From NCBI GenBank assembly GCA_965248435.1, contig OZ252100.1, forward strand, positions 960,001-1,024,000: 64,000 nucleotides of DNA, written 5' to 3'. The translations under genes were made by a program, and so were the position numbers. How positions within the stretch are numbered: the first letter of the stretch is position 1; the number at the start of each line of letters is the position of its first letter. Under the pieces are notes generated by a model. That model was not told the origin of the DNA. It ran no database searches and worked only from the letters and a program-made list of their open reading frames with translations. Source of the DNA: Candidatus Latescibacterota bacterium. GTDB lineage: Bacteria > Latescibacterota > UBA2968 > GCA-2709665. Positions 1 to 64,000 of this stretch are shown in pieces.

Positions 1-119
1 ATGTCCTTTAAATACCCCGTTGCCAGCCCGCGCACCGTGCCATAGTGACGCTTCACTAGGATGCCGAAGGCATTTGTATCACCCTCAAGCGACCTAGTCA
101 CGAAAACATTGTCATTCAT
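1..119 (-). CDS. ECF-type RNA polymerase sigma factor, N-terminus (runs off the left edge)
   Basis: Hand translation MNDNVFVTRSLEGDTNAFGILVKRHYGTVRGLATGYLKD matches the ECF N-terminal GD..AF..LV.RH pattern; RBS GGAG upstream. Confidence 0.75.
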   Translation of the reverse strand, partial: MNDNVFVTRSLEGDTNAFGILVKRHYGTVRGLATGYLKD

Positions 120-151
120 CAACTCTCCGCTTGTTGAAGGCCCTCACAAGG

Positions 152-181
152 TAGGATGCTGACTGGTGTGGTTTGGTTACA
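152..181 (-). promoter_or_regulatory. Putative ECF-sigma promoter (autoregulatory)
   Basis: Minus strand TGTAACC-N16-CATCCTA about 35 nt upstream of the ECF ATG; resembles the GTAAC/CGTC ECF promoter class. Confidence 0.5.
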
Positions 182-213
182 TGGGTTTCCGAGATTTCCC
201 CCGGCGGCATGGC

Positions 214-305
214 TTGTAACGTTCTGGCCACTTGCGAACCCGCCGCAGGCGGGTTGCCGTAGGCCAAGGCGCGTATGCGCCGCAGGGCAAGTGGACGTGT
301 TATAC
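214..305 (-). repeat. attC site (intact)
   Basis: TTGTAAC...GTTATAC ends; complementary arms CCACTTGC/GCAAGTGG. Confidence 0.9.
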
Positions 306-325
306 GGCTTTTGTGCCTTCAAACT

Positions 326-802
326 CTAGTCCAGCCTCGTCTTTAGCCAAGCTCGGAGCTTTTCACTGTAGGGCTTACGCTCTTCTGGAGTTGTGGTGCG
401 GCGGCGTTCGGCGTACAGCTGATCTCCTTCCCACCGAGGGAAGACGTGCAGGTGATAGTGCCAGACATCCTGGTTGCCAGCGGGTTCATTGTGCTGCCTC
501 GATGACACGCCATCGCATTCATATAGCTGTTTGAATCCGATAGAAATCTCTCTTGCCACCTCCTGGATTCTGGCCAGCAAGTGGGTCGGCATGGAGTAGA
601 CATTCTCGATATGCTTATTGGGGATAACGAGAACGTGCCCGTGATTCCCGGGCCACCACGCCGAAGAAATGAAAGCCGTAACGGTTCCGTCCCGAAAGAC
701 AACGTCGTCTTGTTTGGTCCTGGTGTGCTCGTTCTCGACCCCATCCACGACTAGGCAGAATGGGCAGGTGTATTCAGCAGGAGCGTGGGAGTTCGTTTCC
801 AT
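326..802 (-). CDS. HIT family protein
   Basis: CPFC and HYHLHVFP histidine triad. Confidence 0.92.
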   Translation of the reverse strand: METNSHAPAEYTCPFCLVVDGVENEHTRTKQDDVVFRDGTVTAFISSAWWPGNHGHVLVIPNKHIENVYSMPTHLLARIQEVAREISIGFKQLYECDGVSSRQHNEPAGNQDVWHYHLHVFPRWEGDQLYAERRRTTTPEERKPYSEKLRAWLKTRLD

Positions 803-837
803 TGGCGCGGACCTTTACACCCAAGGGCGGACGTGCC

Positions 838-912
838 GTATAACGGTCTAGGGGTGTGCGAACCCCCGCAGGGGTTATGCGACCGAAGGGAGCCGCACAC
901 CCCCTGTTAAGT
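838..912 (-). repeat. attC site (intact)
   Basis: GTATAAC...GTTAAGT; arms GGGGTGTGCG/CGCACACCCC. Confidence 0.9.
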
Positions 913-935
913 GTAGTTGCGGCTAATCTGGTAAC

Positions 936-2138
936 CTATTTCAGTCTAAAGACTAGCTGGGAGCAATTGCGCTTTACCAGCCAACCATTCTTTGGCGCTT
1001 TCGTTGTAAGACTCCTGGGCAAAACTTCCACGCGATAAGAATCCCTCCGTGGGGCACCGAGTTTTATCCACTTTCGGAGTGCTTTGTCGAACTTCTCATA
1101 GCATTCATCACCACCATAAACGTCAATGTGATTTTGTTCAGCGATGCAAACACTATTAGTGTCGTTTGTGGAGAGAACGTAATGCTTTCCAACTGGTTCA
1201 CCGGATAAGTGGTCCCTTCCTACGGGCTCAATGGATAGACCTTCCAAATAAGCGAAGAAGAATAGGTCGCGCCTAAGCCATTCTCTATGCCCAGGATTCC
1301 AGCTCTCCCACGGGGCAGCCTTCCGAGTAGGTTTGCGACCCGCTTTGATCATTTCCAACCGCCTGTGTGCCTGCTTTGGCGGCATTAGGTCTACGCCGTA
1401 CTTTCCATGCAGTGTCATAAACCCGGGCAAACCAACTACCTTTCCTTTTAGACAACCGTTTCTTTTCCACAATTCAATTAAGAGACACCAAGTCTCGCCG
1501 GGAATATCCTGAAGGGTAATCAACATCATTCCATCTTCCTTCAATTGGTCCATCCATTCTGGTGGAATATCTGGGCTGCTTACGGTCGTAATAATCCGAT
1601 CGTAGGGAGCGTGTTTTCGGTGACCCCTGCCCCCATCAGCCGTAAGGATTGTTAAATTCTGACATCCTTGTCTGCGAATATGTCTTCTTGCCCGTCTTGC
1701 AACATCTGCTTGAATGTCTATACTCCACACGTGCCCTTCGTGACCCACCAGATGCGCCATTAAGGCAGCATTCCAGCCCGTCCCAGCACCGATTTCAAGG
1801 ATCTTCAAACGTGGTTTGAGCTGGAGCTTCTCCAGCATGTCAGCAACAAGACAGGATTGAGACGTCGAACTAGGAGGATTCCGATGGCTCAACAAAGCGA
1901 CATCGCTATAGATCTTCTTCAACTGTGCTGTCGTTGGAGCCTTGGGGTCAACCCTTATCAGTCGCGACCTCTTTCCGTTCCCGCCCTGATAGTACTGATC
2001 GACAAATAAATGACGAGGCGTGGATCGAATCGCTTGCTCAACTTTCTTCGTTTTCAGGGTGCGGGCAACGTAGAGCATATCAATGAAGCTGTCCATTAGA
2101 GAACTTAACTGTTCATTGTGTTCTGTGGATTTTTTCAT
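936..2138 (-). CDS. Protein-L-isoaspartate O-methyltransferase-like (PCMT) with C-terminal extension
   Basis: PRHLFV, SSTSQ, LEIGAGTGWNAA and APYDRII motifs. Confidence 0.85.
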   Translation of the reverse strand: MKKSTEHNEQLSSLMDSFIDMLYVARTLKTKKVEQAIRSTPRHLFVDQYYQGGNGKRSRLIRVDPKAPTTAQLKKIYSDVALLSHRNPPSSTSQSCLVADMLEKLQLKPRLKILEIGAGTGWNAALMAHLVGHEGHVWSIDIQADVARRARRHIRRQGCQNLTILTADGGRGHRKHAPYDRIITTVSSPDIPPEWMDQLKEDGMMLITLQDIPGETWCLLIELWKRNGCLKGKVVGLPGFMTLHGKYGVDLMPPKQAHRRLEMIKAGRKPTRKAAPWESWNPGHREWLRRDLFFFAYLEGLSIEPVGRDHLSGEPVGKHYVLSTNDTNSVCIAEQNHIDVYGGDECYEKFDKALRKWIKLGAPRRDSYRVEVLPRSLTTKAPKNGWLVKRNCSQLVFRLK

Positions 2139-2173
2139 AAGTGCCGCTATTGGGTGTCGTCAGACACCGCCAC

Positions 2174-2210
2174 TTTTAGCGTTCTCAGCGCCTGCCGAAC
2201 CTGCTGTGCG
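2174..2210 (-). repeat. attC half-site (R' side only, degenerate)
   Basis: TAGCGTTCTC...GAACCTGC matches the left part of the family; no GTGTTA end. Confidence 0.55.
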
Positions 2211-2236
2211 GTCCAAGGCTGCAAGATCCGAGCTAT

Positions 2237-2824
2237 TCACAAACCCAGCTTCGCCCTCAACTCTTTGCGGTCCCTTATCTCCTCTGGCGGAAACTGACCA
2301 CTCCGAATCAGATCGACGACATTCTGGGCACTTCTCAGGATCTGATCCATTTCATCGTTGTTCACAAGACCAATGCGTCGGGCCTCAGCTAGTTCATCTA
2401 GGTCTAGTATGCTATGGGTGCTCAAGTCATCCTTGACCGTGATGTCAACAAACCAGTCTTTGAAGATCCAGGCATCAAGGTCCGTGCGAAATTCTGTCAC
2501 ACCAATGTCGATGTACCAGGGCCAGTCCTTCCCAAGTGCGGGGAAGCATACATTCTCGTGGATGAAACAATTCCGGTCCAGCAGGTAATAGCAGAGGGTC
2601 TCCGGTCCGCATCCAAATTGGCCCTCGAACGGCTTCTCGACGATCAGGTCTTCAGAGATCTTGAACCATCTCCAGTCGCTCTCGTCGGTCGCTCGAAACT
2701 TAGAGACTTTCTCTTTAAGATAGGACTCCACGAGGTCGGGAGGATTGACCTGGAATCCACCCTCTCCAAGCTCTTTTCCGAGTCGATGCCAAGCGACAAG
2801 TGTTTGGGTCATGTTATTAAGCAA
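2237..2824 (-). CDS. DUF402-like protein
   Basis: WYIDI...DWFVDI...ILDLDELAEA pattern. Confidence 0.75.
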   Translation of the reverse strand: MLNNMTQTLVAWHRLGKELGEGGFQVNPPDLVESYLKEKVSKFRATDESDWRWFKISEDLIVEKPFEGQFGCGPETLCYYLLDRNCFIHENVCFPALGKDWPWYIDIGVTEFRTDLDAWIFKDWFVDITVKDDLSTHSILDLDELAEARRIGLVNNDEMDQILRSAQNVVDLIRSGQFPPEEIRDRKELRAKLGL

Positions 2825-2859
2825 TCAGTTCGTAAACAGCAAGTCCGAGCCTTAGACAC

Positions 2860-3408
2860 CTACCCTGACTCCCTTTGACGCTGCTGCCATTCCTGTTCAA
2901 GAATGCTCATCTGCACATTGTTCCACCAGTCTTTACCCATCCTTCGGGACTCTCGCTGCACACCTTCCCGAACGAATCCGCAAGCCTCGTAACACCGAAT
3001 CGCCTTGGTGTTGAAATCCCATACTCCAAGAGAGATCCGATGAAGGTTCAACTCCTCGAACCCATATCGAAGAACCTCCTGAACCATCCTTTTCCCCAGA
3101 CCCTCACCTCTCCTACTCGGATCAACTAGTACGCGACAGAGGGATGCCTTTCGGTCGTGGTCGTAGATGTTGTCTAGTTCGACATGCCCGACTACCTCAT
3201 CGCACTTTATTGCTTTCCATATCTTCCGTTTGTCCGGGTGCCTTTCAGCACATGAGAGGTGCTTTTCGAGTTGACTTTCAGTAAGTGGGAAGGTGAACAC
3301 AAGTCCCGTCCACTGCATTAGGAAGTCAGCTGTAGGTATCCATCCCACGAGGCGTTCAAAATCTGATCGTTCAAATGGTGTCAATTCAATCACATGAGCA
3401 TCTTTCAA
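2860..3408 (-). CDS. GNAT N-acetyltransferase (RimJ/RimL type)
   Basis: RRGEGLG and N.KAIRCYEACGF..EG motifs. Confidence 0.9.
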   Translation of the reverse strand: MKDAHVIELTPFERSDFERLVGWIPTADFLMQWTGLVFTFPLTESQLEKHLSCAERHPDKRKIWKAIKCDEVVGHVELDNIYDHDRKASLCRVLVDPSRRGEGLGKRMVQEVLRYGFEELNLHRISLGVWDFNTKAIRCYEACGFVREGVQRESRRMGKDWWNNVQMSILEQEWQQRQRESG

Positions 3409-4223
3409 AAGAGATTCAGAAATCTATCAACTGCTTCGCTCAGAGTGATATCAGCCTCATCGGACCACTCCTTGTAATACCTTTGAAAAGGTGGAATCTG
3501 TGGGGTTGCGGTGGCTATTGACCGCATTTCGAGACGGCCCATAGGACCGGCCGCTTTGAGGTAGCCGCTTTCGCGGAACCGACGAAGTGTAGCATCCACA
3601 TCGTAGTCGACAGATTGGTGACGGATATGCCAGCCATTACTGTGTTGCTCCAGGAGGAGATACTGAGCAGTCGGATTGTAGTCAACCGGAATTCCGACAG
3701 AACCGCAGTTAATGATGATGTGATCCTCCCAAAGCCGTACCTGTGGGTTATGTTGATGCCCTCGTACGAGGTATCGTTCCGTAACACCGAGAAAAATTTC
3801 TTTGAGTTTATCCTCGGGTGTATAGGATCTGAGGGGCTCCTGATTGCTGCGTGGAGAAGAATGGAAAAAGAGCAAGTCTGATACTTCTGGAATTCGACAT
3901 GTGAGTGGAAGAGCACCAAGGGTCTTGCGCTCCTCCACTGAAAATTGTTGAGCTGCCCATTGCAGGGGACCAAACTTCTCCGTGCTCCAAATGGGATCTG
4001 CATCGGGGGTTCCATATCGGGCTATGTAGCTTTCTCCATTACCTTGCACGATAGGGCAGTCGAGTTCACAGGCCAGCTTCCAGCACGCAGCCGAATCTGG
4101 GGCACCGAGAACGATGTCGCCGACAATGATGATTTGATCTACGTTCTGCTTCTTGACGTGATCAAGTGCCGCCTCGAATGCAGGTAGATTCCCATGTATG
4201 TCGGACAGAGCCGCAATACGCAT
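3405..4223 (-). CDS. Metallophosphoesterase (calcineurin-like, YfcE type)
   Basis: SDIHGN, GD, GN, GHQH and NCGSVG motifs. Confidence 0.9.
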   Translation of the reverse strand: MRIAALSDIHGNLPAFEAALDHVKKQNVDQIIIVGDIVLGAPDSAACWKLACELDCPIVQGNGESYIARYGTPDADPIWSTEKFGPLQWAAQQFSVEERKTLGALPLTCRIPEVSDLLFFHSSPRSNQEPLRSYTPEDKLKEIFLGVTERYLVRGHQHNPQVRLWEDHIIINCGSVGIPVDYNPTAQYLLLEQHSNGWHIRHQSVDYDVDATLRRFRESGYLKAAGPMGRLEMRSIATATPQIPPFQRYYKEWSDEADITLSEAVDRFLNLF

Positions 4224-4253
4224 GGAAGTTCCTTACGCTCTGAGAATCGTTAG

Positions 4254-4292
4254 GGCGCGTATGCGCCGAAGCCGGGTGTACTCGTGTTAAGC
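4254..4292 (-). repeat. attC half-site (R'' side only)
   Basis: GGCGCGTATGCGCC hairpin as in the 214 site, followed by CGTGTTAAGC. Confidence 0.7.
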
Positions 4293-4304
4293 GCTGGTGC
4301 AGCC

Positions 4305-4787
4305 CTACTGCGGAGCTTTAGGTAGCTTTCTCAGTTCAATTCTGAGGCGCTCCAGGCTGTCCTGAGGCCATGCCTTGTTTCTGTCGTATCCTTCTTCAAA
4401 CTGGGGGACATGAGCCGGCAGCTCAAGCCAGGCGTGCTTTTCTTTGGTCCAAATGTGTGCATTTATCTCAAGAACCCTCATGTCGTCCAACGTTCGCGAT
4501 CTCAATAGAGCAGTGGCCGGGTGATTAGTAGCGGTCCTGTAGATAACATCCTCGCAGGATTCGCAGAGGAACGTCGTTCGATGCGCCGCAATACGCTCCG
4601 AGACAAGTTTGCCCTGATCGAATCTAAGATCGCTTTCAAGAACGATGGTCGTAATCCCGAAGGCGGAACCGGAAGCCTTCTGACAGTCTAGGCAATGACA
4701 TGCGTGCACAAAAAGAGGCGGGTTCCCAAGTCTGTATCGCACCTCTCCGCAGCTACAGCCACCGGAGAACTTGCAGTTCTTAGTCAT
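4305..4787 (-). CDS. GFA family protein (Mss4-like, Zn-binding)
   Basis: GGCSCG, CHCLDC and CESC cysteine motifs. Confidence 0.9.
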   Translation of the reverse strand: MTKNCKFSGGCSCGEVRYRLGNPPLFVHACHCLDCQKASGSAFGITTIVLESDLRFDQGKLVSERIAAHRTTFLCESCEDVIYRTATNHPATALLRSRTLDDMRVLEINAHIWTKEKHAWLELPAHVPQFEEGYDRNKAWPQDSLERLRIELRKLPKAPQ

Positions 4788-4817
4788 ACGCTCCTCCAGG
4801 TCAAGCCTGTCCCGCCA

Positions 4818-5510
4818 TCAATCCGCTCTACGCGCGGGTTTGCCTATCTGATCCTGCCTAAGCTTGTCCCACACCCGATCGTCCTCTAGATACGCTCTAA
4901 GCTTCTCCTTCGGTGAGACCAGTACAGGATGCCCATGTCCGAAGCAAATGGTGCTGAATGACAGATCCAACAAACTGCTGAGCGACTGTCTTGCCGCACC
5001 AAGGTCACGAATGTAGTTGGGGGCAATGATTCCAATCTCCCCTTCGGGTATTCCCATATCCATCCTGCCTCCAGAGAGTATGTCCCCAACTATGAGTACA
5101 CCTCCCGACTCCTTCACGAGGAGAGCTGTCTCCGGGAAATAGAGATCGGGCACGAAGATAAGATCAATGATATGCCACAGGCTTTCCCCACCCTTAAAGG
5201 TGCCACCCAACTCGACTTCGTACCGGTCAAGTTCGGCTTCATTGGCCAGTATCTTGCAACCCCATCGCTCTCGAAATTTCTCTGAGTTCCGAAGATGATA
5301 CTCACAAGTTAGCACGATATGTGATGGCTGGCCGATTCGCTCCACCTCGCGAAGGTCATCATCAGCTATCGGAAGAGGGTCAACAAGAGCTACAACACCT
5401 TCATAAGGAACATTGATAACAAAACTGTTCCAAGGATACGGTTCGTCTCTTGTCTCTCCGTGGATCTCGGACCACATCCAGACGTTGGGAGATATTCTCT
5501 GCATCGGCAT
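4818..5510 (-). CDS. Metallo-beta-lactamase-fold protein (degenerate)
   Basis: LVDP, LTCEYHLR, GD and CFGHG motifs. Confidence 0.7.
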   Translation of the reverse strand: MPMQRISPNVWMWSEIHGETRDEPYPWNSFVINVPYEGVVALVDPLPIADDDLREVERIGQPSHIVLTCEYHLRNSEKFRERWGCKILANEAELDRYEVELGGTFKGGESLWHIIDLIFVPDLYFPETALLVKESGGVLIVGDILSGGRMDMGIPEGEIGIIAPNYIRDLGAARQSLSSLLDLSFSTICFGHGHPVLVSPKEKLRAYLEDDRVWDKLRQDQIGKPARRAD

Positions 5511-5540
5511 TCTCTGAGGGTGTAGTGCGATAGGGCGGAC

Positions 5541-5569
5541 GCACCGACCAGCGCACGGGCGTGTTAGCC
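5541..5569 (-). repeat. attC half-site (R'' side only)
   Basis: GCGCACGGGCGTGTTAG right end with no TAACG partner. Confidence 0.65.
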
Positions 5570-5600
5570 GAAGTGGGATCTGTAATTCTCAACTGATTTT

Positions 5601-6320
5601 CTATGAGTCCGTTTTTCTCGATTTTACAATCAAATGGACTGGAACTATTCCCCTCCGAGGCTCATGAACATCCTCAACGCGGAAGCCATTGTGCGCAAGG
5701 GCATTTAGATAGGTTGAGATCATCCGATGATGGCTCCCAAACGTTCCGCACATGCCGGATCCGCCTGAGTACCACTTTCCTTCCTCGCTATACCTCGTTA
5801 CCCGAAGAGCGATGAGATTGCCTTCCTCATCGAATTCTTGATGAGGGTTGTCTACACTGAATGGCGCTCTGAAACAAGGATGCAGGATCAGGAAAACGAA
5901 CAGTCCATTGTTTTCTAGGATTCGCCATACTGTGCGAATCGTTGCATCAAGGCCTGGAATATCCATTAGAGCCATGTAGCAGACAATCGCATCAAAGGTT
6001 CGGTCATCAAATTTATCTAGGCGCTGGGCGTCATCCCTTATGTAGTTGATCCCAAGTCCAACTGATTGTCGTTCCGCGTGATGGAGCAACTTGACCGACA
6101 GATCAACCCCGGTAACCACAGCACCCCGCTTGGCCAACTCACGAGCGAGGTAGCCCTCGCCGCATGCGAGGTCACAGACCCTTGCTCCATCAATGTCTCC
6201 GAGCATTTGGAGAACAGCCTCCTCGGTTTGTCCGACAGATGGGCCGTTTCGAATTATGTAGTCGTAGTAGAAGTCCCATTCTTTATCGTACTCGGATTCG
6301 GGAAGTTCACTGGTGCTCAT
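5601..6320 (-). CDS. Class I SAM-dependent methyltransferase
   Basis: DLACGEG motif I; start moved to MSTSE because the longer ORF reads through an attC. Confidence 0.9.
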   Translation of the reverse strand: MSTSELPESEYDKEWDFYYDYIIRNGPSVGQTEEAVLQMLGDIDGARVCDLACGEGYLARELAKRGAVVTGVDLSVKLLHHAERQSVGLGINYIRDDAQRLDKFDDRTFDAIVCYMALMDIPGLDATIRTVWRILENNGLFVFLILHPCFRAPFSVDNPHQEFDEEGNLIALRVTRYSEEGKWYSGGSGMCGTFGSHHRMISTYLNALAHNGFRVEDVHEPRRGIVPVHLIVKSRKTDS

Positions 6321-6354
6321 AGGATGCGGTCTCCCAACTACCCCTGCGCGTGCC

Positions 6355-6447
6355 GCATAACGATCTCGGCACCCACGAACCTGCCGCAGGCGGGTTGCCG
6401 TCAGGCCCAGGCGCGTATGCACCGCAGCGCAAGTGGACGTGTTAGCA
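6355..6447 (-). repeat. attC site (chimeric arms)
   Basis: GCATAAC...GTTAGCA; left arm GGCACCCAC is not complementary to right arm GCAAGTGG. Confidence 0.85.
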
Positions 6448-6499
6448 GCCGTCGTGCCCTGAAGAGTCAATCAGATACCAAAGTTGATCACTCAATAAT

Positions 6500-7138
6500 T
6501 CACTCCAATCGAAGCGCTCTAACGAGATCGTGGAAAGAGTCGTAAATCTCACAATCCGCGGTGGCAAATCGAAATCTATCTTGGTGTCCTTGGAGAACGG
6601 CAAGTGGGCGGCAGCCCACGGCGCTCGCTACCTCAACATCATGGTCAGTGTCGCCTATGAAAAGTGTCGCGGATGGATCAAGATCGAAGTGTTCGATCAG
6701 GTCGCGACATCTCTGCTCCTTCGACGTAGCCAATCGATCAGAAAGCCCGTACACACCCTTGAAATGTCCCTGAACTCCGAGCATGTGCACCCATGATACG
6801 AGCATCTCTTCCTCAGCAGCCGACAACACGAACTGATCTATTCCATATTCTCCCAGGTACTCCAAAGCCTCCGTGATTCCCGGATTGAGTGAACAACACC
6901 CAATACCGGACTGGTACACCTTATGAAATTCATCAGAAATGTCGCAATGTTCTTCTCTGACCAGATCGAATCCCAAATGACGATAGTAATCAGATACGGG
7001 GAACCGAAAGATCTGTCTATGTTTTGCGCTGTCTATTGTTGGGAGACTCCTCTTGCGCAACAATTCGTTCATCGAACTTGCTGCCCATTCTAGATCATTT
7101 AAGATGGTTCCGTTGAAGTCCCAAATGACTGATTTCAT
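6500..7138 (-). CDS. HAD family hydrolase (phosphoglycolate phosphatase-like)
   Basis: WDFNGT and IGDTDHD motifs. Confidence 0.9.
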   Translation of the reverse strand: MKSVIWDFNGTILNDLEWAASSMNELLRKRSLPTIDSAKHRQIFRFPVSDYYRHLGFDLVREEHCDISDEFHKVYQSGIGCCSLNPGITEALEYLGEYGIDQFVLSAAEEEMLVSWVHMLGVQGHFKGVYGLSDRLATSKEQRCRDLIEHFDLDPSATLFIGDTDHDVEVASAVGCRPLAVLQGHQDRFRFATADCEIYDSFHDLVRALRLE

Positions 7139-7201
7139 GATTTTCTCACAAAAAACCGAGATCTTTAATGGGGCCCCAGAAACCTAGGAGCACGATGGCT
7201 G

Positions 7202-8074
7202 CTATAGCATCTGCTTGGCCCCAAGTCTGAGGAGTGGTCTTTCACGGGCAGCCTGTTCTGCGGAGATTTCCTGCCAGTTCTTTGCCACCTCGTGGGTTCC
7301 CAAGATGGCTGTGGTCATGCTCTTAGTCACGATGTCTCCAGTAATCTGATCTTCGAAACCTTTGATCTCAACGAGAGGCACTTCTCCCTTGTAGTAGGTC
7401 AGCTCAACTAGGAGGTTCACCGAGAGATTGACCTCGGACTGCATGTTACCAGACCTCGTGCAGACCGTATGTGCGAACAAGGGTATGTCGTTGTGTTCAC
7501 CTACATCGATAGGCAGATCACCATTGTTCCATGCGCGTGAGACATTCTCGTGGATAGATCCGAGGGATCCGCCGTGCTTGTCGTATAGAACCATTGAAGG
7601 CCAGTCACCTCCAGCAACTCCACCTGCACCGATTAACTTGAATGTTACCGAGTAACGCACGTTGACGAATTCGCAGATAGTTGGCAATGCAACGTATGTC
7701 TGCCAATCGTGCTTTTCAGCGTCAACAGTTCTGTAGAGTGTCAATCCAGCATCTGCCCCCCGCTTCTTGGCGGCGGCAGAAAAGCCTGAAGAAGAAACCA
7801 GCACCGCCTGGTTTGCCTGTATGTCTTCAGCCAATCCCATGAACGATTCGACAGCCTTTACATTTACAGGCCTTTTGAGATCCTTACATTCCATCGCGAC
7901 CAAAAGTTCAAATTGGCCAACTTTCTTTTTGATACATATGTCTACCTGACGCATGCGGCCAGATTTCTTTCCAAGAATCTTTTGGTCGGTTGTGATCTCA
8001 CAGTCAGGTGATAGGGTCTTTTGTATTTGGGAAACAAGCTGTTCAAAGCGTTTCCACTTCGGGGTCTGTTTCAT
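7202..8074 (-). CDS. Mrr-like PD-(D/E)XK restriction endonuclease domain protein
   Basis: FE...RQVDI...ECK...V...SGFS..A pattern of Mrr_cat. Confidence 0.8.
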   Translation of the reverse strand: MKQTPKWKRFEQLVSQIQKTLSPDCEITTDQKILGKKSGRMRQVDICIKKKVGQFELLVAMECKDLKRPVNVKAVESFMGLAEDIQANQAVLVSSSGFSAAAKKRGADAGLTLYRTVDAEKHDWQTYVALPTICEFVNVRYSVTFKLIGAGGVAGGDWPSMVLYDKHGGSLGSIHENVSRAWNNGDLPIDVGEHNDIPLFAHTVCTRSGNMQSEVNLSVNLLVELTYYKGEVPLVEIKGFEDQITGDIVTKSMTTAILGTHEVAKNWQEISAEQAARERPLLRLGAKQML

Positions 8075-8098
8075 GCGATTTCCCTGGTCCGCAATTTC

Positions 8099-8185
8099 CT
8101 ATAACGTTCCCGGCACCCACGAACCTGGCGGAGGCAGGTTAGGCGGAGGCCCGAATGGGCCCAAGCCGAGGGTGCCGTGTTAAGC
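8099..8185 (-). repeat. attC site (intact)
   Basis: CTATAAC...GTTAAGC; arms GGCACCC/GGGTGCC. Confidence 0.9.
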
Positions 8186-8222
8186 GCTGGTGCAGCTTTG
8201 AGGCGTGTCACCTCCACGGGGG

Positions 8223-9167
8223 CTACGCAATCGACACGATGCAGCGGAAGCCATGGTCATTGGTGTCACGGCTGTCGGGAGGGTAGAAGAGACGCTGTGC
8301 CCCTCGGCTCGTATACGCGGGGCTCAACCAGGCACCGCCTCGCATGACGCGAACAAAGTGGGCAGTTGGTGTCTCCGGTCCTTGCGGATCCCGGCTCGGG
8401 CTGCGCGTGTAGTAATTGGGGTCATGCCATTCGCGGCACCACTCGCGGACTTGGCCAGCCATGCCGACGACACCGCACCAGCTCTCGTCCTGTGGATATT
8501 CACTTGTTGGCGTCGGACCCTCAAGCTGCGCCACATGCTCTCCGAGCCAACAGGACTGGGGGAACGAGCCATCCGGGTTCCTGCTGCCTCCTCCATTGAG
8601 CCATTCCCGCCAATCGTCGTTGTCCGTGAAGTGCCGGCCTGCGAGTTCGTCAGCGCAGCGGCAAGTTCTCGGACGCCACTCGTTACCCCAGGGGAAAACC
8701 AGTCCTTCTGGCCCTCGGGCGGCGTACTCCCACTCTGCCTCGGTCGGTAGGCGCCCGCCGGCCCACTCGCAGTAAGCAGATGCGTCGTGCCAGTTGGCCG
8801 AACTGACCGGGAGCTCTTCGCTTCCAGCGATCGGGACACCGGCACTCCAGGCGCTGTTCCAGGGTCCATGCACCGTGGGATCGACTGGTGGCTCTCGATC
8901 CGTCTCTTGCATGAAGCGGTAGTATCGACCGATGGTGACGGGCTCGACGTACATCCAGAACCCACTGACCTCCACCGCGTGAAGGTCGAGCTCACCGACC
9001 CAACGATCGGTGCCAACCTGTGCGTCGAACCAACGCTTGTCCCAGTCGTACTTGGCCCAGAGGTTTTCCACGGCGTGACGCTCAGACCCCATGATGAACC
9101 TGCCATCGGGGACAAGAATCATTTCTGCCCCGTCTTGCGCGTTCACCCGCGTGCTAAACTCGTTCAC
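8223..9167 (-). CDS. Formylglycine-generating enzyme (SUMF1/EgtB) family protein
   Basis: RLPTEAEWEYAARG, MAGQVREW, RGGAW and GFRC motifs. Confidence 0.92.
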   Translation of the reverse strand: MNEFSTRVNAQDGAEMILVPDGRFIMGSERHAVENLWAKYDWDKRWFDAQVGTDRWVGELDLHAVEVSGFWMYVEPVTIGRYYRFMQETDREPPVDPTVHGPWNSAWSAGVPIAGSEELPVSSANWHDASAYCEWAGGRLPTEAEWEYAARGPEGLVFPWGNEWRPRTCRCADELAGRHFTDNDDWREWLNGGGSRNPDGSFPQSCWLGEHVAQLEGPTPTSEYPQDESWCGVVGMAGQVREWCREWHDPNYYTRSPSRDPQGPETPTAHFVRVMRGGAWLSPAYTSRGAQRLFYPPDSRDTNDHGFRCIVSIA

Positions 9168-9227
9168 TTAGGTTCTCCAGGCGGCGTGGGATGTTCTCGG
9201 GAGCCTTGTGATCAAAGCTGCACTTGC

Positions 9228-9272
9228 GGCTAACGTTCTCGCGGGCTGCGAATGCACCAAGCCGTGTTAGCC
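9228..9272 (-). repeat. attC site (internally deleted, 45 bp)
   Basis: GGCTAACGTTCTC...CCGTGTTAGCC with the central hairpins missing. Confidence 0.75.
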
Positions 9273-9347
9273 GCCGGCTGCACCTGCCCGCCTCTCTCGG
9301 CCCAAAAGATCAGGGCGCGAATGAAACGCGCACGATTACAATGGTTC

Positions 9348-10007
9348 TTACTTCTGCTTTCGCTGTGCAAAATGCTGACTGATCGCTGAAGCAGCTTCCT
9401 CTGCAAGCTCCTCTGGTGGTCGCAGGCCGTCCACCACCAAGTCTGCATTTGCACTTACCAGTTGCTGCCGAGAATAGAAATAGTGAAGTCCAACTTCCAA
9501 ATATCTACGTAGACTGGCAATAGCATCCGCGCCATTCGAGGCATCTCTCAATACCATTCGGGCAAGGGCGACATCTAAGGGAATGTCAATATGCACAACG
9601 TAGTCAATCAAAGAGCGAACTTCATCTCGGTCGCATCCCCAAGGCTCCTCTAAGAGAATGAATGGTGCTGGCTTGACACTTCTTCCTCCGTGATCTGGTG
9701 GTTGAACCGGCTTGCCCTCTTTCAGTGCTCGAAGGTCTTCGGCCAGTCGTGGACAAGTGAGACGCTGGTTTGGATCCCCACCATCCCCGAGCCAGCGCAG
9801 GAAACTCTTCTCCTCGGGTTCGCCGTCGTCATATGCCGAGAACCATTTTTGAGCCGAATCGTAGGTATCAAAGCATAGAAGCGTAGAGTCCCTTAGTCGC
9901 TGATGAATTTTCTCGACGAGAGTGGTCTTTCCTGCACCAGCTGGTCCACTTACCACAATTACGCGACTGTCGGCGTCCACTGATACATTCTCCGCAAAAG
10001 AGTTCAA
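9348..10007 (-). CDS. P-loop kinase (uridine kinase-like)
   Basis: GPAGAGKTT Walker A; ID.PLDVALAR. Confidence 0.8.
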   Translation of the reverse strand: MNSFAENVSVDADSRVIVVSGPAGAGKTTLVEKIHQRLRDSTLLCFDTYDSAQKWFSAYDDGEPEEKSFLRWLGDGGDPNQRLTCPRLAEDLRALKEGKPVQPPDHGGRSVKPAPFILLEEPWGCDRDEVRSLIDYVVHIDIPLDVALARMVLRDASNGADAIASLRRYLEVGLHYFYSRQQLVSANADLVVDGLRPPEELAEEAASAISQHFAQRKQK

Positions 10008-10064
10008 CTTACTTTTTGGGTTCTGCGCGTCCTCGCGTCTTTCTGGGTAGGGTGGGGCGATTTC

Positions 10065-10090
10065 TGCTAACGTTCCCGCCGTGCCGTTTC
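10065..10090 (-). repeat. attC remnant (R' end only)
   Basis: TTTCTGCTAACGTTCCC, same flank as the 28634 site. Confidence 0.55.
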
Positions 10091-10134
10091 TATTATCAGG
10101 AAGGAGCTTGTTGGGTCTTCCTTCTTACTCTGAA

Positions 10135-11160
10135 TCAGACCTCCCGCTGCCGACTATTCTTGCCTCTCCAAGGCATTACCGGATGATCACCTCCGATTGC
10201 TGCCTTGACGACTGCATCCCAAATCTCAGACCCGTTCTGTCCGTTAGTCATTACCACAACTCCAGATCCGTTCTCCCTGGATGCTACAGCGAAATTCCTA
10301 AAGCCTTGAAACCATCCCCATTGCCAAAATGACTCACCGCTACAGCCGTGCTGAATACCCCACCCCAATCCCCAGGAAATGGTTTTGTTAATCCTCACAT
10401 GGGGCTGGACCATCATCTCTACATAGCCCTTGCCTAAGCCAGAGTTATCTCGCTCAGACGGGTGAATCATCTCCGCGAGGAAACGGGCATATTCCGAAGG
10501 AGTGGTGAATAGTGTGTTGGAAGCTAGGCTTCTGTCAGGCTTATAATCCTCCAGTGGTTTCCCCTTCTCATCGTGGCCTTTTGAGGCCGTGAGATTGTAG
10601 GTGTCTCTCCACAGGAAACTGCTGGAGGTCATTCTCAAAGGATCCAGAAATCGCTCCCTCATAAAATCTGCAAATCCCATGCCCGTTATGTGCTCCACAA
10701 CTCTTTGCATGTAGTCGTAACCTACGGATGAGTAAGAGAACTTAGACCCAGGTCTAAATCCAACGCTCCAGGGTGGCCGTCCGTGCGGAAGACCAGATGA
10801 ATGGGACAGCACCGTAGGTAGCGTGATCTGAGAGAGTAAAGGATCATCAGGGAGGAATGGGCTCGGAAGATACTCGTCGAGAGGCGTTTCAAGATTCAAC
10901 TGACCAGCCTCGCATAGAGTGAGTGCAGCATACGCCGCTGCAGGCTTGCTCAGCGAACAGGCGCAAAAGACGGTCTCGGGGGTCATCGGTTCGGCCGTAT
11001 GCGTGTTCTTGACTCCAAACCCCTCTGCCCAGACACATTCACCGTTCCTCAGGATTGCAACTGAGATTCCGGGAACATCGGTATCTTTGATAAACTTGAG
11101 GATTATCCGTTCAACTTCGCCCGCCAAATCTTGGATGGGCGTATCGAGCTTAGAACGCAC
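10135..11160 (-). CDS. Serine hydrolase, beta-lactamase/AmpC-like family
   Basis: SLSK (SxxK), LSHSSGL and FSYSS motifs; GTG start after an AGGAGA RBS. Confidence 0.88.
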   Translation of the reverse strand: MRSKLDTPIQDLAGEVERIILKFIKDTDVPGISVAILRNGECVWAEGFGVKNTHTAEPMTPETVFCACSLSKPAAAYAALTLCEAGQLNLETPLDEYLPSPFLPDDPLLSQITLPTVLSHSSGLPHGRPPWSVGFRPGSKFSYSSVGYDYMQRVVEHITGMGFADFMRERFLDPLRMTSSSFLWRDTYNLTASKGHDEKGKPLEDYKPDRSLASNTLFTTPSEYARFLAEMIHPSERDNSGLGKGYVEMMVQPHVRINKTISWGLGWGIQHGCSGESFWQWGWFQGFRNFAVASRENGSGVVVMTNGQNGSEIWDAVVKAAIGGDHPVMPWRGKNSRQREV

Positions 11161-11227
11161 AGGTCTCCTCTTGACTGAAAGATACTTACTAACCTTGTTG
11201 CTGAAATCTAGATCATAGAAGCATGCC

Positions 11228-11253
11228 GCATAACGATCCCGGCACGCGGAGCG
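11228..11253 (-). repeat. attC half-site (R' side only)
   Basis: TGCCGCATAACGATCCCGGCAC, as at 6355. Confidence 0.7.
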
Positions 11254-11305
11254 TGGATCATCAGGAATCGGAGTCTGTCTGGGAACGATGCCACAAGTCC
11301 AGTCA

Positions 11306-11908
11306 TCAATCGGACTCAAGAAAGGGACGGTGATAGGGAATAGTGAGGAAGTCAGCGATTGCCTGCTCGTCCAGATCGACAGAATCGCCCTTTTCTAGAC
11401 GTTCGGTGATCTGAGACCCGCCAATGTTGAATGCGTCCACGAACTTCGGGGTTGTGCCGTCAAATAGGATGTTATCCGGATTCCAGTCCATGCCGGCGAA
11501 GTAGGGAAGACTGTCAGCCTGTCGCAGACCTTCTCTAAGAATATGGCAGAGCAGGCCTATTTCGGAGTCTGTCGCTTCGTCCTCCTCTAAGGCAGACCTC
11601 AGCATATCAAGGAATCCCTGGTACTCTTTTCGGTCACGTTTGGCGTACTTAGGCGTCTCGACAGTAAAGCCATTCCGCTGTAGCATTACTATGGATCGGA
11701 TTTGCGGCAGATTCCGATGGGGGTTCTCTCTGCATAGTCTAGCAAAGGTGAGATAGGCAGGATCGAATGGAGTGATCTTGACGACGTTGTCTGCGTGCGG
11801 AGTCTCGAAGACGAGCGACCAGTCGCCAGACGCGAGCTGCGTGTATCCCTCATCAAGGAGAGCGCGCGCGGCCTGCCTGTAGGTTAGTGACTCAAGATTC
11901 AATACCAT
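11306..11908 (-). CDS. Kinase-like (PKL fold) hypothetical protein
   Basis: VVKI, D.NPDNILF and FVD resemble the catalytic and Mg-binding loops. Confidence 0.55.
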   Translation of the reverse strand: MVLNLESLTYRQAARALLDEGYTQLASGDWSLVFETPHADNVVKITPFDPAYLTFARLCRENPHRNLPQIRSIVMLQRNGFTVETPKYAKRDRKEYQGFLDMLRSALEEDEATDSEIGLLCHILREGLRQADSLPYFAGMDWNPDNILFDGTTPKFVDAFNIGGSQITERLEKGDSVDLDEQAIADFLTIPYHRPFLESD

Positions 11909-11954
11909 AATGTTTGGAATCTCGTGCGATGAAACAGCGATTTTCGGGCCTTGC

Positions 11955-11983
11955 GGCCTGAGCCGCGCACGGGCGTGTTAGGC
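11955..11983 (-). repeat. attC half-site (R'' side only)
   Basis: GGCCTGAGCCGCGCACGGGCGTGTTAG. Confidence 0.75.
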
Positions 11984-11995
11984 GCCGGAGGTCCG

Positions 11996-12940
11996 TCAAT
12001 TATAGTCCAACAGTTCGACCGCAAGATCCTCAAGCGAAGCCGCCTTGGGGGGTCTAGGGGCTTGACGGATGAGCCAGTCAAGGGTGACATACCGATGAAG
12101 TAAGAAATTGGCGAGGAAACGGCACAGGAGTTGGGTTTTCTCAGCTTCTGCCGGTATACCATAGCCTCTGTAAAATGCACCTTGGCACCCGGGATCAAAC
12201 GTAGCGAAGAACTCCGCGTGAGAATCCCCGTAGAGTGCATCGCCAAAATCCAGAAGACCGACAACTCGCCATTGGTTTCCGCCTCCCTCGACCCTCCAGG
12301 CGCCCAGAGTCAACTCCGTATGCAGAACTCGCAAGTCGGAAGGGGTTGGGTTCGTGTATTCTTCCACAAACGTCGGAATCTGGCGAATCAAGGCGGGAGC
12401 TACCAGTGCCGTCTGATGCCTCTCAGAACATCTCTTGCTCTGCCTGGATACGAATCTACTCCAATCCTCGACAAGGGATGACAGTCCTCCAGGAGCCAAC
12501 TGGTGGACCGCCCGAACGATCCTCCCCATTTCTTCCAGCAGTTTCTTCTTTTCCCTGTCAGGTATCCTATTCCAACACTTGTCGAGAGATTCTCCCGGGA
12601 GGCGCTCAAGAAACAGATACCTCCATCCCTCCTCTTCACCATCTGCAACGAGTCGCGGCGTTGGGATCTCTGCATCATTAGCCGCCGCCAACAGTATCTC
12701 CTTCTCCACTTCGATCTTTTCGGGCCAAAGCGGCGGACACATCTTCAAGACAAGGCCATCACCCACGAAGTACGTGATTCCCGACTGACCCTCTGGAATC
12801 ATCCTGAGGTTATCCGAGTCTATGTCTCGACTTCGGCAGATTCCCGCAACGCCTTTCCGGTAATGCTCCTCACCGTGTGAAAAGGCATCGAACGCCTCAT
12901 CGCTTTCAAACATTGGGAAGATGCTTGCCATTGTGTTCAA
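11996..12940 (-). CDS. Aminoglycoside phosphotransferase (APH) family protein
   Basis: VLK, P.PRLVA.G, ERLPG and LLDFGD motifs; HxD replaced by HTE. Confidence 0.8.
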   Translation of the reverse strand: MNTMASIFPMFESDEAFDAFSHGEEHYRKGVAGICRSRDIDSDNLRMIPEGQSGITYFVGDGLVLKMCPPLWPEKIEVEKEILLAAANDAEIPTPRLVADGEEEGWRYLFLERLPGESLDKCWNRIPDREKKKLLEEMGRIVRAVHQLAPGGLSSLVEDWSRFVSRQSKRCSERHQTALVAPALIRQIPTFVEEYTNPTPSDLRVLHTELTLGAWRVEGGGNQWRVVGLLDFGDALYGDSHAEFFATFDPGCQGAFYRGYGIPAEAEKTQLLCRFLANFLLHRYVTLDWLIRQAPRPPKAASLEDLAVELLDYN

Positions 12941-12963
12941 GGACCTCTGGCGTAGATCGGGAT

Positions 12964-13458
12964 TCAGGATTCTTGCACGATACGCTTGATAAGATGAATG
13001 CTACGAATGGCCTCCTGAAATCCCACGGCTTTGTGAAACGCTTCACTCCCTCCATCTGTGAGCTCACAATCGCTGGCAATCTCTGAATAACCTTGGGCAC
13101 GAGCGTGAGTTTCAAGAGTCTGAACGAGCTGCGACCCAACACCAGATCCGCGCTCTTCTGGCCCAACATATATCCCCTCGATATACCAGATTGGAGAGCT
13201 TGTGGCCCCTTCGACGTAATCGGTTCTCAGTTCGGCATCCAGGAAGCCTACGTAACGACCATCCTCGGTCACACCCAAGAAAGTGATCGCCGTTCCTTCA
13301 CGCTGGCGCACTTTGTACCTTTTGAAATCCGCCCGATCTTTTGCATCGTCGTGTTCTTCCCAGAGGTCCTGTCGCATGACCGACCAAATCTTGAAGGTCG
13401 AACCGCTCAGCAACTCAGTCCCTATGTTCGTTTGTCTATGGGGCATGAAACCATCCAC
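12964..13458 (-). CDS. GNAT resembling aminoglycoside 6'-N-acetyltransferase AAC(6')-I
   Basis: LRTDYVEGATSSPIWYIEGIYV...EIASDCEL...FHKAVGF closely follows the AAC(6')-Iy/Ic-type signature. Confidence 0.8.
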   Translation of the reverse strand: MDGFMPHRQTNIGTELLSGSTFKIWSVMRQDLWEEHDDAKDRADFKRYKVRQREGTAITFLGVTEDGRYVGFLDAELRTDYVEGATSSPIWYIEGIYVGPEERGSGVGSQLVQTLETHARAQGYSEIASDCELTDGGSEAFHKAVGFQEAIRSIHLIKRIVQES

Positions 13459-13502
13459 CTTGTGTTTCAGGCGCGACGGATTGGGAACCCCCTCGCCATG
13501 GC

Positions 13503-13523
13503 GTGTAACGTTCTGTGTTAGCA
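13503..13523 (-). repeat. attC scar (both core ends fused, 21 bp)
   Basis: GTGTAACGTTCTGTGTTAGCA. Confidence 0.7.
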
Positions 13524-13588
13524 GATAGCACGCGCCGGGGTCTGTTTTTCTTATTGTGTCTCACGATGGGCTTCACTTGCCGGAACTG

Positions 13589-16189
13589 TCACGCAGGATC
13601 CAGCAACGTTACGGTGCCCCGCGTTCCGTCTACATCGATCCGCCAGCCGTCGACCAGCCGCTTCATATCTGAGTGGGCGACCCTGACGATCGGCAGCCGG
13701 CATTCCCGCGCAATCTGCCCCACATGGTGCATCCACATCATCGGATGATCCAGAACAACAATCCCGCGAACTCGTAACATCAGCGAAAACAGGAACGGCA
13801 CCTCGGCGGCCCTCGACTGGATCGGCTCTACGATCACCACAACGTCCTCCGCACTGGCGTCATCTCCCTCCTTTAGTGTCTCGATCCGGCGTACGATTCC
13901 ATGATTTCGACCTGGACCGCCGGGCTTCCCGGTGATGACGGTGCCCCGATTAGTGTCGTCCACATCGGTGCTAGTCTCTGCCTCTACTTCCGACCCGTTC
14001 TGCGGAGGTGCCTTTCCCAGAAACGTCGGTGCGTCAAGGCGGTCCCAGCGCTCGTACTCCAACCGCCGCCGCTGCCACAACCGCCTTCCCGCTTCGATGT
14101 TGCCCGTTGCGCCGACGACCTTCAGATCCTCCACAGTGTAGTAGCCCACGTCTTCAAGGCTGTCGACGAGGTCAGCCCTCTGCAGGAACTTTTGCATCTC
14201 ACGAAAGAGCTGGGAGATTCGCCGTCCCGCTACAGTCGTCCAGGCTCGGTTGTTGAGAGCAGGACCCCAGAAGAGGGCCCAGTCATGGAGTCGCTTGAAA
14301 CGCTCAAGCGCCTCTGGCCGATCGGCCAGCCTCTTGCACACCTCGGCTGTGACGTGCTCCCGCCGTCGCGTGGCCTCCTCGTTCGCCTCCTTGATTCGTT
14401 GACCGCCCTTCAAAGCGTTCCGGATGAGCCTCAGAAAGTTAACCGTCTCCCACCTCTCATCGTGAGGGTCGGTCTGGAACTCACTAGGTGGTAACAACCC
14501 GTAGCGTCCGCAGTATTCATCGAGAGCTTCGATGAACGATGATGGTGCGTCTCCTGCCGTAAGGGCATTGACCCACTCCGACGAGCTTAGGTCTTCGAAT
14601 CGTTCGCGATCGGGTTCCAAAAGTTGAGCCATCTCCTCGGCCTCCGTTACCAGCATCTGCGGGAAGTAGGGATCCAGCTCTGCGTGATGGCCCAGCATCA
14701 GGTCGTTGACGTCGACGTCGGGCTGGTGCTGATCCACGAAACTGCGCAACAGATTCAGGCACGTACCGAACATCCCTTGCGAAGGTCCGCCCGTAATTGC
14801 GTAGATCTCCCACATCTCCTCGCGTGCCCAGAGCATCGTGTCGATCGCCTGCGCCAACGTATTTCCCTCGGTCGCCAGCCGCACGGCTTTCTGTTCAGAT
14901 GCGGGTAACCTGGTGTAGATGTCGTAGAGGTAGTCAGCTCGCATCCGCGGCTCGTAATCGATGAGATACTGCTCCCGCTGCGCTACCGGCACCTTTGGCC
15001 AGGCTTCATCCTGGATAACATAGCGATGCCCGTGGAAGTCCATTTCGGTTCCGGACGTCCGGTGCGTGGGCATCTCGACCGGACCCATTTGCAGGTACCG
15101 ATTGAACTTCTCCATGATCAGCGTGTCCCGGTAAAGGGGCGGCATCACCTTGCCTTTGATCGTGGAGAATGGGAAGTGCCACTGCTGAGCGGGGACCCAT
15201 GTCCGGTCCGCTAGGTGCGCCGGCAAATGATGCGGGAAGAATGGCGGCAGCGCCGTGATCGGCCGCACCTGCACGATGTGGATGTTATCCCCTTCCACAA
15301 CCCATTCGACATCGACACGGGCCTCGAAAGCACGATCGATCTGAAGACCTACCTGCGCGATCCGTGTCGCTATGTCGTTGGTGAGCGACGGCTCGGCTCG
15401 ACGTTCGGCGGGCACCGCAACGCTGTCTAGGCCATCGACAGATGGTACCAGAATCGTCCTTTTCAGCGCGATATGCCTTTCCAGGATCTCACCCGTATCC
15501 CACTCGAACGTGAAACGGTCGACTGGCATCGTACCCGTCGATGCCACGAGGTCACGGGCAAGACCAAATGACGACTCGACGGCAAACTGCCATGGGTTCC
15601 CTGTCTGTGGGTCAGCGGAGAACAGCACACCAGCACTATCGGCATTCACAAGCGTCTGCAGCAACACCGCCATCCCATCCATGTCAATGATGACCCCCAT
15701 CTTGCGGGCGTAGTCGATAGCCCGGGGCGACCAGGATCCGCACCAGCAGCGACGGATAGCCATCCAAACGTCTTCCTCGCACCGAAGCCCGAGAAAGCTG
15801 TCGTACACACCAGCGAAGCTCGCCACAGTTGAATCCTCGTGCACACCAGACGAGCGAACGGCCAGTCCGTAGGGGGCCTCGGCGAGTAGTGTTTCGACGA
15901 CTGGGCTAACTGCGTCGACCACGTTCGACGGGATGGGTGAGGTGAGCACTTGCTCGCAAAGTGCCTTATAGGCGCCAGCCTGCAACTCACGGCCGCGGTG
16001 GGGGGTACCGATCACACTTTGCGCCGCTTCCAGTAGGCCGGCTTCCTCGAGAAAGACACGGAGGACTTTTCTGGTGATGATGGCTCCCGCCGGGACGGAG
16101 AACCCGAGGTCTATAGCTCTGCCAAGATTGGCAGATTTCGCCCCGGTGAGTTCGGGATCAAGTCCCTTTTGGAGATCCATCGCGAGCAT
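13589..16189 (-). CDS. PEP-utilising phosphotransferase (PPDK-type ATP-grasp + central + His-swivel domain; rifampin phosphotransferase-like architecture)
   Basis: GAKSANL, AVRSSG.HED...SFAG, VQVRPIT and C-terminal HHVGQIARE...VDGTRGTV. Confidence 0.85.
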   Translation of the reverse strand: MLAMDLQKGLDPELTGAKSANLGRAIDLGFSVPAGAIITRKVLRVFLEEAGLLEAAQSVIGTPHRGRELQAGAYKALCEQVLTSPIPSNVVDAVSPVVETLLAEAPYGLAVRSSGVHEDSTVASFAGVYDSFLGLRCEEDVWMAIRRCWCGSWSPRAIDYARKMGVIIDMDGMAVLLQTLVNADSAGVLFSADPQTGNPWQFAVESSFGLARDLVASTGTMPVDRFTFEWDTGEILERHIALKRTILVPSVDGLDSVAVPAERRAEPSLTNDIATRIAQVGLQIDRAFEARVDVEWVVEGDNIHIVQVRPITALPPFFPHHLPAHLADRTWVPAQQWHFPFSTIKGKVMPPLYRDTLIMEKFNRYLQMGPVEMPTHRTSGTEMDFHGHRYVIQDEAWPKVPVAQREQYLIDYEPRMRADYLYDIYTRLPASEQKAVRLATEGNTLAQAIDTMLWAREEMWEIYAITGGPSQGMFGTCLNLLRSFVDQHQPDVDVNDLMLGHHAELDPYFPQMLVTEAEEMAQLLEPDRERFEDLSSSEWVNALTAGDAPSSFIEALDEYCGRYGLLPPSEFQTDPHDERWETVNFLRLIRNALKGGQRIKEANEEATRRREHVTAEVCKRLADRPEALERFKRLHDWALFWGPALNNRAWTTVAGRRISQLFREMQKFLQRADLVDSLEDVGYYTVEDLKVVGATGNIEAGRRLWQRRRLEYERWDRLDAPTFLGKAPPQNGSEVEAETSTDVDDTNRGTVITGKPGGPGRNHGIVRRIETLKEGDDASAEDVVVIVEPIQSRAAEVPFLFSLMLRVRGIVVLDHPMMWMHHVGQIARECRLPIVRVAHSDMKRLVDGWRIDVDGTRGTVTLLDPA

Positions 16190-16196
16190 GTGATCC

Positions 16197-16281
16197 TCTT
16201 GGCGTTCTCGGCACCCACGCGACTGCCGCAGCGGGTTGGGCGTAAGCCGAATGGCCTGAGCCGCGCACAGGCGTGTTATCT
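16197..16281 (-). repeat. attC site (R' core mutated, chimeric arms)
   Basis: TGGCGTTCTCGGCACCCAC...GCGCACAGGCGTGTTATC. Confidence 0.8.
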
Positions 16282-16309
16282 GCCGTGCGCCTCAATTGCC
16301 CCAACGGCC

Positions 16310-16999
16310 TTATGAGACCTTCACGAACTCGGTCGCGAGTTGGAATGGGACTTGACGCCAGCGAGTGCGCCTGTGCTCGGATTCTTCTGGACCTGGTGGC
16401 GGCTCTAGAAGGGTGCGCAACATGAAACCAGAATCGGCAAATGCTTTCAAGTACTCGCTCATAGTCCGGTGGTAGTGGTACACCTTTACGCCTATCGTTG
16501 ACATCCCTTGATACATGACAACTCTGCCTGAGTCGAAGTACGTTTCGGCTTTTTCCCTCAAGACAGCGGAATAGGGATTGTTGAAGGATAGGACGGCGCG
16601 ACCTCCTGACTTCGTGACTGATCCCAGAGTGTTGATGAATCCCTTGTAGTCAGGCACGTCATTCAGCACGAAATGACTTGCGACCAGGTCGAAGTGACTT
16701 TCAAACTGTGGTAGTCCTTCACTGAGATCAGCGATCAAATACTCGACGGACCCTTCTTTCTTTTTGGCTTTTCCTACCAAGCTCGGAGAGATATCGACAG
16801 CTGTGACAGTCGCCCCCTTCTTCTCGAGCACCCGCGCAACGAATCCCTCTCCGCATCCAGCGTCCAACACGCGTAGCCCCTCAACGTCACCTATCAAGTC
16901 GAAGAACACTTCGTCTAGGTTCGACAGATGTTCCTCGTTTCGATACGAGATCATCGCCTCGTATTCTTCGGCGAACTCGTCGTACGTGTTCCGTTCCAT
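16310..16999 (-). CDS. Class I SAM-dependent methyltransferase
   Basis: VLDAGCGEG motif; similar to 5601-6320. Confidence 0.9.
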   Translation of the reverse strand: MERNTYDEFAEEYEAMISYRNEEHLSNLDEVFFDLIGDVEGLRVLDAGCGEGFVARVLEKKGATVTAVDISPSLVGKAKKKEGSVEYLIADLSEGLPQFESHFDLVASHFVLNDVPDYKGFINTLGSVTKSGGRAVLSFNNPYSAVLREKAETYFDSGRVVMYQGMSTIGVKVYHYHRTMSEYLKAFADSGFMLRTLLEPPPGPEESEHRRTRWRQVPFQLATEFVKVS

Positions 17000-17048
17000 A
17001 TCTTCAATCTCACCTAAGAGGGGCCGCAACCTGTTTCAGGCGCATGGC

Positions 17049-17302
17049 AGGTAACGTTCTCGGCACCCACGAGCCTGGCGAACCCAGGTTTGGCGGAAAT
17101 GTCAGATCAGATCTTTAACCCCGCTCAATTTTCCCTGAATCCATCCCTATAGGTCGCTTCCTGAGGATCTCCTGGTAGTTCTCCTGAAATCTGACCCTTG
17201 ATATGGGTTGCGCGGAGATCGACCAAATTTCCCGATTTTGGCTGATATAGGGATGCTACCCGGGTTTTTGCCGGACCTGAGCCGCGCACGGGCGTGTTAG
17301 TG
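17049..17302 (-). repeat. attC site interrupted by a ~170-bp insert
   Basis: Left half 17049-17100, right half 17271-17302, foreign DNA between. Confidence 0.8.
17124..17270. mobile_element. ~150-bp non-coding repeated element, copy 1 (inside an attC)
   Basis: Colinear high similarity to 27038-27185; inverted similarity to 50028-50140. Confidence 0.75.
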
Positions 17303-17363
17303 GGCGTGCTGTTGTTCCTCAGACTGAGAGCTGGGGAGTCTTTCGATGCCCAGGTCACCCTTG

Positions 17364-18071
17364 CTATGCTATCAGCAGCTCACAGATGTCATTGACGATG
17401 AGGTCAGGGTGAACTCGACCCATCGGTCTCTTCCGCTCCGGATTGTCCACCCAGATTGCGCTCATACCAAGCGACTTACTGCCTTCAACATCACGCCGAG
17501 GATGATCGCCGACGTAGACTATTTGTTTTGGTTCGACTTCGAAATGGTCGAGCGCAACTTGGAACAGGCGGGGGCTAGGTTTGAGACAGCCATAGTTCGA
17601 CGACCAAACCACGATCTCGAAACATTCGAGAATGCCTGCATCCTCAAGATTCTGTTCAAATCGCGGGGGACTTGCCCAGATATTGGATACAACCCCGAGC
17701 CTGTGCGTTTGAGCCAGTGAGTGCATGACTCGCCGATGGGGTTCTGAGATTGTCCCGGTCTCCTGAATCGCCACGAGATCATCCAGTAATGGCAACTCAG
17801 TCTCATGAATCTTGATGCCGTGCGGGATAGCCCGTACAGCCTCCTCAATTGACGGGAAGTTTGCCTCTCGCGACCGGGAGCTTTCAAGCATGTAGTGGCA
17901 AATCGTTTGGACGATTCGATGGAGCTCACCGGAAGATAGCCTGTTGCCCCCAAGAGACTGGTAGACTGACAGGTAATCTTCGTCTGGCCCAAATCGATCA
18001 TTCTCAAATATGAAGGTCTTACCCTGGTCGAAGAGGATTACATCGAAATCGTCCACAAATCTGTGAGCCAC
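17364..18071 (-). CDS. HAD family hydrolase
   Basis: FDQGKT, KPSPRLF and VGDHPRRD motifs. Confidence 0.9.
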   Translation of the reverse strand: MAHRFVDDFDVILFDQGKTFIFENDRFGPDEDYLSVYQSLGGNRLSSGELHRIVQTICHYMLESSRSREANFPSIEEAVRAIPHGIKIHETELPLLDDLVAIQETGTISEPHRRVMHSLAQTHRLGVVSNIWASPPRFEQNLEDAGILECFEIVVWSSNYGCLKPSPRLFQVALDHFEVEPKQIVYVGDHPRRDVEGSKSLGMSAIWVDNPERKRPMGRVHPDLIVNDICELLIA

Positions 18072-18152
18072 TCACACACTCCTTCGGAACTGCTTCGGAA
18101 TCCGCGCCGGTCTTGCCCGCTATGACCGGCTTCTGGGTCTCATCTCAATGCC

Positions 18153-18180
18153 GCATAACGGTCTCGGCACCCACGAACCT
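18153..18180 (-). repeat. attC half-site (R' side only)
   Basis: GCATAACGGTCTCGGCACCCACGAACCT, then an abrupt end. Confidence 0.8.
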
Positions 18181-18190
18181 TGTCTGACAG

Positions 18191-19159
18191 CTATGCAAAC
18201 GGCATTGCTTTGACAATTTCATCTGCTGAATGGCATAGATTCTGGATCTGTCGTTCGCTCAGTTCTGTAAACCCTAGTTGCTCTAACCCCTGTTTCAGTT
18301 CAAGAGGGAGCGAGTTGAGGTGATTCTCAAGGGACGCTTTATAGACACCCAAGATCACATCATATGCGTCTGCGTAAATCAATTCGTGCACTGACACAAA
18401 GTCTTGTCTTTGAATCTCACGGTCCACCTTTCGCGACAACAGAGCAGCATGTTCGCTGGCCACAGAAAATGCATCTTTATATCCGCTGCATTCTCTCAAA
18501 TGACGGCGATATTCATTCAAGCTACTCATTCTCAAACAAATTTCCTGCTCCTTGTCGCTGATGTCTAAGGGCCAATTGCGAGTTATCGCAGTGTAGATGC
18601 CTGGCAGATGCCTTAAATTCGAGATCGGTTTGCCCGTTTCCGTACTCCCGCATTCGAAGTAGCCATACATAAACGCAGCATCGGCCCAGGCCGCCATTGC
18701 TGCCATTGCTCCTGTATGATAGGTTTGTTTTGCAACACAGCTATCCGCCCACGCTTTTCTCGATTCAACCACTACCTTTGCCCCTTGATACAGTTTATCC
18801 TTACCCTCTTCTGATTGAAAAATCTGCATGGCCTCACTCTTAAGAGTAGCAAATCGTCGGTCCGGATCGTTTATAGCTCGGGCATCCTTTAGGAATCGGA
18901 ACTGCCAGGGATCAGAAGCTACTTTTTGGAGCGAAGGGAATTGGTGGATATGACGCTGGATCAATTCTCCCTCGAAATCAATGTTCTCATTGCTTTTCCC
19001 CCTGTGTTCGACATAGACCATCAGATCCAGATCGCTGTACTCGTCTGCCGTCCCCCTACCAACAGATCCTCCGGCATAGACGCAAACAGTACCGGGGACG
19101 GTATTCAACTTGACGTATTCCTTACCAACCTCAATCAACTGGCGTGTTTTTTCAGTCAT
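18191..19159 (-). CDS. Nucleotidyltransferase domain protein
   Basis: GGSVGRG.ADEYSDLDL (GS...DxD). Confidence 0.85.
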   Translation of the reverse strand: MTEKTRQLIEVGKEYVKLNTVPGTVCVYAGGSVGRGTADEYSDLDLMVYVEHRGKSNENIDFEGELIQRHIHQFPSLQKVASDPWQFRFLKDARAINDPDRRFATLKSEAMQIFQSEEGKDKLYQGAKVVVESRKAWADSCVAKQTYHTGAMAAMAAWADAAFMYGYFECGSTETGKPISNLRHLPGIYTAITRNWPLDISDKEQEICLRMSSLNEYRRHLRECSGYKDAFSVASEHAALLSRKVDREIQRQDFVSVHELIYADAYDVILGVYKASLENHLNSLPLELKQGLEQLGFTELSERQIQNLCHSADEIVKAMPFA

Positions 19160-19179
19160 CTCTCAAATCTAGACTACGA

Positions 19180-19202
19180 AGCCGCGCACGGGCGTGTTAG
19201 CG
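19180..19202 (-). repeat. attC half-site (R'' side only)
   Basis: AGCCGCGCACGGGCGTGTTAGCG. Confidence 0.8.
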
Positions 19203-19212
19203 GACGGCCAAA

Positions 19213-20037
19213 CTATATCTCGCTAATGATATTCTTGACTCTACTTACACCATCCTCGCTTATCTTCCAGGTCAATCCAAATCGTGAACTGATTTCCCTG
19301 CGTTGCTCCTCATGTAGCTCCACTAGGTTAGCGTAAGCCTTCTTGAGGGAGTCACGTGTTGGCTGGGGGAATAGGCTCGCAAATCGGCCAGCCAGGTCCG
19401 ATGGCATTCGCTGCTCGAGCTGCCTGGGCGTGAATCCGTGTTCTCCCTGTAGACAGGCATGCCATTTCTCCACGATGTCTCGTAGATCGGCAAACGACCA
19501 AGCTGCGGAGTAGTATTCACCACGTTTGGTGTGTAATGCAACATACACAAGCCACGCCCAGAGACGTTCGTCTTCATGAATCAACAGTTCTTCACAGCGA
19601 GTCGGTCTGCTCTCGCCGCGTGCCCTGGCTTCATCATTCGAACCCTGACACCATTCCTCAAGCCCGTCTGACTTCGTCCAGATAAGGTGAAAAGGCGCGC
19701 CTTCCAAACCGGGCAAGTCCTCTCGTACGTACAAATTGATGTCTACCTTGACACAAGGCTCGAAGAGATAGATTACGAAATACTCCTTGATGTGATCTGC
19801 ATCAAATCGGTGGAACCACGGTTCGGTAGCCCAATTCCACCTTTCAGACCAGACCGCATCTCGGATCTTCTGGGAATCAAGAACGACCCCCAAGTCAAGG
19901 TCGGATTGCTCGTCCATCTCCCCGGTAGCCTGACTTCCGCTGGCGAAGATGCCGATGATTCCGTCTATGTCCCGGAAGTGTCGCAGTAGACTGTCAAGAA
20001 CGCGTCTGTGCTCAGAGAGATGAACTGTATCGAACAC
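19213..20037 (-). CDS. Nucleotidyltransferase (ANT/Lnu-like two-domain)
   Basis: SGSQATGEMDEQSDLDL; C-terminal helical domain with KRGE. Confidence 0.8.
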   Translation of the reverse strand: MFDTVHLSEHRRVLDSLLRHFRDIDGIIGIFASGSQATGEMDEQSDLDLGVVLDSQKIRDAVWSERWNWATEPWFHRFDADHIKEYFVIYLFEPCVKVDINLYVREDLPGLEGAPFHLIWTKSDGLEEWCQGSNDEARARGESRPTRCEELLIHEDERLWAWLVYVALHTKRGEYYSAAWSFADLRDIVEKWHACLQGEHGFTPRQLEQRMPSDLAGRFASLFPQPTRDSLKKAYANLVELHEEQRREISSRFGLTWKISEDGVSRVKNIISEI

Positions 20038-20071
20038 CAGGAGAATCCTTTACCAACATTCTGTGGCTGTC

Positions 20072-20156
20072 CGCCAACGTTCTCGGCACCCACGATCCCG
20101 CGCAGCAGGTCGGGCGAGGGGCCGGATGGCCGGAGCCGTGGGTGCTCGTGTTTCAC
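20072..20156 (-). repeat. attC site (intact arms)
   Basis: GCCAAC...GTTTCAC; arms GCACCCACG/CGTGGGTGC. Confidence 0.85.
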
Positions 20157-20176
20157 GCTGCCGTACGATCGAGACC

Positions 20177-21178
20177 TCATATCTCGAAGAGAAACGACTT
20201 CCTATCTAGAAACTTACGGCAGTAGTCTCTTGCGAATATAGGGATACGTTTCTTCATGGCATCGTGGGTTTCTGGATTTGGGATGTGGAACGAATAGCCG
20301 GAGAGGATGGCTACTATGGCAAATGCCTCTACCCACTGAATGACCTCCCGAGGTAGGGTCCGCAGGCGAGCGTAACCATCTAGGAAAGGCTTCCTCATTT
20401 CTGTCTTTAGGCAAGGAACGCTAACGCCGAAGTCGAACAATAGATGCCCAAATCCACACAGGGAAAAGTCAATGGGACGGACATCGTCTTCGTGTACAAG
20501 CACATTTCCACCCTGGAGGTCCGAGTGGATCAACCCCCAGCTTTCGTGACTTGCCCCAATTGAGTCCAAAACTGATTTGACCTCCTTCGCCGTTTCAGAC
20601 AATACTCGATACTCTTCGTCACTAAAGAGTCCAAGCTGCAAACCCGGTCTAAGCAATTCCAGTCTTCTTCGAATATAGTCCGTTTCGTATGCAGGTCTGA
20701 CGAAGTCGCTGGGGTGAGCCCACCTGTTCGAATGATCGTGGAGTTTTGCCAGCATCCGACCGAACGATTCTGCAAGATTGCAGACATTATTCGCTTCCTG
20801 AAACAGCGTTTCCCCGTCTATCCATTCCAAAATTGAGCAGGGAACCTCCTCTTGTTCTGAGTGAGCAAGAAAAGAGACAAGCTTGCCTTCGTTTGAACGG
20901 ATTGGTTTCTGAACTGTGATGTCTGTATCTCGTGCTATAGCGTCTAGCCACATCAATTCAGAGCTAATCATCCCCTCAGTGTATCTTTTCTTGTCAAAGT
21001 TCGTGGTCGCTGGAGAATGGATTCGCAGTAGCAGAGAACGGCCTTGAGTCCCTTCCCGGACTCTAAAAGTCATGTTCTCATTATGTCTTATAAACTCTGG
21101 CGTTGGATCTTTCAAATCATACTGGCTTAGCGCTTGGTTTGCGAGGCTAAGGGCATCTTTGAGCGAAATGGAATGCAC
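20177..21178 (-). CDS. Phosphotransferase (APH/homoserine kinase type II family)
   Basis: LRIH, LIHSDLQGGN and IDFS motifs. Confidence 0.9.
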   Translation of the reverse strand: MHSISLKDALSLANQALSQYDLKDPTPEFIRHNENMTFRVREGTQGRSLLLRIHSPATTNFDKKRYTEGMISSELMWLDAIARDTDITVQKPIRSNEGKLVSFLAHSEQEEVPCSILEWIDGETLFQEANNVCNLAESFGRMLAKLHDHSNRWAHPSDFVRPAYETDYIRRRLELLRPGLQLGLFSDEEYRVLSETAKEVKSVLDSIGASHESWGLIHSDLQGGNVLVHEDDVRPIDFSLCGFGHLLFDFGVSVPCLKTEMRKPFLDGYARLRTLPREVIQWVEAFAIVAILSGYSFHIPNPETHDAMKKRIPIFARDYCRKFLDRKSFLFEI

Positions 21179-21223
21179 TATGAACAGTCCTCATCTACTA
21201 TTGCTCTGCCATATGAAGCTCAA

Positions 21224-21811
21224 TCAGAGACTCTTCCTTGCACAACATCTGACCCACTTTTCATTCGACCATATGTCGAGAATGTGAAAACCTTCACCAC
21301 ATACTGCAGCACTCAACTGTTCCACACGCCAGTAGGTAAACCAACGTGGAGCGTTCTCATCGCCTGGTTCCCACCTCTCGCCAACACCTTTCTTCACGCT
21401 GATGAAGAGATTACCTCCTGGCTTAAGGACTCGGCAAAATTCTCTTAGCGTCCAAGGTATGGCCTCCCTTTCAATGTGAAGAAGAGAAGCGTTGACCCAT
21501 AACCCATCTATCTTCTGCAGAAAAGGCAGGGTTTCCATGTCTGCTTGTACAAAAGGGTAAGGAAACATGCGTCTTCCGATCTTAATCATCTGGCTGGAAA
21601 GGTCGAGGCCTATCACTCGAAATCCTTTCGCCAGCAGAAGATCTCCATCAAATCCGGGACCACATCCGATATCCAAGATCAGATCGTTTGCCTCACAGTG
21701 CTGAGCGAACTGATCGAGATTGCCCTCAATCTTGCTCCGATCCTTATTTCTCTCAAGAAAGCGTTCCGCAATCTGATTATAGGACTGGGTGGTACCCGCC
21801 TTGGTAGACAT
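21224..21811 (-). CDS. Class I SAM-dependent methyltransferase
   Basis: ILDIGCGPG, ASLLH and LKPGG motifs. Confidence 0.9.
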   Translation of the reverse strand: MSTKAGTTQSYNQIAERFLERNKDRSKIEGNLDQFAQHCEANDLILDIGCGPGFDGDLLLAKGFRVIGLDLSSQMIKIGRRMFPYPFVQADMETLPFLQKIDGLWVNASLLHIEREAIPWTLREFCRVLKPGGNLFISVKKGVGERWEPGDENAPRWFTYWRVEQLSAAVCGEGFHILDIWSNEKWVRCCARKSL

Positions 21812-21891
21812 TACTTTGGCTCTTTCCTAGTTCTGATTTTGTTCGCAATAGCGTTTCTGAGAATTCTGGGAGTTGGGGACCTGCCAATACC

Positions 21892-21948
21892 GCACAACGT
21901 TCTAGGCTCTACGGCGGATGCCACGAGCCGCAGCCGGTCGTGTTATGT
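21892..21948 (-). repeat. attC site (shortened)
   Basis: GCACAACGTTCT...GTCGTGTTATG. Confidence 0.7.
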
Positions 21949-22021
21949 TGCAGTGCCAGCAGTTTGAGTTTAAGAGCTTGTCGTGGACTCTACGGAACAC
22001 CTCAGACGAAATATCCATTTC

Positions 22022-22936
22022 TTACTTCTCAAACATGGCCCTGTATTCTGGAATCATCCAGTCCCGATTGGTGAAATCGGGGAGACTGTTTCGGCGGAAT
22101 AAATCCAGCAGGTAAAGGCATTGCTCCTTTCGAATGCCTTTAGCGAGATTTGGGCCATACGATGCCCCGCCAAAATGAAGCACACCCCGGCTGGAGGTCA
22201 GATAGACCATCTCGTGGGTAGTCATCACAGCTGTCATCAGACCCATGGTGTCATAGTAGCCCGCGCCCTCCAAGGTGTCTTCATACATCCAGGCGCAGCT
22301 AAAACCTATACGATCAGCTACACGACGAAAAACCTTCGAGTTCTTGACCAAAGTGCAACACGGCAAACACCGTGGATGGTTCGTGCCCACCATTGTAGCC
22401 AAAGGCTCTCCAGTGTTCTCTGGAGTTGGAGCAAACAGGTTTCTTAGGTGATGAAGGTACAACTTATTCTTCTGGGCACGCTCTTTGGACCGGTATTGCG
22501 AAAGGTCCTGAGTAAAAACATTCCTATCGCCATGAAATAGACTCAAGCTATCTGGATCTTCATTGGCTTGAATCGCCCACGCTTCCTCCCGGTCTTCGAT
22601 CGCCAGAATCATTTGGTCGATCGTATCCGACATCACAAAGCAAATATCGGAGTCGACAAGGAGGTAGTAATCACAATCGGGGTCATCCATCACGAACTGT
22701 CGAAGAACCTCACCGTGCGAGTTGGCCTGTCTCCCCTCGGCCTCCCAGCCGCTTTGTCTGAACTCAATTCCGACGCTTTCGGCGTAATCCTTTAGATCCT
22801 CCGTTCGCTCTGTGGACGAATTGTCCATGATGACGAACTTCAGATCACTACGCGCACTGTGCATAGCGAAGTAGGATCTGGCCGCCAGCTCGGTGAAAGC
22901 GGAACTGTTGTGATTGATGATAACCGCGTTGATCAT
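22022..22936 (-). CDS. Glycosyltransferase family 2 (GT-A) protein
   Basis: VIINHN, DNSS and LVDSD (DxD) motifs. Confidence 0.75.
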   Translation of the reverse strand: MINAVIINHNSSAFTELAARSYFAMHSARSDLKFVIMDNSSTERTEDLKDYAESVGIEFRQSGWEAEGRQANSHGEVLRQFVMDDPDCDYYLLVDSDICFVMSDTIDQMILAIEDREEAWAIQANEDPDSLSLFHGDRNVFTQDLSQYRSKERAQKNKLYLHHLRNLFAPTPENTGEPLATMVGTNHPRCLPCCTLVKNSKVFRRVADRIGFSCAWMYEDTLEGAGYYDTMGLMTAVMTTHEMVYLTSSRGVLHFGGASYGPNLAKGIRKEQCLYLLDLFRRNSLPDFTNRDWMIPEYRAMFEK

Positions 22937-22988
22937 CGAACTAGAGGTCCTGATTGTCTACTCTGTTATCAGGAAAGGCCGGCACTTC

Positions 22989-23060
22989 CTATAACGTTCT
23001 CGGCACCCACGAACCTGCCACAGGCAGGTTACAGCGGAGCCGCAACACGCCATGTTATGT
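22989..23060 (-). repeat. attC site (chimeric arms)
   Basis: CTATAACGTTCTCGGCACCCAC...CATGTTATG. Confidence 0.75.
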
Positions 23061-23114
23061 GCCCGTGCGGCCCTAGCCTGGCTTGCCAGGAAGGCGAGCC
23101 AGGTCCACAGGGAA

Positions 23115-23969
23115 TCAGGAATGCTCCACCAGAAACTCACGCAGGATCTTCTTGAGGTCTTCTGGTCTTTCCACCCATGGATAATGCCCGCTTTCTTCGA
23201 TCGCACGATAGCAGCCGTTCTGGACCAGAGATGACAGCTTCTCTATGAAGTGGGCGGGGCGAGAGTCTGCTGCTCCATGGACAAATAGGATTGGCATCCG
23301 CAACCGGTGAACGGCTTTGTGGAATGCCGGATCATTCTGGTAGGCACTCCAATCAGAGCCGACTTCTCGGTTTACATCGTTGCTTGTAGGATGGAGATCA
23401 TATTGGGGTAGCATTCCAATATGATCCGGGCTGCATACATCGGCCCTTCTGCTTAGTTCCGTGAGCCGTTTCTCCATTCGTTCGAGCTCGACCCCTTCGA
23501 CTTCCTCCCTCTCAGATCGAAGGCGAGTGTATTCGTTTCTTTCGGCCTCAGACAGAACAGCCAGCCGATTCTTCCGGTACTCTTCATGCCATTTGGGATC
23601 AATCCCCGTTCCGGAAATATGAATGACGGCAGTTGTGTGAGCCGGGAACCGGACCGCATGGGCGAGGGCAAGACCTGCTCCCCAAGAGTGACCGGCAACG
23701 ATCCAGCGTTCATGTGCATAGTGTTTTCTGAGGCTATCAAGATCCTCAACGAAGGTAGAAACATTATAGGGTCCTGATTCACTTGATCGTCCGCCTCCGC
23801 GCTGGTCATAACGAATCACCTGGCAGAGATCGTCAATCATTTCCGCTACGGGTTCTAGACAATCGTAAGCGCCAGGTCCGCCGTGACACAGTACGATCGG
23901 AAGGCCCCCTCCCTGCACCGTACTCCAAAGATTCACTCCGTTCACAGCGACCATCTGCTCCAAGCACAT
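23115..23969 (-). CDS. Alpha/beta hydrolase (proline iminopeptidase-like)
   Basis: HGGPG, YDQRG, GHSWG and SGH motifs. Confidence 0.9.
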   Translation of the reverse strand: MCLEQMVAVNGVNLWSTVQGGGLPIVLCHGGPGAYDCLEPVAEMIDDLCQVIRYDQRGGGRSSESGPYNVSTFVEDLDSLRKHYAHERWIVAGHSWGAGLALAHAVRFPAHTTAVIHISGTGIDPKWHEEYRKNRLAVLSEAERNEYTRLRSEREEVEGVELERMEKRLTELSRRADVCSPDHIGMLPQYDLHPTSNDVNREVGSDWSAYQNDPAFHKAVHRLRMPILFVHGAADSRPAHFIEKLSSLVQNGCYRAIEESGHYPWVERPEDLKKILREFLVEHS

Positions 23970-24041
23970 ACTGAAATACTCTTCTTTCTGCGAGCTTGCG
24001 ATTAAAGGGTTGTCAAAAAAGGCTCTAACTTCGCAACCTCT

Positions 24042-24503
24042 TCAATTCAGATCGGTTCGAATATGAGAACCGAATTCTTTCGCGATTCTTCCTAGCAAAT
24101 CTTCAGATACAGACTTTGTGGCTCCCGGAACTGCATAATGAGCAGGATAGTCTGGGTCATCGAATTGGCATCCTGCGAAGGTCCGGACCTGACTATAGCG
24201 GGGGATCAGATGCAAGTGAACATGCCGATCCTGATTCTGAAGAAAAGCGTAATTAAAGTGATCGGGATTAAATGCTTCATTCAGTGCTCGAGTTGCAATA
24301 CGCAGTTGATGTTGTAATTCCGCCCACTCATCCGCTGAGAATTCGCTGACAACTTCGATGTGACGGCGCAATACCAAGAAACACTTGCCCAAAAGATTTT
24401 GATTTGTGTTGACGACAAGGATCCAATGCGAACTTTGGGAAACTACCGGAGCCAATGCGGAGTCACACAGCCCACATTCAGGGTTATTAATGACATTTGA
24501 CAT
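24042..24503 (-). CDS. HIT family protein
   Basis: HVHLHLIPRY; start moved to MSNV (the longer ORF crosses an attC). Confidence 0.9.
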   Translation of the reverse strand: MSNVINNPECGLCDSALAPVVSQSSHWILVVNTNQNLLGKCFLVLRRHIEVVSEFSADEWAELQHQLRIATRALNEAFNPDHFNYAFLQNQDRHVHLHLIPRYSQVRTFAGCQFDDPDYPAHYAVPGATKSVSEDLLGRIAKEFGSHIRTDLN

Positions 24504-24529
24504 TTTCGATTTCCTTAACCGCTCATGCC

Positions 24530-24615
24530 CGCTAACCTTCTCGCCGGCTGCGAACCTGCCGCAGGCAGTTGAGCGAAGGTGCGGCTGCACCGAGCCGCCC
24601 ACGGGCGTGTTGCAA
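24530..24615 (-). repeat. attC site (chimeric arms)
   Basis: CGCTAAC...GGCGTGTTGCAA. Confidence 0.8.
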
Positions 24616-24628
24616 GCCGTGGCAATCT

Positions 24629-25432
24629 TTATTGGTCACGGTCACCCTTAGCGCCAGCGGTCCGATACAGCCAGATCGAATAACTCGACCAGTATCTTAT
24701 CCGATCTATATCTGTGTAATTTGTCTTCAGATTGTCTATAAACTCGACGTAGGCTCGGTCGAAGTCTTCTTGCGAATAGCGGTCGAACGTGGAGTAAAAC
24801 TTGTTGCGGGTCTGTTCACAGATCCAAGAGAATGTAGCCTCCCGAGGAAACCGAAATTCGTAGGTACCCTCCAAGATGAATCGAGGATCGAGGTCGGAGG
24901 CATTGTTCATAGTTGCCCTAGGTGGTACGAGGCTGTAATCGATGTATCCTGGAAACCATCGCCCCCAGACATGCTCTTCCTCTTGTTCTCTTAGCCTTGT
25001 GTAGACACCGAAGTGCCCACCGGTTTCGCAGATGCGATAGACTTCCGAAAACGTCTCAACCAACGGAAGATAGTGGATCGAATTGAAGGAGATCGAAAGT
25101 GATATGCTGTGCGAATCTATTCCAGTCTGCCCAGAAGTAGCTCCCATCCAGTCACACTCAAATTCGTAGTCGCTCGATTGTGCTGCCGCCTCCCTCAGCA
25201 TCTCTTGGCTTGTGTCTACCCCTACTAGCCTTTGCACAGGATAACCTGACTCCTTTAGTCTCGCTGCCAAAGCAAAGCCGTACCGGGCAGTACCACATCC
25301 AAGATCGCACACGGAATGCACACGCCGTGGAAGGGCCTTCACGAGCCAATTGATTGGCTCCAAATCTGTGGTCCTGTACTTGTCGTAATCACTTGCGACA
25401 GAATTGAAGTGATCAGCCGACTCTTGACTCAT
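24629..25432 (-). CDS. Class I SAM-dependent methyltransferase
   Basis: DLGCGTA motif I. Confidence 0.88.
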   Translation of the reverse strand: MSQESADHFNSVASDYDKYRTTDLEPINWLVKALPRRVHSVCDLGCGTARYGFALAARLKESGYPVQRLVGVDTSQEMLREAAAQSSDYEFECDWMGATSGQTGIDSHSISLSISFNSIHYLPLVETFSEVYRICETGGHFGVYTRLREQEEEHVWGRWFPGYIDYSLVPPRATMNNASDLDPRFILEGTYEFRFPREATFSWICEQTRNKFYSTFDRYSQEDFDRAYVEFIDNLKTNYTDIDRIRYWSSYSIWLYRTAGAKGDRDQ

Positions 25433-25510
25433 ATTTCATCCCATAGTGGAATCCGCTCATCACGCGGTGTTGCGTGTGTGCGCATATAAGAACCAGAGAC
25501 TGCCATGGCT

Positions 25511-25594
25511 TGTAAACGATTTGCCGTGCGCGAACTGCCGCAGGCAGTTGGGCGAAGGTGCGAATGCACCGAGCCGCGCACGGGCGTGTTATAC
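25511..25594 (-). repeat. attC site (intact arms)
   Basis: TGTAAAC...GTTATAC; arms CCGTGCGCG/CGCGCACGG. Confidence 0.85.
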
Positions 25595-25601
25595 GACCTG
25601 G

Positions 25602-26441
25602 TTAATCCTCACGACTCTCTTTCTCTGACCAGAATGTCATCCAAGGAGGTGCGAAATATTGGTAGTGCTCCCATGATCCGGGTTCGGCCTCGGGATCTCT
25701 CTCGCTCTCACCATCTTCATGTATTCGGAGGAGCATCAGCCCCCGGTCAATGAGTCCGTTGACAATTGTACTCAGAAGATGACGGTATTCCTGGGGGGCT
25801 GGAATGCGTTTTTGATTACCGTCAGCGTCGTGGAAGTTCCAATGAGGATCCAACGTAGAAATCTCCGCTCCCTCGACATAGGGAAGCCGAATCGGGTACC
25901 CAATGCCCTTCCAGAGATCTTCCTTTGGCCAAGAGCTGCCCCAACAACCATCGATCCACGACCCGTGCACAAACGGATTATGCGTTGAAAGCACATACTT
26001 CCCACCAGGTCGGAGAACCCGGGCAACACCGTCGAAGACAGGATCGATATCGCGAACGTAGTTGATCGAATACCCCTGCGAGACGAGATCGAACTCCTCG
26101 TCTGCAAAATCGGTCAGGTCGCGTATATCGCCCTCGACTGTTCGTATTTCGAAGCCATAGTGGTCAGCCGCAAGACGATCGGCTGCTAACTGCTTTGGCG
26201 AATGGTCAAAAACGGTAACTTGCGAGCCAAGGAAGGCGAAGGCTGCAGACTGTTTTCCTCCACCGTTCGCCAAGCAGAGCACCCTGCACCCAGACAGATC
26301 GCCCAAGATTCCTCCATGGTTGTCGGCGATCTCGGCAGCACGATCTGCCGTCAAGTCGAGAACAGGACGTGAACAGACAACCCCGGCTTCGGCGAGCGCA
26401 TCCCACTGTCTCCGGTTGTACTCGTTAATGTTCTCGCTCAT
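25602..26441 (-). CDS. Class I SAM-dependent methyltransferase
   Basis: VLCLANGGG and RVLRPGG motifs. Confidence 0.88.
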   Translation of the reverse strand: MSENINEYNRRQWDALAEAGVVCSRPVLDLTADRAAEIADNHGGILGDLSGCRVLCLANGGGKQSAAFAFLGSQVTVFDHSPKQLAADRLAADHYGFEIRTVEGDIRDLTDFADEEFDLVSQGYSINYVRDIDPVFDGVARVLRPGGKYVLSTHNPFVHGSWIDGCWGSSWPKEDLWKGIGYPIRLPYVEGAEISTLDPHWNFHDADGNQKRIPAPQEYRHLLSTIVNGLIDRGLMLLRIHEDGESERDPEAEPGSWEHYQYFAPPWMTFWSEKESRED

Positions 26442-26501
26442 TGGGCTTCCTTTGAATGGCGGCGTACGCTGCTGATAGTCTCAACGCAACTCAGCCATGC
26501 C

Positions 26502-26557
26502 GTATAACGTTCTCGGGCTTTTGCGAACCCTGCCGTCCCGAAGGGCTGGCATGCCGG
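26502..26557 (-). repeat. attC half-site (R' side only)
   Basis: GTATAACGTTCTCGGGC...GCGAACC; no CGTGTT end. Confidence 0.7.
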
Positions 26558-26571
26558 TTGTGCTCGCTATT

Positions 26572-26994
26572 TCACTGCAACCGTGCGAGCAACTCATCGA
26601 AACGTTCCTGAATCTCCGGATGAGGTGACCATTTGACATCTTGCCCGTCACCCTTGTGTCTAGGAACGATGTGGAAATGAAGGTGGAACACGTCCTGTTG
26701 TGCCTCGGGGCCAGAGCTGTTGACGATCTGTACGTTCTCGATGCCGAGTTTCTCGTGGTATAGGTTCACAACATGCTTCAAGGCTGAGATGACATGGGTC
26801 AGTTCGTAGTCAGGCACGTCGAATATGTTGGTGTAGTGACGTTTGGAGATTACCAGCGTATGGTACTCATTAACTGGGTGGATATCGAGGAAGGCATAGG
26901 CCAAGTCAGTTTCGTAAACCTTCCATGACTTGGCTGTTCCCGCCAAGACTTGGCAGAAAATACAGTCGCCGGTATTTGATTGTTCCTGAGTCAT
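26572..26994 (-). CDS. HIT family protein
   Basis: CIFC, FLDIHP and HLHFHIVPR motifs. Confidence 0.93.
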   Translation of the reverse strand: MTQEQSNTGDCIFCQVLAGTAKSWKVYETDLAYAFLDIHPVNEYHTLVISKRHYTNIFDVPDYELTHVISALKHVVNLYHEKLGIENVQIVNSSGPEAQQDVFHLHFHIVPRHKGDGQDVKWSPHPEIQERFDELLARLQ

Positions 26995-27037
26995 GGCCGT
27001 ATTCTCAGCGAACTGGGTTTATGTATGTTCAGCTCCA

Positions 27038-27185
27038 CTCAATTTTCCCTAAGTTCATTCCTATATGTCGCTTCCTGAGGATTTCCTGGTAGTTCTCCTG
27101 AAATCTGACTCTAGATATGGGTTACGCCGAGATCGACCAAATTTCCCGATTTTGGCTGACATAGGAATTCTACGCGGGTTTTCTG
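27038..27185. mobile_element. ~150-bp non-coding repeated element, copy 2
   Basis: Colinear with 17124-17270 and abutting the same point of an attC right half. Confidence 0.75.
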
Positions 27186-27216
27186 CCGGCCTGAGCCGCA
27201 GCTGGTCGTGTTGGGC
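27186..27216 (-). repeat. attC half-site (R'' side only)
   Basis: GGCCTGAGCCGCAGCTGGTCGTGTTGGGC. Confidence 0.7.
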
Positions 27217-27238
27217 GAAGTCTTGCTTCTGAATGGCC

Positions 27239-27970
27239 TCAGGAGATGAGTTGAGGCAGTTCCGAAAGGCTTTCGACGATGAAGCCGTAGCTACGGTTAC
27301 TGGCCTTTCCTACTTTTACGGTCTTAGCCCCAGCCCTCTCCGCTGCGGCAAGTGCATCATCCTCGTCGTCCACGACAAAAACGTCCTTCGGATTAGCACC
27401 AATTTCTCCGAAAATCTTCGGATAGAAACTCTGACTTTCCTTCCGAACTCCTAGAAGATCCGAACCGAATGGTTTGCCGACGATATCCTGCAGGCCAAGA
27501 CGATCCAACACTGTCTGCACGATCCAAGAAGGGTTTCCAGATGCCATGTGGATATCGAAGCTGTTTCCTAATTCTGAAACCGCCTCCACCACGCCAGGGA
27601 ACACACCTCTCGTGTTCAGATAGAAGTGCGTTAGGACTCTCTCTGCAGCATCTACCTGCCCCTCTCGAGTCTTGGGTGCAGCCACTCCAACAGCAGCACA
27701 GGTTTCCACTATCCAATCAGCATGTAGACGGTCCCAGGTTCGAGCGAGATTCAAGCCTCGTAGCCCACCCTCATCATTGTAGTCCTGAAACCCTCTCACC
27801 CTGACACGCTGCCAAGTTTCCTCTTGGTGTCGGATCCACGAGGAGACTTCCCCGCCAAGTATCTCCACGAAAGCGGACTCAGCGAGACGTTCCCACTCTG
27901 GCAGCCATTGGTCGTTGTCGAGGATTACACCGTCCAGATCCAGCAAAACAAATGCGATGTTACTTGGCAT
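27239..27970 (-). CDS. HAD family hydrolase
   Basis: LDLDGV and VVDD motifs. Confidence 0.88.
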   Translation of the reverse strand: MPSNIAFVLLDLDGVILDNDQWLPEWERLAESAFVEILGGEVSSWIRHQEETWQRVRVRGFQDYNDEGGLRGLNLARTWDRLHADWIVETCAAVGVAAPKTREGQVDAAERVLTHFYLNTRGVFPGVVEAVSELGNSFDIHMASGNPSWIVQTVLDRLGLQDIVGKPFGSDLLGVRKESQSFYPKIFGEIGANPKDVFVVDDEDDALAAAERAGAKTVKVGKASNRSYGFIVESLSELPQLIS

Positions 27971-28010
27971 TGATGAGTTCCGATGGTGTTGAATGTGATG
28001 GTTTGGTTTC

Positions 28011-28097
28011 GGCTAACGTTCCTGGCGCCCACGAACCTACCGAGCAGGATTCGGCAGAAGGCGCGAATGCACCGAGCCGCGAACGGGCGTGTTAGCA
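28011..28097 (-). repeat. attC site
   Basis: GGCTAAC...GGCGTGTTAGCA. Confidence 0.85.
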
Positions 28098-28122
28098 GAA
28101 GTGGACCCGGTTTACCTCTGAT

Positions 28123-28617
28123 TTAAGGGAAGTCCAGGTGCGCTCGGATTCGGGATGTCATATCGCGAAGCTCCTCCATCGTCAGGACCTTCGGTTTCAC
28201 TTTCTCGAATTTCAGATTTTCCGCCCGAGCGATCTGAGGAGGAAACTTTCCAATCGGATTATCTGTTTTCCATTGCGGCACGAGATGTAAATGATAGTGC
28301 GGCACTTCCTGGTAGCTGGCGATGCCATTGTTCTGGTAAACCAGCAAACCCTCGGCGTCGACGGCCATGGAGATGGCTCTGCCGATGCGCTGGCTAACAC
28401 CTGCTATCTCAACAAGCTCAGCCTCAGTGAGGTCGAACACTGTGGGCGCATGTCTCCTTGGAATAATGACGCACTGTCCATCCAGGAATTGGCGGCCATT
28501 TACTCGGGCCAAGATAGTGTCAGTTTCGTAGACGAAGTCCTGAGCCTGCCCGTTGCGGACTGCATCACAGAAGAAGCACGGATCCTGGATGGGCAGGTCG
28601 AAACCTTCGAAGGTCAT
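28123..28617 (-). CDS. HIT family protein
   Basis: CFFC and QEVPHYHLHLVP motifs. Confidence 0.92.
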   Translation of the reverse strand: MTFEGFDLPIQDPCFFCDAVRNGQAQDFVYETDTILARVNGRQFLDGQCVIIPRRHAPTVFDLTEAELVEIAGVSQRIGRAISMAVDAEGLLVYQNNGIASYQEVPHYHLHLVPQWKTDNPIGKFPPQIARAENLKFEKVKPKVLTMEELRDMTSRIRAHLDFP

Positions 28618-28633
28618 GATTCAATTCCATTTC

Positions 28634-28701
28634 TGCTAACGTTCTCGGCACCCACGAACCTGCCGAGCGGGTTGGGCGAAGTGGCGAATGCCGTGTTGTG
28701 C
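28634..28701 (-). repeat. attC site (right arm deleted)
   Basis: TGCTAACGTTCTCGGCACCCAC...TGCCGTGTTGTGC. Confidence 0.8.
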
Positions 28702-28733
28702 GCTGTGCCTGCCGGGGTGGAATCGGGGATGAT

Positions 28734-29621
28734 CTACTCCCCTGAGTCAACCTTATCGAGGTCAGGTAAAAGATTTACAACTTCCTTTATGAAGTGCGCG
28801 TGAATTACCACTGCCAAACCAAGCGGGTACTTCTGCTCCAGTTTGGAAAATGGGCCCCTAGCTCCGTATGTCAGGGACTTCTCCTGAGTAACCATGCCAA
28901 TTACATATTGTTGAGCTTCGGTTGCTTTAATGGTATCTCTCATAGCACGACCAATTTCATAGAGATATACGGGACCACCACTGTTGCCCTGAAACACTTC
29001 AAAGTCAAACAAGAACGTCTTGACGCTGTCAGCAGGTACCAGTGGATATGAGGCGATTTTCCCACTACGAAGAATAGGGAAGCCAGCCGCGCTCGCTTCT
29101 GCTCCAAATGGATATCCTAGACAAAACAGCTCATCACCAGGATGAATGTCAAGATGCACCAAGTCCCTATTGTTGGCTAAACGGTTTGTAGTAAGGAGCG
29201 GCACCTCAGTTTCAGGGGGAAGTATCAAATACATCGCGGCAATATCAATTTCGGGATCAGGATGCTGAGTCCAAAGAGGCTTCCCATCTTTCCGAATTGT
29301 GAGGAGAATTACTTTTCTTGAGAATGAATTAGGGCCGTGCTTCTCTCTCACATGAAGATTGGCGGTGTTCTCTGAAATGCCTTGCATGACATGCGCAGCA
29401 GTAATCAAGACATAATAGGCGGTTCCGGGAAATCTGTTGCTTGGACGACCCAGTACAAAGGCAGTGCCAACGGAGTTTCCTCCCTCTATCTTGAAAGTGG
29501 ACTCCATCATCACTGTATTGAAATCCAAAGAATAGCACACGGACCCCATGCCAAAAATCAAGACTGCCAAAAAACTCAAACCTAACGTCAAGCGATCGCG
29601 TCTTTGGTCAGAACAAAACAC
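28734..29621 (-). CDS. Secreted trypsin-like serine protease
   Basis: Signal-like N-terminus; TAAHV, DIAA and GNSGGP triad. Confidence 0.9.
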   Translation of the reverse strand: MFCSDQRRDRLTLGLSFLAVLIFGMGSVCYSLDFNTVMMESTFKIEGGNSVGTAFVLGRPSNRFPGTAYYVLITAAHVMQGISENTANLHVREKHGPNSFSRKVILLTIRKDGKPLWTQHPDPEIDIAAMYLILPPETEVPLLTTNRLANNRDLVHLDIHPGDELFCLGYPFGAEASAAGFPILRSGKIASYPLVPADSVKTFLFDFEVFQGNSGGPVYLYEIGRAMRDTIKATEAQQYVIGMVTQEKSLTYGARGPFSKLEQKYPLGLAVVIHAHFIKEVVNLLPDLDKVDSGE

Positions 29622-29687
29622 TACAGAGCCTCAATATTGAGAGATCTCGTTCGAGTGGGGTTTCTTAGGGGCTCAGGCTGGCATGGC

Positions 29688-29749
29688 GCACAACGTTCTC
29701 GCGGGCTGCGAACCCCGAAGGGGTTGAGCGAAAGGCCGGATGGCCTGAG
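29688..29749 (-). repeat. attC half-site (R'' end missing)
   Basis: GCACAACGTTCTCGCGGGCTGCG...GGCCTGAG, then an abrupt end. Confidence 0.75.
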
Positions 29750-29781
29750 TCAATTCACCTCTATTTTGTTTTCGACGCCGT

Positions 29782-30270
29782 CTACTCCTCTCCAGTGAAA
29801 TACTCCACACCTTCGAGAGGCTGCCAGAATCTCCAGCCTTCGGGCATCGGTCCCCACAGCTTCTTTGAATCCGGCGCCAACTTGCCACTGTCGGGGTAGT
29901 AACAGGAATCCTGGGGTGGGTCGTTGGAAATCACCAGGTAAGCGAAGTCCGCATCGGAATCGTTGATGATCTGATGGGCGAGCCCCGGTCGGCAAAGGTA
30001 ACTGTCTCCCGCCTGGAAGTCGACGGTCTCCTCGTCCGTTCGCATGGTGGCCGTGCCGGACACGGCGTAGTACAATTCCCATAGAGACCCGTGCGTGTGG
30101 AAGGGGAAGTTTTTCTTCCCAGGTTTTAGAATCACGTGCTCGAGATCGAAGGGGCAGCCGGTATCTTCACAGCGGATGAGTTCGCGGTAAGTGATGCCGA
30201 AGCGACCCTTCGGGGATTCGAAGTCACCCGCCTCGATATCTGCGTGCCGTACTCTCATGTGTGCCTCCAT
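29782..30270 (-). CDS. Cupin domain protein
   Basis: FHTH...ELYY...G...GLAHQIIN...YYPDSGK. Confidence 0.9.
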   Translation of the reverse strand: MEAHMRVRHADIEAGDFESPKGRFGITYRELIRCEDTGCPFDLEHVILKPGKKNFPFHTHGSLWELYYAVSGTATMRTDEETVDFQAGDSYLCRPGLAHQIINDSDADFAYLVISNDPPQDSCYYPDSGKLAPDSKKLWGPMPEGWRFWQPLEGVEYFTGEE

Positions 30271-30294
30271 AAAGGATATTACATAATCTATAAA

Positions 30295-31080
30295 TCATCC
30301 GCGCTTACGGCAGACCGAGATGATGCTTGGGCTATCAGCAGTCAGCGATTCCAGATTCCAATCGCCATACTGCCGTACGATGCTGAAGCCATTGTAGTAT
30401 AGCAGTGCTGCAAGCTCCTGCGGGAAGGTGTAGCGCAGCGCGATACGCGTGACCTTGGTGTGATCCTCCTCGCCCTCGTGCCAGCGTTTGAAGGTCGTCC
30501 AGTGGTGGATCTGAGCCATATGGTCATATACGTATGTTCTTGACACACGCACTTCGCGCCCGCTCGTATTGAAAGAAGAAGGCCAATCTTGCTCTTCCTC
30601 GTTCGTCTCAAAGGGCACAAACAGCCCTTCTGGGGTCTGGGAGATAGTGAAAAGTGGGTTGCGCGTTTCAAAGGCAAACAATCCTTCGTCGTGTAAATGT
30701 GCATGGACACGTTGCAGAAGCGCTTCTTGATCGGCGTTTGTTAGAAAAGCCTGGAAGGCGTTACCAGTCAAGAAGATGAGTCGAAATTGTTCGCCAAGAT
30801 CAAATGTGCGTGCGTCACCCACAATCCAGCGCATATGGAGGTCAGCAGATTTGCCACGTGCCTGCTCAATCATTCCAGGGACAATATCCAAGCCAGTTAC
30901 AGAAAAGCCCAAGCGGCCAATCGGGATGCTGACACGACCCGTACCACAGGCAATTTCGAATACCGAACCGCCAGTTTCTTGTGCCAGGGCAGCGTAGAAG
31001 GCAATGCCGGTATCGCTAGTATCCTCCATGTCATAGTTGGCTGGGTCGGAAAACTCCTCAAGATTGTCGTGATCAATCAA
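30295..31080 (-). CDS. Class I SAM-dependent methyltransferase
   Basis: EIACGTGR and GDARTFDL motifs. Confidence 0.92.
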   Translation of the reverse strand: MIDHDNLEEFSDPANYDMEDTSDTGIAFYAALAQETGGSVFEIACGTGRVSIPIGRLGFSVTGLDIVPGMIEQARGKSADLHMRWIVGDARTFDLGEQFRLIFLTGNAFQAFLTNADQEALLQRVHAHLHDEGLFAFETRNPLFTISQTPEGLFVPFETNEEEQDWPSSFNTSGREVRVSRTYVYDHMAQIHHWTTFKRWHEGEEDHTKVTRIALRYTFPQELAALLYYNGFSIVRQYGDWNLESLTADSPSIISVCRKRG

Positions 31081-31203
31081 TTCGCTAACTCCTAAATCTT
31101 TCAGGGGTAGAAAACCCTAGGTAGGCGCGCTCATTTCTCGGCCTGATCGACCGAAGGGAGGTATGGGTGGACCCGGGGACTGAGCGGGGTCGCGCCTTTG
31201 AAG

Positions 31204-32628
31204 TTATAGGCCGTGCCTGTGTAACGGAGTCCACAGCCCGTCATTCAAGAGTTGGCGCATGAAGTGTGGAACCCAACTCTGCACCTGGTTGATTGTCCAC
31301 GCGGCATAGGAATAATCCAAGACCTGACCACCATCTAGCTTCTCTTGAACCCTTCTGCATTGCTCTGTGAAGTGAAGTGCCTCCTGGAGCAGCTTTACGG
31401 GAGCAACTAGCTGGAGAAGGTCCCTTAGTTCCGGCAACGGTGCGTAAGCAATCCACTCTCCAAGATACGCGGCTCGGAGGATATCCTTCACTTCTGTATC
31501 CTTGGGGAAATCCTCATCAATGGAAAGGAAGGTCACCAAACCTGAAAATGGATGTGCAATGCAAGCCTCGGCCCAATCCGAAATCAGAACGCCGTCTGGT
31601 GTCATCCAGAAATTGTCACCATTCGCGTCGGAGTGCTCAAAGGTACAAGGCACCCCGTAAGCCTCTATCTTCCTGCATAGGGCCCACATGCGTGGTATCA
31701 ATCTTCGTAGGTTACTCAATTCGTTTTCATTAAGGGGAGTAGCATAGCTGCTCAACATGGTCGGCAATTGGTCAATCGCCCTCTCGAAATCCGGAACCAT
31801 CACCATTGGACTGCGGTCGTCGCATGCAGTGCAATCTGGGAGGAAGCTCACCATGCTCTGCTGCAACCGAGCATAATCTCTCAGAGCGTTCGCCCACGGA
31901 TCTATGTCAACAATAGAGTTTAGCTTTCTCCCTTCAATTTCTCGTATCAGTAACCAGTTTTCATCGTGGTTCACGGCGACCACCTCTGGAATCCGGCGAG
32001 GAAACCGCCTTGCAAGAATTTCAGTAAGGGAAACTTCCGAACTCAGTTCCCTCGGACATGCTTTGAAGTAGTACCCCCGTTTTTCTCCCGTCTTAATCTT
32101 AAGAACAGCACTACGCTGCCAAAAACGCACCTGCTCAATCGAACTCACCGGCGTGGTGGAGCAGCCTGTGCGCTCCGAGACCCACTTGAGAACACGGGAA
32201 AGCCATCCTGGTTGACACCACGGTTCGACTGGCGAAAATGACTTGCCGGCGCGCGCCTCCTCGAACCAGGTGGCTAAGACTGACTGTAGAATAAGAGGAT
32301 AGACTTCAAGCCCTGAGAGCTGACTTTCATCTATCCACTGCCCGCTTCCTGGAGGAACGAAATTGCTGTCGTGATTCTCAAGGTTGTAAATCCGGATGTT
32401 CTTTCCAATCACCGGCTCCTTCCAGTGAAAGGCGAATAGTATCGTTATTTGAGCCTCATATTCTCGCGAAAACGCACTACCGAAATAGCTGGGGTCCGTC
32501 ATGGCATCCACACCATCCGGGGCTTGCCAGGTAAATGAGGGTAGCGTCCATCTGGCGTCCGCAGAGGGAACCATCCAGACCTTCGGTGGATTGGGACAAG
32601 ACAAGATGTACAGAGCGCTACATTCCAC
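31204..32628 (-). CDS. APH-family phosphotransferase with N-terminal extension
   Basis: YFKA, EHSDANGDN and SDWAEA..AHPF motifs. Confidence 0.82.
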   Translation of the reverse strand: MECSALYILSCPNPPKVWMVPSADARWTLPSFTWQAPDGVDAMTDPSYFGSAFSREYEAQITILFAFHWKEPVIGKNIRIYNLENHDSNFVPPGSGQWIDESQLSGLEVYPLILQSVLATWFEEARAGKSFSPVEPWCQPGWLSRVLKWVSERTGCSTTPVSSIEQVRFWQRSAVLKIKTGEKRGYYFKACPRELSSEVSLTEILARRFPRRIPEVVAVNHDENWLLIREIEGRKLNSIVDIDPWANALRDYARLQQSMVSFLPDCTACDDRSPMVMVPDFERAIDQLPTMLSSYATPLNENELSNLRRLIPRMWALCRKIEAYGVPCTFEHSDANGDNFWMTPDGVLISDWAEACIAHPFSGLVTFLSIDEDFPKDTEVKDILRAAYLGEWIAYAPLPELRDLLQLVAPVKLLQEALHFTEQCRRVQEKLDGGQVLDYSYAAWTINQVQSWVPHFMRQLLNDGLWTPLHRHGL

Positions 32629-32667
32629 GTTGGTATCGCCTCATCTCGGGTTCTTCCAATGCATTTC

Positions 32668-32737
32668 CTATAACGTTCTCGCGGGCTGCGAACCTGCCGA
32701 GCTGGCACGGCGGAGGCCGAAAGCCCGTGCAACCCAG
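32668..32737 (-). repeat. Last attC half-site of the array (R'' end missing)
   Basis: CTATAACGTTCTCGCGGGCTGCGAACCTGCC...GGCCGAAAGCCC running directly into the pip stop codon. Confidence 0.75.
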
Positions 32738-32738
32738 G

Positions 32739-33701
32739 CTAGAAGCGCGTGGCAAACCGATCGGTAGCGGAGACTAAGGCTTCAATCATTCCAGGATCTC
32801 CGGAAGAGTGGCCAGCTCCACCTACGATTACAAGCTCAGCATCTGGCCAAGCCTGATCTAGTTCCCAAGCTGTAGCGAGGGGTCCCTGCAGATCAAGACG
32901 TCCGTGCACCATGATGCCAGGTATACCCGCTAAAGCCCCAGCTTCTCGCAATAAGATTCCATCTTCCAACCAAGCATGGTGAGTGAAGTAATGAGTCACA
33001 ATACGGGCAAATGCCAATTGGAATTTGGGCTCTAATCGTCGCGGTCCGGGCTGGGCCTTTGAATCAACCGAAAGAAGCGAGTTCTCCCACTCACACCAAT
33101 CCCTTGCTGCCTTCATATGAATGGCAGGATCAGGATCTTGTAAAAGGCGACAGTAGGCTTCCACAAGGTTGCCCTCTCTATCGGCCTCGGGAACCCCCAG
33201 ACGGAAACGCTGCCAGCGGTCCGGAAAGAAGAGAGCAACACCATGGTAAAGCCAATCGATCTCTGACCTTCTTGTCGTAGTTACGGCTGTTAGGATGAGT
33301 TCAGTCACTCGATCTGGATTTCTCTCAGCGTAAGCAAGGGCCAACGTCGAGCCCCAAGATCCACCAAATACAAGCCACTTCTCTATACTAAGTTCCTTCC
33401 GAAGATGCTCAATATCTCCAAGGAGGTGATTGGTGGTGTTGACTGAAAGGTCTACAAGCGGGTCACTCGCGTGTGGCGTACTGCGACCACAGCCTCGCTG
33501 GTCGAACAGGATAATCCGGTATGCACGGGGATCAAAGAAACGGCGCATACCGGTCGAACATCCAGAACCTGGACCACCGTGGAGAACGATAGCTGGTTTG
33601 CCGCCTGGGTTGCCACAAACCTCCCAGTACGAGCAGTTGCCGTCGCCGACATCTAACATGCCACAATCGTATGGTTCAATCTCTGGATATAGTAGTTCCA
33701 T
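32739..33701 (-). CDS. pip: Prolyl aminopeptidase (proline iminopeptidase)
   Basis: LYPEIEPY..G.LDVGDG, HGGPG, FDQRGCGRSTPHA, FGGSWGSTLALAYA and AGHS motifs. Confidence 0.92.
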   Translation of the reverse strand: MELLYPEIEPYDCGMLDVGDGNCSYWEVCGNPGGKPAIVLHGGPGSGCSTGMRRFFDPRAYRIILFDQRGCGRSTPHASDPLVDLSVNTTNHLLGDIEHLRKELSIEKWLVFGGSWGSTLALAYAERNPDRVTELILTAVTTTRRSEIDWLYHGVALFFPDRWQRFRLGVPEADREGNLVEAYCRLLQDPDPAIHMKAARDWCEWENSLLSVDSKAQPGPRRLEPKFQLAFARIVTHYFTHHAWLEDGILLREAGALAGIPGIMVHGRLDLQGPLATAWELDQAWPDAELVIVGGAGHSSGDPGMIEALVSATDRFATRF

Positions 33702-33703
33702 CT

Positions 33704-34504
33704 TTACTTAACACAGATAAGCATCTTGTAATGAAAAATGAATTTCCAGGAAGTCGTTCCCAATACATCCCGAGCAGTCTCTTCTAGGTCTGGAATTCCA
33801 ATATCCTCTTCTGAAATCCCATTAGAAAGTGCCCGAGAAATTCCGCCAAATGTTCGCACCAAGCCCAAGAATGAATCTGCAGTGCCATCCTCTTCCTGAT
33901 GGAAGAATGCCTCCTTCACATATCTGTACCACCCGGCCTCTTCGATAACTGGCAACTGTTCCCGATAGGGCCATAAGCGGAAACCGGGCAATAGCTCTCG
34001 CTCACGAATCAATCGTTGTGCTGAACGAGCAACATTCTGATACGCTAATTCTACTTCAATGGGCATCGTCGGAGGCAAATCGTACCCGTATGCCAGTAGA
34101 ATCCCGCCAGGCTTCAGGATACGGACGATCTCAGGATGAGCCTTTTCAGGTGTCATCCAATGGAGCGATTGGCCACACGCGACCACATCAACACTTTCGT
34201 CTTCAAGGCCTGTCTCTTCTCCACTTCCTTCGCGGATCTGAACATCGGAGGACCCCTGCCCCCGCAAAGCGATCTCGCGCATTTCCGAATTGGGCTCTAT
34301 ACCGATAATCGATCGCGCCCTCCCGATCCAGACACCCGTCGACAGCCCGGTACCACATCCAAGGTCAACCACCGTCTGTATCTGTGTTTGCCCTAGAAGC
34401 CGGTCCGCAATCTCGGTAACTATCGCAGGAGCTTCTTGGCGATATTTGTGGTATGCCTCAACATCGTGGGCAAATCCAGGGCGTATCGATGAGCTCACTT
34501 TCAT
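33704..34504 (-). CDS. Class I SAM-dependent methyltransferase
   Basis: VDLGCGTG and QSLHW motifs. Confidence 0.92.
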   Translation of the reverse strand: MKVSSSIRPGFAHDVEAYHKYRQEAPAIVTEIADRLLGQTQIQTVVDLGCGTGLSTGVWIGRARSIIGIEPNSEMREIALRGQGSSDVQIREGSGEETGLEDESVDVVACGQSLHWMTPEKAHPEIVRILKPGGILLAYGYDLPPTMPIEVELAYQNVARSAQRLIRERELLPGFRLWPYREQLPVIEEAGWYRYVKEAFFHQEEDGTADSFLGLVRTFGGISRALSNGISEEDIGIPDLEETARDVLGTTSWKFIFHYKMLICVK

Positions 34505-34507
34505 TCC

Positions 34508-34960
34508 TCAGTCGAGTTGACGATAGGCTATAATCTCATCCCATCCATCGAACTCCATCTTCGCCTCAACTTTGAAACCTTGCTTCTCATAGAACTCTCG
34601 AGCATTTCCGTCCTCTGCAAGAAAGCCGACGCACAGTCTCTTCGCCGTCGGGAGACGCTCCTTTAATAGTTCGATGGCCAATTGCAGTGCTTCGCGAGCG
34701 TATCCCCTTCTCTGATGCGCCCGATCAATCATGAAACCCCAGAGATCCGGCTCCTCTCGATTCTGCTCCCACACTTTGACAAACCCAACCGGCTTATCAT
34801 CTGCGTAGATCACTTTGAACCAGGCGTCGTCCTCGTAGGTCCCGCGAGCGATCATGTGAGCAACCGTTGGCACAAAGCGCTCCTGCTCCGGTGAGACATG
34901 GAGATTCAGTACTTTCTGGATGTTCTTTTGTGTGACATCTCTGAGACTAATCGTGGGCAT
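34508..34960 (-). CDS. GNAT acetyltransferase (spermidine acetyltransferase-like)
   Basis: L.VSPEQ..FV, MID...QRRGY and FYEKQGF motifs. Confidence 0.88.
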   Translation of the reverse strand: MPTISLRDVTQKNIQKVLNLHVSPEQERFVPTVAHMIARGTYEDDAWFKVIYADDKPVGFVKVWEQNREEPDLWGFMIDRAHQRRGYAREALQLAIELLKERLPTAKRLCVGFLAEDGNAREFYEKQGFKVEAKMEFDGWDEIIAYRQLD

Positions 34961-34989
34961 TAGGAGATACCGTTCAATCGAATGATCTC

Positions 34990-35412
34990 CTACAGTGGAG
35001 TAGCATTATCGGCTTCCGTAAGACTGACAATCTCGAATCTCGTATTCTCCGGGCCTCGAAAGAATACCGCATAGTAATCACCGCTATATTCAGGGCACTC
35101 TTCCGGACCATCTGTGATTTCGATGTTGCGGTCCCTAGCCCAGACTGCAAATCTTTCTACTTCGTCGCGGCTCCGGGCGGTGAAGGCAATGTGTTGCAGA
35201 GCACCTGGGGGTGAGCCTGATTCGGCCTTTCTCAAATAGATACGCGAACCTCTACCCTTCCAACCTGCAATGGCTTCGTGTGTTCTCTCTTTGGTCATAC
35301 ACAGGAATTCAACCAACAGATCGTCAAAGAATTGCTCGGCCTTTTCTGGCTCCTGGAGCCCCAAACCTATGTGGTGAATTACTGAATTGATCATTTGATT
35401 CCCTCTTGTCAC
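34990..35412 (-). CDS. VOC/glyoxalase family protein
   Basis: HHIGL, QHIAF and YYAVFF.GP.N..FE motifs. Confidence 0.88.
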   Translation of the reverse strand: MTRGNQMINSVIHHIGLGLQEPEKAEQFFDDLLVEFLCMTKERTHEAIAGWKGRGSRIYLRKAESGSPPGALQHIAFTARSRDEVERFAVWARDRNIEITDGPEECPEYSGDYYAVFFRGPENTRFEIVSLTEADNATPL

Positions 35413-36101
35413 CCGGTCTCGGGATGCACATTAGTGCCTTCGGAGAGTCCTTCAGCATGAAGGTGAGCGGAGTCATTCAATCTCTCAATAGCGCGTTCAC
35501 TCCACTCATTGACCCTCAGCACAGTAATGCTTGCCGGCGATGCCTCGAAATAGATCTTGAAGAGTGCAGAGGGACTTGAAAGTAACTCCAGGTCAAAGCC
35601 AAGCCACCACCAGAGAATCGCTTGGATGGTCCCACCGTGTGTAATCAAGAGCAGAGGGTTTTCCTGGTCCTTAGTGAGAAAGGCAATGCAATCGGCAACC
35701 CTTGAGTGAAATTCTCGCCACGTTTCTGCCTGGGGATATTGTTCCCAATCAAGAAGTGGGTGTGTTCGCTCCAAAGCGTATGCTTTCGCCTCCTCCACCG
35801 ATTTCCCTGCAGCAACCCCATTATTCCATTCCCTCAATTTGGGTTCCTGATGAAGCTCAAGTCCGAGCCCGTTGCCGACTATCTGTGCAGTCTGGAATGC
35901 CCGTTTCAGGTCACTGCAATAGATCTGGAAAGGTATGTCGCCTAATTCCTCCTTAAGCCTTGATGCTAGAGCTACAGCCTGACGTTGACCCAATTCGGTT
36001 AGATCAGTATCGGTCCAGCCGCTTGTTAGCCCTTCTACTTGATATTTCGATTGCCCATGTCGAATCAGCACAATGGACTTCATAGGCCTGTTCTCTTGCA
36101 C
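35409..36101 (-). CDS. Histidine phosphatase family protein
   Basis: LIRHGQS, SDLKRA.QTA and THGG motifs. Confidence 0.92.
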   Translation of the reverse strand: MQENRPMKSIVLIRHGQSKYQVEGLTSGWTDTDLTELGQRQAVALASRLKEELGDIPFQIYCSDLKRAFQTAQIVGNGLGLELHQEPKLREWNNGVAAGKSVEEAKAYALERTHPLLDWEQYPQAETWREFHSRVADCIAFLTKDQENPLLLITHGGTIQAILWWWLGFDLELLSSPSALFKIYFEASPASITVLRVNEWSERAIERLNDSAHLHAEGLSEGTNVHPETG

Positions 36102-36170
36102 ATCAATTCGACTACCCGCGTAGTCGTGAACGATGTTGGTAACCTAGACTAGCCGCGATAAATTCTTGGA

Positions 36171-37121
36171 TCACGGATCTTCAAATAAAACACTGATGCT
36201 CTCCCGATTATGAATTCGGCTGATTGCCTCACCCAGCAACGGGGCAACTGAAGTGATTTCAATCTTGCTCCCCAAGGGTTCCGGATGGGATTCAACACTA
36301 TCGGTGACCAGCAGGTTGACAATCGGACTCCGCTGAATTCGCTCCATTGCTCCCCTTGAAAAAACGCCGTGAGACACCACAGCATATACTGCCAACGCTC
36401 CTCGATCCATGAGCTTTTCCGCCACATCGCATAACGTGCCACTTGAGATCGTGAAATCATCCACAACAAGCGCTGTTCTTCCAGACACATCGCCTATGAT
36501 CTCCAAAACTTCAGCCTGCTCATCGTGGCTGACCCGTTCTTTGTCAGCGATAACCAGCGAGCAGCGTAAGGCAGTTGCATATTGGCGGGCCTTCTTCGCA
36601 AATCCTGCGTCCGGGGACACGACAACCAGGTTATCCAGGCCCTTCGTCCGAATCGCCTGACACAATACAGGTAACGCGTATAAATCGTCCACCGGTACGC
36701 GAAAGAAACCCTGTATCTGCGGCGCATGAAGGTCTATGGTAACGACTCTGTCCGCGCCAGCTGCTTCCATAGCATCGGCGCATACTCGTGCCCTTATGGA
36801 TACGCGTGGTTCATCCTTCTTGTCACCCTTCGCATAGCTGAAATAGGGGACAATGGCTGTAACCGACGCAGCGCTGGCGCGTTTGAAGGCATCTAGCCAG
36901 AACAGCAGCTCCATAAAATTATCGTTGGCAGGGAACGCTGTTGATTGCACCACGTAGACATGCCGTCCTCGGACATTCTCTTGCACTCGGACAAACAAGT
37001 TCCCTTCTGAAAACCGAATCATTTCGCTACGGCCCCTTGAAACCCCGAGGCAGTCACAAATCTTGTCTGTCAAGTGGAGGCTCGCACTGCCGCCAAAGAT
37101 CATCATATCCTGTATGCTCAT
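36171..37121 (-). CDS. prs: Ribose-phosphate pyrophosphokinase
   Basis: FSEG...ENVRG, PYFSYA..DKK, DLHAPQIQGFF, VVSPDAG and VVDD...SGT motifs. Confidence 0.95.
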   Translation of the reverse strand: MSIQDMMIFGGSASLHLTDKICDCLGVSRGRSEMIRFSEGNLFVRVQENVRGRHVYVVQSTAFPANDNFMELLFWLDAFKRASAASVTAIVPYFSYAKGDKKDEPRVSIRARVCADAMEAAGADRVVTIDLHAPQIQGFFRVPVDDLYALPVLCQAIRTKGLDNLVVVSPDAGFAKKARQYATALRCSLVIADKERVSHDEQAEVLEIIGDVSGRTALVVDDFTISSGTLCDVAEKLMDRGALAVYAVVSHGVFSRGAMERIQRSPIVNLLVTDSVESHPEPLGSKIEITSVAPLLGEAISRIHNRESISVLFEDP

Positions 37122-37166
37122 AGCGAGACTCCCGGATTTTGTCTTGGCCCAGCCCACGATGTATCG

Positions 37167-37754
37167 TTATGACTCGGATGGTTCGCAGATTAGTCGTTTA
37201 AGACCATCGCCCTCATTGGGGCCTAAATCTTTTTCAAGTTCTCGGGCATATCGCAATTCGTGAAGATCGAATCCCTTTCTCTCTTCAACCTTGGTTGCCC
37301 CGTCGACCACAAATCCCATCTTCTCATAGAAAGCCCTGGCCCTCTCGTTCTCCTTGAGTACCCAAATCCTCACATCCTTGTACCCTTCCATCTCAAGTTC
37401 TTTCAACGCCCGGGTCATCAGCATCCAGCCCAGCCCGCGGTCCCAATAATCCTCCAGGAGGTAGATACCGTGAATTTCCCCTGTCGAACCATCGGAGAAT
37501 TCCTCGTCACGGGCCAACCCCTCCCCGGCAAACCCGATGATCTGTCCTTCTTCTTCAAGAATCAGGGTTCGCCACGACGTTTCTTGAAGGTTTTTAGTCC
37601 ACATCTTTACGTGCTTCGCCACCGATAGACCACTTAAAAAGCCGTCCGGAATGAGACCCTTGTAGGTAGACCGCCAAGATCTGACATGTACCTCTGCAAT
37701 GGCCTTGACATCAGCAGGTGTAGCCCATCGTAAAGTAGGTGAAGATTTCCCCAT
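37167..37754 (-). CDS. GNAT acetyltransferase
   Basis: VHVRSWR.TY.G and WVL..NERARAFYEKMGF motifs. Confidence 0.92.
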   Translation of the reverse strand: MGKSSPTLRWATPADVKAIAEVHVRSWRSTYKGLIPDGFLSGLSVAKHVKMWTKNLQETSWRTLILEEEGQIIGFAGEGLARDEEFSDGSTGEIHGIYLLEDYWDRGLGWMLMTRALKELEMEGYKDVRIWVLKENERARAFYEKMGFVVDGATKVEERKGFDLHELRYARELEKDLGPNEGDGLKRLICEPSES

Positions 37755-37765
37755 TCGCCTTCATC

Positions 37766-38605
37766 TCAATCAGAATCTTCGCAGTGAAGCCATCTCAAGC
37801 CTCCAGGCCACCCTTTTTCTGACATTTCGAGAATCGACCTGCAATACCCGTTGATTCGACTCACTGCATAATCATACTGCTTACAGTCCCAAAAGAAATA
37901 GTTCGATATGGCTGCTCCGTTAAATTGTTCTCTCCTGGTATACGCTGGCAAACTGCCATCTTCCCTACGGTGCACTTCAATCAAATCAGGCTGGTTCATC
38001 AACTCCCACGTTGAAGCCCCTCTTCCGTCAACGTGGTGATAAATCGTCGCAGTTGAGGAATCTACTGCTCCCCAGATTCCATCTCGAAAGATTTCGATGA
38101 TCTGATGACCACTGTATGCTTGCTGCGTGTTGTATAACATGACTAATCGAGTTGGTAGGCCAGCAACCTGGCACATCACGCAAGCGACTCTTGCAACATC
38201 CGTGCACCAGTCGGAACCTCGGATGGTTATCTCCTCCTCCAACCCTCCAAATCGCATCTCATCCAGGCTTTCATCCTCAACTTCCTTGCCCAGTCCAGAA
38301 GTAAACTTCACAATCTTCTCGATCTTTTCCTCTGCCGTCTGACAGCCTGCGACGACTTCATCCGTTCGGCTTTCTAGCTCCGGCCGTTCCCCCTTTTCAT
38401 ACGATATGGATGTAGGTGAGTACTCTTCATACAGATAGGGGTCGATCTCCTGGCACAACCTGATCATTCTCTGTGTCAACACACGATCCACAGATCCAGG
38501 CGCGTGAGTATCATTCTTCATCATGACCTGGTAGGCACAGCCGAATTGTCCAATGCCCTGATACTTTGAGATATCTATTCCCATTGCAACTTCACGTCTC
38601 AGCAC
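37766..38605 (-). CDS. Transglutaminase-like domain protein
   Basis: WCTDVAR...GLPTR...GH...E...W..VD (Cys-His-Asp). Confidence 0.82.
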   Translation of the reverse strand: MLRREVAMGIDISKYQGIGQFGCAYQVMMKNDTHAPGSVDRVLTQRMIRLCQEIDPYLYEEYSPTSISYEKGERPELESRTDEVVAGCQTAEEKIEKIVKFTSGLGKEVEDESLDEMRFGGLEEEITIRGSDWCTDVARVACVMCQVAGLPTRLVMLYNTQQAYSGHQIIEIFRDGIWGAVDSSTATIYHHVDGRGASTWELMNQPDLIEVHRREDGSLPAYTRREQFNGAAISNYFFWDCKQYDYAVSRINGYCRSILEMSEKGWPGGLRWLHCEDSD

Positions 38606-39732
38606 AACGCTTGCTCTATGTCTTCAATCAGATCGTCGATATGTTCGACACCGACTGACAATCTCAACAGATTCTCGGTTATTCCTACTCTCTGACGCGC
38701 TTCAGGTGAGACTTCTTGGTGTGAGGTTGTCGCAGGATCACAAATGGTTGTTTCAAGCCCACCCAAGCTAAGGGCAGGTCGAATCAGTTTGAGTCTTCGC
38801 ATGAACTCCGTAGGATTGCCCGACTGCAATTCAATCGAAAGCATTGCGCCAAATCCCCCCATCTGCCCCTTGGCAATTTGATGACCCTGGTGATTCTCTA
38901 AACCCGGATAATTGACGAGGCAGATTGCTGAATGATTTTCCAGATGCTTCGCCACTTTCATCGCGTTATCTGTCTGCCTTTCTACTCTGAGGCATAGGGT
39001 CTTTAAGCTGCGTTCAAGTGTGTAGCATGACAGGGCATTGAGACTACCCCCCAAGCTAGATGCCGACTTCCGAATCAGATCAGCTTGCTCCCCTGTCGCC
39101 AAGATCACACCACAACAAAGGTCACTGTGTCCGCTGAGATATTTCGTGCCACTATGGATTACGATATCAATCCCAAGACGGAATGGATTCTGATTGATAG
39201 GTGTAGCAAAGGTATTGTCGATCATCGTGACAATTTTTCGGCTTTTGGCAAACATTGCTACTTTTTCAATGTCAACGACTGTTAATAACGGATTCGTTGG
39301 GCTTTCTATGTAAATGACTTTTGTCTCAGGTCGTACAGCATCAATGATTGCTTGGGCTTGGGCTGGTGCAAAAGTTGAGTCAATGCCATGTCGAGGGAAA
39401 TGATTAGAGACGAATGAATGTGACCCGCCATAAACTTCATCTTGAATGACCGCATGATCACCCGATTTCAAAAACGTAAGTAGCGCCGTTGATATAGCAG
39501 CCATTCCGGAACTGAACAAGACACCATCCTCGGTGGACTCCAAATCGCACAACTTTTTGACCACTGCCTCTTGATTAGGCGTGTTAAAGTATCGTGGATA
39601 TGGACGCACATCCGTATCAAGATATTCGTATGCTGAAGAGGTGAAGATGGGAGTATTGACCCCCCTTGTACCTTCGTCAAAATATCCACCCGAGTGAACA
39701 CACATTGTTTCGGATCTCATAGTCTTCCCCAT
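38599..39732 (-). CDS. PLP-dependent transsulfuration enzyme (cystathionine beta-lyase/gamma-synthase family)
   Basis: FSSGMAAI, ESPTNP, DNTFATP, HSGTKYLSGHSD and SLGG motifs. Confidence 0.93.
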   Translation of the reverse strand: MGKTMRSETMCVHSGGYFDEGTRGVNTPIFTSSAYEYLDTDVRPYPRYFNTPNQEAVVKKLCDLESTEDGVLFSSGMAAISTALLTFLKSGDHAVIQDEVYGGSHSFVSNHFPRHGIDSTFAPAQAQAIIDAVRPETKVIYIESPTNPLLTVVDIEKVAMFAKSRKIVTMIDNTFATPINQNPFRLGIDIVIHSGTKYLSGHSDLCCGVILATGEQADLIRKSASSLGGSLNALSCYTLERSLKTLCLRVERQTDNAMKVAKHLENHSAICLVNYPGLENHQGHQIAKGQMGGFGAMLSIELQSGNPTEFMRRLKLIRPALSLGGLETTICDPATTSHQEVSPEARQRVGITENLLRLSVGVEHIDDLIEDIEQALC

Positions 39733-39836
39733 TAAAGAGAGTACCTCACCAAGGCATCCGTTCTGGTGTTACCAAACTCAGAACAGCGCTTCTCCCAGCG
39801 CTTCCGGACTGTGAAAATCGATTGAGCCACTTCCAT
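39732..39836 (-). CDS. 34-aa small ORF coupled to the downstream gene
   Basis: GGAGGAG RBS; MEVAQSIFTVRKRWEKRCSEFGNTRTDALVRYSL; TAATG stop/start overlap. Confidence 0.4.
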   Translation of the reverse strand: MEVAQSIFTVRKRWEKRCSEFGNTRTDALVRYSL

Positions 39837-39900
39837 TCTAGGTTACTCCTCCGTAGCACCTCTGATTTCCACTATAGGATTCCCTCTATCATCTCAGCTA

Positions 39901-40686
39901 TCATGCAATCAGCCCTCCATCTACGACCATGGCGTGTCCGGTAACGAAGGAGGCTTTCTCTGAGCAGAGCCATACGACTGCTTCGGCAACCTCGTCGGGA
40001 GTCCCTACTCTACCACTTGGCTCTTTCTGAATGTTTTGTTCTTCTAGCTTCACTCTTGCTTCTGGATTTCCGCCTGAAATGACATCGCCTAATCGCTCAT
40101 ACATCGGCGTACGAATTGTTCCTGGGCAAACCGCGTTGACTCGAATGCCCGCCTGAGCACATTCCAGTGCCGCTGTCTTGGTCAGACCAATAACCCCATG
40201 CTTACTGGCAATGTATGCGGGCAAACCTAGGCCACTTCCTGCCAACCCCAGTGTCGAGGAGGTGTTTACGATGGCGCCACTGCCCTGCTCAAGCATTTGG
40301 TGGAGTTCATGCTTCATACACAGCCATACTCCTTTGAGATTTACCCCGATGACCTGATCCCAGTTCTCCTCAGTACATTTGTGAGTGCGGGCCTGAATGC
40401 CTTCGATTCCAGCGTTATTGTGTGCGCAGTCTAATCGACCAAAGTTGTGGATAGTCTGGTTAATCAGTGCTTCAATGTCAGTGGCTTTTGTAACATCGGT
40501 TCGAAAGAAGAGAGCTTCGGAATCGGTTCTCTCGATCATGCGTGCTGTTTCTTCTCCACCTTCAGTGTCTATATCACCAATGATTACCCTTGCTCCCTCC
40601 CTGGCAAATGCTAGAGCCGATGCTCTTCCCATTCCAGAGCTTCCTCCGGTTACGAGCGCAACCTTGTCCACCAGGCACCCCGGCAT
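39901..40686 (-). CDS. Short-chain dehydrogenase/reductase
   Basis: TGGSSGMG, NNAG, YIASK and VDGG motifs. Confidence 0.95.
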   Translation of the reverse strand: MPGCLVDKVALVTGGSSGMGRASALAFAREGARVIIGDIDTEGGEETARMIERTDSEALFFRTDVTKATDIEALINQTIHNFGRLDCAHNNAGIEGIQARTHKCTEENWDQVIGVNLKGVWLCMKHELHQMLEQGSGAIVNTSSTLGLAGSGLGLPAYIASKHGVIGLTKTAALECAQAGIRVNAVCPGTIRTPMYERLGDVISGGNPEARVKLEEQNIQKEPSGRVGTPDEVAEAVVWLCSEKASFVTGHAMVVDGGLIA

Positions 40687-40697
40687 CTAGGTCTCTC

Positions 40698-41441
40698 TCA
40701 GGGTATTTTGAATACGAACAGGTCTACGGGCTCGAGGATCGGCCCGTCGGGCTGGGAATCCTCATCTCTTGCCATCGCCTCCAGTCCTTCTTCGAACTCT
40801 GAATCAGTGATGCTCGCCAGATCCGACAGAGCCCGTTGAGCAAGTTTTTCTCTGTACTCGTTGAATGATCCTGCGAATACCTGATTAATCACTGTGTGGT
40901 CAACTAGACTAAATCCATTCGCTTGAATGGTCCCGATAAGCTCCGATTTTCCAGGCAGCATTTTCTTTCCCACACGTCGGGCACTTGGAAAATACTTCAG
41001 ATACGGCACGCGATCATGCAGATCCAGGGTTGAGTTCCGGATACATAGCTTGCCACCTGCTCTGAGCACCCGGAACCACTCACGCGTCGCTTCGATCGGC
41101 TCAGTGAGGTGATGGAACACCATTGAGAGAAAGACTAAGTCAGATGAATCGTCTCTGATGGGGACAGCGTGAGTGTCTCCTCTGATAAATCTCACATTAT
41201 TTCCATCCGATCTGGCTTGGCTAAGCATTCTAAAGGAGGGATCGATCCCAATGAGCCTTGCGTTGAACCTTTCGGCAAGGGCATCAGAGAAGCGTCCTGT
41301 CCCACATCCAACATCTACAATACGCCTGACTGGTCCCACGATCAGATCTGCAATCGCATCCAGCCAGATCCTCAGTGTGGCTTCGGGGAGCTGCCTCGCC
41401 TTTACATAGGTGGCAGGTATGTCAGTGCGGTCGTATTCCAA
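40698..41441 (-). CDS. Class I SAM-dependent methyltransferase
   Basis: VDVGCGTGR motif. Confidence 0.9.
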   Translation of the reverse strand: MEYDRTDIPATYVKARQLPEATLRIWLDAIADLIVGPVRRIVDVGCGTGRFSDALAERFNARLIGIDPSFRMLSQARSDGNNVRFIRGDTHAVPIRDDSSDLVFLSMVFHHLTEPIEATREWFRVLRAGGKLCIRNSTLDLHDRVPYLKYFPSARRVGKKMLPGKSELIGTIQANGFSLVDHTVINQVFAGSFNEYREKLAQRALSDLASITDSEFEEGLEAMARDEDSQPDGPILEPVDLFVFKIP

Positions 41442-42138
41442 CGTTTGACTCAGGGTTCGCTTTGATATTCACGCAGATGTGATCGAAACTCAAGAAGATC
41501 CCTCTCAAAGCAATCTCCATAAGATCGTTTCTTCGCGTCCAGCATTGCGAGGCACGATCGTAGAAAGCGTAGTCGTCGGCATTCAACTCTCGAAATCTCT
41601 CAACTATCGACTCAGGAATCTTCGGAGATTGATAATCCCCAACATTCTCTCTGCTGTAGTAGAGATGTGGCCATTGGAACTGGTGATCCAATAGGACCAG
41701 AGACTCGTCAAACTGTTCTGTGACACCCACAAAGTCGTATCGCTCCATGGGACGCTTATCAAACCACTGTTTGAACCGGTTCTGACCGTACCCGGGAGGA
41801 TCTGGCCACCTAGGTGGTTCTGTGTTCGTCAGGAATACTCCGAGCCCTCGGTCAGTGAATCGTGCGCCAGGGTATCTCTTGGCAAAGAAATACATAGAAA
41901 TTGCTGAGCTGAGTGGTTCTCTCAAGAAGGTGATCCACTTCACCTTCCGGTGTGCGTTTATGGTGTCAGAAAAGTATTTAAAGACCCCGTGCCCGTGAAT
42001 GCACATAGGATTCTGAACTATGGGCCACTCTTCACTCTCGTCGTATGCCATCTGCAAGCGGTCCCCGAACCTCTGCTTGAGAAGCTGGCGGAATGTTATA
42101 CCGCCTGTCTTGGGAATATGCAGGCTTACATATAGCAA
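41422..42138 (-). CDS. Sulfotransferase family protein
   Basis: LHIPKTGG (5'-PSB), TFLREP...S.Y, FVGVTE and N..DY.FY motifs. Confidence 0.85.
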   Translation of the reverse strand: MLYVSLHIPKTGGITFRQLLKQRFGDRLQMAYDESEEWPIVQNPMCIHGHGVFKYFSDTINAHRKVKWITFLREPLSSAISMYFFAKRYPGARFTDRGLGVFLTNTEPPRWPDPPGYGQNRFKQWFDKRPMERYDFVGVTEQFDESLVLLDHQFQWPHLYYSRENVGDYQSPKIPESIVERFRELNADDYAFYDRASQCWTRRNDLMEIALRGIFLSFDHICVNIKANPESNVGIRPH

Positions 42139-42223
42139 TCTTCTCTCCCTGTCTCCTCGCTTCCTCTCCTCCGAGCCTCGCGTATGATGTAAGTAGGTGC
42201 CACAGACGTTTCCCCGGATCGAG

Positions 42224-42568
42224 CTATTTCGCCGCTAACGCGACAATTTCGATCAACGTATCTCCCTCCAGTTTCACTTCGACGCAAGCCCGTTGTGGCC
42301 AGTTGTCCTGCCCGATCCAAGGGTCCCATATCTCGTTGACAATAGGTTTCTTCTCAATGTCTGTGATGTAGATGGTTACGGAGACCAACCGGGTTTTGTC
42401 CGTGCCTGCTTCTGCTAGGTTAGTATCTAACTGCGCAAGCGCCTGCTCGGTCTGGCTCCTCAGATCTCCTGAAAAATCCGTTGCAATTACAGCCGTGTAG
42501 ATCAATCCATTGTGCTCGACGGATTCGCTTCGGCCAACGGCCTTGCCAGTATACCGCTTGATTGACAT
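42224..42568 (-). CDS. RidA/YjgF family protein (YoaB-like)
   Basis: QTEQAL, NEIWD.W, PQRACV and IEI motifs. Confidence 0.9.
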   Translation of the reverse strand: MSIKRYTGKAVGRSESVEHNGLIYTAVIATDFSGDLRSQTEQALAQLDTNLAEAGTDKTRLVSVTIYITDIEKKPIVNEIWDPWIGQDNWPQRACVEVKLEGDTLIEIVALAAK

Positions 42569-42618
42569 GCTCTATTCCTTATGTCGGAATCTGCTTATGC
42601 TCCCCAAGTCACATCCGA

Positions 42619-43389
42619 TCACCGCTCTTTCGTAGCGACTAAGAGAAATTCCCCTGGAAGCGACCTCGCTTCGTCTAGTTTCTCACCGAATCGCCAGGTG
42701 TCGTGGCTTGGATATTCTGAGAGGTGATTTATATGTAAACCCGAGGCCACCAAAGCAGTAATGATGTCACCGAGCGGCCAACTGAACTGATATTTCGTCT
42801 CCCGAGCGTCCTCCCCGCCTTCGAAATGCCTCCAGCCCGATCCCACGATAGGCTCCTTCCGACTGAAATAGTCGTCCTCCATGATCAATACTCCATCCTT
42901 CACAGAAAGACACGCAGCAACTGGGTGTCCCTCCAACAGAAGAAGGCGTCCACCCACACCCAATGCTGACGAGATATTCGTCGCCCAGACCTCAATATCT
43001 GGAATCCATACCAGAGAACCGCCTCCAGTATGGATGATGTCAAACCCCACTCCAGTAATATCCGCAGGCAGACAGCAAACATCCGCGACATGGAATGATA
43101 CGGGGATGCCGGCCTCCTCAGCCTTGTTTCGAGCGAGACTGATCTGTCGAGGACTTATGTCGACTCCCGTTGCAATTGCACCAAGGACGGCCCAGGAAAT
43201 TGCCTCTTCACCCGTGGAACACTGACATTGCAGCACAGTCTTTCCTGTAATCTCTCCGGCTGCCTCGATAAGGAGCGGACTCAACGTTGTGTTACCTGAA
43301 GCATAGTAGCCTGCCGGTTTGGTCCGTTTATGGCGAACTTCGGCAATCTCGTCCCATGCCCTAGCATTCTGCGATGTAAACTCTCGCAC
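42619..43389 (-). CDS. Class I SAM-dependent methyltransferase
   Basis: VLQCQCSTG, TGVDIS and L.WIPD motifs. Confidence 0.88.
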   Translation of the reverse strand: MREFTSQNARAWDEIAEVRHKRTKPAGYYASGNTTLSPLLIEAAGEITGKTVLQCQCSTGEEAISWAVLGAIATGVDISPRQISLARNKAEEAGIPVSFHVADVCCLPADITGVGFDIIHTGGGSLVWIPDIEVWATNISSALGVGGRLLLLEGHPVAACLSVKDGVLIMEDDYFSRKEPIVGSGWRHFEGGEDARETKYQFSWPLGDIITALVASGLHINHLSEYPSHDTWRFGEKLDEARSLPGEFLLVATKER

Positions 43390-43413
43390 AACTATACCCT
43401 CTTTCCATCACTC

Positions 43414-43962
43414 CTAGTCTTGCCACTCGCTTCTTAGAAGACCATACAGATGCATGTCGTGCCTCTCTCCGTCGCGTTCCATGAATTGTCTGAACGTGCC
43501 CTCTCTCTTAAAATTCATCTTCTCATACAAAGCAATTGCTCGGTCGTTGAAATCAAATACCGTTAACTGAAGTTTGATGAGATTGAGTTCTTTGATGGCA
43601 TAGTCGATAAGAAGCTCGGTGGCTTCCGTGCCGTATCCTTTTCCCCAGTCATCTGGATTCCCAATCCCAATGCCCAACCAGGCGACGCGATTCGGCCACT
43701 CGATCTCAGCTAGGGAAACAGTGCCGATGATCTCCTCTTGATCCAAAAGTCGAATAGCGAACACCAGTTCACGCTCTGTCTTTCCCAACCCGTCAATCCA
43801 TTCCTTGATCTGAGTCTCCGTTCGCTCCGTGATAGGATCGGAGCCCCAAAGCCTCAGGAATCGAGTGTCCTCCCGCCATTTGAGAATGGTTGAGACATCT
43901 TCCAATCTAAGCAGAGTCAAACGTATTAGGTTTCCGGCTAAAAGGTTTGTGGGATGATCCAT
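43414..43962 (-). CDS. GNAT acetyltransferase (RimJ/RimL type)
   Basis: WGKGYGTEA and NDRAIALYEK..F.REG motifs; start set at MDHP after a GGAG RBS. Confidence 0.92.
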   Translation of the reverse strand: MDHPTNLLAGNLIRLTLLRLEDVSTILKWREDTRFLRLWGSDPITERTETQIKEWIDGLGKTERELVFAIRLLDQEEIIGTVSLAEIEWPNRVAWLGIGIGNPDDWGKGYGTEATELLIDYAIKELNLIKLQLTVFDFNDRAIALYEKMNFKREGTFRQFMERDGERHDMHLYGLLRSEWQD

Positions 43963-44065
43963 GGTAGACTCCTGGTGAGGAGGTAGTGAAGGGCTTGGAG
44001 GATTCCTCTGCGACCTGTATGCCATTTTGACCGAGCCGTAAGACCGCAGCAATGCTATTGCTCAA

Positions 44066-44461
44066 TCATAATCCATAATGCATTGGCACCCTGGTGGCAG
44101 ACACCTCAAACCCACACTTCTTGTAAAATTCGACTGGACCTTCGGCAAGGAGCAGCTGCTGGAAGAAACCCTGGTAATTGGAGATGAGCTTCCGCATGAT
44201 CAGACTTCCAATCCCTTTTCCTTGATAGTCCGGCAACACCAGGAGGTGGGGGTAGTATACGACGAGTGATCCATCCGATATAGCATTACCGAGTCCAACC
44301 AGGGTATCTCCATCCCATGCCGTGACCAAGGAGTGTGAGTTTATGAGACCATCGTGCAATTCATTGGGCTTCTTGGCAGAAGACCACTTGTTGGCCTCGT
44401 ATAGCGGTAGAATGTGCTCTTTCGAGATGTCTCGGGTCTCTCTGAGTCTGATTCCTTCCAT
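44066..44461 (-). CDS. GNAT acetyltransferase
   Basis: ISDG, V.PDYQGKGIG and FYKKCGF motifs. Confidence 0.92.
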   Translation of the reverse strand: MEGIRLRETRDISKEHILPLYEANKWSSAKKPNELHDGLINSHSLVTAWDGDTLVGLGNAISDGSLVVYYPHLLVLPDYQGKGIGSLIMRKLISNYQGFFQQLLLAEGPVEFYKKCGFEVSATRVPMHYGL

Positions 44462-44476
44462 GACTACCTCACGAGC

Positions 44477-44998
44477 CTAATGGAGATACTCGCTCCTCAA
44501 CATTCGATAGAATGGCCAGCCAGGCTTATATTCCCCGTCCTGTTTGAACCCAACTTTCTCCAGAACTCTAATCGAAGCAACATTTCGTGAATGGACCCAC
44601 GTTTCAACCGACGGCAAATCCAATGTCTTGAAGCCATAGTTGACAGCTGCTGCAGCTAGCTCCGTAGCGAGCCCGCGGCCACAATAGCTAGGATGAATGA
44701 TGTAGATCAGCTCGTTCTTAGGTTCCTCGTCACGAGAATCCCGGGTTAGTCCACCCCATCCCACAACCATTGAGGTTTGTCTCAAGACAGCGACCCAGGG
44801 TGAGAACCCCTCAGGTTCAAGCAAAGACGCATGGTTTTCTAACCAAGCTTGTGTCTCCGCAAGAGACAGGGGTCTCTCTGGACCGATATACTTCATCGAT
44901 TCAGGATCTGAAAACGTGGAATAAAGAGCTTCATCATCCGAATCGATAGGATCTCTTAGGGTCAGTTGCTCAGTTTGGATAAGTTTCTGCATGGTCAT
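44477..44998 (-). CDS. GNAT acetyltransferase (RimJ/RimL type)
   Basis: GRGLATE and NVASIRVLEKVGF motifs. Confidence 0.92.
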   Translation of the reverse strand: MTMQKLIQTEQLTLRDPIDSDDEALYSTFSDPESMKYIGPERPLSLAETQAWLENHASLLEPEGFSPWVAVLRQTSMVVGWGGLTRDSRDEEPKNELIYIIHPSYCGRGLATELAAAAVNYGFKTLDLPSVETWVHSRNVASIRVLEKVGFKQDGEYKPGWPFYRMLRSEYLH

Positions 44999-45008
44999 AA
45001 CCAGCTTT

Positions 45009-45752
45009 TCAGTTCTTCCTCGCGGTAACTACCAATCTACTTCCTTCTCTCCCATACTCCCTGCCATCGAAACCCCCATACAGCTTAATCTCTTTAAATC
45101 CCACCTGCCCAAGACGGTCTTTCATCTCCTGCCCAGAATACACGGCAGTTGAAAACTTGAAACTGTGGGTTTGGCCATCCTTTATCACGATCCACTCGTT
45201 CCGAATCCGAGTCCAATCTTTAATCACCTCATGACGTTGAATCCAAAGGGTGCCATCTTCTAGTTCAGTTGAGCTTGTTGGCTGAAACACTTTGGCCAAC
45301 CACTCTTTGCTAACTACGTCGATCACACAAGAACCATCCGCCCTCAGATTGCAGTAGATATTATCCAGAACTTTCAGATTCTCCTCTTCCTTGTCAAAAT
45401 ATCCAAACGAGGTGAACAGGTTCAATACCAGGTCATAACTGTCCTCGCGGACAAACCTCCGCATGTCTTCCAAGATCCATTCAACCTGCACTTTCTCAGC
45501 AACCGCCCTTTCGCGTGCTTTTTCCAATAGATACGGCGTGAGGTCTACTGCTGTTACGTCCAGCCCTCTATGGGCTAACACCACAGAGTGCCTCCCCGGG
45601 CCGCAGCAGAGGTCTAGAACAGAATGACCTTCGAAATTCACCAGTTTCAGAACCTTCTCGACCTGTTCTTCTGCCTGTGCAAATCTCTTGCTTGGAAACA
45701 TGAGCGGATACATCGTAATCCAAAAAGATTCATCTTCAAACCAGTCAGTCAT
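45009..45752 (-). CDS. Class I SAM-dependent methyltransferase
   Basis: LDLCCGPGRH, DMR and LFTSFGYF motifs. Confidence 0.93.
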   Translation of the reverse strand: MTDWFEDESFWITMYPLMFPSKRFAQAEEQVEKVLKLVNFEGHSVLDLCCGPGRHSVVLAHRGLDVTAVDLTPYLLEKARERAVAEKVQVEWILEDMRRFVREDSYDLVLNLFTSFGYFDKEEENLKVLDNIYCNLRADGSCVIDVVSKEWLAKVFQPTSSTELEDGTLWIQRHEVIKDWTRIRNEWIVIKDGQTHSFKFSTAVYSGQEMKDRLGQVGFKEIKLYGGFDGREYGREGSRLVVTARKN

Positions 45753-45767
45753 GTTAATCTCCGCAAG

Positions 45768-46307
45768 TCAAAGCTGATCGTTCAGGGGCGCCTGAATCAA
45801 CCGCGACATCTCGTACTCAAACAAGGCGCAATCGTTTGGGTACGGCTCTGTGCGTCCAGTCTTTTTGAATCCGATTCGCTCATAGAAATCGATAGCTGAG
45901 TTGTTGTTGCAAGTCACCATCAGCAGCAAAATGTGAACTTTCCGTGCACGTGCCCAGTTCAGAACACCATCGACCAACAAACGACCCACACCTAAGCGTC
46001 GCTGATCTGGTGCGACCCACATCGATACGAGATGCGCTCTCGTATTGTCTAGCTTGTCGAGAAATCCAGCGACGATCCCGCACGAGATGTCCCCGTCCAT
46101 AGCTAGATAGGTAGTTGAATTCGCACCATCCCTCTCTGCTGCATGTTTAATCCACTCGGGGTCGGTAAGCTGAGACTCCTTAGCATAGGTAGATCCGAAT
46201 GCTCCGGGCGAATCTTGCAAGGCTCGCAATCTTACATCCTTGAATGTCATGGCGTTCCGACGGGCGACCGCAACAAGCGTGACCATAGGCTGCCTTTCCG
46301 CTAACAT
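45768..46307 (-). CDS. GNAT acetyltransferase
   Basis: RLRALQDSP.AF, SMWVAP..RR.GVG and FYERIGF motifs. Confidence 0.92.
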   Translation of the reverse strand: MLAERQPMVTLVAVARRNAMTFKDVRLRALQDSPGAFGSTYAKESQLTDPEWIKHAAERDGANSTTYLAMDGDISCGIVAGFLDKLDNTRAHLVSMWVAPDQRRLGVGRLLVDGVLNWARARKVHILLLMVTCNNNSAIDFYERIGFKKTGRTEPYPNDCALFEYEMSRLIQAPLNDQL

Positions 46308-46376
46308 TCTTCGATTTGATTTGAGTGCTCATCCAACACATAGCTCCCATAGAGTTTCCCAACTCGAAACCGAATC

Positions 46377-46796
46377 CTACAAAAGTTTCCTGAAGTAGGT
46401 AGCGGACTCTTCATATCCGATTGCTTTATAGAAGTCTTCAGCTCTGCGTGTAGCCAATGCAATCAGCCTTGAGTCCCTTTCCTTAGCTTTTTGTTCAATC
46501 ATTACTACAAGCTCTCTGCCTATTCCTTGGCCTCGGAACTCATCCTCCACAAAAAGCTCCTCGATCCAGGTCACGATCCCATTCGCGAAAAAGGTCAGGT
46601 GGTGGAATGCGAGAACATACCCGACCGGTGAGCTGCCCCGTTCCGCTACTAGAAGGTCAGCGTTTGGATCTGCTAGAACATCTTCAATCGATTTGACGAA
46701 TGAACCTGTTCGTGTTTCGAAGCTTGAGGCGAACTTTCTAACCAAAACGAGCAGTAAGTCCCTGTCATCGCTCTGGGCTTCTCTAATACCAACCAT
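46377..46796 (-). CDS. GNAT acetyltransferase (first gene of the array)
   Basis: IEELFV...RGQGIG and FYKAIGY motifs. Confidence 0.92.
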   Translation of the reverse strand: MVGIREAQSDDRDLLLVLVRKFASSFETRTGSFVKSIEDVLADPNADLLVAERGSSPVGYVLAFHHLTFFANGIVTWIEELFVEDEFRGQGIGRELVVMIEQKAKERDSRLIALATRRAEDFYKAIGYEESATYFRKLL

Positions 46797-46819
46797 TCTG
46801 ATTCCAACGTGAAAACGTG

Positions 46820-46860
46820 AAAAAGAAAAAACCCGCGGTCGAGAGGTCTCAACGGCGGGT
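46820..46860 (-). terminator. Intrinsic terminator in the 5' leader of the array
   Basis: Minus strand ACCCGCCGTTGAG-ACCT-CTCGACCGCGGGT followed by TTTTTCTTTTT, 24 nt before the first ATG. Confidence 0.8.
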
Positions 46861-46885
46861 CAGGTTCTGGCGCAAGGTGTCTTGC

Positions 46886-47030
46886 TCAAGGCCACAAATG
46901 ATCCCGCCGCTTCATCTTAAGGGAATGCCAGTTGATAGCGGCATGGGTTTCTACCTGCTTATTCGAACGGGCAGGTCCCTCAGTCAGTTCGATTGGGAAA
47001 CATGAAGGTCGGCGGGTGATCATTGGCTAT
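46886..47030 (-). ncRNA. Structured leader RNA (putative attenuator or riboswitch, family not recognised)
   Basis: Long stem 47002-47027 pairing with 46891-46915 enclosing two hairpins; its 3' strand CGGCGGG is also complementary to the terminator 5' arm. Confidence 0.6.
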
Positions 47031-47072
47031 TTACCTATTACGATGATTAGAGATGTGCATCCAACTGATAAG

Positions 47073-47102
47073 AATATATAAACTGGCACCCGTTGGAGTC
47101 AA
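47073..47102 (-). promoter_or_regulatory. Sigma70-type promoter for the array
   Basis: Minus strand TTGACT-N18-TATATT. Confidence 0.55.
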
Positions 47103-47206
47103 GATCTTTCTGTTTGTTGGTCACGAATGCTACTCTGACTCCGTGGCTTTCCTCCGGCGATTTAAGTGGCCGGGGTCTGCAGACGATTGCACACAAAAGA
47201 GGTTCA

Positions 47207-48577
47207 CTACTTCTCAGGCTTCTTATCGGCCAATGTAGCCTCTACTATTGCCGACAGATTACCTCTCAGCTCGGGTCCGTTGTTTATTAATACTCTCCCA
47301 TCACGAGAAATTAGTACATAGTGAGGAATCCATGACACGTTGAAATGATTTACCAGGTCCTCAGAATAAGCCTGGTTCCAGCTTACTTCCTTTCTCTGCA
47401 GAAATTCCCGATAACTTCCCTCTCTCGCTCTCTCTTTCGCGCTCAAAACACCGATTATTTCGAATCCTTCTCCTCTAAATTTCTCATAGACTTCTGAAAG
47501 CTTTGGCAGGTCTTCCAAGCAGGGGCCACACCAAATTGCCCAGAAGTCCAGCAGGGTCACCTTGCCATGAAAGTCACTCAGTTCTACGGTTGTTCCATCA
47601 AATTTCGTTAGGGAAAAATTGGGAACCTTTGCCCCGCTTTGCAACATAGCCAAATCTACAGACTTGCTTTCTTGCTGTTTGCCTCTCTTTCTTTCCAACA
47701 GAACGGTCCTGCCATCAGGTGAAGCATATGCAAGTTGCAGAATCTCATCGAAAATCTGGAATGGCCGATCGTGCCTGAAGGCCTCCCAATTCCCAAAAGT
47801 TCCATCACCATCGAAATCCACGCAAACCGACACCATGTCAAGCAGGTCGTATGTCGCCGGATGCCCATTTGTACTAAGCGCAACAGCCAGTTCCTTTCCA
47901 TTTACAGTAATAACACCCCTACGGTACTCGGCGACCTGCCCCTTATATACAGTGCGTCCCTGCCTATAGTTTTCCAATCTAAACATCCTGAAGTCGACTG
48001 TATCTGATCTCACTACACCTCTATCTAAGTATTCGAATTGAGCCTGAGACTGTGCCTGGCTCACTCCGACTCGTTCGTGGTCAGCCCAGCTTAGCATCTT
48101 TTCGTTTGCAAGATCTTCATCATTGTTAGTGTCGATGATCAAGAACTCTTCACCCCCGCTAGTGCCCACGACGAAATCAATCATGCTATCGACGCCTGAA
48201 CCTAGCGGATAATCAGGCCCGAGACGGTACAGGGTGCTGGTCCTTAGGTTCCTCCGTGCAGCCTCATCAAGATGTTGAAAGTGTACTGGACGCTCCGGCG
48301 TCTTGTAAATATCGACTAACTCCTCTTTGCCGCTCAACTCAGAGTAGCCATAGTATTCCACAAGAAAGCCCTGTGGCATACCCACGAGGTCGTGAAAGGG
48401 CTCCTTGCCAATTCGACCGATGTCTTCAAAATCGTCAAATCCGCCGATGAACAGCGAAGTATCACTGGCTGCGTGCAATTTCACTTCTAGATACTCTGGT
48501 GGTTGTGCGTTACTGAAAGTTACTAAGAAGAGGATGACCGACGGAATCTTCAGAAAGGATCTATGTGTAAACGCCAT
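47207..48577 (-). CDS. Exported TlpA/redoxin family disulfide reductase with a long N-terminal region
   Basis: Signal peptide; LDFWAIWCGPC and WIPHYVLISRDG motifs; GGAGG RBS. Confidence 0.88.
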   Translation of the reverse strand: MAFTHRSFLKIPSVILFLVTFSNAQPPEYLEVKLHAASDTSLFIGGFDDFEDIGRIGKEPFHDLVGMPQGFLVEYYGYSELSGKEELVDIYKTPERPVHFQHLDEAARRNLRTSTLYRLGPDYPLGSGVDSMIDFVVGTSGGEEFLIIDTNNDEDLANEKMLSWADHERVGVSQAQSQAQFEYLDRGVVRSDTVDFRMFRLENYRQGRTVYKGQVAEYRRGVITVNGKELAVALSTNGHPATYDLLDMVSVCVDFDGDGTFGNWEAFRHDRPFQIFDEILQLAYASPDGRTVLLERKRGKQQESKSVDLAMLQSGAKVPNFSLTKFDGTTVELSDFHGKVTLLDFWAIWCGPCLEDLPKLSEVYEKFRGEGFEIIGVLSAKERAREGSYREFLQRKEVSWNQAYSEDLVNHFNVSWIPHYVLISRDGRVLINNGPELRGNLSAIVEATLADKKPEK

Positions 48578-48750
48578 CTTAACCTCCACTATTCGTTGGA
48601 CGATTCGAATGCCCAATTAGAGACGGTTTCCTGCAGCGAGCAATCGTGTCCCGTGGTCAAACGGAAAGTTAAGGAGATTTAATGGAGTCTTAGTAAAGAA
48701 AAGGAACCCGCTGGTCGGAGGCAGCAGGGGAGGGGAAAGATCTTGGTCAA

Positions 48751-49710
48751 TCACACTTTCTTTGGTCGCTTTGGGCGCGATCTTCCACTGCTATAAATAG
48801 GATACTCGTAGCCCTTCAGAACGTTATCGACTGTATCGTTCTGCCCAGACCCGGCCCGAGGTCGTCGAACAGTCTGCCTCTTTCTATGCTTACTGGCCCT
48901 TTCAAGGGCCGCCTTCGCCTTCCCGAATACGACTCGGCTGATGATGGGCTCGTGTTCCCCTTTCACCTTGAGGTCAGCATGCCGGACCACACCAATATGG
49001 AAGTCATTGGTGAGCATATCGTGTAGGGCCTGCCAAGAGAACGGCTTCCCCTTCCGGTTCTTGACGTCCATGATCTTGAGATATCGTTCGAGTGCCCTGA
49101 TTTGCCCGACCTTCAGGAAGGCCCTGAAGATCTTCTTCACCTGGGGGGCCTCTTCAGGATGGGGCTCGATGAATTTCTGAATGTTCCTTCCATCTACCTT
49201 TGTTGCCCACATGTAGCCGTATGGGGCCTCACCACAGGGCTTGAGGCCCTTCAGGGCCCTTGCCCGTCTGCCACGTTTTAGACGCTGAGCGATCACTAGC
49301 CTCTCCCAGGCATTGAGCAGCCCGATCATCCCACTCACCAGAAACTGGTTCGGGTCGTTTTCTGAGTAAATCGTGAAAGTGGGCTCATCGACAGCCCTGA
49401 TATCTTTCTTAACGTCTCTCACCGCCTTGATGATCATGGCCTGGGGATAGATATCTCTCCAGAGCCTAGAGGTCGAAGCGGTGACGATATAGTCGATATC
49501 GTTCAGATTCCCGAGCATCGCCTCAAGCCTCTCCCTTTCGAGGCTCGCCCCCGAAACAGCTTCATCGACGTATTCCTCGAGAACCCTGATCTGGTTGGCC
49601 GCGCAGTAATCTCTGCAGAGCCTGAGTTGAACATCGAGGCCCTGACCATCGAGCTGGGTCCCTGTTGAGACCCTGGCGTAGATATGAGCCCGCTTCTTTC
49701 GTTGTGCCAT
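48751..49710 (-). CDS. Serine recombinase (resolvase catalytic domain + recombinase DNA-binding domain)
   Basis: YARVST..Q, SG....R..L, SRLWR, ER..I..RLKRG, APYGY and GEHEPII motifs; no Zn-ribbon/coiled coil after the recombinase domain. Confidence 0.93.
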   Translation of the reverse strand: MAQRKKRAHIYARVSTGTQLDGQGLDVQLRLCRDYCAANQIRVLEEYVDEAVSGASLERERLEAMLGNLNDIDYIVTASTSRLWRDIYPQAMIIKAVRDVKKDIRAVDEPTFTIYSENDPNQFLVSGMIGLLNAWERLVIAQRLKRGRRARALKGLKPCGEAPYGYMWATKVDGRNIQKFIEPHPEEAPQVKKIFRAFLKVGQIRALERYLKIMDVKNRKGKPFSWQALHDMLTNDFHIGVVRHADLKVKGEHEPIISRVVFGKAKAALERASKHRKRQTVRRPRAGSGQNDTVDNVLKGYEYPIYSSGRSRPKRPKKV

Positions 49711-50027
49711 CTGCCAATTTCCTTGTAACATTCTGTTGCCATTAACCACTTGTCGTAAGTGACTGAAATATAGCAGTTTATGTATAACTGTTCAAGAGTT
49801 ATTTATGTCTCTTAACGTTCAGGAACGGGAGTTGACAGGATTCAGGTGGGGCAGGGTGGGCATAACTTAATGAGAATGATGTAGTTAGGGGAATTTTCAG
49901 TTTGGCAGGATGCGGAGAGTGGCGGGAGACTTAGGCTTAACACTACTGATAATAACGTGTTATGGTAGCATATGGAAGCAGAGCGCCCGATTGAGAGCCA
50001 GCCAATGCTCTATTCACCGAATCCAGC

Positions 50028-50140
50028 GGAAATTTGGTCGTTCTCCACCGTAGCCAACTATTACAGGGGTGCGCGGAGAACATCCTGGAAATCCTGAGGA
50101 AGGTCGTCTCAGGGGGGGATTCGAACAAAATCGAGGGGGT
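50028..50140. repeat. Diverged inverted copy of the attC-inserted element
   Basis: GGAAATTTGGTCG.TCTCC ... GGAGAAC...GGA.ATCCT.AGGAAG ... GGATTC ... AAAAT.GAG.GGGGT blocks colinear with the reverse complement of 17117-17232. Confidence 0.7.
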
Positions 50141-50190
50141 CCTAAGTCGGAAAGAGGGGCTCAAAACGAGTGAATTCTGGAGATTTCATA

Positions 50191-50203
50191 TAAGTGATTG
50201 ATT
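50191..50203 (-). promoter_or_regulatory. IHF consensus site
   Basis: Reverse complement AATCAA-TCAC-TTA fits WATCAANNNNTTR; a near-match at 49756-49768. Confidence 0.45.
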
Positions 50204-50680
50204 TCAGTGGTCTTATACCAGAATCCCGTAAGATCGTTCGGAATCAGCCTCTCCCTAGGCCCCCAGATCACTCCCAGATCGGCCCTTCCCTCGATTCTCC
50301 TCCTGGGCCATCGGATGTAGATCGCACCCCAGCAGGGCAGCATCGGGAGGTTGCTTTCTTGTCCCGCGCATAGTCGGGTACCGGTCTCGAGGAGTGGCCA
50401 CCCCATTAGACCCACTTTCTGCCTCACACGACCTTATCCCACTATGGCCCTCACCATTACTGCTACCCCTGCCATGGTCCTCACTCTGACCTCACTCAGA
50501 TCCACCCCATTTCGGTCGTTACCCACATGACCAACCTTCCTCGCTGCCACCTCCGCACCTGGCCCTCGCTTCTGCTCCCCTAGGCTATCCCCCTTATATC
50601 TCGGCCTTTCGGCCTTTTCCACCTTCCTTGCTGCTACCCTTCCGCTTCACTACTGCTTTCTCAACCTATTCTCCCATGGG

Positions 50681-50879
50681 CCATCAACTCTTTTCTCCAT
50701 TGAAAAGAAGCCCCACCGGTCATCTCAAATCCCCAGGGCTCTCCATTAATGTGGCATATTCTTATGCTAGGCTTGGCTCCTAAATGCCTAAGGCTTCTCT
50801 AGCTATTCTGCCGTTCTCCTACAACCTCAGCGACCCTACATTACTAATAACGTTCTCTTCCTCTTTTCTCCTGTTTCCT
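50681..50879 (+). repeat. ~200-bp diverged direct repeat, copy A
   Basis: Colinear with 63019-63216 (e.g. ATCCCCAGGGCTCTCCAT, ACCCTACATTACTAA). Confidence 0.8.
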
Positions 50880-50904
50880 TCAGAGGGACGGAAAAGGAGG
50901 TGCC

Positions 50905-51009
50905 ATGAAAGCTGTGGAGGAACTCAGGGGGCGCTTGATTGAAGACTTCGAAAAGGTTGAACTGACTAATTATCAATTACGCCCAAGGCAGGAGAGAACT
51001 AAAATCTGA
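50905..51009 (+). pseudogene. Small ORF or frameshifted helical-protein remnant
   Basis: AAGGAGGT RBS, MKAVEELRGRLIEDFEKV...; a plausible continuation lies in another frame to about 51088. Confidence 0.35.
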
Positions 51010-51225
51010 GCGAGATGGGCTGGAGGAAGCTGTTCAGATCAAGATGGCCGTGCTGAGGGGATGTCTGCAGAATAGAAGACGAAAATGAATGTAATTGCTA
51101 TCCATCTTTTTCAATTGCTAGACGGCACATTACTATATCCCGTAGTCGGCTTTCGGCCAACAGTGTCCACCTAAGCAATAGCTTTTTGTAAGATGACTCC
51201 TCCTGTGGTGTAATCACCTGCAACC

Positions 51226-53343
51226 TTAACCGTTAGTGGCAGCGCTCCATACAGAAACCCGGCTGTTACTTATCTGGGAGTAAAGATACTCGAAGTAGTT
51301 GATGTCAATCTTACGCCAACTCACAATACCACGAAGATTACCGCCGGGCTGGTAGGTAAGTAAGTCGTCTACCCTGGACGCGATTACAATCCGCTGATCC
51401 TTCTCGCCAACGAATGCAAAGTCCCAGCCTTGGTAGTCAGCCAGCTCTCCGCCAAGCATATCTAGACTGAACGCCCATAGCTTAAGCCTGGATGGGGACC
51501 CCGCAAGGAGGTGCTCGACCTGCGTCTTATATGAATCGACTGTTTCTTGCAGTTGGTCACGAGTATCAAAGATTATAGTTCGATGGATCCAAAGAGCATT
51601 GGAAAGCGGTTTGAGTGCAGAATTCTCTTCGAGGGCTAATAGCTGCTCCAAGTATTTGGGTTGGCAGACCGCACGGACCGGGCTATTGCTAAACGCGTGT
51701 GATGTTAAACCAAATACGTCCATGCATTCCACGCGGCCAGAACAAATGTCTTGAAACATGGTGACGCAATCCTGGATCTCATAATACTTCTCTAGCTGTT
51801 GCGGTATCGGAGCCAAATCTGGTTCACTAATTCTTCTCCATCCCGCACTCATGTCGGATGCGCCGATTGTAGACGGGCGACGTGCTATTTCGTCTAGAAT
51901 ATAGGGAGGAAATGTATCTTCATCACCTGGATACATCTGTTTCGTGTCGACACCAACAGAATAATGATTCAGAGCGAACAAGCCATCGTACTTAAGGGAT
52001 TCTGGGAGCGAAACTAACGACTGATAACACTCTGGGCACAATCCAGTTGGAATGTTCTGACGGACAATTGCCCAGACTTCACTGCCACGGTGACTCAGAG
52101 ATTCTATTTTGAGGGATCGAATATTCTTAACCGCAACTCGCTTTCTCTCTAGCTCCTCGGTCACCAACTTAGCGCCGCCCGACAGCACCCCAAAGAGCTT
52201 GGACACAAAGCCAACCTGTTTAACCAGGCCAAGTTTTTCCTCAATGTCCCTGGTCTCATTGACACTGAATTCTGAAGTACCGCCAACTTCGTGAGTCAAT
52301 CGCTGAATGATGCGACCATGTATCAGGGGACGTTCCTCATTATCGCTCAACGGCCTTTTCGTGAAATACAAAGCGACTGAATGACCGAACTTTCCAAAAA
52401 TCGATGACAGGCTGAAAAGAAGTGCACTCCCCACTAGAATCGGCAGAACAATTAGGATCAACCAAACGGAGTCAGTACTGGTGAGAAGTGAATAGAGGTC
52501 ATTTGGGTGGGTAACTGGTCTTGCTGCGAGAAAATCGATTCCAACGACATAGAACTTGTTACGAGCAATGGGAATCTTCTTGTAAAGCGTTCGAACCGCC
52601 GAGATTGAGCTCGTAAAGTCGTCGTACAGGAAGGTCAAGCCCATACTTTCGGGGATCTCTTGGCGATCGTCGGATTTTCCAGTTGCGGTCTTGTACCAGG
52701 GTCTGGTTCTTGGGTCGTACGGTACGTCGGAATTTCTCCAGAGGTCACTATTCCCTGGCCAAACGACAAACGTGCCGTTTTGTGATGCAATATACACCCA
52801 CGCTATTTGCAGAGAAGGAAAGGCTTCTTTGATGTTATCATCTAGACGAAGAATCTCGGCCATGCGATTCGAGTAGGCTGAGAACGACCGAGTTTGGGAC
52901 TCTTCCACTAGAAACCTTCTGCGTATCGCAGTGATGAACTGTGCAAACCTCCCGAGTTCATCATCAACATCATCGCCCTCACGCTGCCTCACGTAGGTAC
53001 CGAATTGATAGTTGACATCGATGGCCTGGAAATCAGAAGCAGTGGAATTCCAAGTGACATCTCCGTCAGCCACTTCCCAGCTTTGATCGCTCGCTCGTAT
53101 ATCTTTCTGCCAGCCGTCGACAGCGGTCTTTCTTACATCTAAAGTAAAGTCGTCGATGGCACTAGACAAACCGTCAAAGAGCGACATATCCGACCAGGCG
53201 TTGTTGTGCCATAACCAAAGCCTATCGGCTTGGCGAACGTATCCCTGGAGCGACACCAGTAAAAAAAACAGAAATACAAGGATAGACCCAGTCGCCGAGA
53301 GCCTCAAAATTTTCCGCCTGGCCACCCTTCGCACTCTATCCAT
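51226..53343 (-). CDS. Membrane protein with an extracytoplasmic dCache_1-like sensor and an unrecognised cytoplasmic region
   Basis: Two TM segments flanking YDPRTRPWY...Y.D; start at MDRV after AAGGAG. Confidence 0.75.
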   Translation of the reverse strand: MDRVRRVARRKILRLSATGSILVFLFFLLVSLQGYVRQADRLWLWHNNAWSDMSLFDGLSSAIDDFTLDVRKTAVDGWQKDIRASDQSWEVADGDVTWNSTASDFQAIDVNYQFGTYVRQREGDDVDDELGRFAQFITAIRRRFLVEESQTRSFSAYSNRMAEILRLDDNIKEAFPSLQIAWVYIASQNGTFVVWPGNSDLWRNSDVPYDPRTRPWYKTATGKSDDRQEIPESMGLTFLYDDFTSSISAVRTLYKKIPIARNKFYVVGIDFLAARPVTHPNDLYSLLTSTDSVWLILIVLPILVGSALLFSLSSIFGKFGHSVALYFTKRPLSDNEERPLIHGRIIQRLTHEVGGTSEFSVNETRDIEEKLGLVKQVGFVSKLFGVLSGGAKLVTEELERKRVAVKNIRSLKIESLSHRGSEVWAIVRQNIPTGLCPECYQSLVSLPESLKYDGLFALNHYSVGVDTKQMYPGDEDTFPPYILDEIARRPSTIGASDMSAGWRRISEPDLAPIPQQLEKYYEIQDCVTMFQDICSGRVECMDVFGLTSHAFSNSPVRAVCQPKYLEQLLALEENSALKPLSNALWIHRTIIFDTRDQLQETVDSYKTQVEHLLAGSPSRLKLWAFSLDMLGGELADYQGWDFAFVGEKDQRIVIASRVDDLLTYQPGGNLRGIVSWRKIDINYFEYLYSQISNSRVSVWSAATNG

Positions 53344-53529
53344 TGCTGCTCTCCTTTTAAACCTTCTGCATTCGGTTGTTGGCAACTCCGCGTTTACCGT
53401 ACCACTGGTTAACGTAACGGCACTTCGTCGACGCATCTTATGATGAATTCTAAATATCCGATCAATTTAATTGCTGAAACCATACCCTTACTTCTCAACA
53501 TCAAACGTCGCCTCACCAAGGGAAGCTAC

Positions 53530-54992
53530 TCAATTCGCTGGTCTGCAGTTGTGCTTTGTTTTTCCTGTTGGTGCTGGCCCCGTTCGTTTGTTCGCTTGGC
53601 CGATATGTCTTACAGCCCAGCAGTTGTTATCGTGGTAGAGGTTGCTGTTTTTGCTCCAGGTGAACGAGGGAGTTCCTTGAGGTGGTGGAGTGTTGTGGGT
53701 GAACCATATGGGCGCTGTCCAGGCGTCGTCGTTGAGGTCGTCGCGTTTCCTGTCTGATCCTCTTTCGCCGGTGTCGTTTATGGTAATGTCCGTTCCTTGG
53801 CCCTTTGGATTGTCTTTGCCGTTCTCTTCGGTGATGTGGAGATAGAGGTATTCTCCACTTACGACTGGCACAGGGATTGTGTGTTGTTACCTCCTCTTAG
53901 AATGTGCGTGTCCCAAGTACTTGCTTGTCGTCCGCCGATGCCGTCTGGGTCGCTGACGATGCTGACCGTGTAGGGACCTTCGTCTGTCGAATCTCCGTCT
54001 GAGCCTGTGCTTTGCCAGATCTTGACTAGAAGTTCAACGTCAGCTTCAGCTATTTGGAGGGGCACGGTATCTCCCATCCAGTACGTATTGCCGTTGTAGC
54101 GCGCCTGGAATGCCACGACGAGTTCATCGTCTTCAGTGGCGTAAGCTCTGTTTGCTTTGAATCCGTTCACAAGGCCTTGGAATGAGACCTCGTTGGCCCA
54201 TACGGCTGTTCGTGCCGCAGATACGGTTCCCCAGTTGGTTCGATGTGTGTCTTGGTTGGCTGAGGGTGCGATGTGAAATCCATAGTTGAGAAATCGTTTG
54301 TAGTAATTCTCCCATTGGGCGTCCCGGTGGACCTTGTCCTCGCTTTCCTTATCGGGCCCATTGAGGTGGCCTCCCGCGACGCTGGTGATGATTGAGATCG
54401 TTTTGATCACAGGGTCAGTTGCGCGCACGAAGGCTTGCGAGCTGTCATAGAGTGCGATTCCGAAGTTGCCTACTCGCCTATTCCTGTTTGATTTCCGCTT
54501 CCATCCATGAGGATGATTAAGTTGGACGAATTCCGCGTGTTGTTTTGCCCACTCGTAGAGATCATCGTAGTCTTTATCTTTGATCCTGTCCGGTGGCGGT
54601 GTCCTTGAGCCGAAAATGTTGAGGTGGTTGCCTGTTGCAGTGTTGCCCCACTCTATAGCCGGGACCGCCACGAACTCTCCCGCGTGGTCGCTGTTGTACT
54701 GCATGGCAACGTCATAGAGGAGCGTCTTGTATTCCTGCCGTGTCATGCTGAGCCTGTGAGAGCTATCAGTTGCTTTGTGGTGGTCAGTGATAGCCAGGAA
54801 GTCCAGGCCGTTTTGGTGGGCATAGGGGAATGCCTTGTCGGGGAGCATTTCGTCGCCAACATGCTTGATGTCATCTGAGAGTTTTGAGTGCGCATGTAGG
54901 TTTCCGAAGAGAACAACCTTGTCGTCATGGCTTGGCTTTTCCGCCCAAGCCGTCGTGCTCAGAGCGATGATGATGAACAATAGTCGCGTCAT
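53530..54992 (-). pseudogene. Secreted PHP-domain (CehA/McbA-like) metallohydrolase split by a frameshift near 53880
   Basis: GNLHAHS..SD, TDH, GH.N, NHP and QDTH in ORF 53859-54992; the expected terminal AWTAPIW lies in overlapping ORF 53530-53871. Confidence 0.75.
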
Positions 54993-55083
54993 GGATTCCT
55001 CCTCTGTCTATTAGGATTGGCGTAGATGTGGAGAATTGAGCTTGCTTCTGGATTCAACCTTGTTTCACGTCTCAGTCAGGAAT

Positions 55084-55307
55084 AAAAAAAACCCAGAGGC
55101 TGTCCTGCCATCTAGGACGCATCTGGGTTTCATGAAAAGCACCTACATAGGCGACGATTCCTCCCCGGCAGAAACCTTGCCTCACCACACAGAGTGCGCT
55201 CAGTCTAAATCGTCATAGACCGGATTGGCTCCGCGGAATACCATTTGAAATCTGGATTCCGGACGCCGCCAAACTTAAATTTGCAACTGTTTCCCCAGTT
55301 TTGTCAA
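55084..55307 (-). ncRNA. Promoter + structured leader + terminator motif, copy 1
   Basis: Conserved with 60663-60841; GGCGGCG/CGTCGCC stem and ACCCAGA...TCTGGGT-T tract. Confidence 0.65.
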
Positions 55308-55388
55308 AGCTTTTTTTGATTGTGTCATAGATGAGGCTTCTAACTGAACTCCGGACATATTCGGGATCCCCTCCGGGAGAGGTGAGTC

Positions 55389-55541
55389 TCATCCGTAGCG
55401 ACCCGCCTGAGTGGCGAACATTTCAGCATATCGGCCTCCGTGGTTGACTAGCTCCTCGTGGGAACCCTGTTCAATCAACCTGCCTTTGTGCAAGACCAAG
55501 ATATGGTCGGCCATCCGAACCGTTGAGAATCGATGCGAAAC
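55389..55541 (-). pseudogene. C-terminal fragment of an ABC transporter ATP-binding protein
   Basis: Hand translation VSHRFSTVRMADHILVLHKGRLIEQGSHEEL...GRYAEMF..QA; the upstream part is absent. Confidence 0.85.
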
Positions 55542-55715
55542 CTTCAGAAAGGAGCCCACGGCCAGGGCTCTACTGAAAGACCGAGGACAACTGTGATGGA
55601 GTCTCCTCTCGGGAAGGGTTTCTGAGAAGCCACAAACACGTTATAGAGAGCAACCAGCCGAGCCGTCCCCTCGACGAAGACCTTAAGGCGTGACCAGCTT
55701 AAGAACAGTTAGCGA

Positions 55716-57413
55716 TCAAACGACCAAGCGAACGAATGAAGGTACTCCGGTTCCAAGTTTTCCTCGCAAAAGCAATCTTGCAAGACGTAGTCCTGCTTTA
55801 AGCCAACCAAGAGGTGGGGTAAGGAGCTCGACTACCAATGGAATCGCTCTGGAGAGAAAAACAGATGTTTCGAGAAAAGCTCCAGCCGTGGCGTCGATTT
55901 TCTTAACGTGCGACCCGATGTCCTCTTGGTTGAGAGTGTTCTCGATCCTACTCACTGCATCAAAGTCAAAATCGAAGTCGGTGGTGAGCCCTGCCGTGGT
56001 GATGATCCGCTTCCCAAAAATGAATCTGATCGCGGTCCTAAAAGTCTCATACGCTTCTTTGATCTCAGCAATCAGCGATTTCGCTCCGTTCTTTACCCAC
56101 CGAAAGAAATCATGGATCGCGGATAGGACGGCCGAGATTCCTTGCTTGATTACCTGGGCAATCTTCCCGAAGAACGCTCTCAGCCCACCCCAGAATCCAC
56201 GTCCGTTCCTGGTCTTCCTCTTGTGTTTCCTTTGTTTAGCCTCCTCGACGAGTTCCTCGTCGATTAGATCGCTCAGGCCAACGTAGAAACCATTCCGGTC
56301 GGGGGCCCGTATCCCTTCTGCAATCGAATCAATCTCTCTCGAGATGGAAGTTCTTCTCCCGTACACAGCATCTACACTCTGAAAGACGGAACCGAAAAAG
56401 AATTTTGCATTAATAGCCCAGTGATTCCTACTGAGCTTTATGAGAAAGGACTTCTCATCTACGACGGGGGACGTTTGGTTGTAATTGACCATCTGTGCGA
56501 AATGCTCAATTGCTTGGTGACTCAAGCTCCCCATGTCATTATCGAGTTTTCCAACATATGTACCCTGAAGCCACAGCCTAAGCTGCACGAGCCTAATGAC
56601 CAACCTATTGACTTCGTCCTCTTCGAAAGCCCGTACTTCGTCAAATTCGCCTCCTCGCAAACCTCTCTGAGTTCTTCTTCTTACGGGACTGTTTGGGATC
56701 TTTCTGAGTATGTATCTGGTTGCCTTGTCGATCAGAGGCACGACAGAGCGATTCGCTTTTTGAGGGAGGAGTTCGAATGACTCAGAGAGGAGTTTTCTGA
56801 CATTGCGGTACTTCCCTACTTCAGACCAGTCCGATCTCTGGAAGAACACCACCCCGAAATAGCTACTCCCTTCAAATTCGTCCATCTCGTTGATTCGTCT
56901 GATGAGTGAAACGACATCTCCAGCTAGTTCGATGACCCGACTAAGAGATCGTACGGACAACCAACCTTTTAGTTTCGCAAGTGCGGATTCTGCACTCTCG
57001 GTAACGACTGGCCCAGCCTTTTCTGGCACTATTGACAGAGCGCTGAGTCGGTAGGCTAGAATGCGAGAGAGGATTCTGTCGCCTGATATCTCCGAAAGCG
57101 AGAATTGGTGAAGAGCGAACTCATTTTCCAAGGAGCTGATGCGCCCAAGGAATGCGACTTCCTCTGGTGAGAGAAAGGGTGATTCGACAGTCGCCGGCTT
57201 CGGTTCGATGATCGTGGCTGAGAGATCTGACCGGAATTCGACAATGCCCTCCGCGACCTCCGCAGGCGATGGTCGTTGGTCCGAATTCTGGTAGATATCG
57301 ATGTATCCCAGATAGTCCAGAAGTTCTTCGGATTCATCCTGCTGTACGTCTTCAAATCGACCAGTTGTAAGCCCCTGAAAAATCTCTGAATCGAATGTAT
57401 CCAGGATGCTCAT
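55716..57413 (-). CDS. Hypothetical protein with a peptidoglycan-binding-like motif and amphipathic C-terminal helices
   Basis: LVQLRLWLQGTYVGKLDNDMGSLSHQAI resembles PG_binding_1. Confidence 0.65.
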   Translation of the reverse strand: MSILDTFDSEIFQGLTTGRFEDVQQDESEELLDYLGYIDIYQNSDQRPSPAEVAEGIVEFRSDLSATIIEPKPATVESPFLSPEEVAFLGRISSLENEFALHQFSLSEISGDRILSRILAYRLSALSIVPEKAGPVVTESAESALAKLKGWLSVRSLSRVIELAGDVVSLIRRINEMDEFEGSSYFGVVFFQRSDWSEVGKYRNVRKLLSESFELLPQKANRSVVPLIDKATRYILRKIPNSPVRRRTQRGLRGGEFDEVRAFEEDEVNRLVIRLVQLRLWLQGTYVGKLDNDMGSLSHQAIEHFAQMVNYNQTSPVVDEKSFLIKLSRNHWAINAKFFFGSVFQSVDAVYGRRTSISREIDSIAEGIRAPDRNGFYVGLSDLIDEELVEEAKQRKHKRKTRNGRGFWGGLRAFFGKIAQVIKQGISAVLSAIHDFFRWVKNGAKSLIAEIKEAYETFRTAIRFIFGKRIITTAGLTTDFDFDFDAVSRIENTLNQEDIGSHVKKIDATAGAFLETSVFLSRAIPLVVELLTPPLGWLKAGLRLARLLLRGKLGTGVPSFVRLVV

Positions 57414-57643
57414 AGGCGAGACCTAAATTTCATGGTGATTCTCACGAAACGAATCAAACTCAGGCCGAAATCCCTCACAGAATCAGGCAATCTGTCAGGA
57501 ACACGAAGATCGTTCTCGTCTAAGACGATATCTGGTTGCGATGCTGGGAGAACTGCCCTGATCCTCGAGAAAATGTCTCTGTTACTCAGTCCCTCTATAG
57601 AGAGCCTCACTTGCCCGGAAAAGAAATAGAACCTTACGATCAC
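57410..57643 (-). CDS. Hypothetical protein
   Basis: Fills the operon gap; ATGA overlap with the next gene. Confidence 0.5.
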   Translation of the reverse strand: MIVRFYFFSGQVRLSIEGLSNRDIFSRIRAVLPASQPDIVLDENDLRVPDRLPDSVRDFGLSLIRFVRITMKFRSRL

Positions 57644-57664
57644 TCTTCTGTCAGCGCCTTTAGA

Positions 57665-58213
57665 TCAACCTAATCTGAGTAGCTTCATAACCGTATCGAA
57701 TAGTGCCTTCCGGGATTCCTGCGACGCGGCAACTAGCTCCTTGTGGAAGGCCGCAAGATCCCTTAGAGATTCGTTGTTGTTGACGTAATGAATAGAATCT
57801 CCTTCGATTTCAAACCGAGAGTATGCAACCAGCTGCACATTGGCGCCTCCAAGGATATCTTGCATCTTTGAGAAAGTGTCCTTGGGATCGTACAAACCTA
57901 AGGCCATCTCTATATCCTTCACTATCTTCTGCTGCGTCTTAACGGCGGATTTCAGGCTCTTTATCTTGCTCTTCCTATCGGCCTTCTCAGTCTCATCATC
58001 GGGATCCTGGAGAGGAGTCGCAATTGTCGTGACGAGATCTCCCCTGAGACGATCCAGTTCTTGTGTCTGTGCGTCCACTTTATCCTGATCCGCTTGTGGT
58101 AGGGGTTGTTTGGCGAGACTTACTGGTACTTCTCCAACATTCGTCAAGGTCGCGACCTCAAGGCTAACAAGGTCTTCTGCCACGTCCTTCAGATAGTCGA
58201 GCACTCCGGGCAT
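57665..58213 (-). CDS. Hypothetical coiled-coil protein
   Basis: Start MPGV after AAAGGTGG; shares motifs with 58249-58488. Confidence 0.75.
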   Translation of the reverse strand: MPGVLDYLKDVAEDLVSLEVATLTNVGEVPVSLAKQPLPQADQDKVDAQTQELDRLRGDLVTTIATPLQDPDDETEKADRKSKIKSLKSAVKTQQKIVKDIEMALGLYDPKDTFSKMQDILGGANVQLVAYSRFEIEGDSIHYVNNNESLRDLAAFHKELVAASQESRKALFDTVMKLLRLG

Positions 58214-58248
58214 CTGGATTCCACCTTTCTTACAGATGTGTGGACGGC

Positions 58249-58488
58249 TTAGGTTAGTGAAGCTATCAGAGAAAGAACTGCAAGTTTGCACTTCTGAGCG
58301 GCAACGGTCTGTGACAGGTGGAGCTTCAGAACTGATGACAACTCACTATCGGGTAAAGTTGGCAACCAGCTCAACGAATCCGCCTCGATCTCAGTTTTCG
58401 TGTAGGCGAGGACGGCCTGATCAACGGCTACAGCAGTTTCCGTTGATGTCAAGTCAGATACGAGAGCATTAAGCTGTTCCATGAGCAT
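58249..58488 (-). CDS. Hypothetical protein, short paralogue of 57665-58213
   Basis: Shared DL.S.E.A / AY...EIE.DS / H...V.A.Q pattern. Confidence 0.65.
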   Translation of the reverse strand: MLMEQLNALVSDLTSTETAVAVDQAVLAYTKTEIEADSLSWLPTLPDSELSSVLKLHLSQTVAAQKCKLAVLSLIASLT

Positions 58489-58512
58489 AGAAGATCTCCC
58501 AGGGTGGGTTAG

Positions 58513-58692
58513 TTAGAACGAGCGAATCACGACGCTGACACGTATTGCGTGGTGCTGGAGGGGGAGGCAGCGGTCCCCCAGCTGGGTGTAGTAAGGCCTC
58601 GAAATTCCCATCCTCTCAGCCAAGTCTTGGGCCCTTAACCCTCGCTTTTCCCTACATTTCCGGATCCTACTCCTGATTTGGCTCAGAATCAT
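58513..58692 (-). pseudogene. Truncated XRE-family HTH regulator
   Basis: RIRKCREKRGLRAQDLAERMGISRPYYTQL, then loses the HTH_3 pattern (expected E.G). Confidence 0.65.
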
Positions 58693-58742
58693 AAATTCAC
58701 CCCCATTTCTCAGTATGGATGATTTACTTGCGAACTCTACTG

Positions 58743-58763
58743 AATGTAACACATTGCTACATT
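58743..58763. promoter_or_regulatory. Dyad (possible operator) upstream of the XRE gene
   Basis: AATGTAAC-N5-GCTACATT. Confidence 0.4.
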
Positions 58764-59052
58764 AGTCAAGAGAAATCAACGGGGCAGCCCGAATGCGAGC
58801 CGGCCCATCAATGTGGCCTGAAACAAGAACCCTAATTAGGAGATAGTGAAATGAGCACCGTATCTATTGAAGCTCTTCACCGTGCCAGTCGATGCCGCCA
58901 CAAAGGCTGAAGCATATTATCGCGAAATCTGGGCGAACTGGCTGGATGGCCCGCTCCAGCTTGTCGTGGCCCATTTGGAATTGTCCTATTTCAGGTTGCT
59001 AAGCAGCTGCATCCTCTTCCTCACATTCGGCACAATTGGCTTAACCCATCTA

Positions 59053-60468
59053 TCACAAATTGAGGAAATAGGAAAGGACTGTGAATTGCGACAGTCTCAG
59101 ATGTCCGTCTTCTTCGACCCACTGATTCTCGGAGAAATCTTGAACATAAATCCAAATTCTCTTCTTCCTCGTGAGCCGATCAATCACTCCGAAGGCGAGG
59201 CGTCTTGCTCCCTCAGCGAATTCGTTACGTATCCTATTCGCCGTGCCCCCGTCCAAAACGTCATCCCATAGGTTGTGTAGATCCACGTCCGCATCAAACC
59301 TGGCCCATGCCGCGGTATACTCAATACGACCATTGATGGCGCCCAACAAGAATGTTACGGTAAGGAGCATGTTCTCCATATTACCATGACGCGCTCCGCC
59401 GCTAAGACCCCCACCGGAACATATCGGTTCAAACTCTGGGCCGTTTTCCTCAAAGAGGAACTGCGCGACCATATACCGTTCGCCTGAAAGCGAGAACCTT
59501 GGATGCGTGCCTCGATTCTCGTCCAATGAGGCGCTCGTCTCCTCTTCTACCGGGTCGATTGAATTAACGTCGAGAATCCCAGTTTTTCTAAAATTAGGCA
59601 CATTGTCAGGACATCTAGGATCGTCAGAATTGTCTCCACATCTTGGGTCGTCTGCTCCATAGCAACGTGGGTTGTATTGGGCTGTAAAATTGCCACGATT
59701 TCCAAGTGTCTCGGTCCAGCTATTGTCCTCACCATGGCTAATGTGAATCTTTATGCTTTCAAACACCCGGCGCATTCCCGCCACAGGACTGCCGTCGTAT
59801 ATTGTCAGGGGTTCATCCCACCAAGTGGGCGGGAGAGTAACTGTCTCTATGGGGACCGGACTTGGGTAGCAGATCTTAACGGTGTGAAGTTTCTCATCCT
59901 CCTCGCTAGTTCTTGGACGCATATCTGTAACCACGACTTTCCACCAACCCTTTGGATCTGATTCAGTGAGGCTGTGGGAAAGCTCTGCCAAACCAAGGGA
60001 ACGATCGAGTTCTGCGTCAAAAGCCCTGCTGGCAACGCGGCTCATACCTCCGTTCCCGTCAGGCCTGAACAACTGGATCCTTCGTGGGGTCTGCTCCTCG
60101 CGACTAAGAGCTCCTGTTGATCCAAGCTCTACCAGAGTCGTCGCAGCCCGGGATTCGATGGAGACAATACCACAAGTGGCTACGGGAAATCTGACCTCCA
60201 TGGACCCTCCTTCGCTGAGGTCCGCACTTCCATTCAGACAGGATCGCACCCATCTTCGACCGTCGCAGGTGAGCATATCGCTTGTTGAATCCGGGTGTCG
60301 GATCAACACCAGTGACACTTCGCCGGTCAAATGCCCTTCCTCAGCACCCAGCTGGTCGTCCTTTCTGTTGAAAAATGCCTCCTGTTTCGGAGACTGACAT
60401 CCCACTAAAGCCGCAACAACGACAAATGGGATGCCTTTTCCAATTACCAACAGACATATTCTATTCAT
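59053..60468 (-). CDS. Hypothetical lipoprotein
   Basis: Hydrophobic leader ending in a LVGC lipobox; long ORF. Confidence 0.65.
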   Translation of the reverse strand: MNRICLLVIGKGIPFVVVAALVGCQSPKQEAFFNRKDDQLGAEEGHLTGEVSLVLIRHPDSTSDMLTCDGRRWVRSCLNGSADLSEGGSMEVRFPVATCGIVSIESRAATTLVELGSTGALSREEQTPRRIQLFRPDGNGGMSRVASRAFDAELDRSLGLAELSHSLTESDPKGWWKVVVTDMRPRTSEEDEKLHTVKICYPSPVPIETVTLPPTWWDEPLTIYDGSPVAGMRRVFESIKIHISHGEDNSWTETLGNRGNFTAQYNPRCYGADDPRCGDNSDDPRCPDNVPNFRKTGILDVNSIDPVEEETSASLDENRGTHPRFSLSGERYMVAQFLFEENGPEFEPICSGGGLSGGARHGNMENMLLTVTFLLGAINGRIEYTAAWARFDADVDLHNLWDDVLDGGTANRIRNEFAEGARRLAFGVIDRLTRKKRIWIYVQDFSENQWVEEDGHLRLSQFTVLSYFLNL

Positions 60469-60499
60469 GAGGCTATCTCTTTTTTGATGGAGCGAGCAC

Positions 60500-60560
60500 A
60501 TCTAACGGACCGGGCACTGGCACACCGCGCTGGCGGGTAGCGCTGGGGCCCGGGTGCCCG
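60500..60560 (-). repeat. Possible degenerate attC (R'' end missing)
   Basis: ATCTAACGGAC-CGGGCAC...GTGCCCG, 30 nt upstream of the lipoprotein ATG. Confidence 0.4.
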
Positions 60561-60662
60561 CCGACTCAGTGCTTCGCTCACTACTTGCCAGATTTTCTCC
60601 AAAATCGGTTCTTTACTGAGTGAGGCGCCAAAACCGACCGGCCTGCTTATGTATTCTGAAAC

Positions 60663-60841
60663 AAAAAACCCAGAAGGCAATCCCGTGATCCGGAACGCAT
60701 CTGGGTTCACTAAAAGCCCTACATAGGCGGCGATCCCTCCCGACAAACTTACACGTTTCCGCTACCACAGAATCCCGACTTTATATCAGGATTCCGGACG
60801 CCGCCGAGTTCAATTTGCAACTGTTTCCCCAGTCTTGTCAA
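60663..60841 (-). ncRNA. Promoter + structured leader + terminator motif, copy 2
   Basis: Conserved with 55084-55307, with stem-preserving changes. Confidence 0.65.
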
Positions 60842-61433
60842 GTTTTTTTTAAAAGATGCGATCTTCATCAGAAAAAACTAATTCATCCACTACGAGCCAT
60901 TAAAGGCCATCCAGTGATTCGATTAACCATAGCCCATTACTTATGAAGCACAACTCTAAAAATGTTCATAAAACTGCACTTTGTCTTAGAATGTGCACAA
61001 AGAAAGGCGCAGATTGCTTAAAGCCAGCGTCTTAAGAATGAGGAACTACTAGGAGAGTGTATGTTATTGCTTGGGAATCTCTAGGCGCCCCCGGAGAATG
61101 AAGGAACATATGTAACAATTTCTGAAGCAGCTATTCATAGAGACCTAGAGCGCATAGATCATGGATTGAAGAAGAATGTTTGACCTATTGAAGAAACTAT
61201 TCAGCACATAGTGGGAATAAGAATCTCAACCAGCATATTGGAGAACGCAGAGCTTTCTAGTGTGGTCTCTATCCACCGAGAAAACCCTTGCATTTTGTGT
61301 CGCACACCGCGAATTTCTAACAAGAAAAATCTCCAATCCATCTAGTCCCTGATTCCTTAACCTTTGCCAATACAATCTGTACTATTATCCCCGCTTGGGA
61401 CACAGCCAAGGGAATCAACTAGTGAGGAATGCG

Positions 61434-62807
61434 ATGTCTATGATTCAAGGTATTCTCAGTAAGGTTGGCAGTCTTTTTGGATTTAGAAAGCACGGTGACC
61501 GAACTTACTCGGCATCCGACGTGAAGAGAATCACACAAGACGTCTCCAACCTGAAGAAAAGATTGCTTGTAGGGCAAGCGAGGCAGGATCTACTTCGCTT
61601 GATGCAGATGGCCGACGAGGTAGAGGATCAAGCTGAAACCAAACTCAAAGCTCTTGAACAAAGGATTGATGAACTCCTTGCCTCTCTGAATGAAATATCT
61701 CAGGTCTATGGAGTAAGAGATGCAATCCACAGGGTCCTCTTTGATACGATCCGAAAGGTCCAGGTGGCTGGAATCGTGATGACCTTCTTCTTCGGTATCG
61801 TTGGAATGATACTCGCATTCCCGAATCTCAAAACCCTCTTCCAGAAGCCCTATCCAGGAATTGTCCCAAACTATCCTCAAGAACTCCGTCTCCAGAACTT
61901 GAGACGAGACCTTTCTGAAGGACTCTACGGAGATGTAATATCGAACGCGGGCTACATTGTCCGGGAAACTGATGAGGGCAGAATTAAGGGTCACGCCCTC
62001 TTTCATAGGGCAGTTGCGAGGATACTCCGGGAAGATACTGACCGTGAGAATCTGATGAATGAGATCGCAAAAATCGGATCAGAGGACGAATCCTTAGCAG
62101 CTTACAGACCTTTTCTCTATGCTGTTCTTCACCTAAAGCAATCTGAGCCAGACAAAGCGATGAACCTCCTAGCAGATGTTTTGAACAACCAGGATTACAA
62201 AGAGTACTGGTTTGACGCCAACTTCTACTACTTCCAGGCGCTTATGGATCAGGTTGATGTCTCAGCACCGGACAGTCAAATGATCCACAGGCTTGATGTA
62301 TATTTGAACCGGATCACCAAGAGTCCACCAAGGAAGGAAATTCTCAACCTGCTTGACGGAAAGCAGTACCAAGCAACCGAACTTGCCACAATGACTTCTC
62401 AATCCCTGAAGAATCTCGGACAACAAATCGATATTGAGCACCAAAACCTGCTCCTCGCCACTAGGCTCGGTGACGTGAAAGTGGCTATTCGATATAATCT
62501 GTTTAAATACCGGGGCAAGGCAACCGCCAATGTCATGGTTAAGCGGAGAGCAACCGCAATGCGTGAGCAACTCAAAGATTACTTCCCTGAGGTCTCGGTC
62601 AGCCTGGGCTCCATCACTAAGCAGGAGTTTGTAAAGCGGGGCTACGATTCCGATTACTACTACTGCTCCGATGGGTTAGGGGAGTATTTCTGGCGAGAGA
62701 AACTCAGCAATAGTGTTGATATTGATAGCTTCAGCAGGAATCAATTGCTCAGAAAGAGATACGGCAGCTACAACGTCGTCCTCATTTTGGCTAGAGAAGA
62801 GGGTTAA
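61434..62807 (+). CDS. Hypothetical membrane protein (N-terminal coiled coil, one TM, TPR-like helices)
   Basis: Long ORF; hydrophobic VAGIVMTFFFGIVGMILAF segment; the only large plus-strand gene. Confidence 0.7.
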   Translation: MSMIQGILSKVGSLFGFRKHGDRTYSASDVKRITQDVSNLKKRLLVGQARQDLLRLMQMADEVEDQAETKLKALEQRIDELLASLNEISQVYGVRDAIHRVLFDTIRKVQVAGIVMTFFFGIVGMILAFPNLKTLFQKPYPGIVPNYPQELRLQNLRRDLSEGLYGDVISNAGYIVRETDEGRIKGHALFHRAVARILREDTDRENLMNEIAKIGSEDESLAAYRPFLYAVLHLKQSEPDKAMNLLADVLNNQDYKEYWFDANFYYFQALMDQVDVSAPDSQMIHRLDVYLNRITKSPPRKEILNLLDGKQYQATELATMTSQSLKNLGQQIDIEHQNLLLATRLGDVKVAIRYNLFKYRGKATANVMVKRRATAMREQLKDYFPEVSVSLGSITKQEFVKRGYDSDYYYCSDGLGEYFWREKLSNSVDIDSFSRNQLLRKRYGSYNVVLILAREEG

Positions 62808-63018
62808 ATGATACGCCCGGTGCCTGCAACTTCATCCGTGTCATCTCATGTTCTATGGCCTCTCCACTCGGGCTCTCCCTTCAAATCTACCGTATACCCC
62901 ACCTCTTTTCAGTGCCCCCAGATAGATTCACTCTTGTTTTCACTGCACCCATGACCCCCTTGCTCTACCTCCCATTCAGCCCTACCCAGCCGCCCATCCC
63001 CTTTCTGCTACCCTTAAA

Positions 63019-63216
63019 CCATCAACTCTTTCCCCATTGAAAAGCCCCAGGGATCATCTCATATCCCCAGGGCTCTCCATCTATGTGGCCTATTCTTAGG
63101 CTAGGCTTCACATCTAGAACACGTAAGGTTCCCCTACGTATTTTGCCATTCTTCCTACAACTTCAGCCACCCTACATTACTAAGAACGTTCTCTTCCCCT
63201 GTTCTCTCTGTTACCT
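63019..63216 (+). repeat. ~200-bp diverged direct repeat, copy B
   Basis: Colinear with 50681-50879. Confidence 0.8.
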
Positions 63217-63359
63217 GCTTCTTAGCCGTCTCAGTAAGTGCCCCTTTCTTGATCCCTAGTTTTCTTCTTGTTTTCTCATTTGAGCTAGAACTCGGTCGAC
63301 TCGCCTCCGTCTGTTAGTTGGGGTTGTTCGTGGGCGGGCGTAGACGGCTGCTCTCATCC

Positions 63360-64000
63360 TCAATCCAGGAAACCACTCTCTACAGCATAGGCACGGCCAG
63401 ACTTAGTCAGTTTGTAGATAGCACCGTGCTCAGGCGTAACAATAGTCGCACTCACGTAATCCATATCCCGAAGTTGGTCGAGCAAGTATCGACACTTCTC
63501 TTCGTGTCTGATTCTACAAGCATTCTGAATGGCACGCAGGGAGTAGAAACTAAACGCATATTCTACGTCCATCCCCGTTGGCTTTGGCAAGTCATCCCCG
63601 ACCGTCGCCAGGTACTCGACTATTTCATCATGCTCGAAAGACGGCTCAAGATCTTCCTCATCCAGCTCATCCTCGCCCCCGTCCTCCGCGTCATCCCTAA
63701 CTCCTTGCTCAGAATCGTCCTGACCACTCTCAAGTTCCGGACTCGGGTTCGCTGTCTCCTCGATGGACTCAGGTGTTTGGGAAGAAGGTGGTCCTTGAAT
63801 AATCGTTGCGTCTCCAGCCACCTGAATGTTGCCCTTACCGCTCTGGGACTGAGATGAGTCCATCTGAGAAATGCTCTGCTGAGAGTCGCTCTCTTTCTTC
63901 CAAGGTGGCCAGAACCATTTAACTGCCCCGCCGATAAGACCAAGAGCAGCAAGAATCACGGCCAAGAGCGATATCCATTCCTTTGGCGTCAGGTCGTACA
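63360..64000 (-). CDS. Hypothetical membrane-anchored protein with an acidic linker and possible C-terminal winged helix (start at or beyond the right edge)
   Basis: Frame open to the window edge; N-terminal TM; C-terminal Y.LT.SGR.YA pattern. Confidence 0.6.
   Translation of the reverse strand, partial: YDLTPKEWISLLAVILAALGLIGGAVKWFWPPWKKESDSQQSISQMDSSQSQSGKGNIQVAGDATIIQGPPSSQTPESIEETANPSPELESGQDDSEQGVRDDAEDGGEDELDEEDLEPSFEHDEIVEYLATVGDDLPKPTGMDVEYAFSFYSLRAIQNACRIRHEEKCRYLLDQLRDMDYVSATIVTPEHGAIYKLTKSGRAYAVESGFLD

Follow-up and report, generated by a model that had tools for sequence, protein, structure and literature searches.

A repeated promoter-leader-terminator cassette in front of unrelated genes in Candidatus Latescibacterota, a possible attenuator gated by ribosome loading

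Our data show that two similar modules on the minus strand of the window (the whole stretch of 64,000 nucleotides that was analysed), copy A at 55084-55307 and copy B at 60663-60841, belong to a leader family of ten members in which a putative ribosome-binding site stands between a predicted promoter and an intrinsic terminator, ahead of a gene. The best reading, to which we give about even chances, is that these are small, patchily distributed and portable 5' cassettes, duplicated or recruited independently of their cargo, that act in cis as reusable attenuator leaders under the control of ribosome loading.

The original prediction, that the window holds two copies of a promoter-leader-terminator module of a family that was not recognised, was borne out. 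The alignment of A and B has a mean column identity of 77%, copy A (at 55 kb) having a single insertion of 42 nt, and a search of the 5.67-Mb genome with copy B recovers copy A with E values of 3.5e-16 and 2.2e-12, which indicates that the similarity is not due to chance. The motifs said to be shared are all present, namely TTGACA, GGCGGCGTCCGGAATCC with its hairpin, TGTGGT, GGGAGG.ATCG(T/C)CGCC, TATGTAGG, AACCCAGATGCG...TCTGGGT and the T tract. The model-based search of genomes suggested with the prediction, using models R2 and R3, found the family in four of the 132 genomes of the class that were searched; these span three genera and two families, with seven members in the host genome, one in a sister genus and two in a different family of that class, the total being just ten and the seven host-genome members being related by descent. 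Comparison with Rfam gave zero matches in the window at the gathering threshold, zero over modules A and B at E<=10 and zero on the loci of the eight other members, which supports the view that the leader family is uncatalogued.

Eight of the ten members carry the -35 hexamer TTGACA, and copy I carries TTGACG. The distance from TTGACA to the sequence GGCGGCG is 29-31 nt in six of the seven host-genome copies, a spacing that would place +1 at the helix that GGCGGCG helps to form. A simple consensus scan made no promoter or terminator call in A or in B, and the -10 box is weak in both; as no consensus -10 box was called, the promoter is proposed from the conservation of the TTGAC box, and it is presumably of the sigma-70 type. 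In copy A the -35 box (55302..55307; here and below, the parts of both copies and the genes behind them are on the minus strand) follows an A-rich tract and lies 31 nt 5' of GGCGGCG, and the spacing of the weak -10 candidate GCAAAT at 55279..55284 (or CAAATT, one base on) suggests that transcription starts with the first G of GGCGGCG. In copy B the -35 box (60836..60841) follows an A8 tract, and GCAAAT at 60813..60818 is again a weak -10 candidate. The promoter of copy I matches those of A and B through the spacer, in which all three copies have the inverted repeat ACTG-N6-CAGT.

Sequence and folding predict that the 5' end of the RNA is engaged in a helix, P1, whose 5' strand in copy A is GGCGGCG (55264..55270, the presumed RNA 5' end) and whose 3' strand, CGUCGCC (55150..55156), is the spacer between the Shine-Dalgarno-like GGGGAGG (55160..55166) and the AUG. 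In copy B the strands are GGCGGCG (60799..60805), paired in the MFE and centroid structures alike, and CGCCGCC (60726..60732), next to the Shine-Dalgarno-like GGGAGGG (60735..60741). The position of the 3' strand between the GGGAGG box and the AUG is a conserved feature of the family. P1 belongs to the host-genome copies, copies H, I and J having a shorter local helix instead; among the seven members that have P1, 92% of its cells are paired. The G-U versus G-C difference that had been noticed in this closing stem was confirmed, but the changes in the stem are all one-sided (G-C/G-U), and in these seven members none of the seven pairs has changed on both sides. Within P1, folding gives a second hairpin, P2, at 55234..55261 in copy A (CGGAAUCC...GGUAUUCCG) and at 60768..60796 in copy B, which only four of the ten members (A-D) have. 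The closing helix encloses from ~13 nt in copy J to ~110 nt in copy A, the family comparison revealed no conserved core in this interior, and GGGAGG is the sole conserved unpaired stretch; the 5' domain as a whole is not conserved across the family. A riboswitch, one of the two possibilities first put forward, is not supported, given that the enclosed region has no core and varies in size, that there is no Rfam match and that the ten genes downstream share no function.

At the 3' side of the leader, all ten members have a two-tier intrinsic terminator, in which a hairpin of -21 to -27 kcal/mol is followed by a U-rich tail; it lies at 55084..55130 with a U tract in copy A (-21.9 kcal/mol) and at 60663..60708 with U6 in copy B (-22.6 kcal/mol). 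Structure cells are 94% paired, compared with 41-53% when the partners are slid. The changes in the terminator that had been described as preserving pairing proved to be truly compensatory, in three of nine lower-stem pairs among the seven P1 members and in seven of 16 terminator pairs among all ten, so that homologues do covary in this element. Its internal loop and upper stem are also conserved in sequence, even between the two families, and the quality of the U tract is variable, copy F ending in GGGUUCUUC. A conserved antiterminator was not found in the family. One candidate pairing joins 5' GCGUC.GG to CC.GAUGC in the terminator; six of seven copies keep it, with a nearly invariant sequence, and in constrained folds the alternatives differ from copy to copy.

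The sequence conservation in the internal loop and upper stem, together with the order of promoter, leader and terminator, would also fit an attenuator under the control of a protein or small molecule, with GGGAGG...CCUAUG or the upper terminator hairpin as the binding site, an alternative that takes in both the riboswitch and the antitermination protein first put forward. The ACTG-N6-CAGT repeat and an XRE-type HTH gene in the copy-B operon suggest that a protein may control at least the promoter. We consider such control rather improbable, as the interior of the helix has no core and runs from ~13 to ~110 nt, Rfam has no match, the genes downstream have no common pathway, no candidate binding protein was identified and the single NusG per genome means that there is no paralogue of the RfaH/LoaP type. 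PF02357 (NusG) has exactly one match in the host genome and one in each of the 20 relatives with a match (21 of 22 genomes), and with a single NusG in the host genome we regard antitermination of the RfaH/LoaP type as unlikely. The sequences TGTGGTAGCGG of copy B and GGCGGTAAATG of copy D resemble the ops consensus, a motif that the other copies lack or show only weakly.

All ten members lie upstream of a co-oriented open reading frame, a consistent 5' placement that the original prediction had anticipated for homologues; by our own reasoning, an element placed and oriented at random would be upstream and co-oriented about half of the time per copy. The gaps between member and gene are 23, 30, 38, 39, 52, 70, ~75, 91, 161 and 306 nt. 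The four gaps of at most 39 nt, in front of the genes for MarC and a DUF1016-SNase protein and of those behind copies G and I, leave no space for a separate promoter, and these genes must therefore be read through the terminator. Action in cis on the gene behind the cassette is well supported by this placement. The gene behind copy A (53859..54992, gap 91 nt) encodes a DUF3604-like protein of 377 aa with a signal-like N-terminus, and the gene behind copy B (59053..60501, gap 161 nt) encodes a protein of 482 aa with a lipobox-like N-terminus, no Pfam family and no usable match from the ESM Atlas. The XRE-type HTH gene at 58513-58752 is part of the copy-B operon. Export of the downstream products, which the original prediction had drawn from these two genes, holds for copies A and B as judged by eye and does not extend to the family. 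When the downstream genes were tabulated, the ten proteins proved mutually unrelated, with no blastp match at E<0.4 between them and no common function or pathway in Pfam.

A family of sibling trans-acting sRNAs is in our judgement unlikely; the conserved single-stranded linker or the hairpin would then pair with or titrate distant targets, and the modules would stand before genes by accident, or the terminated leader would serve as an sRNA as well. Every module is a complete transcription unit of ~95-190 nt with a strong terminator, the sequence of its 3' core is conserved beyond what termination by itself demands, also between the two families, and the presence of several copies in a genome is likewise known from families of sibling sRNAs. 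Such RNAs would not account for ten of ten copies being near and co-oriented with the next gene, or for the four shortest gaps, which leave genes without a promoter of their own; the 5' domain is moreover unconserved, and neither an Hfq nor a CsrA gene was detected in the host genome (PF17209 and PF02599 have no match in this ~97.5%-complete genome, and the controls matched in five and three reference genomes).

The conserved GGGAGG and AUG make up a putative ribosome-binding site, at which we infer that the AUG is used. A Shine-Dalgarno-like, purine-rich box of the GGGAGG type lies 7-12 nt 5' of an AUG in ten of ten members, and in the ten-member alignment the AU of this AUG is invariant, its G and the preceding GC being more than 90% conserved. 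For the host genome in general, Shine-Dalgarno-like cores precede 35% of long-ORF starts, compared with 14% of control windows. The AUG is directly followed by a stop codon in six of the ten members, which is UAG in A, B and D, UGA in C and H, and UAA in F; the codon itself thus changes while its status as a stop is kept. The start-stop frames of one codon in the window are at 55143..55148 (copy A) and 60719..60724 (copy B), each an AUG followed by UAG. That GGGAGG and the AUG make up such a site had been overlooked when the module was first described.

The remaining four copies, E, G, I and J, have longer frames that reach or pass through the terminator. The frame of copy E has five codons and runs out within the first bases of the terminator stem; that of copy J, with 37 codons, passes through the terminator and overlaps the start of the gene as AUGA. 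Among the longer frames of G, I and J nothing is conserved apart from MSLF, which is common to I and J. In copy G the frame continues into the gene, which probably is due to chance, because three of three homologues start at what is an internal Met in this frame. There are no sensing codons in the leader frame, which is one codon long in six of ten members and five codons long in one. An A/U-rich linker separates the AUG from the terminator, and the distance from AUG to stem is 11-20 nt in all ten members (16-20 nt in A-D). An initiating ribosome gives a toeprint at +15/16. Judged from these distances, the spacing would be about the reach of an initiating ribosome, and marginal for a ribosome on the AUG-stop of A-D.

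These observations are consistent with ribosome loading as the arbiter of termination, which would work as follows. The transcript would begin in the G+C-rich helix at the promoter's +1. By default the helix would mask the ribosome-binding site, the terminator would form and only a short RNA of ~95-190 nt would be made. A ribosome that loads on the Shine-Dalgarno sequence and AUG would instead abut or enter the foot of the terminator hairpin, allowing the polymerase to read through into the gene. This ribosome would idle on the AUG-stop in six of the ten copies; in the remaining four it would go on translating as far as the hairpin or across it.

Attenuators that are mediated by ribosomes on leader ORFs include the trp, his and pyrBI leaders and the antibiotic-responsive leaders of resistance genes. 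The cassette resembles them in having a promoter, then a Shine-Dalgarno sequence and start codon just before an intrinsic terminator, and then the gene, and it resembles pyrBI in that the leader frame of copies E, I and J reaches or passes through the terminator. It differs from them in that a one-codon ORF in six of ten cassettes offers no codons for sensing, that no conserved antiterminator helix was found, that the ribosome site is itself enclosed in a helix and that one leader serves ten unrelated genes. Transcription attenuators of this kind are described in general terms in PMC13285730.

Start-stop sites were detected by Ribo-RET in E. coli genes such as yecJ and hslR, where they bind ribosomes and cause a modest drop in the expression of the gene that contains them (bioRxiv 10.1101/520783). 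The cassette shares with them a Shine-Dalgarno-like sequence before an AUG and stop codon. The E. coli sites lie inside genes and out of frame, whereas the putative site of the cassette belongs to a 5' leader, is followed after 11-20 nt by a terminator and is conserved within a repeated unit. A second set of precedents are the putative mobile promoters of Nijveen, Matus-Garcia and van Passel, highly similar upstream regions found before non-homologous genes within a genome and across taxa, with which regulatory RNA motifs can travel (PMC3575422). The cassettes agree with this concept in that similar upstream regions are found before non-homologous genes both within and between genomes, and they differ in being defined in detail, with a promoter, a gated ribosome site and a terminator. 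The cassettes showed neither an associated mobile element nor any terminal repeats or target duplications. The junction of an integron cassette was tried and rejected as an explanation for copies A and B: attC-like sites occur at 0.2-33.7 kb of the window with one regex match at 49.8-50.0 kb, and none adjoins copy A (55 kb) or copy B (60.7 kb). Leaders with a 5'-terminal stem-loop that stabilises the mRNA or occludes its Shine-Dalgarno sequence, such as ompA-type hairpins and RNA thermometers, are likewise known. The cassette is like the occluding leaders in that its helix, which would begin at +1, pairs part of the Shine-Dalgarno sequence and the entire spacer to the AUG, and unlike them in that the occluded start opens a one-codon or non-conserved frame before a terminator, not the regulated gene.

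Reuse before ten unrelated and apparently accessory genes could also reflect an unregulated head for expression, in which a strong promoter, a stabilising 5' helix and a leaky terminator set a low, fixed level and the AUG-stop is a safeguard. The gene for MarC was not found in four relatives, and the 17-kb surroundings are nearly unmatched in the same-genus genome; the variable U tract (copy F) fits a leaky terminator, a stop after an accidental AUG could mitigate unwanted translation (10.1101/520783), and the reuse of promoters is the concept of PMC3575422. We think this explanation quite unlikely, for it leaves open why the Shine-Dalgarno-like box, the AUG and the spacing to the terminator are among the most conserved features of all ten members across two families, and why so strong a terminator (-21 to -27 kcal/mol) is retained between promoter and gene.

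Under the reading we prefer, gating by ribosome loading, it is a tentative possibility that the unit is a portable controller which moves between genomes independently of its cargo, and in which a 5'-terminal helix controls a ribosome-binding site with a start-stop frame of one codon, this site in turn setting whether the polymerase passes the terminator. If the cassettes were only an unregulated expression head or a family of sRNAs, they would still be a new RNA family outside Rfam, of local interest. If the controller is real, it would be the first transcription attenuator based on a start-stop, showing that a leader ORF as short as AUG-stop can still gate a terminator, and giving bacterial start-stop sites a clear regulatory role; it would also offer synthetic biology a compact natural part of ~150-220 bp, and the little-studied reuse of promoters and leaders a defined, testable case. 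For the organism, it would tie newly acquired accessory genes to the translational state of the cell (ribosome availability, inhibitors of initiation or termination, temperature), and the family would be a self-contained unit that evolution has reused to wire in newly acquired genes.

Searches of the genome that contains the window recovered the two-copy module of the original prediction, with an identical series of motifs in copy A (55084-55307, minus strand) and copy B (60663-60841, minus strand). The two align with a mean column identity of 77% and a single 42-nt insertion in A, copy B used as a query against the whole 5.67-Mb genome returned copy A at E values of 3.5e-16 and 2.2e-12, and the RNAs of A and B fold with a stability above that of shuffled controls (z-scores of -2.9 and -3.4). 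Two additional copies in this genome came from BLAST and two motif scans, and a first covariance model (R1), built from three copies, yielded three more there and one in the sister genus G004. A second model (R2), built from eight copies, was run on 22 genomes of the family, 53 of the order, an even sample of 151 from the phylum and the whole class of 132, while a third (R3), restricted to the conserved 3' core, was run on the class again and on five handles; the census of ten members is identical with both. Seven members (A-G) are in the genome of the window, H is in the sister genus, and I and J are in G122 and G119, two genomes of another family in the same class. Four of the 132 genomes of the class therefore bear a member, and the R2 and R3 searches found none in the same-genus genome G001. 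In a check of phylum placement, the planctomycete marker family PF07587 gave no match, and none in its control genomes either. The family was predicted to be unrecognised and this holds for all ten members: Rfam gave no match in the whole window at its gathering threshold, just two unrelated matches outside the modules at E<=10, and no match at the loci of the 8 remaining members.

Several further matches were set aside. Two extra matches to the 5' motif in the genome of the window are attributed to chance, being within coding sequence and without the rest of the module. Weak model matches in relatives (G005, G008, G012, G015, G016, G019, G020, G022 and G033), judged from sequences or alignments, were rejected because the Shine-Dalgarno-like (SD) box with its AUG, the terminator, or both are absent. 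A loose pattern scan of genome_contigs gave at least 119 stretches, and 0 of the 80 retrieved match R2; the scan of metagenome_contigs gave 5 loci with three weak model matches (11-17 bits) in which UGG follows the AUG and a terminator is missing; these were judged to be chance. Nothing similar was found by blastn in the plasmid and phage collections. The sister genus also holds a terminator-only relative of the module's hairpin (G004 C1:2195427-2195510, minus strand; loci L051/L206), which scores 24 bits with R2 and 22.5 bits with R3 and in which the SD-AUG part is absent.

In seven members the leader RNA is closed by a helix, P1, formed by GGCGGCG paired with CGCCGCC, which is 92% paired and changes solely from G-C to G-U; across these members none of its 7 pairs is changed on both sides. 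All ten members have the terminator, a hairpin in two tiers (-21 to -27 kcal/mol) followed by a U-rich tail. Compensatory changes occur in 7 of its 16 pairs, and 94% of the structure cells are paired compared to 41-53% when the partners are slid. The earlier statement that changes preserve pairing is thus correct for the terminator and for the G-C/G-U exchanges of P1, but it does not extend to double-sided covariation in P1. H, I and J have no long P1, but in them too the purine box is enclosed or paired by a helix, here a shorter local one: in H, CUUCC pairs with GGGAGG, in I, GGCA with UGCC, and in J, GGGCGCGA with UCGCGGCC. What the helix encloses is unconserved, with a length of about 13 nt in J to about 110 nt in A, and the inner hairpin P2 is restricted to copies A-D. 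A GGGAGG-like box lies just 5' of the 3' strand of the helix and the AUG 1-3 nt beyond that strand, except in copy G, where it is 4 nt further downstream; in the ten-member alignment, the first two bases of the AUG and the GC preceding it are invariant, and an A/U-rich linker of 11-20 nt leads from the AUG to the terminator. Apart from the terminator, conservation is strongest in the SD-like box, in the AUG and in the spacing of both to the hairpin. Such a box is meaningful in this genome, as SD-like cores precede 35% of long-ORF starts compared to 14% in control windows; a motif for the 16S rRNA 3' end had no match. A coding reading of the terminator region was rejected, since frames from internal AUGs vary in length and phase and copy F is without such an AUG.

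An A-rich tract followed by TTGACA is found in eight of the ten members, with TTGACG in copy I and no such element recognised in J. The -10 box is weak (GCAAAT-like), and a consensus promoter/terminator scan calls neither element of the module. In 6/7 copies of the genome of the window, TTGACA is 29-31 nt from the start of GGCGGCG, and from this spacing the transcript would be expected to start at GGCGGCG. The promoter of copy I, despite its origin in another family, matches those of A and B through the entire spacer, while its 5' RNA domain is different. A sigma-54 promoter, read from GG-N10-GC in the spacers of A and B, was dropped because C-G are without the GG and I has GT at -12. The spacers of A, B and I have in common an inverted repeat, ACTG-N6-CAGT (window 55285-55300 and 60820-60834, and about 1375-1395 of L199, the locus of copy I), which could be an operator; the operon behind copy B includes a gene of the XRE-type HTH class (58513-58752).

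Downstream of all ten members is a co-oriented ORF, at gaps of 23-306 nt. Pfam annotation, which covers A-H, identifies a DUF3604-like protein 91 nt behind A, a pentapeptide-repeat protein 306 nt behind C, a patatin-like phospholipase 70 nt behind D, a MarC-family membrane protein 39 nt behind E and a DUF1016_N plus SNase protein 23 nt behind F. The lipobox protein 161 nt behind B has no Pfam family and no usable match in the ESM Atlas, the proteins 38 nt behind G and about 75 nt behind H also have no Pfam family, and the gaps of I and J are 30 and 52 nt, the latter before a lipoprotein-like N-terminus by eye. This tabulation, which the original prediction had called for, confirms a consistent 5' placement before mutually unrelated cargo genes (no blastp match among the ten proteins at E<0.4). 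The downstream genes appear to be accessory: the copy-E query did not detect MarC in four relatives, and of the 17 kb surrounding A and B a single 124-nt stretch matches the same-genus genome, with no match in the sister genus. Directly upstream of copy A is an orphan C-terminal ABC-transporter ATPase fragment (55391-55640, minus strand; an 83-aa open stretch with the start codon absent), which suggests a trace of past rearrangement or insertion. Six near-identical 314-aa tyrosine recombinase genes occur on C1 of the same genome (e.g. 1448658-1449452 and 5171594-5172388), and one of these is separated from leader copy F by about 5 kb. A cassette junction, in which an upstream-gene terminator meets the promoter of the next gene, was rejected because here the promoter comes before the terminator.

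The position of the modules favours a leader that acts in cis, since by our own reasoning about half of free-standing RNA genes, compared to the ten of ten observed, would be expected to face the start of the next gene, and since four genes lie within 39 nt of the terminator (F, I, G and E), leaving no space for a separate promoter. The same observation makes it unlikely that the modules are sibling trans-acting sRNAs, as does the finding that neither Hfq nor CsrA was detected in the genome, although each module is a complete transcription unit with a well conserved 3' core, as that reading would have it. Retention of a strong terminator between promoter and gene is a signature of attenuation, and together with the conserved SD-like box, AUG and distance to the hairpin it leads us to favour, at about even odds, an attenuator gated by ribosome loading. 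By default, the helix would conceal the ribosome site and transcription would stop. If a ribosome loads, it would abut the foot of the hairpin in copies with a start-stop, or melt the hairpin in E, I and J, and in both cases the polymerase would continue.

A start-stop, an AUG directly followed by a stop codon, is found as a one-codon frame in six members (AUG-UAG in A, B and D, AUG-UGA in C and H, AUG-UAA in F). The frame of E has five codons and closes with a UGA that overlaps the beginning of the terminator stem, while those of I (98 codons) and J (37 codons) run through the terminator. Both of the latter open with MSLF using different serine codons, which as a comparison of two sequences is weak evidence, and the frame of J terminates in an AUGA overlap with the start of the downstream gene, a classic arrangement for translational coupling. 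The 209-codon frame of G continues in frame with the downstream gene, probably by chance, since 3/3 homologues of that protein begin at an internal Met; for this reason the fusion was rejected as proof of translation. Points that weaken the gating model are that 4/10 members are not start-stop, that a ribosome at the AUG of A-D would barely reach the stem, that P1 is without double-sided covariation, and that the immediate stop might be mere damage control for an unwanted start. Start-stop sites in E. coli hold ribosomes and modulate expression, according to 10.1101/520783, and PMC13285730 describes control by ribosomes that occupy binding sites further upstream.

Comparison of one candidate pairing and of footprint-blocked folds across copies did not reveal a convincing antiterminator: the pairing is nearly invariant, and the folds with the ribosome footprint blocked differ among copies. 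Control of the attenuator by a protein or ligand instead of the ribosome is improbable, somewhat more so than the sRNA reading. A riboswitch, one of the two options first proposed, is unlikely, as there is neither a conserved core nor a common downstream pathway, and a protein of the RfaH/LoaP type is unlikely with one NusG per genome, but other RNA-binding proteins could possibly serve as antiterminator. Equally doubtful is an unregulated expression head, which leaves both the conservation of the SD-AUG and the retention of a strong terminator unexplained.

Elsewhere in the window, an unbroken single-strand array at 326-33700 (minus strand) holds small, unrelated accessory-enzyme genes, among others SAM methyltransferases, GNAT, HAD, APH, HIT, a PF00144 beta-lactamase-fold protein, nucleotidyltransferases, Mrr and FGE-sulfatase, and its intergenic gaps carry attC-like imperfect inverted repeats (YTAACACG...AACGTTA). 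The whole resembles a cassette array of the integron type that has no integron integrase; TIGR02249 had no match at cut-off in the genome (best 104 bits vs 265). The same-strand run goes on at 33700-46800 (minus strand) with about 20 densely packed genes and tiny gaps, including many GNAT and methyltransferase genes, PRPP synthase, a Cys/Met PLP enzyme and SDR, and attC-like sites were not seen there. Ahead of its first GNAT gene, at 46797-47206 (minus strand), is a different promoter-leader-terminator arrangement (TTGACT, 17 nt, ATATAT, a leader of about 250 nt and a strong nested hairpin with T6), with no Rfam match at E<=1. A serine recombinase gene with Resolvase plus Recombinase domains (48754-49749) adjoins 1.5 kb without an ORF of at least 120 aa (49750-51225), and one attC-like regex match falls at 49813-49962.

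The module is a real, uncatalogued and narrowly distributed family of RNA plus promoter. Its spread as one leader to unrelated genes fits the 'promoter reuse' described in PMC3575422, and our verdict is that the family, on the favoured reading, joins leader-ORF attenuation with promoter reuse.
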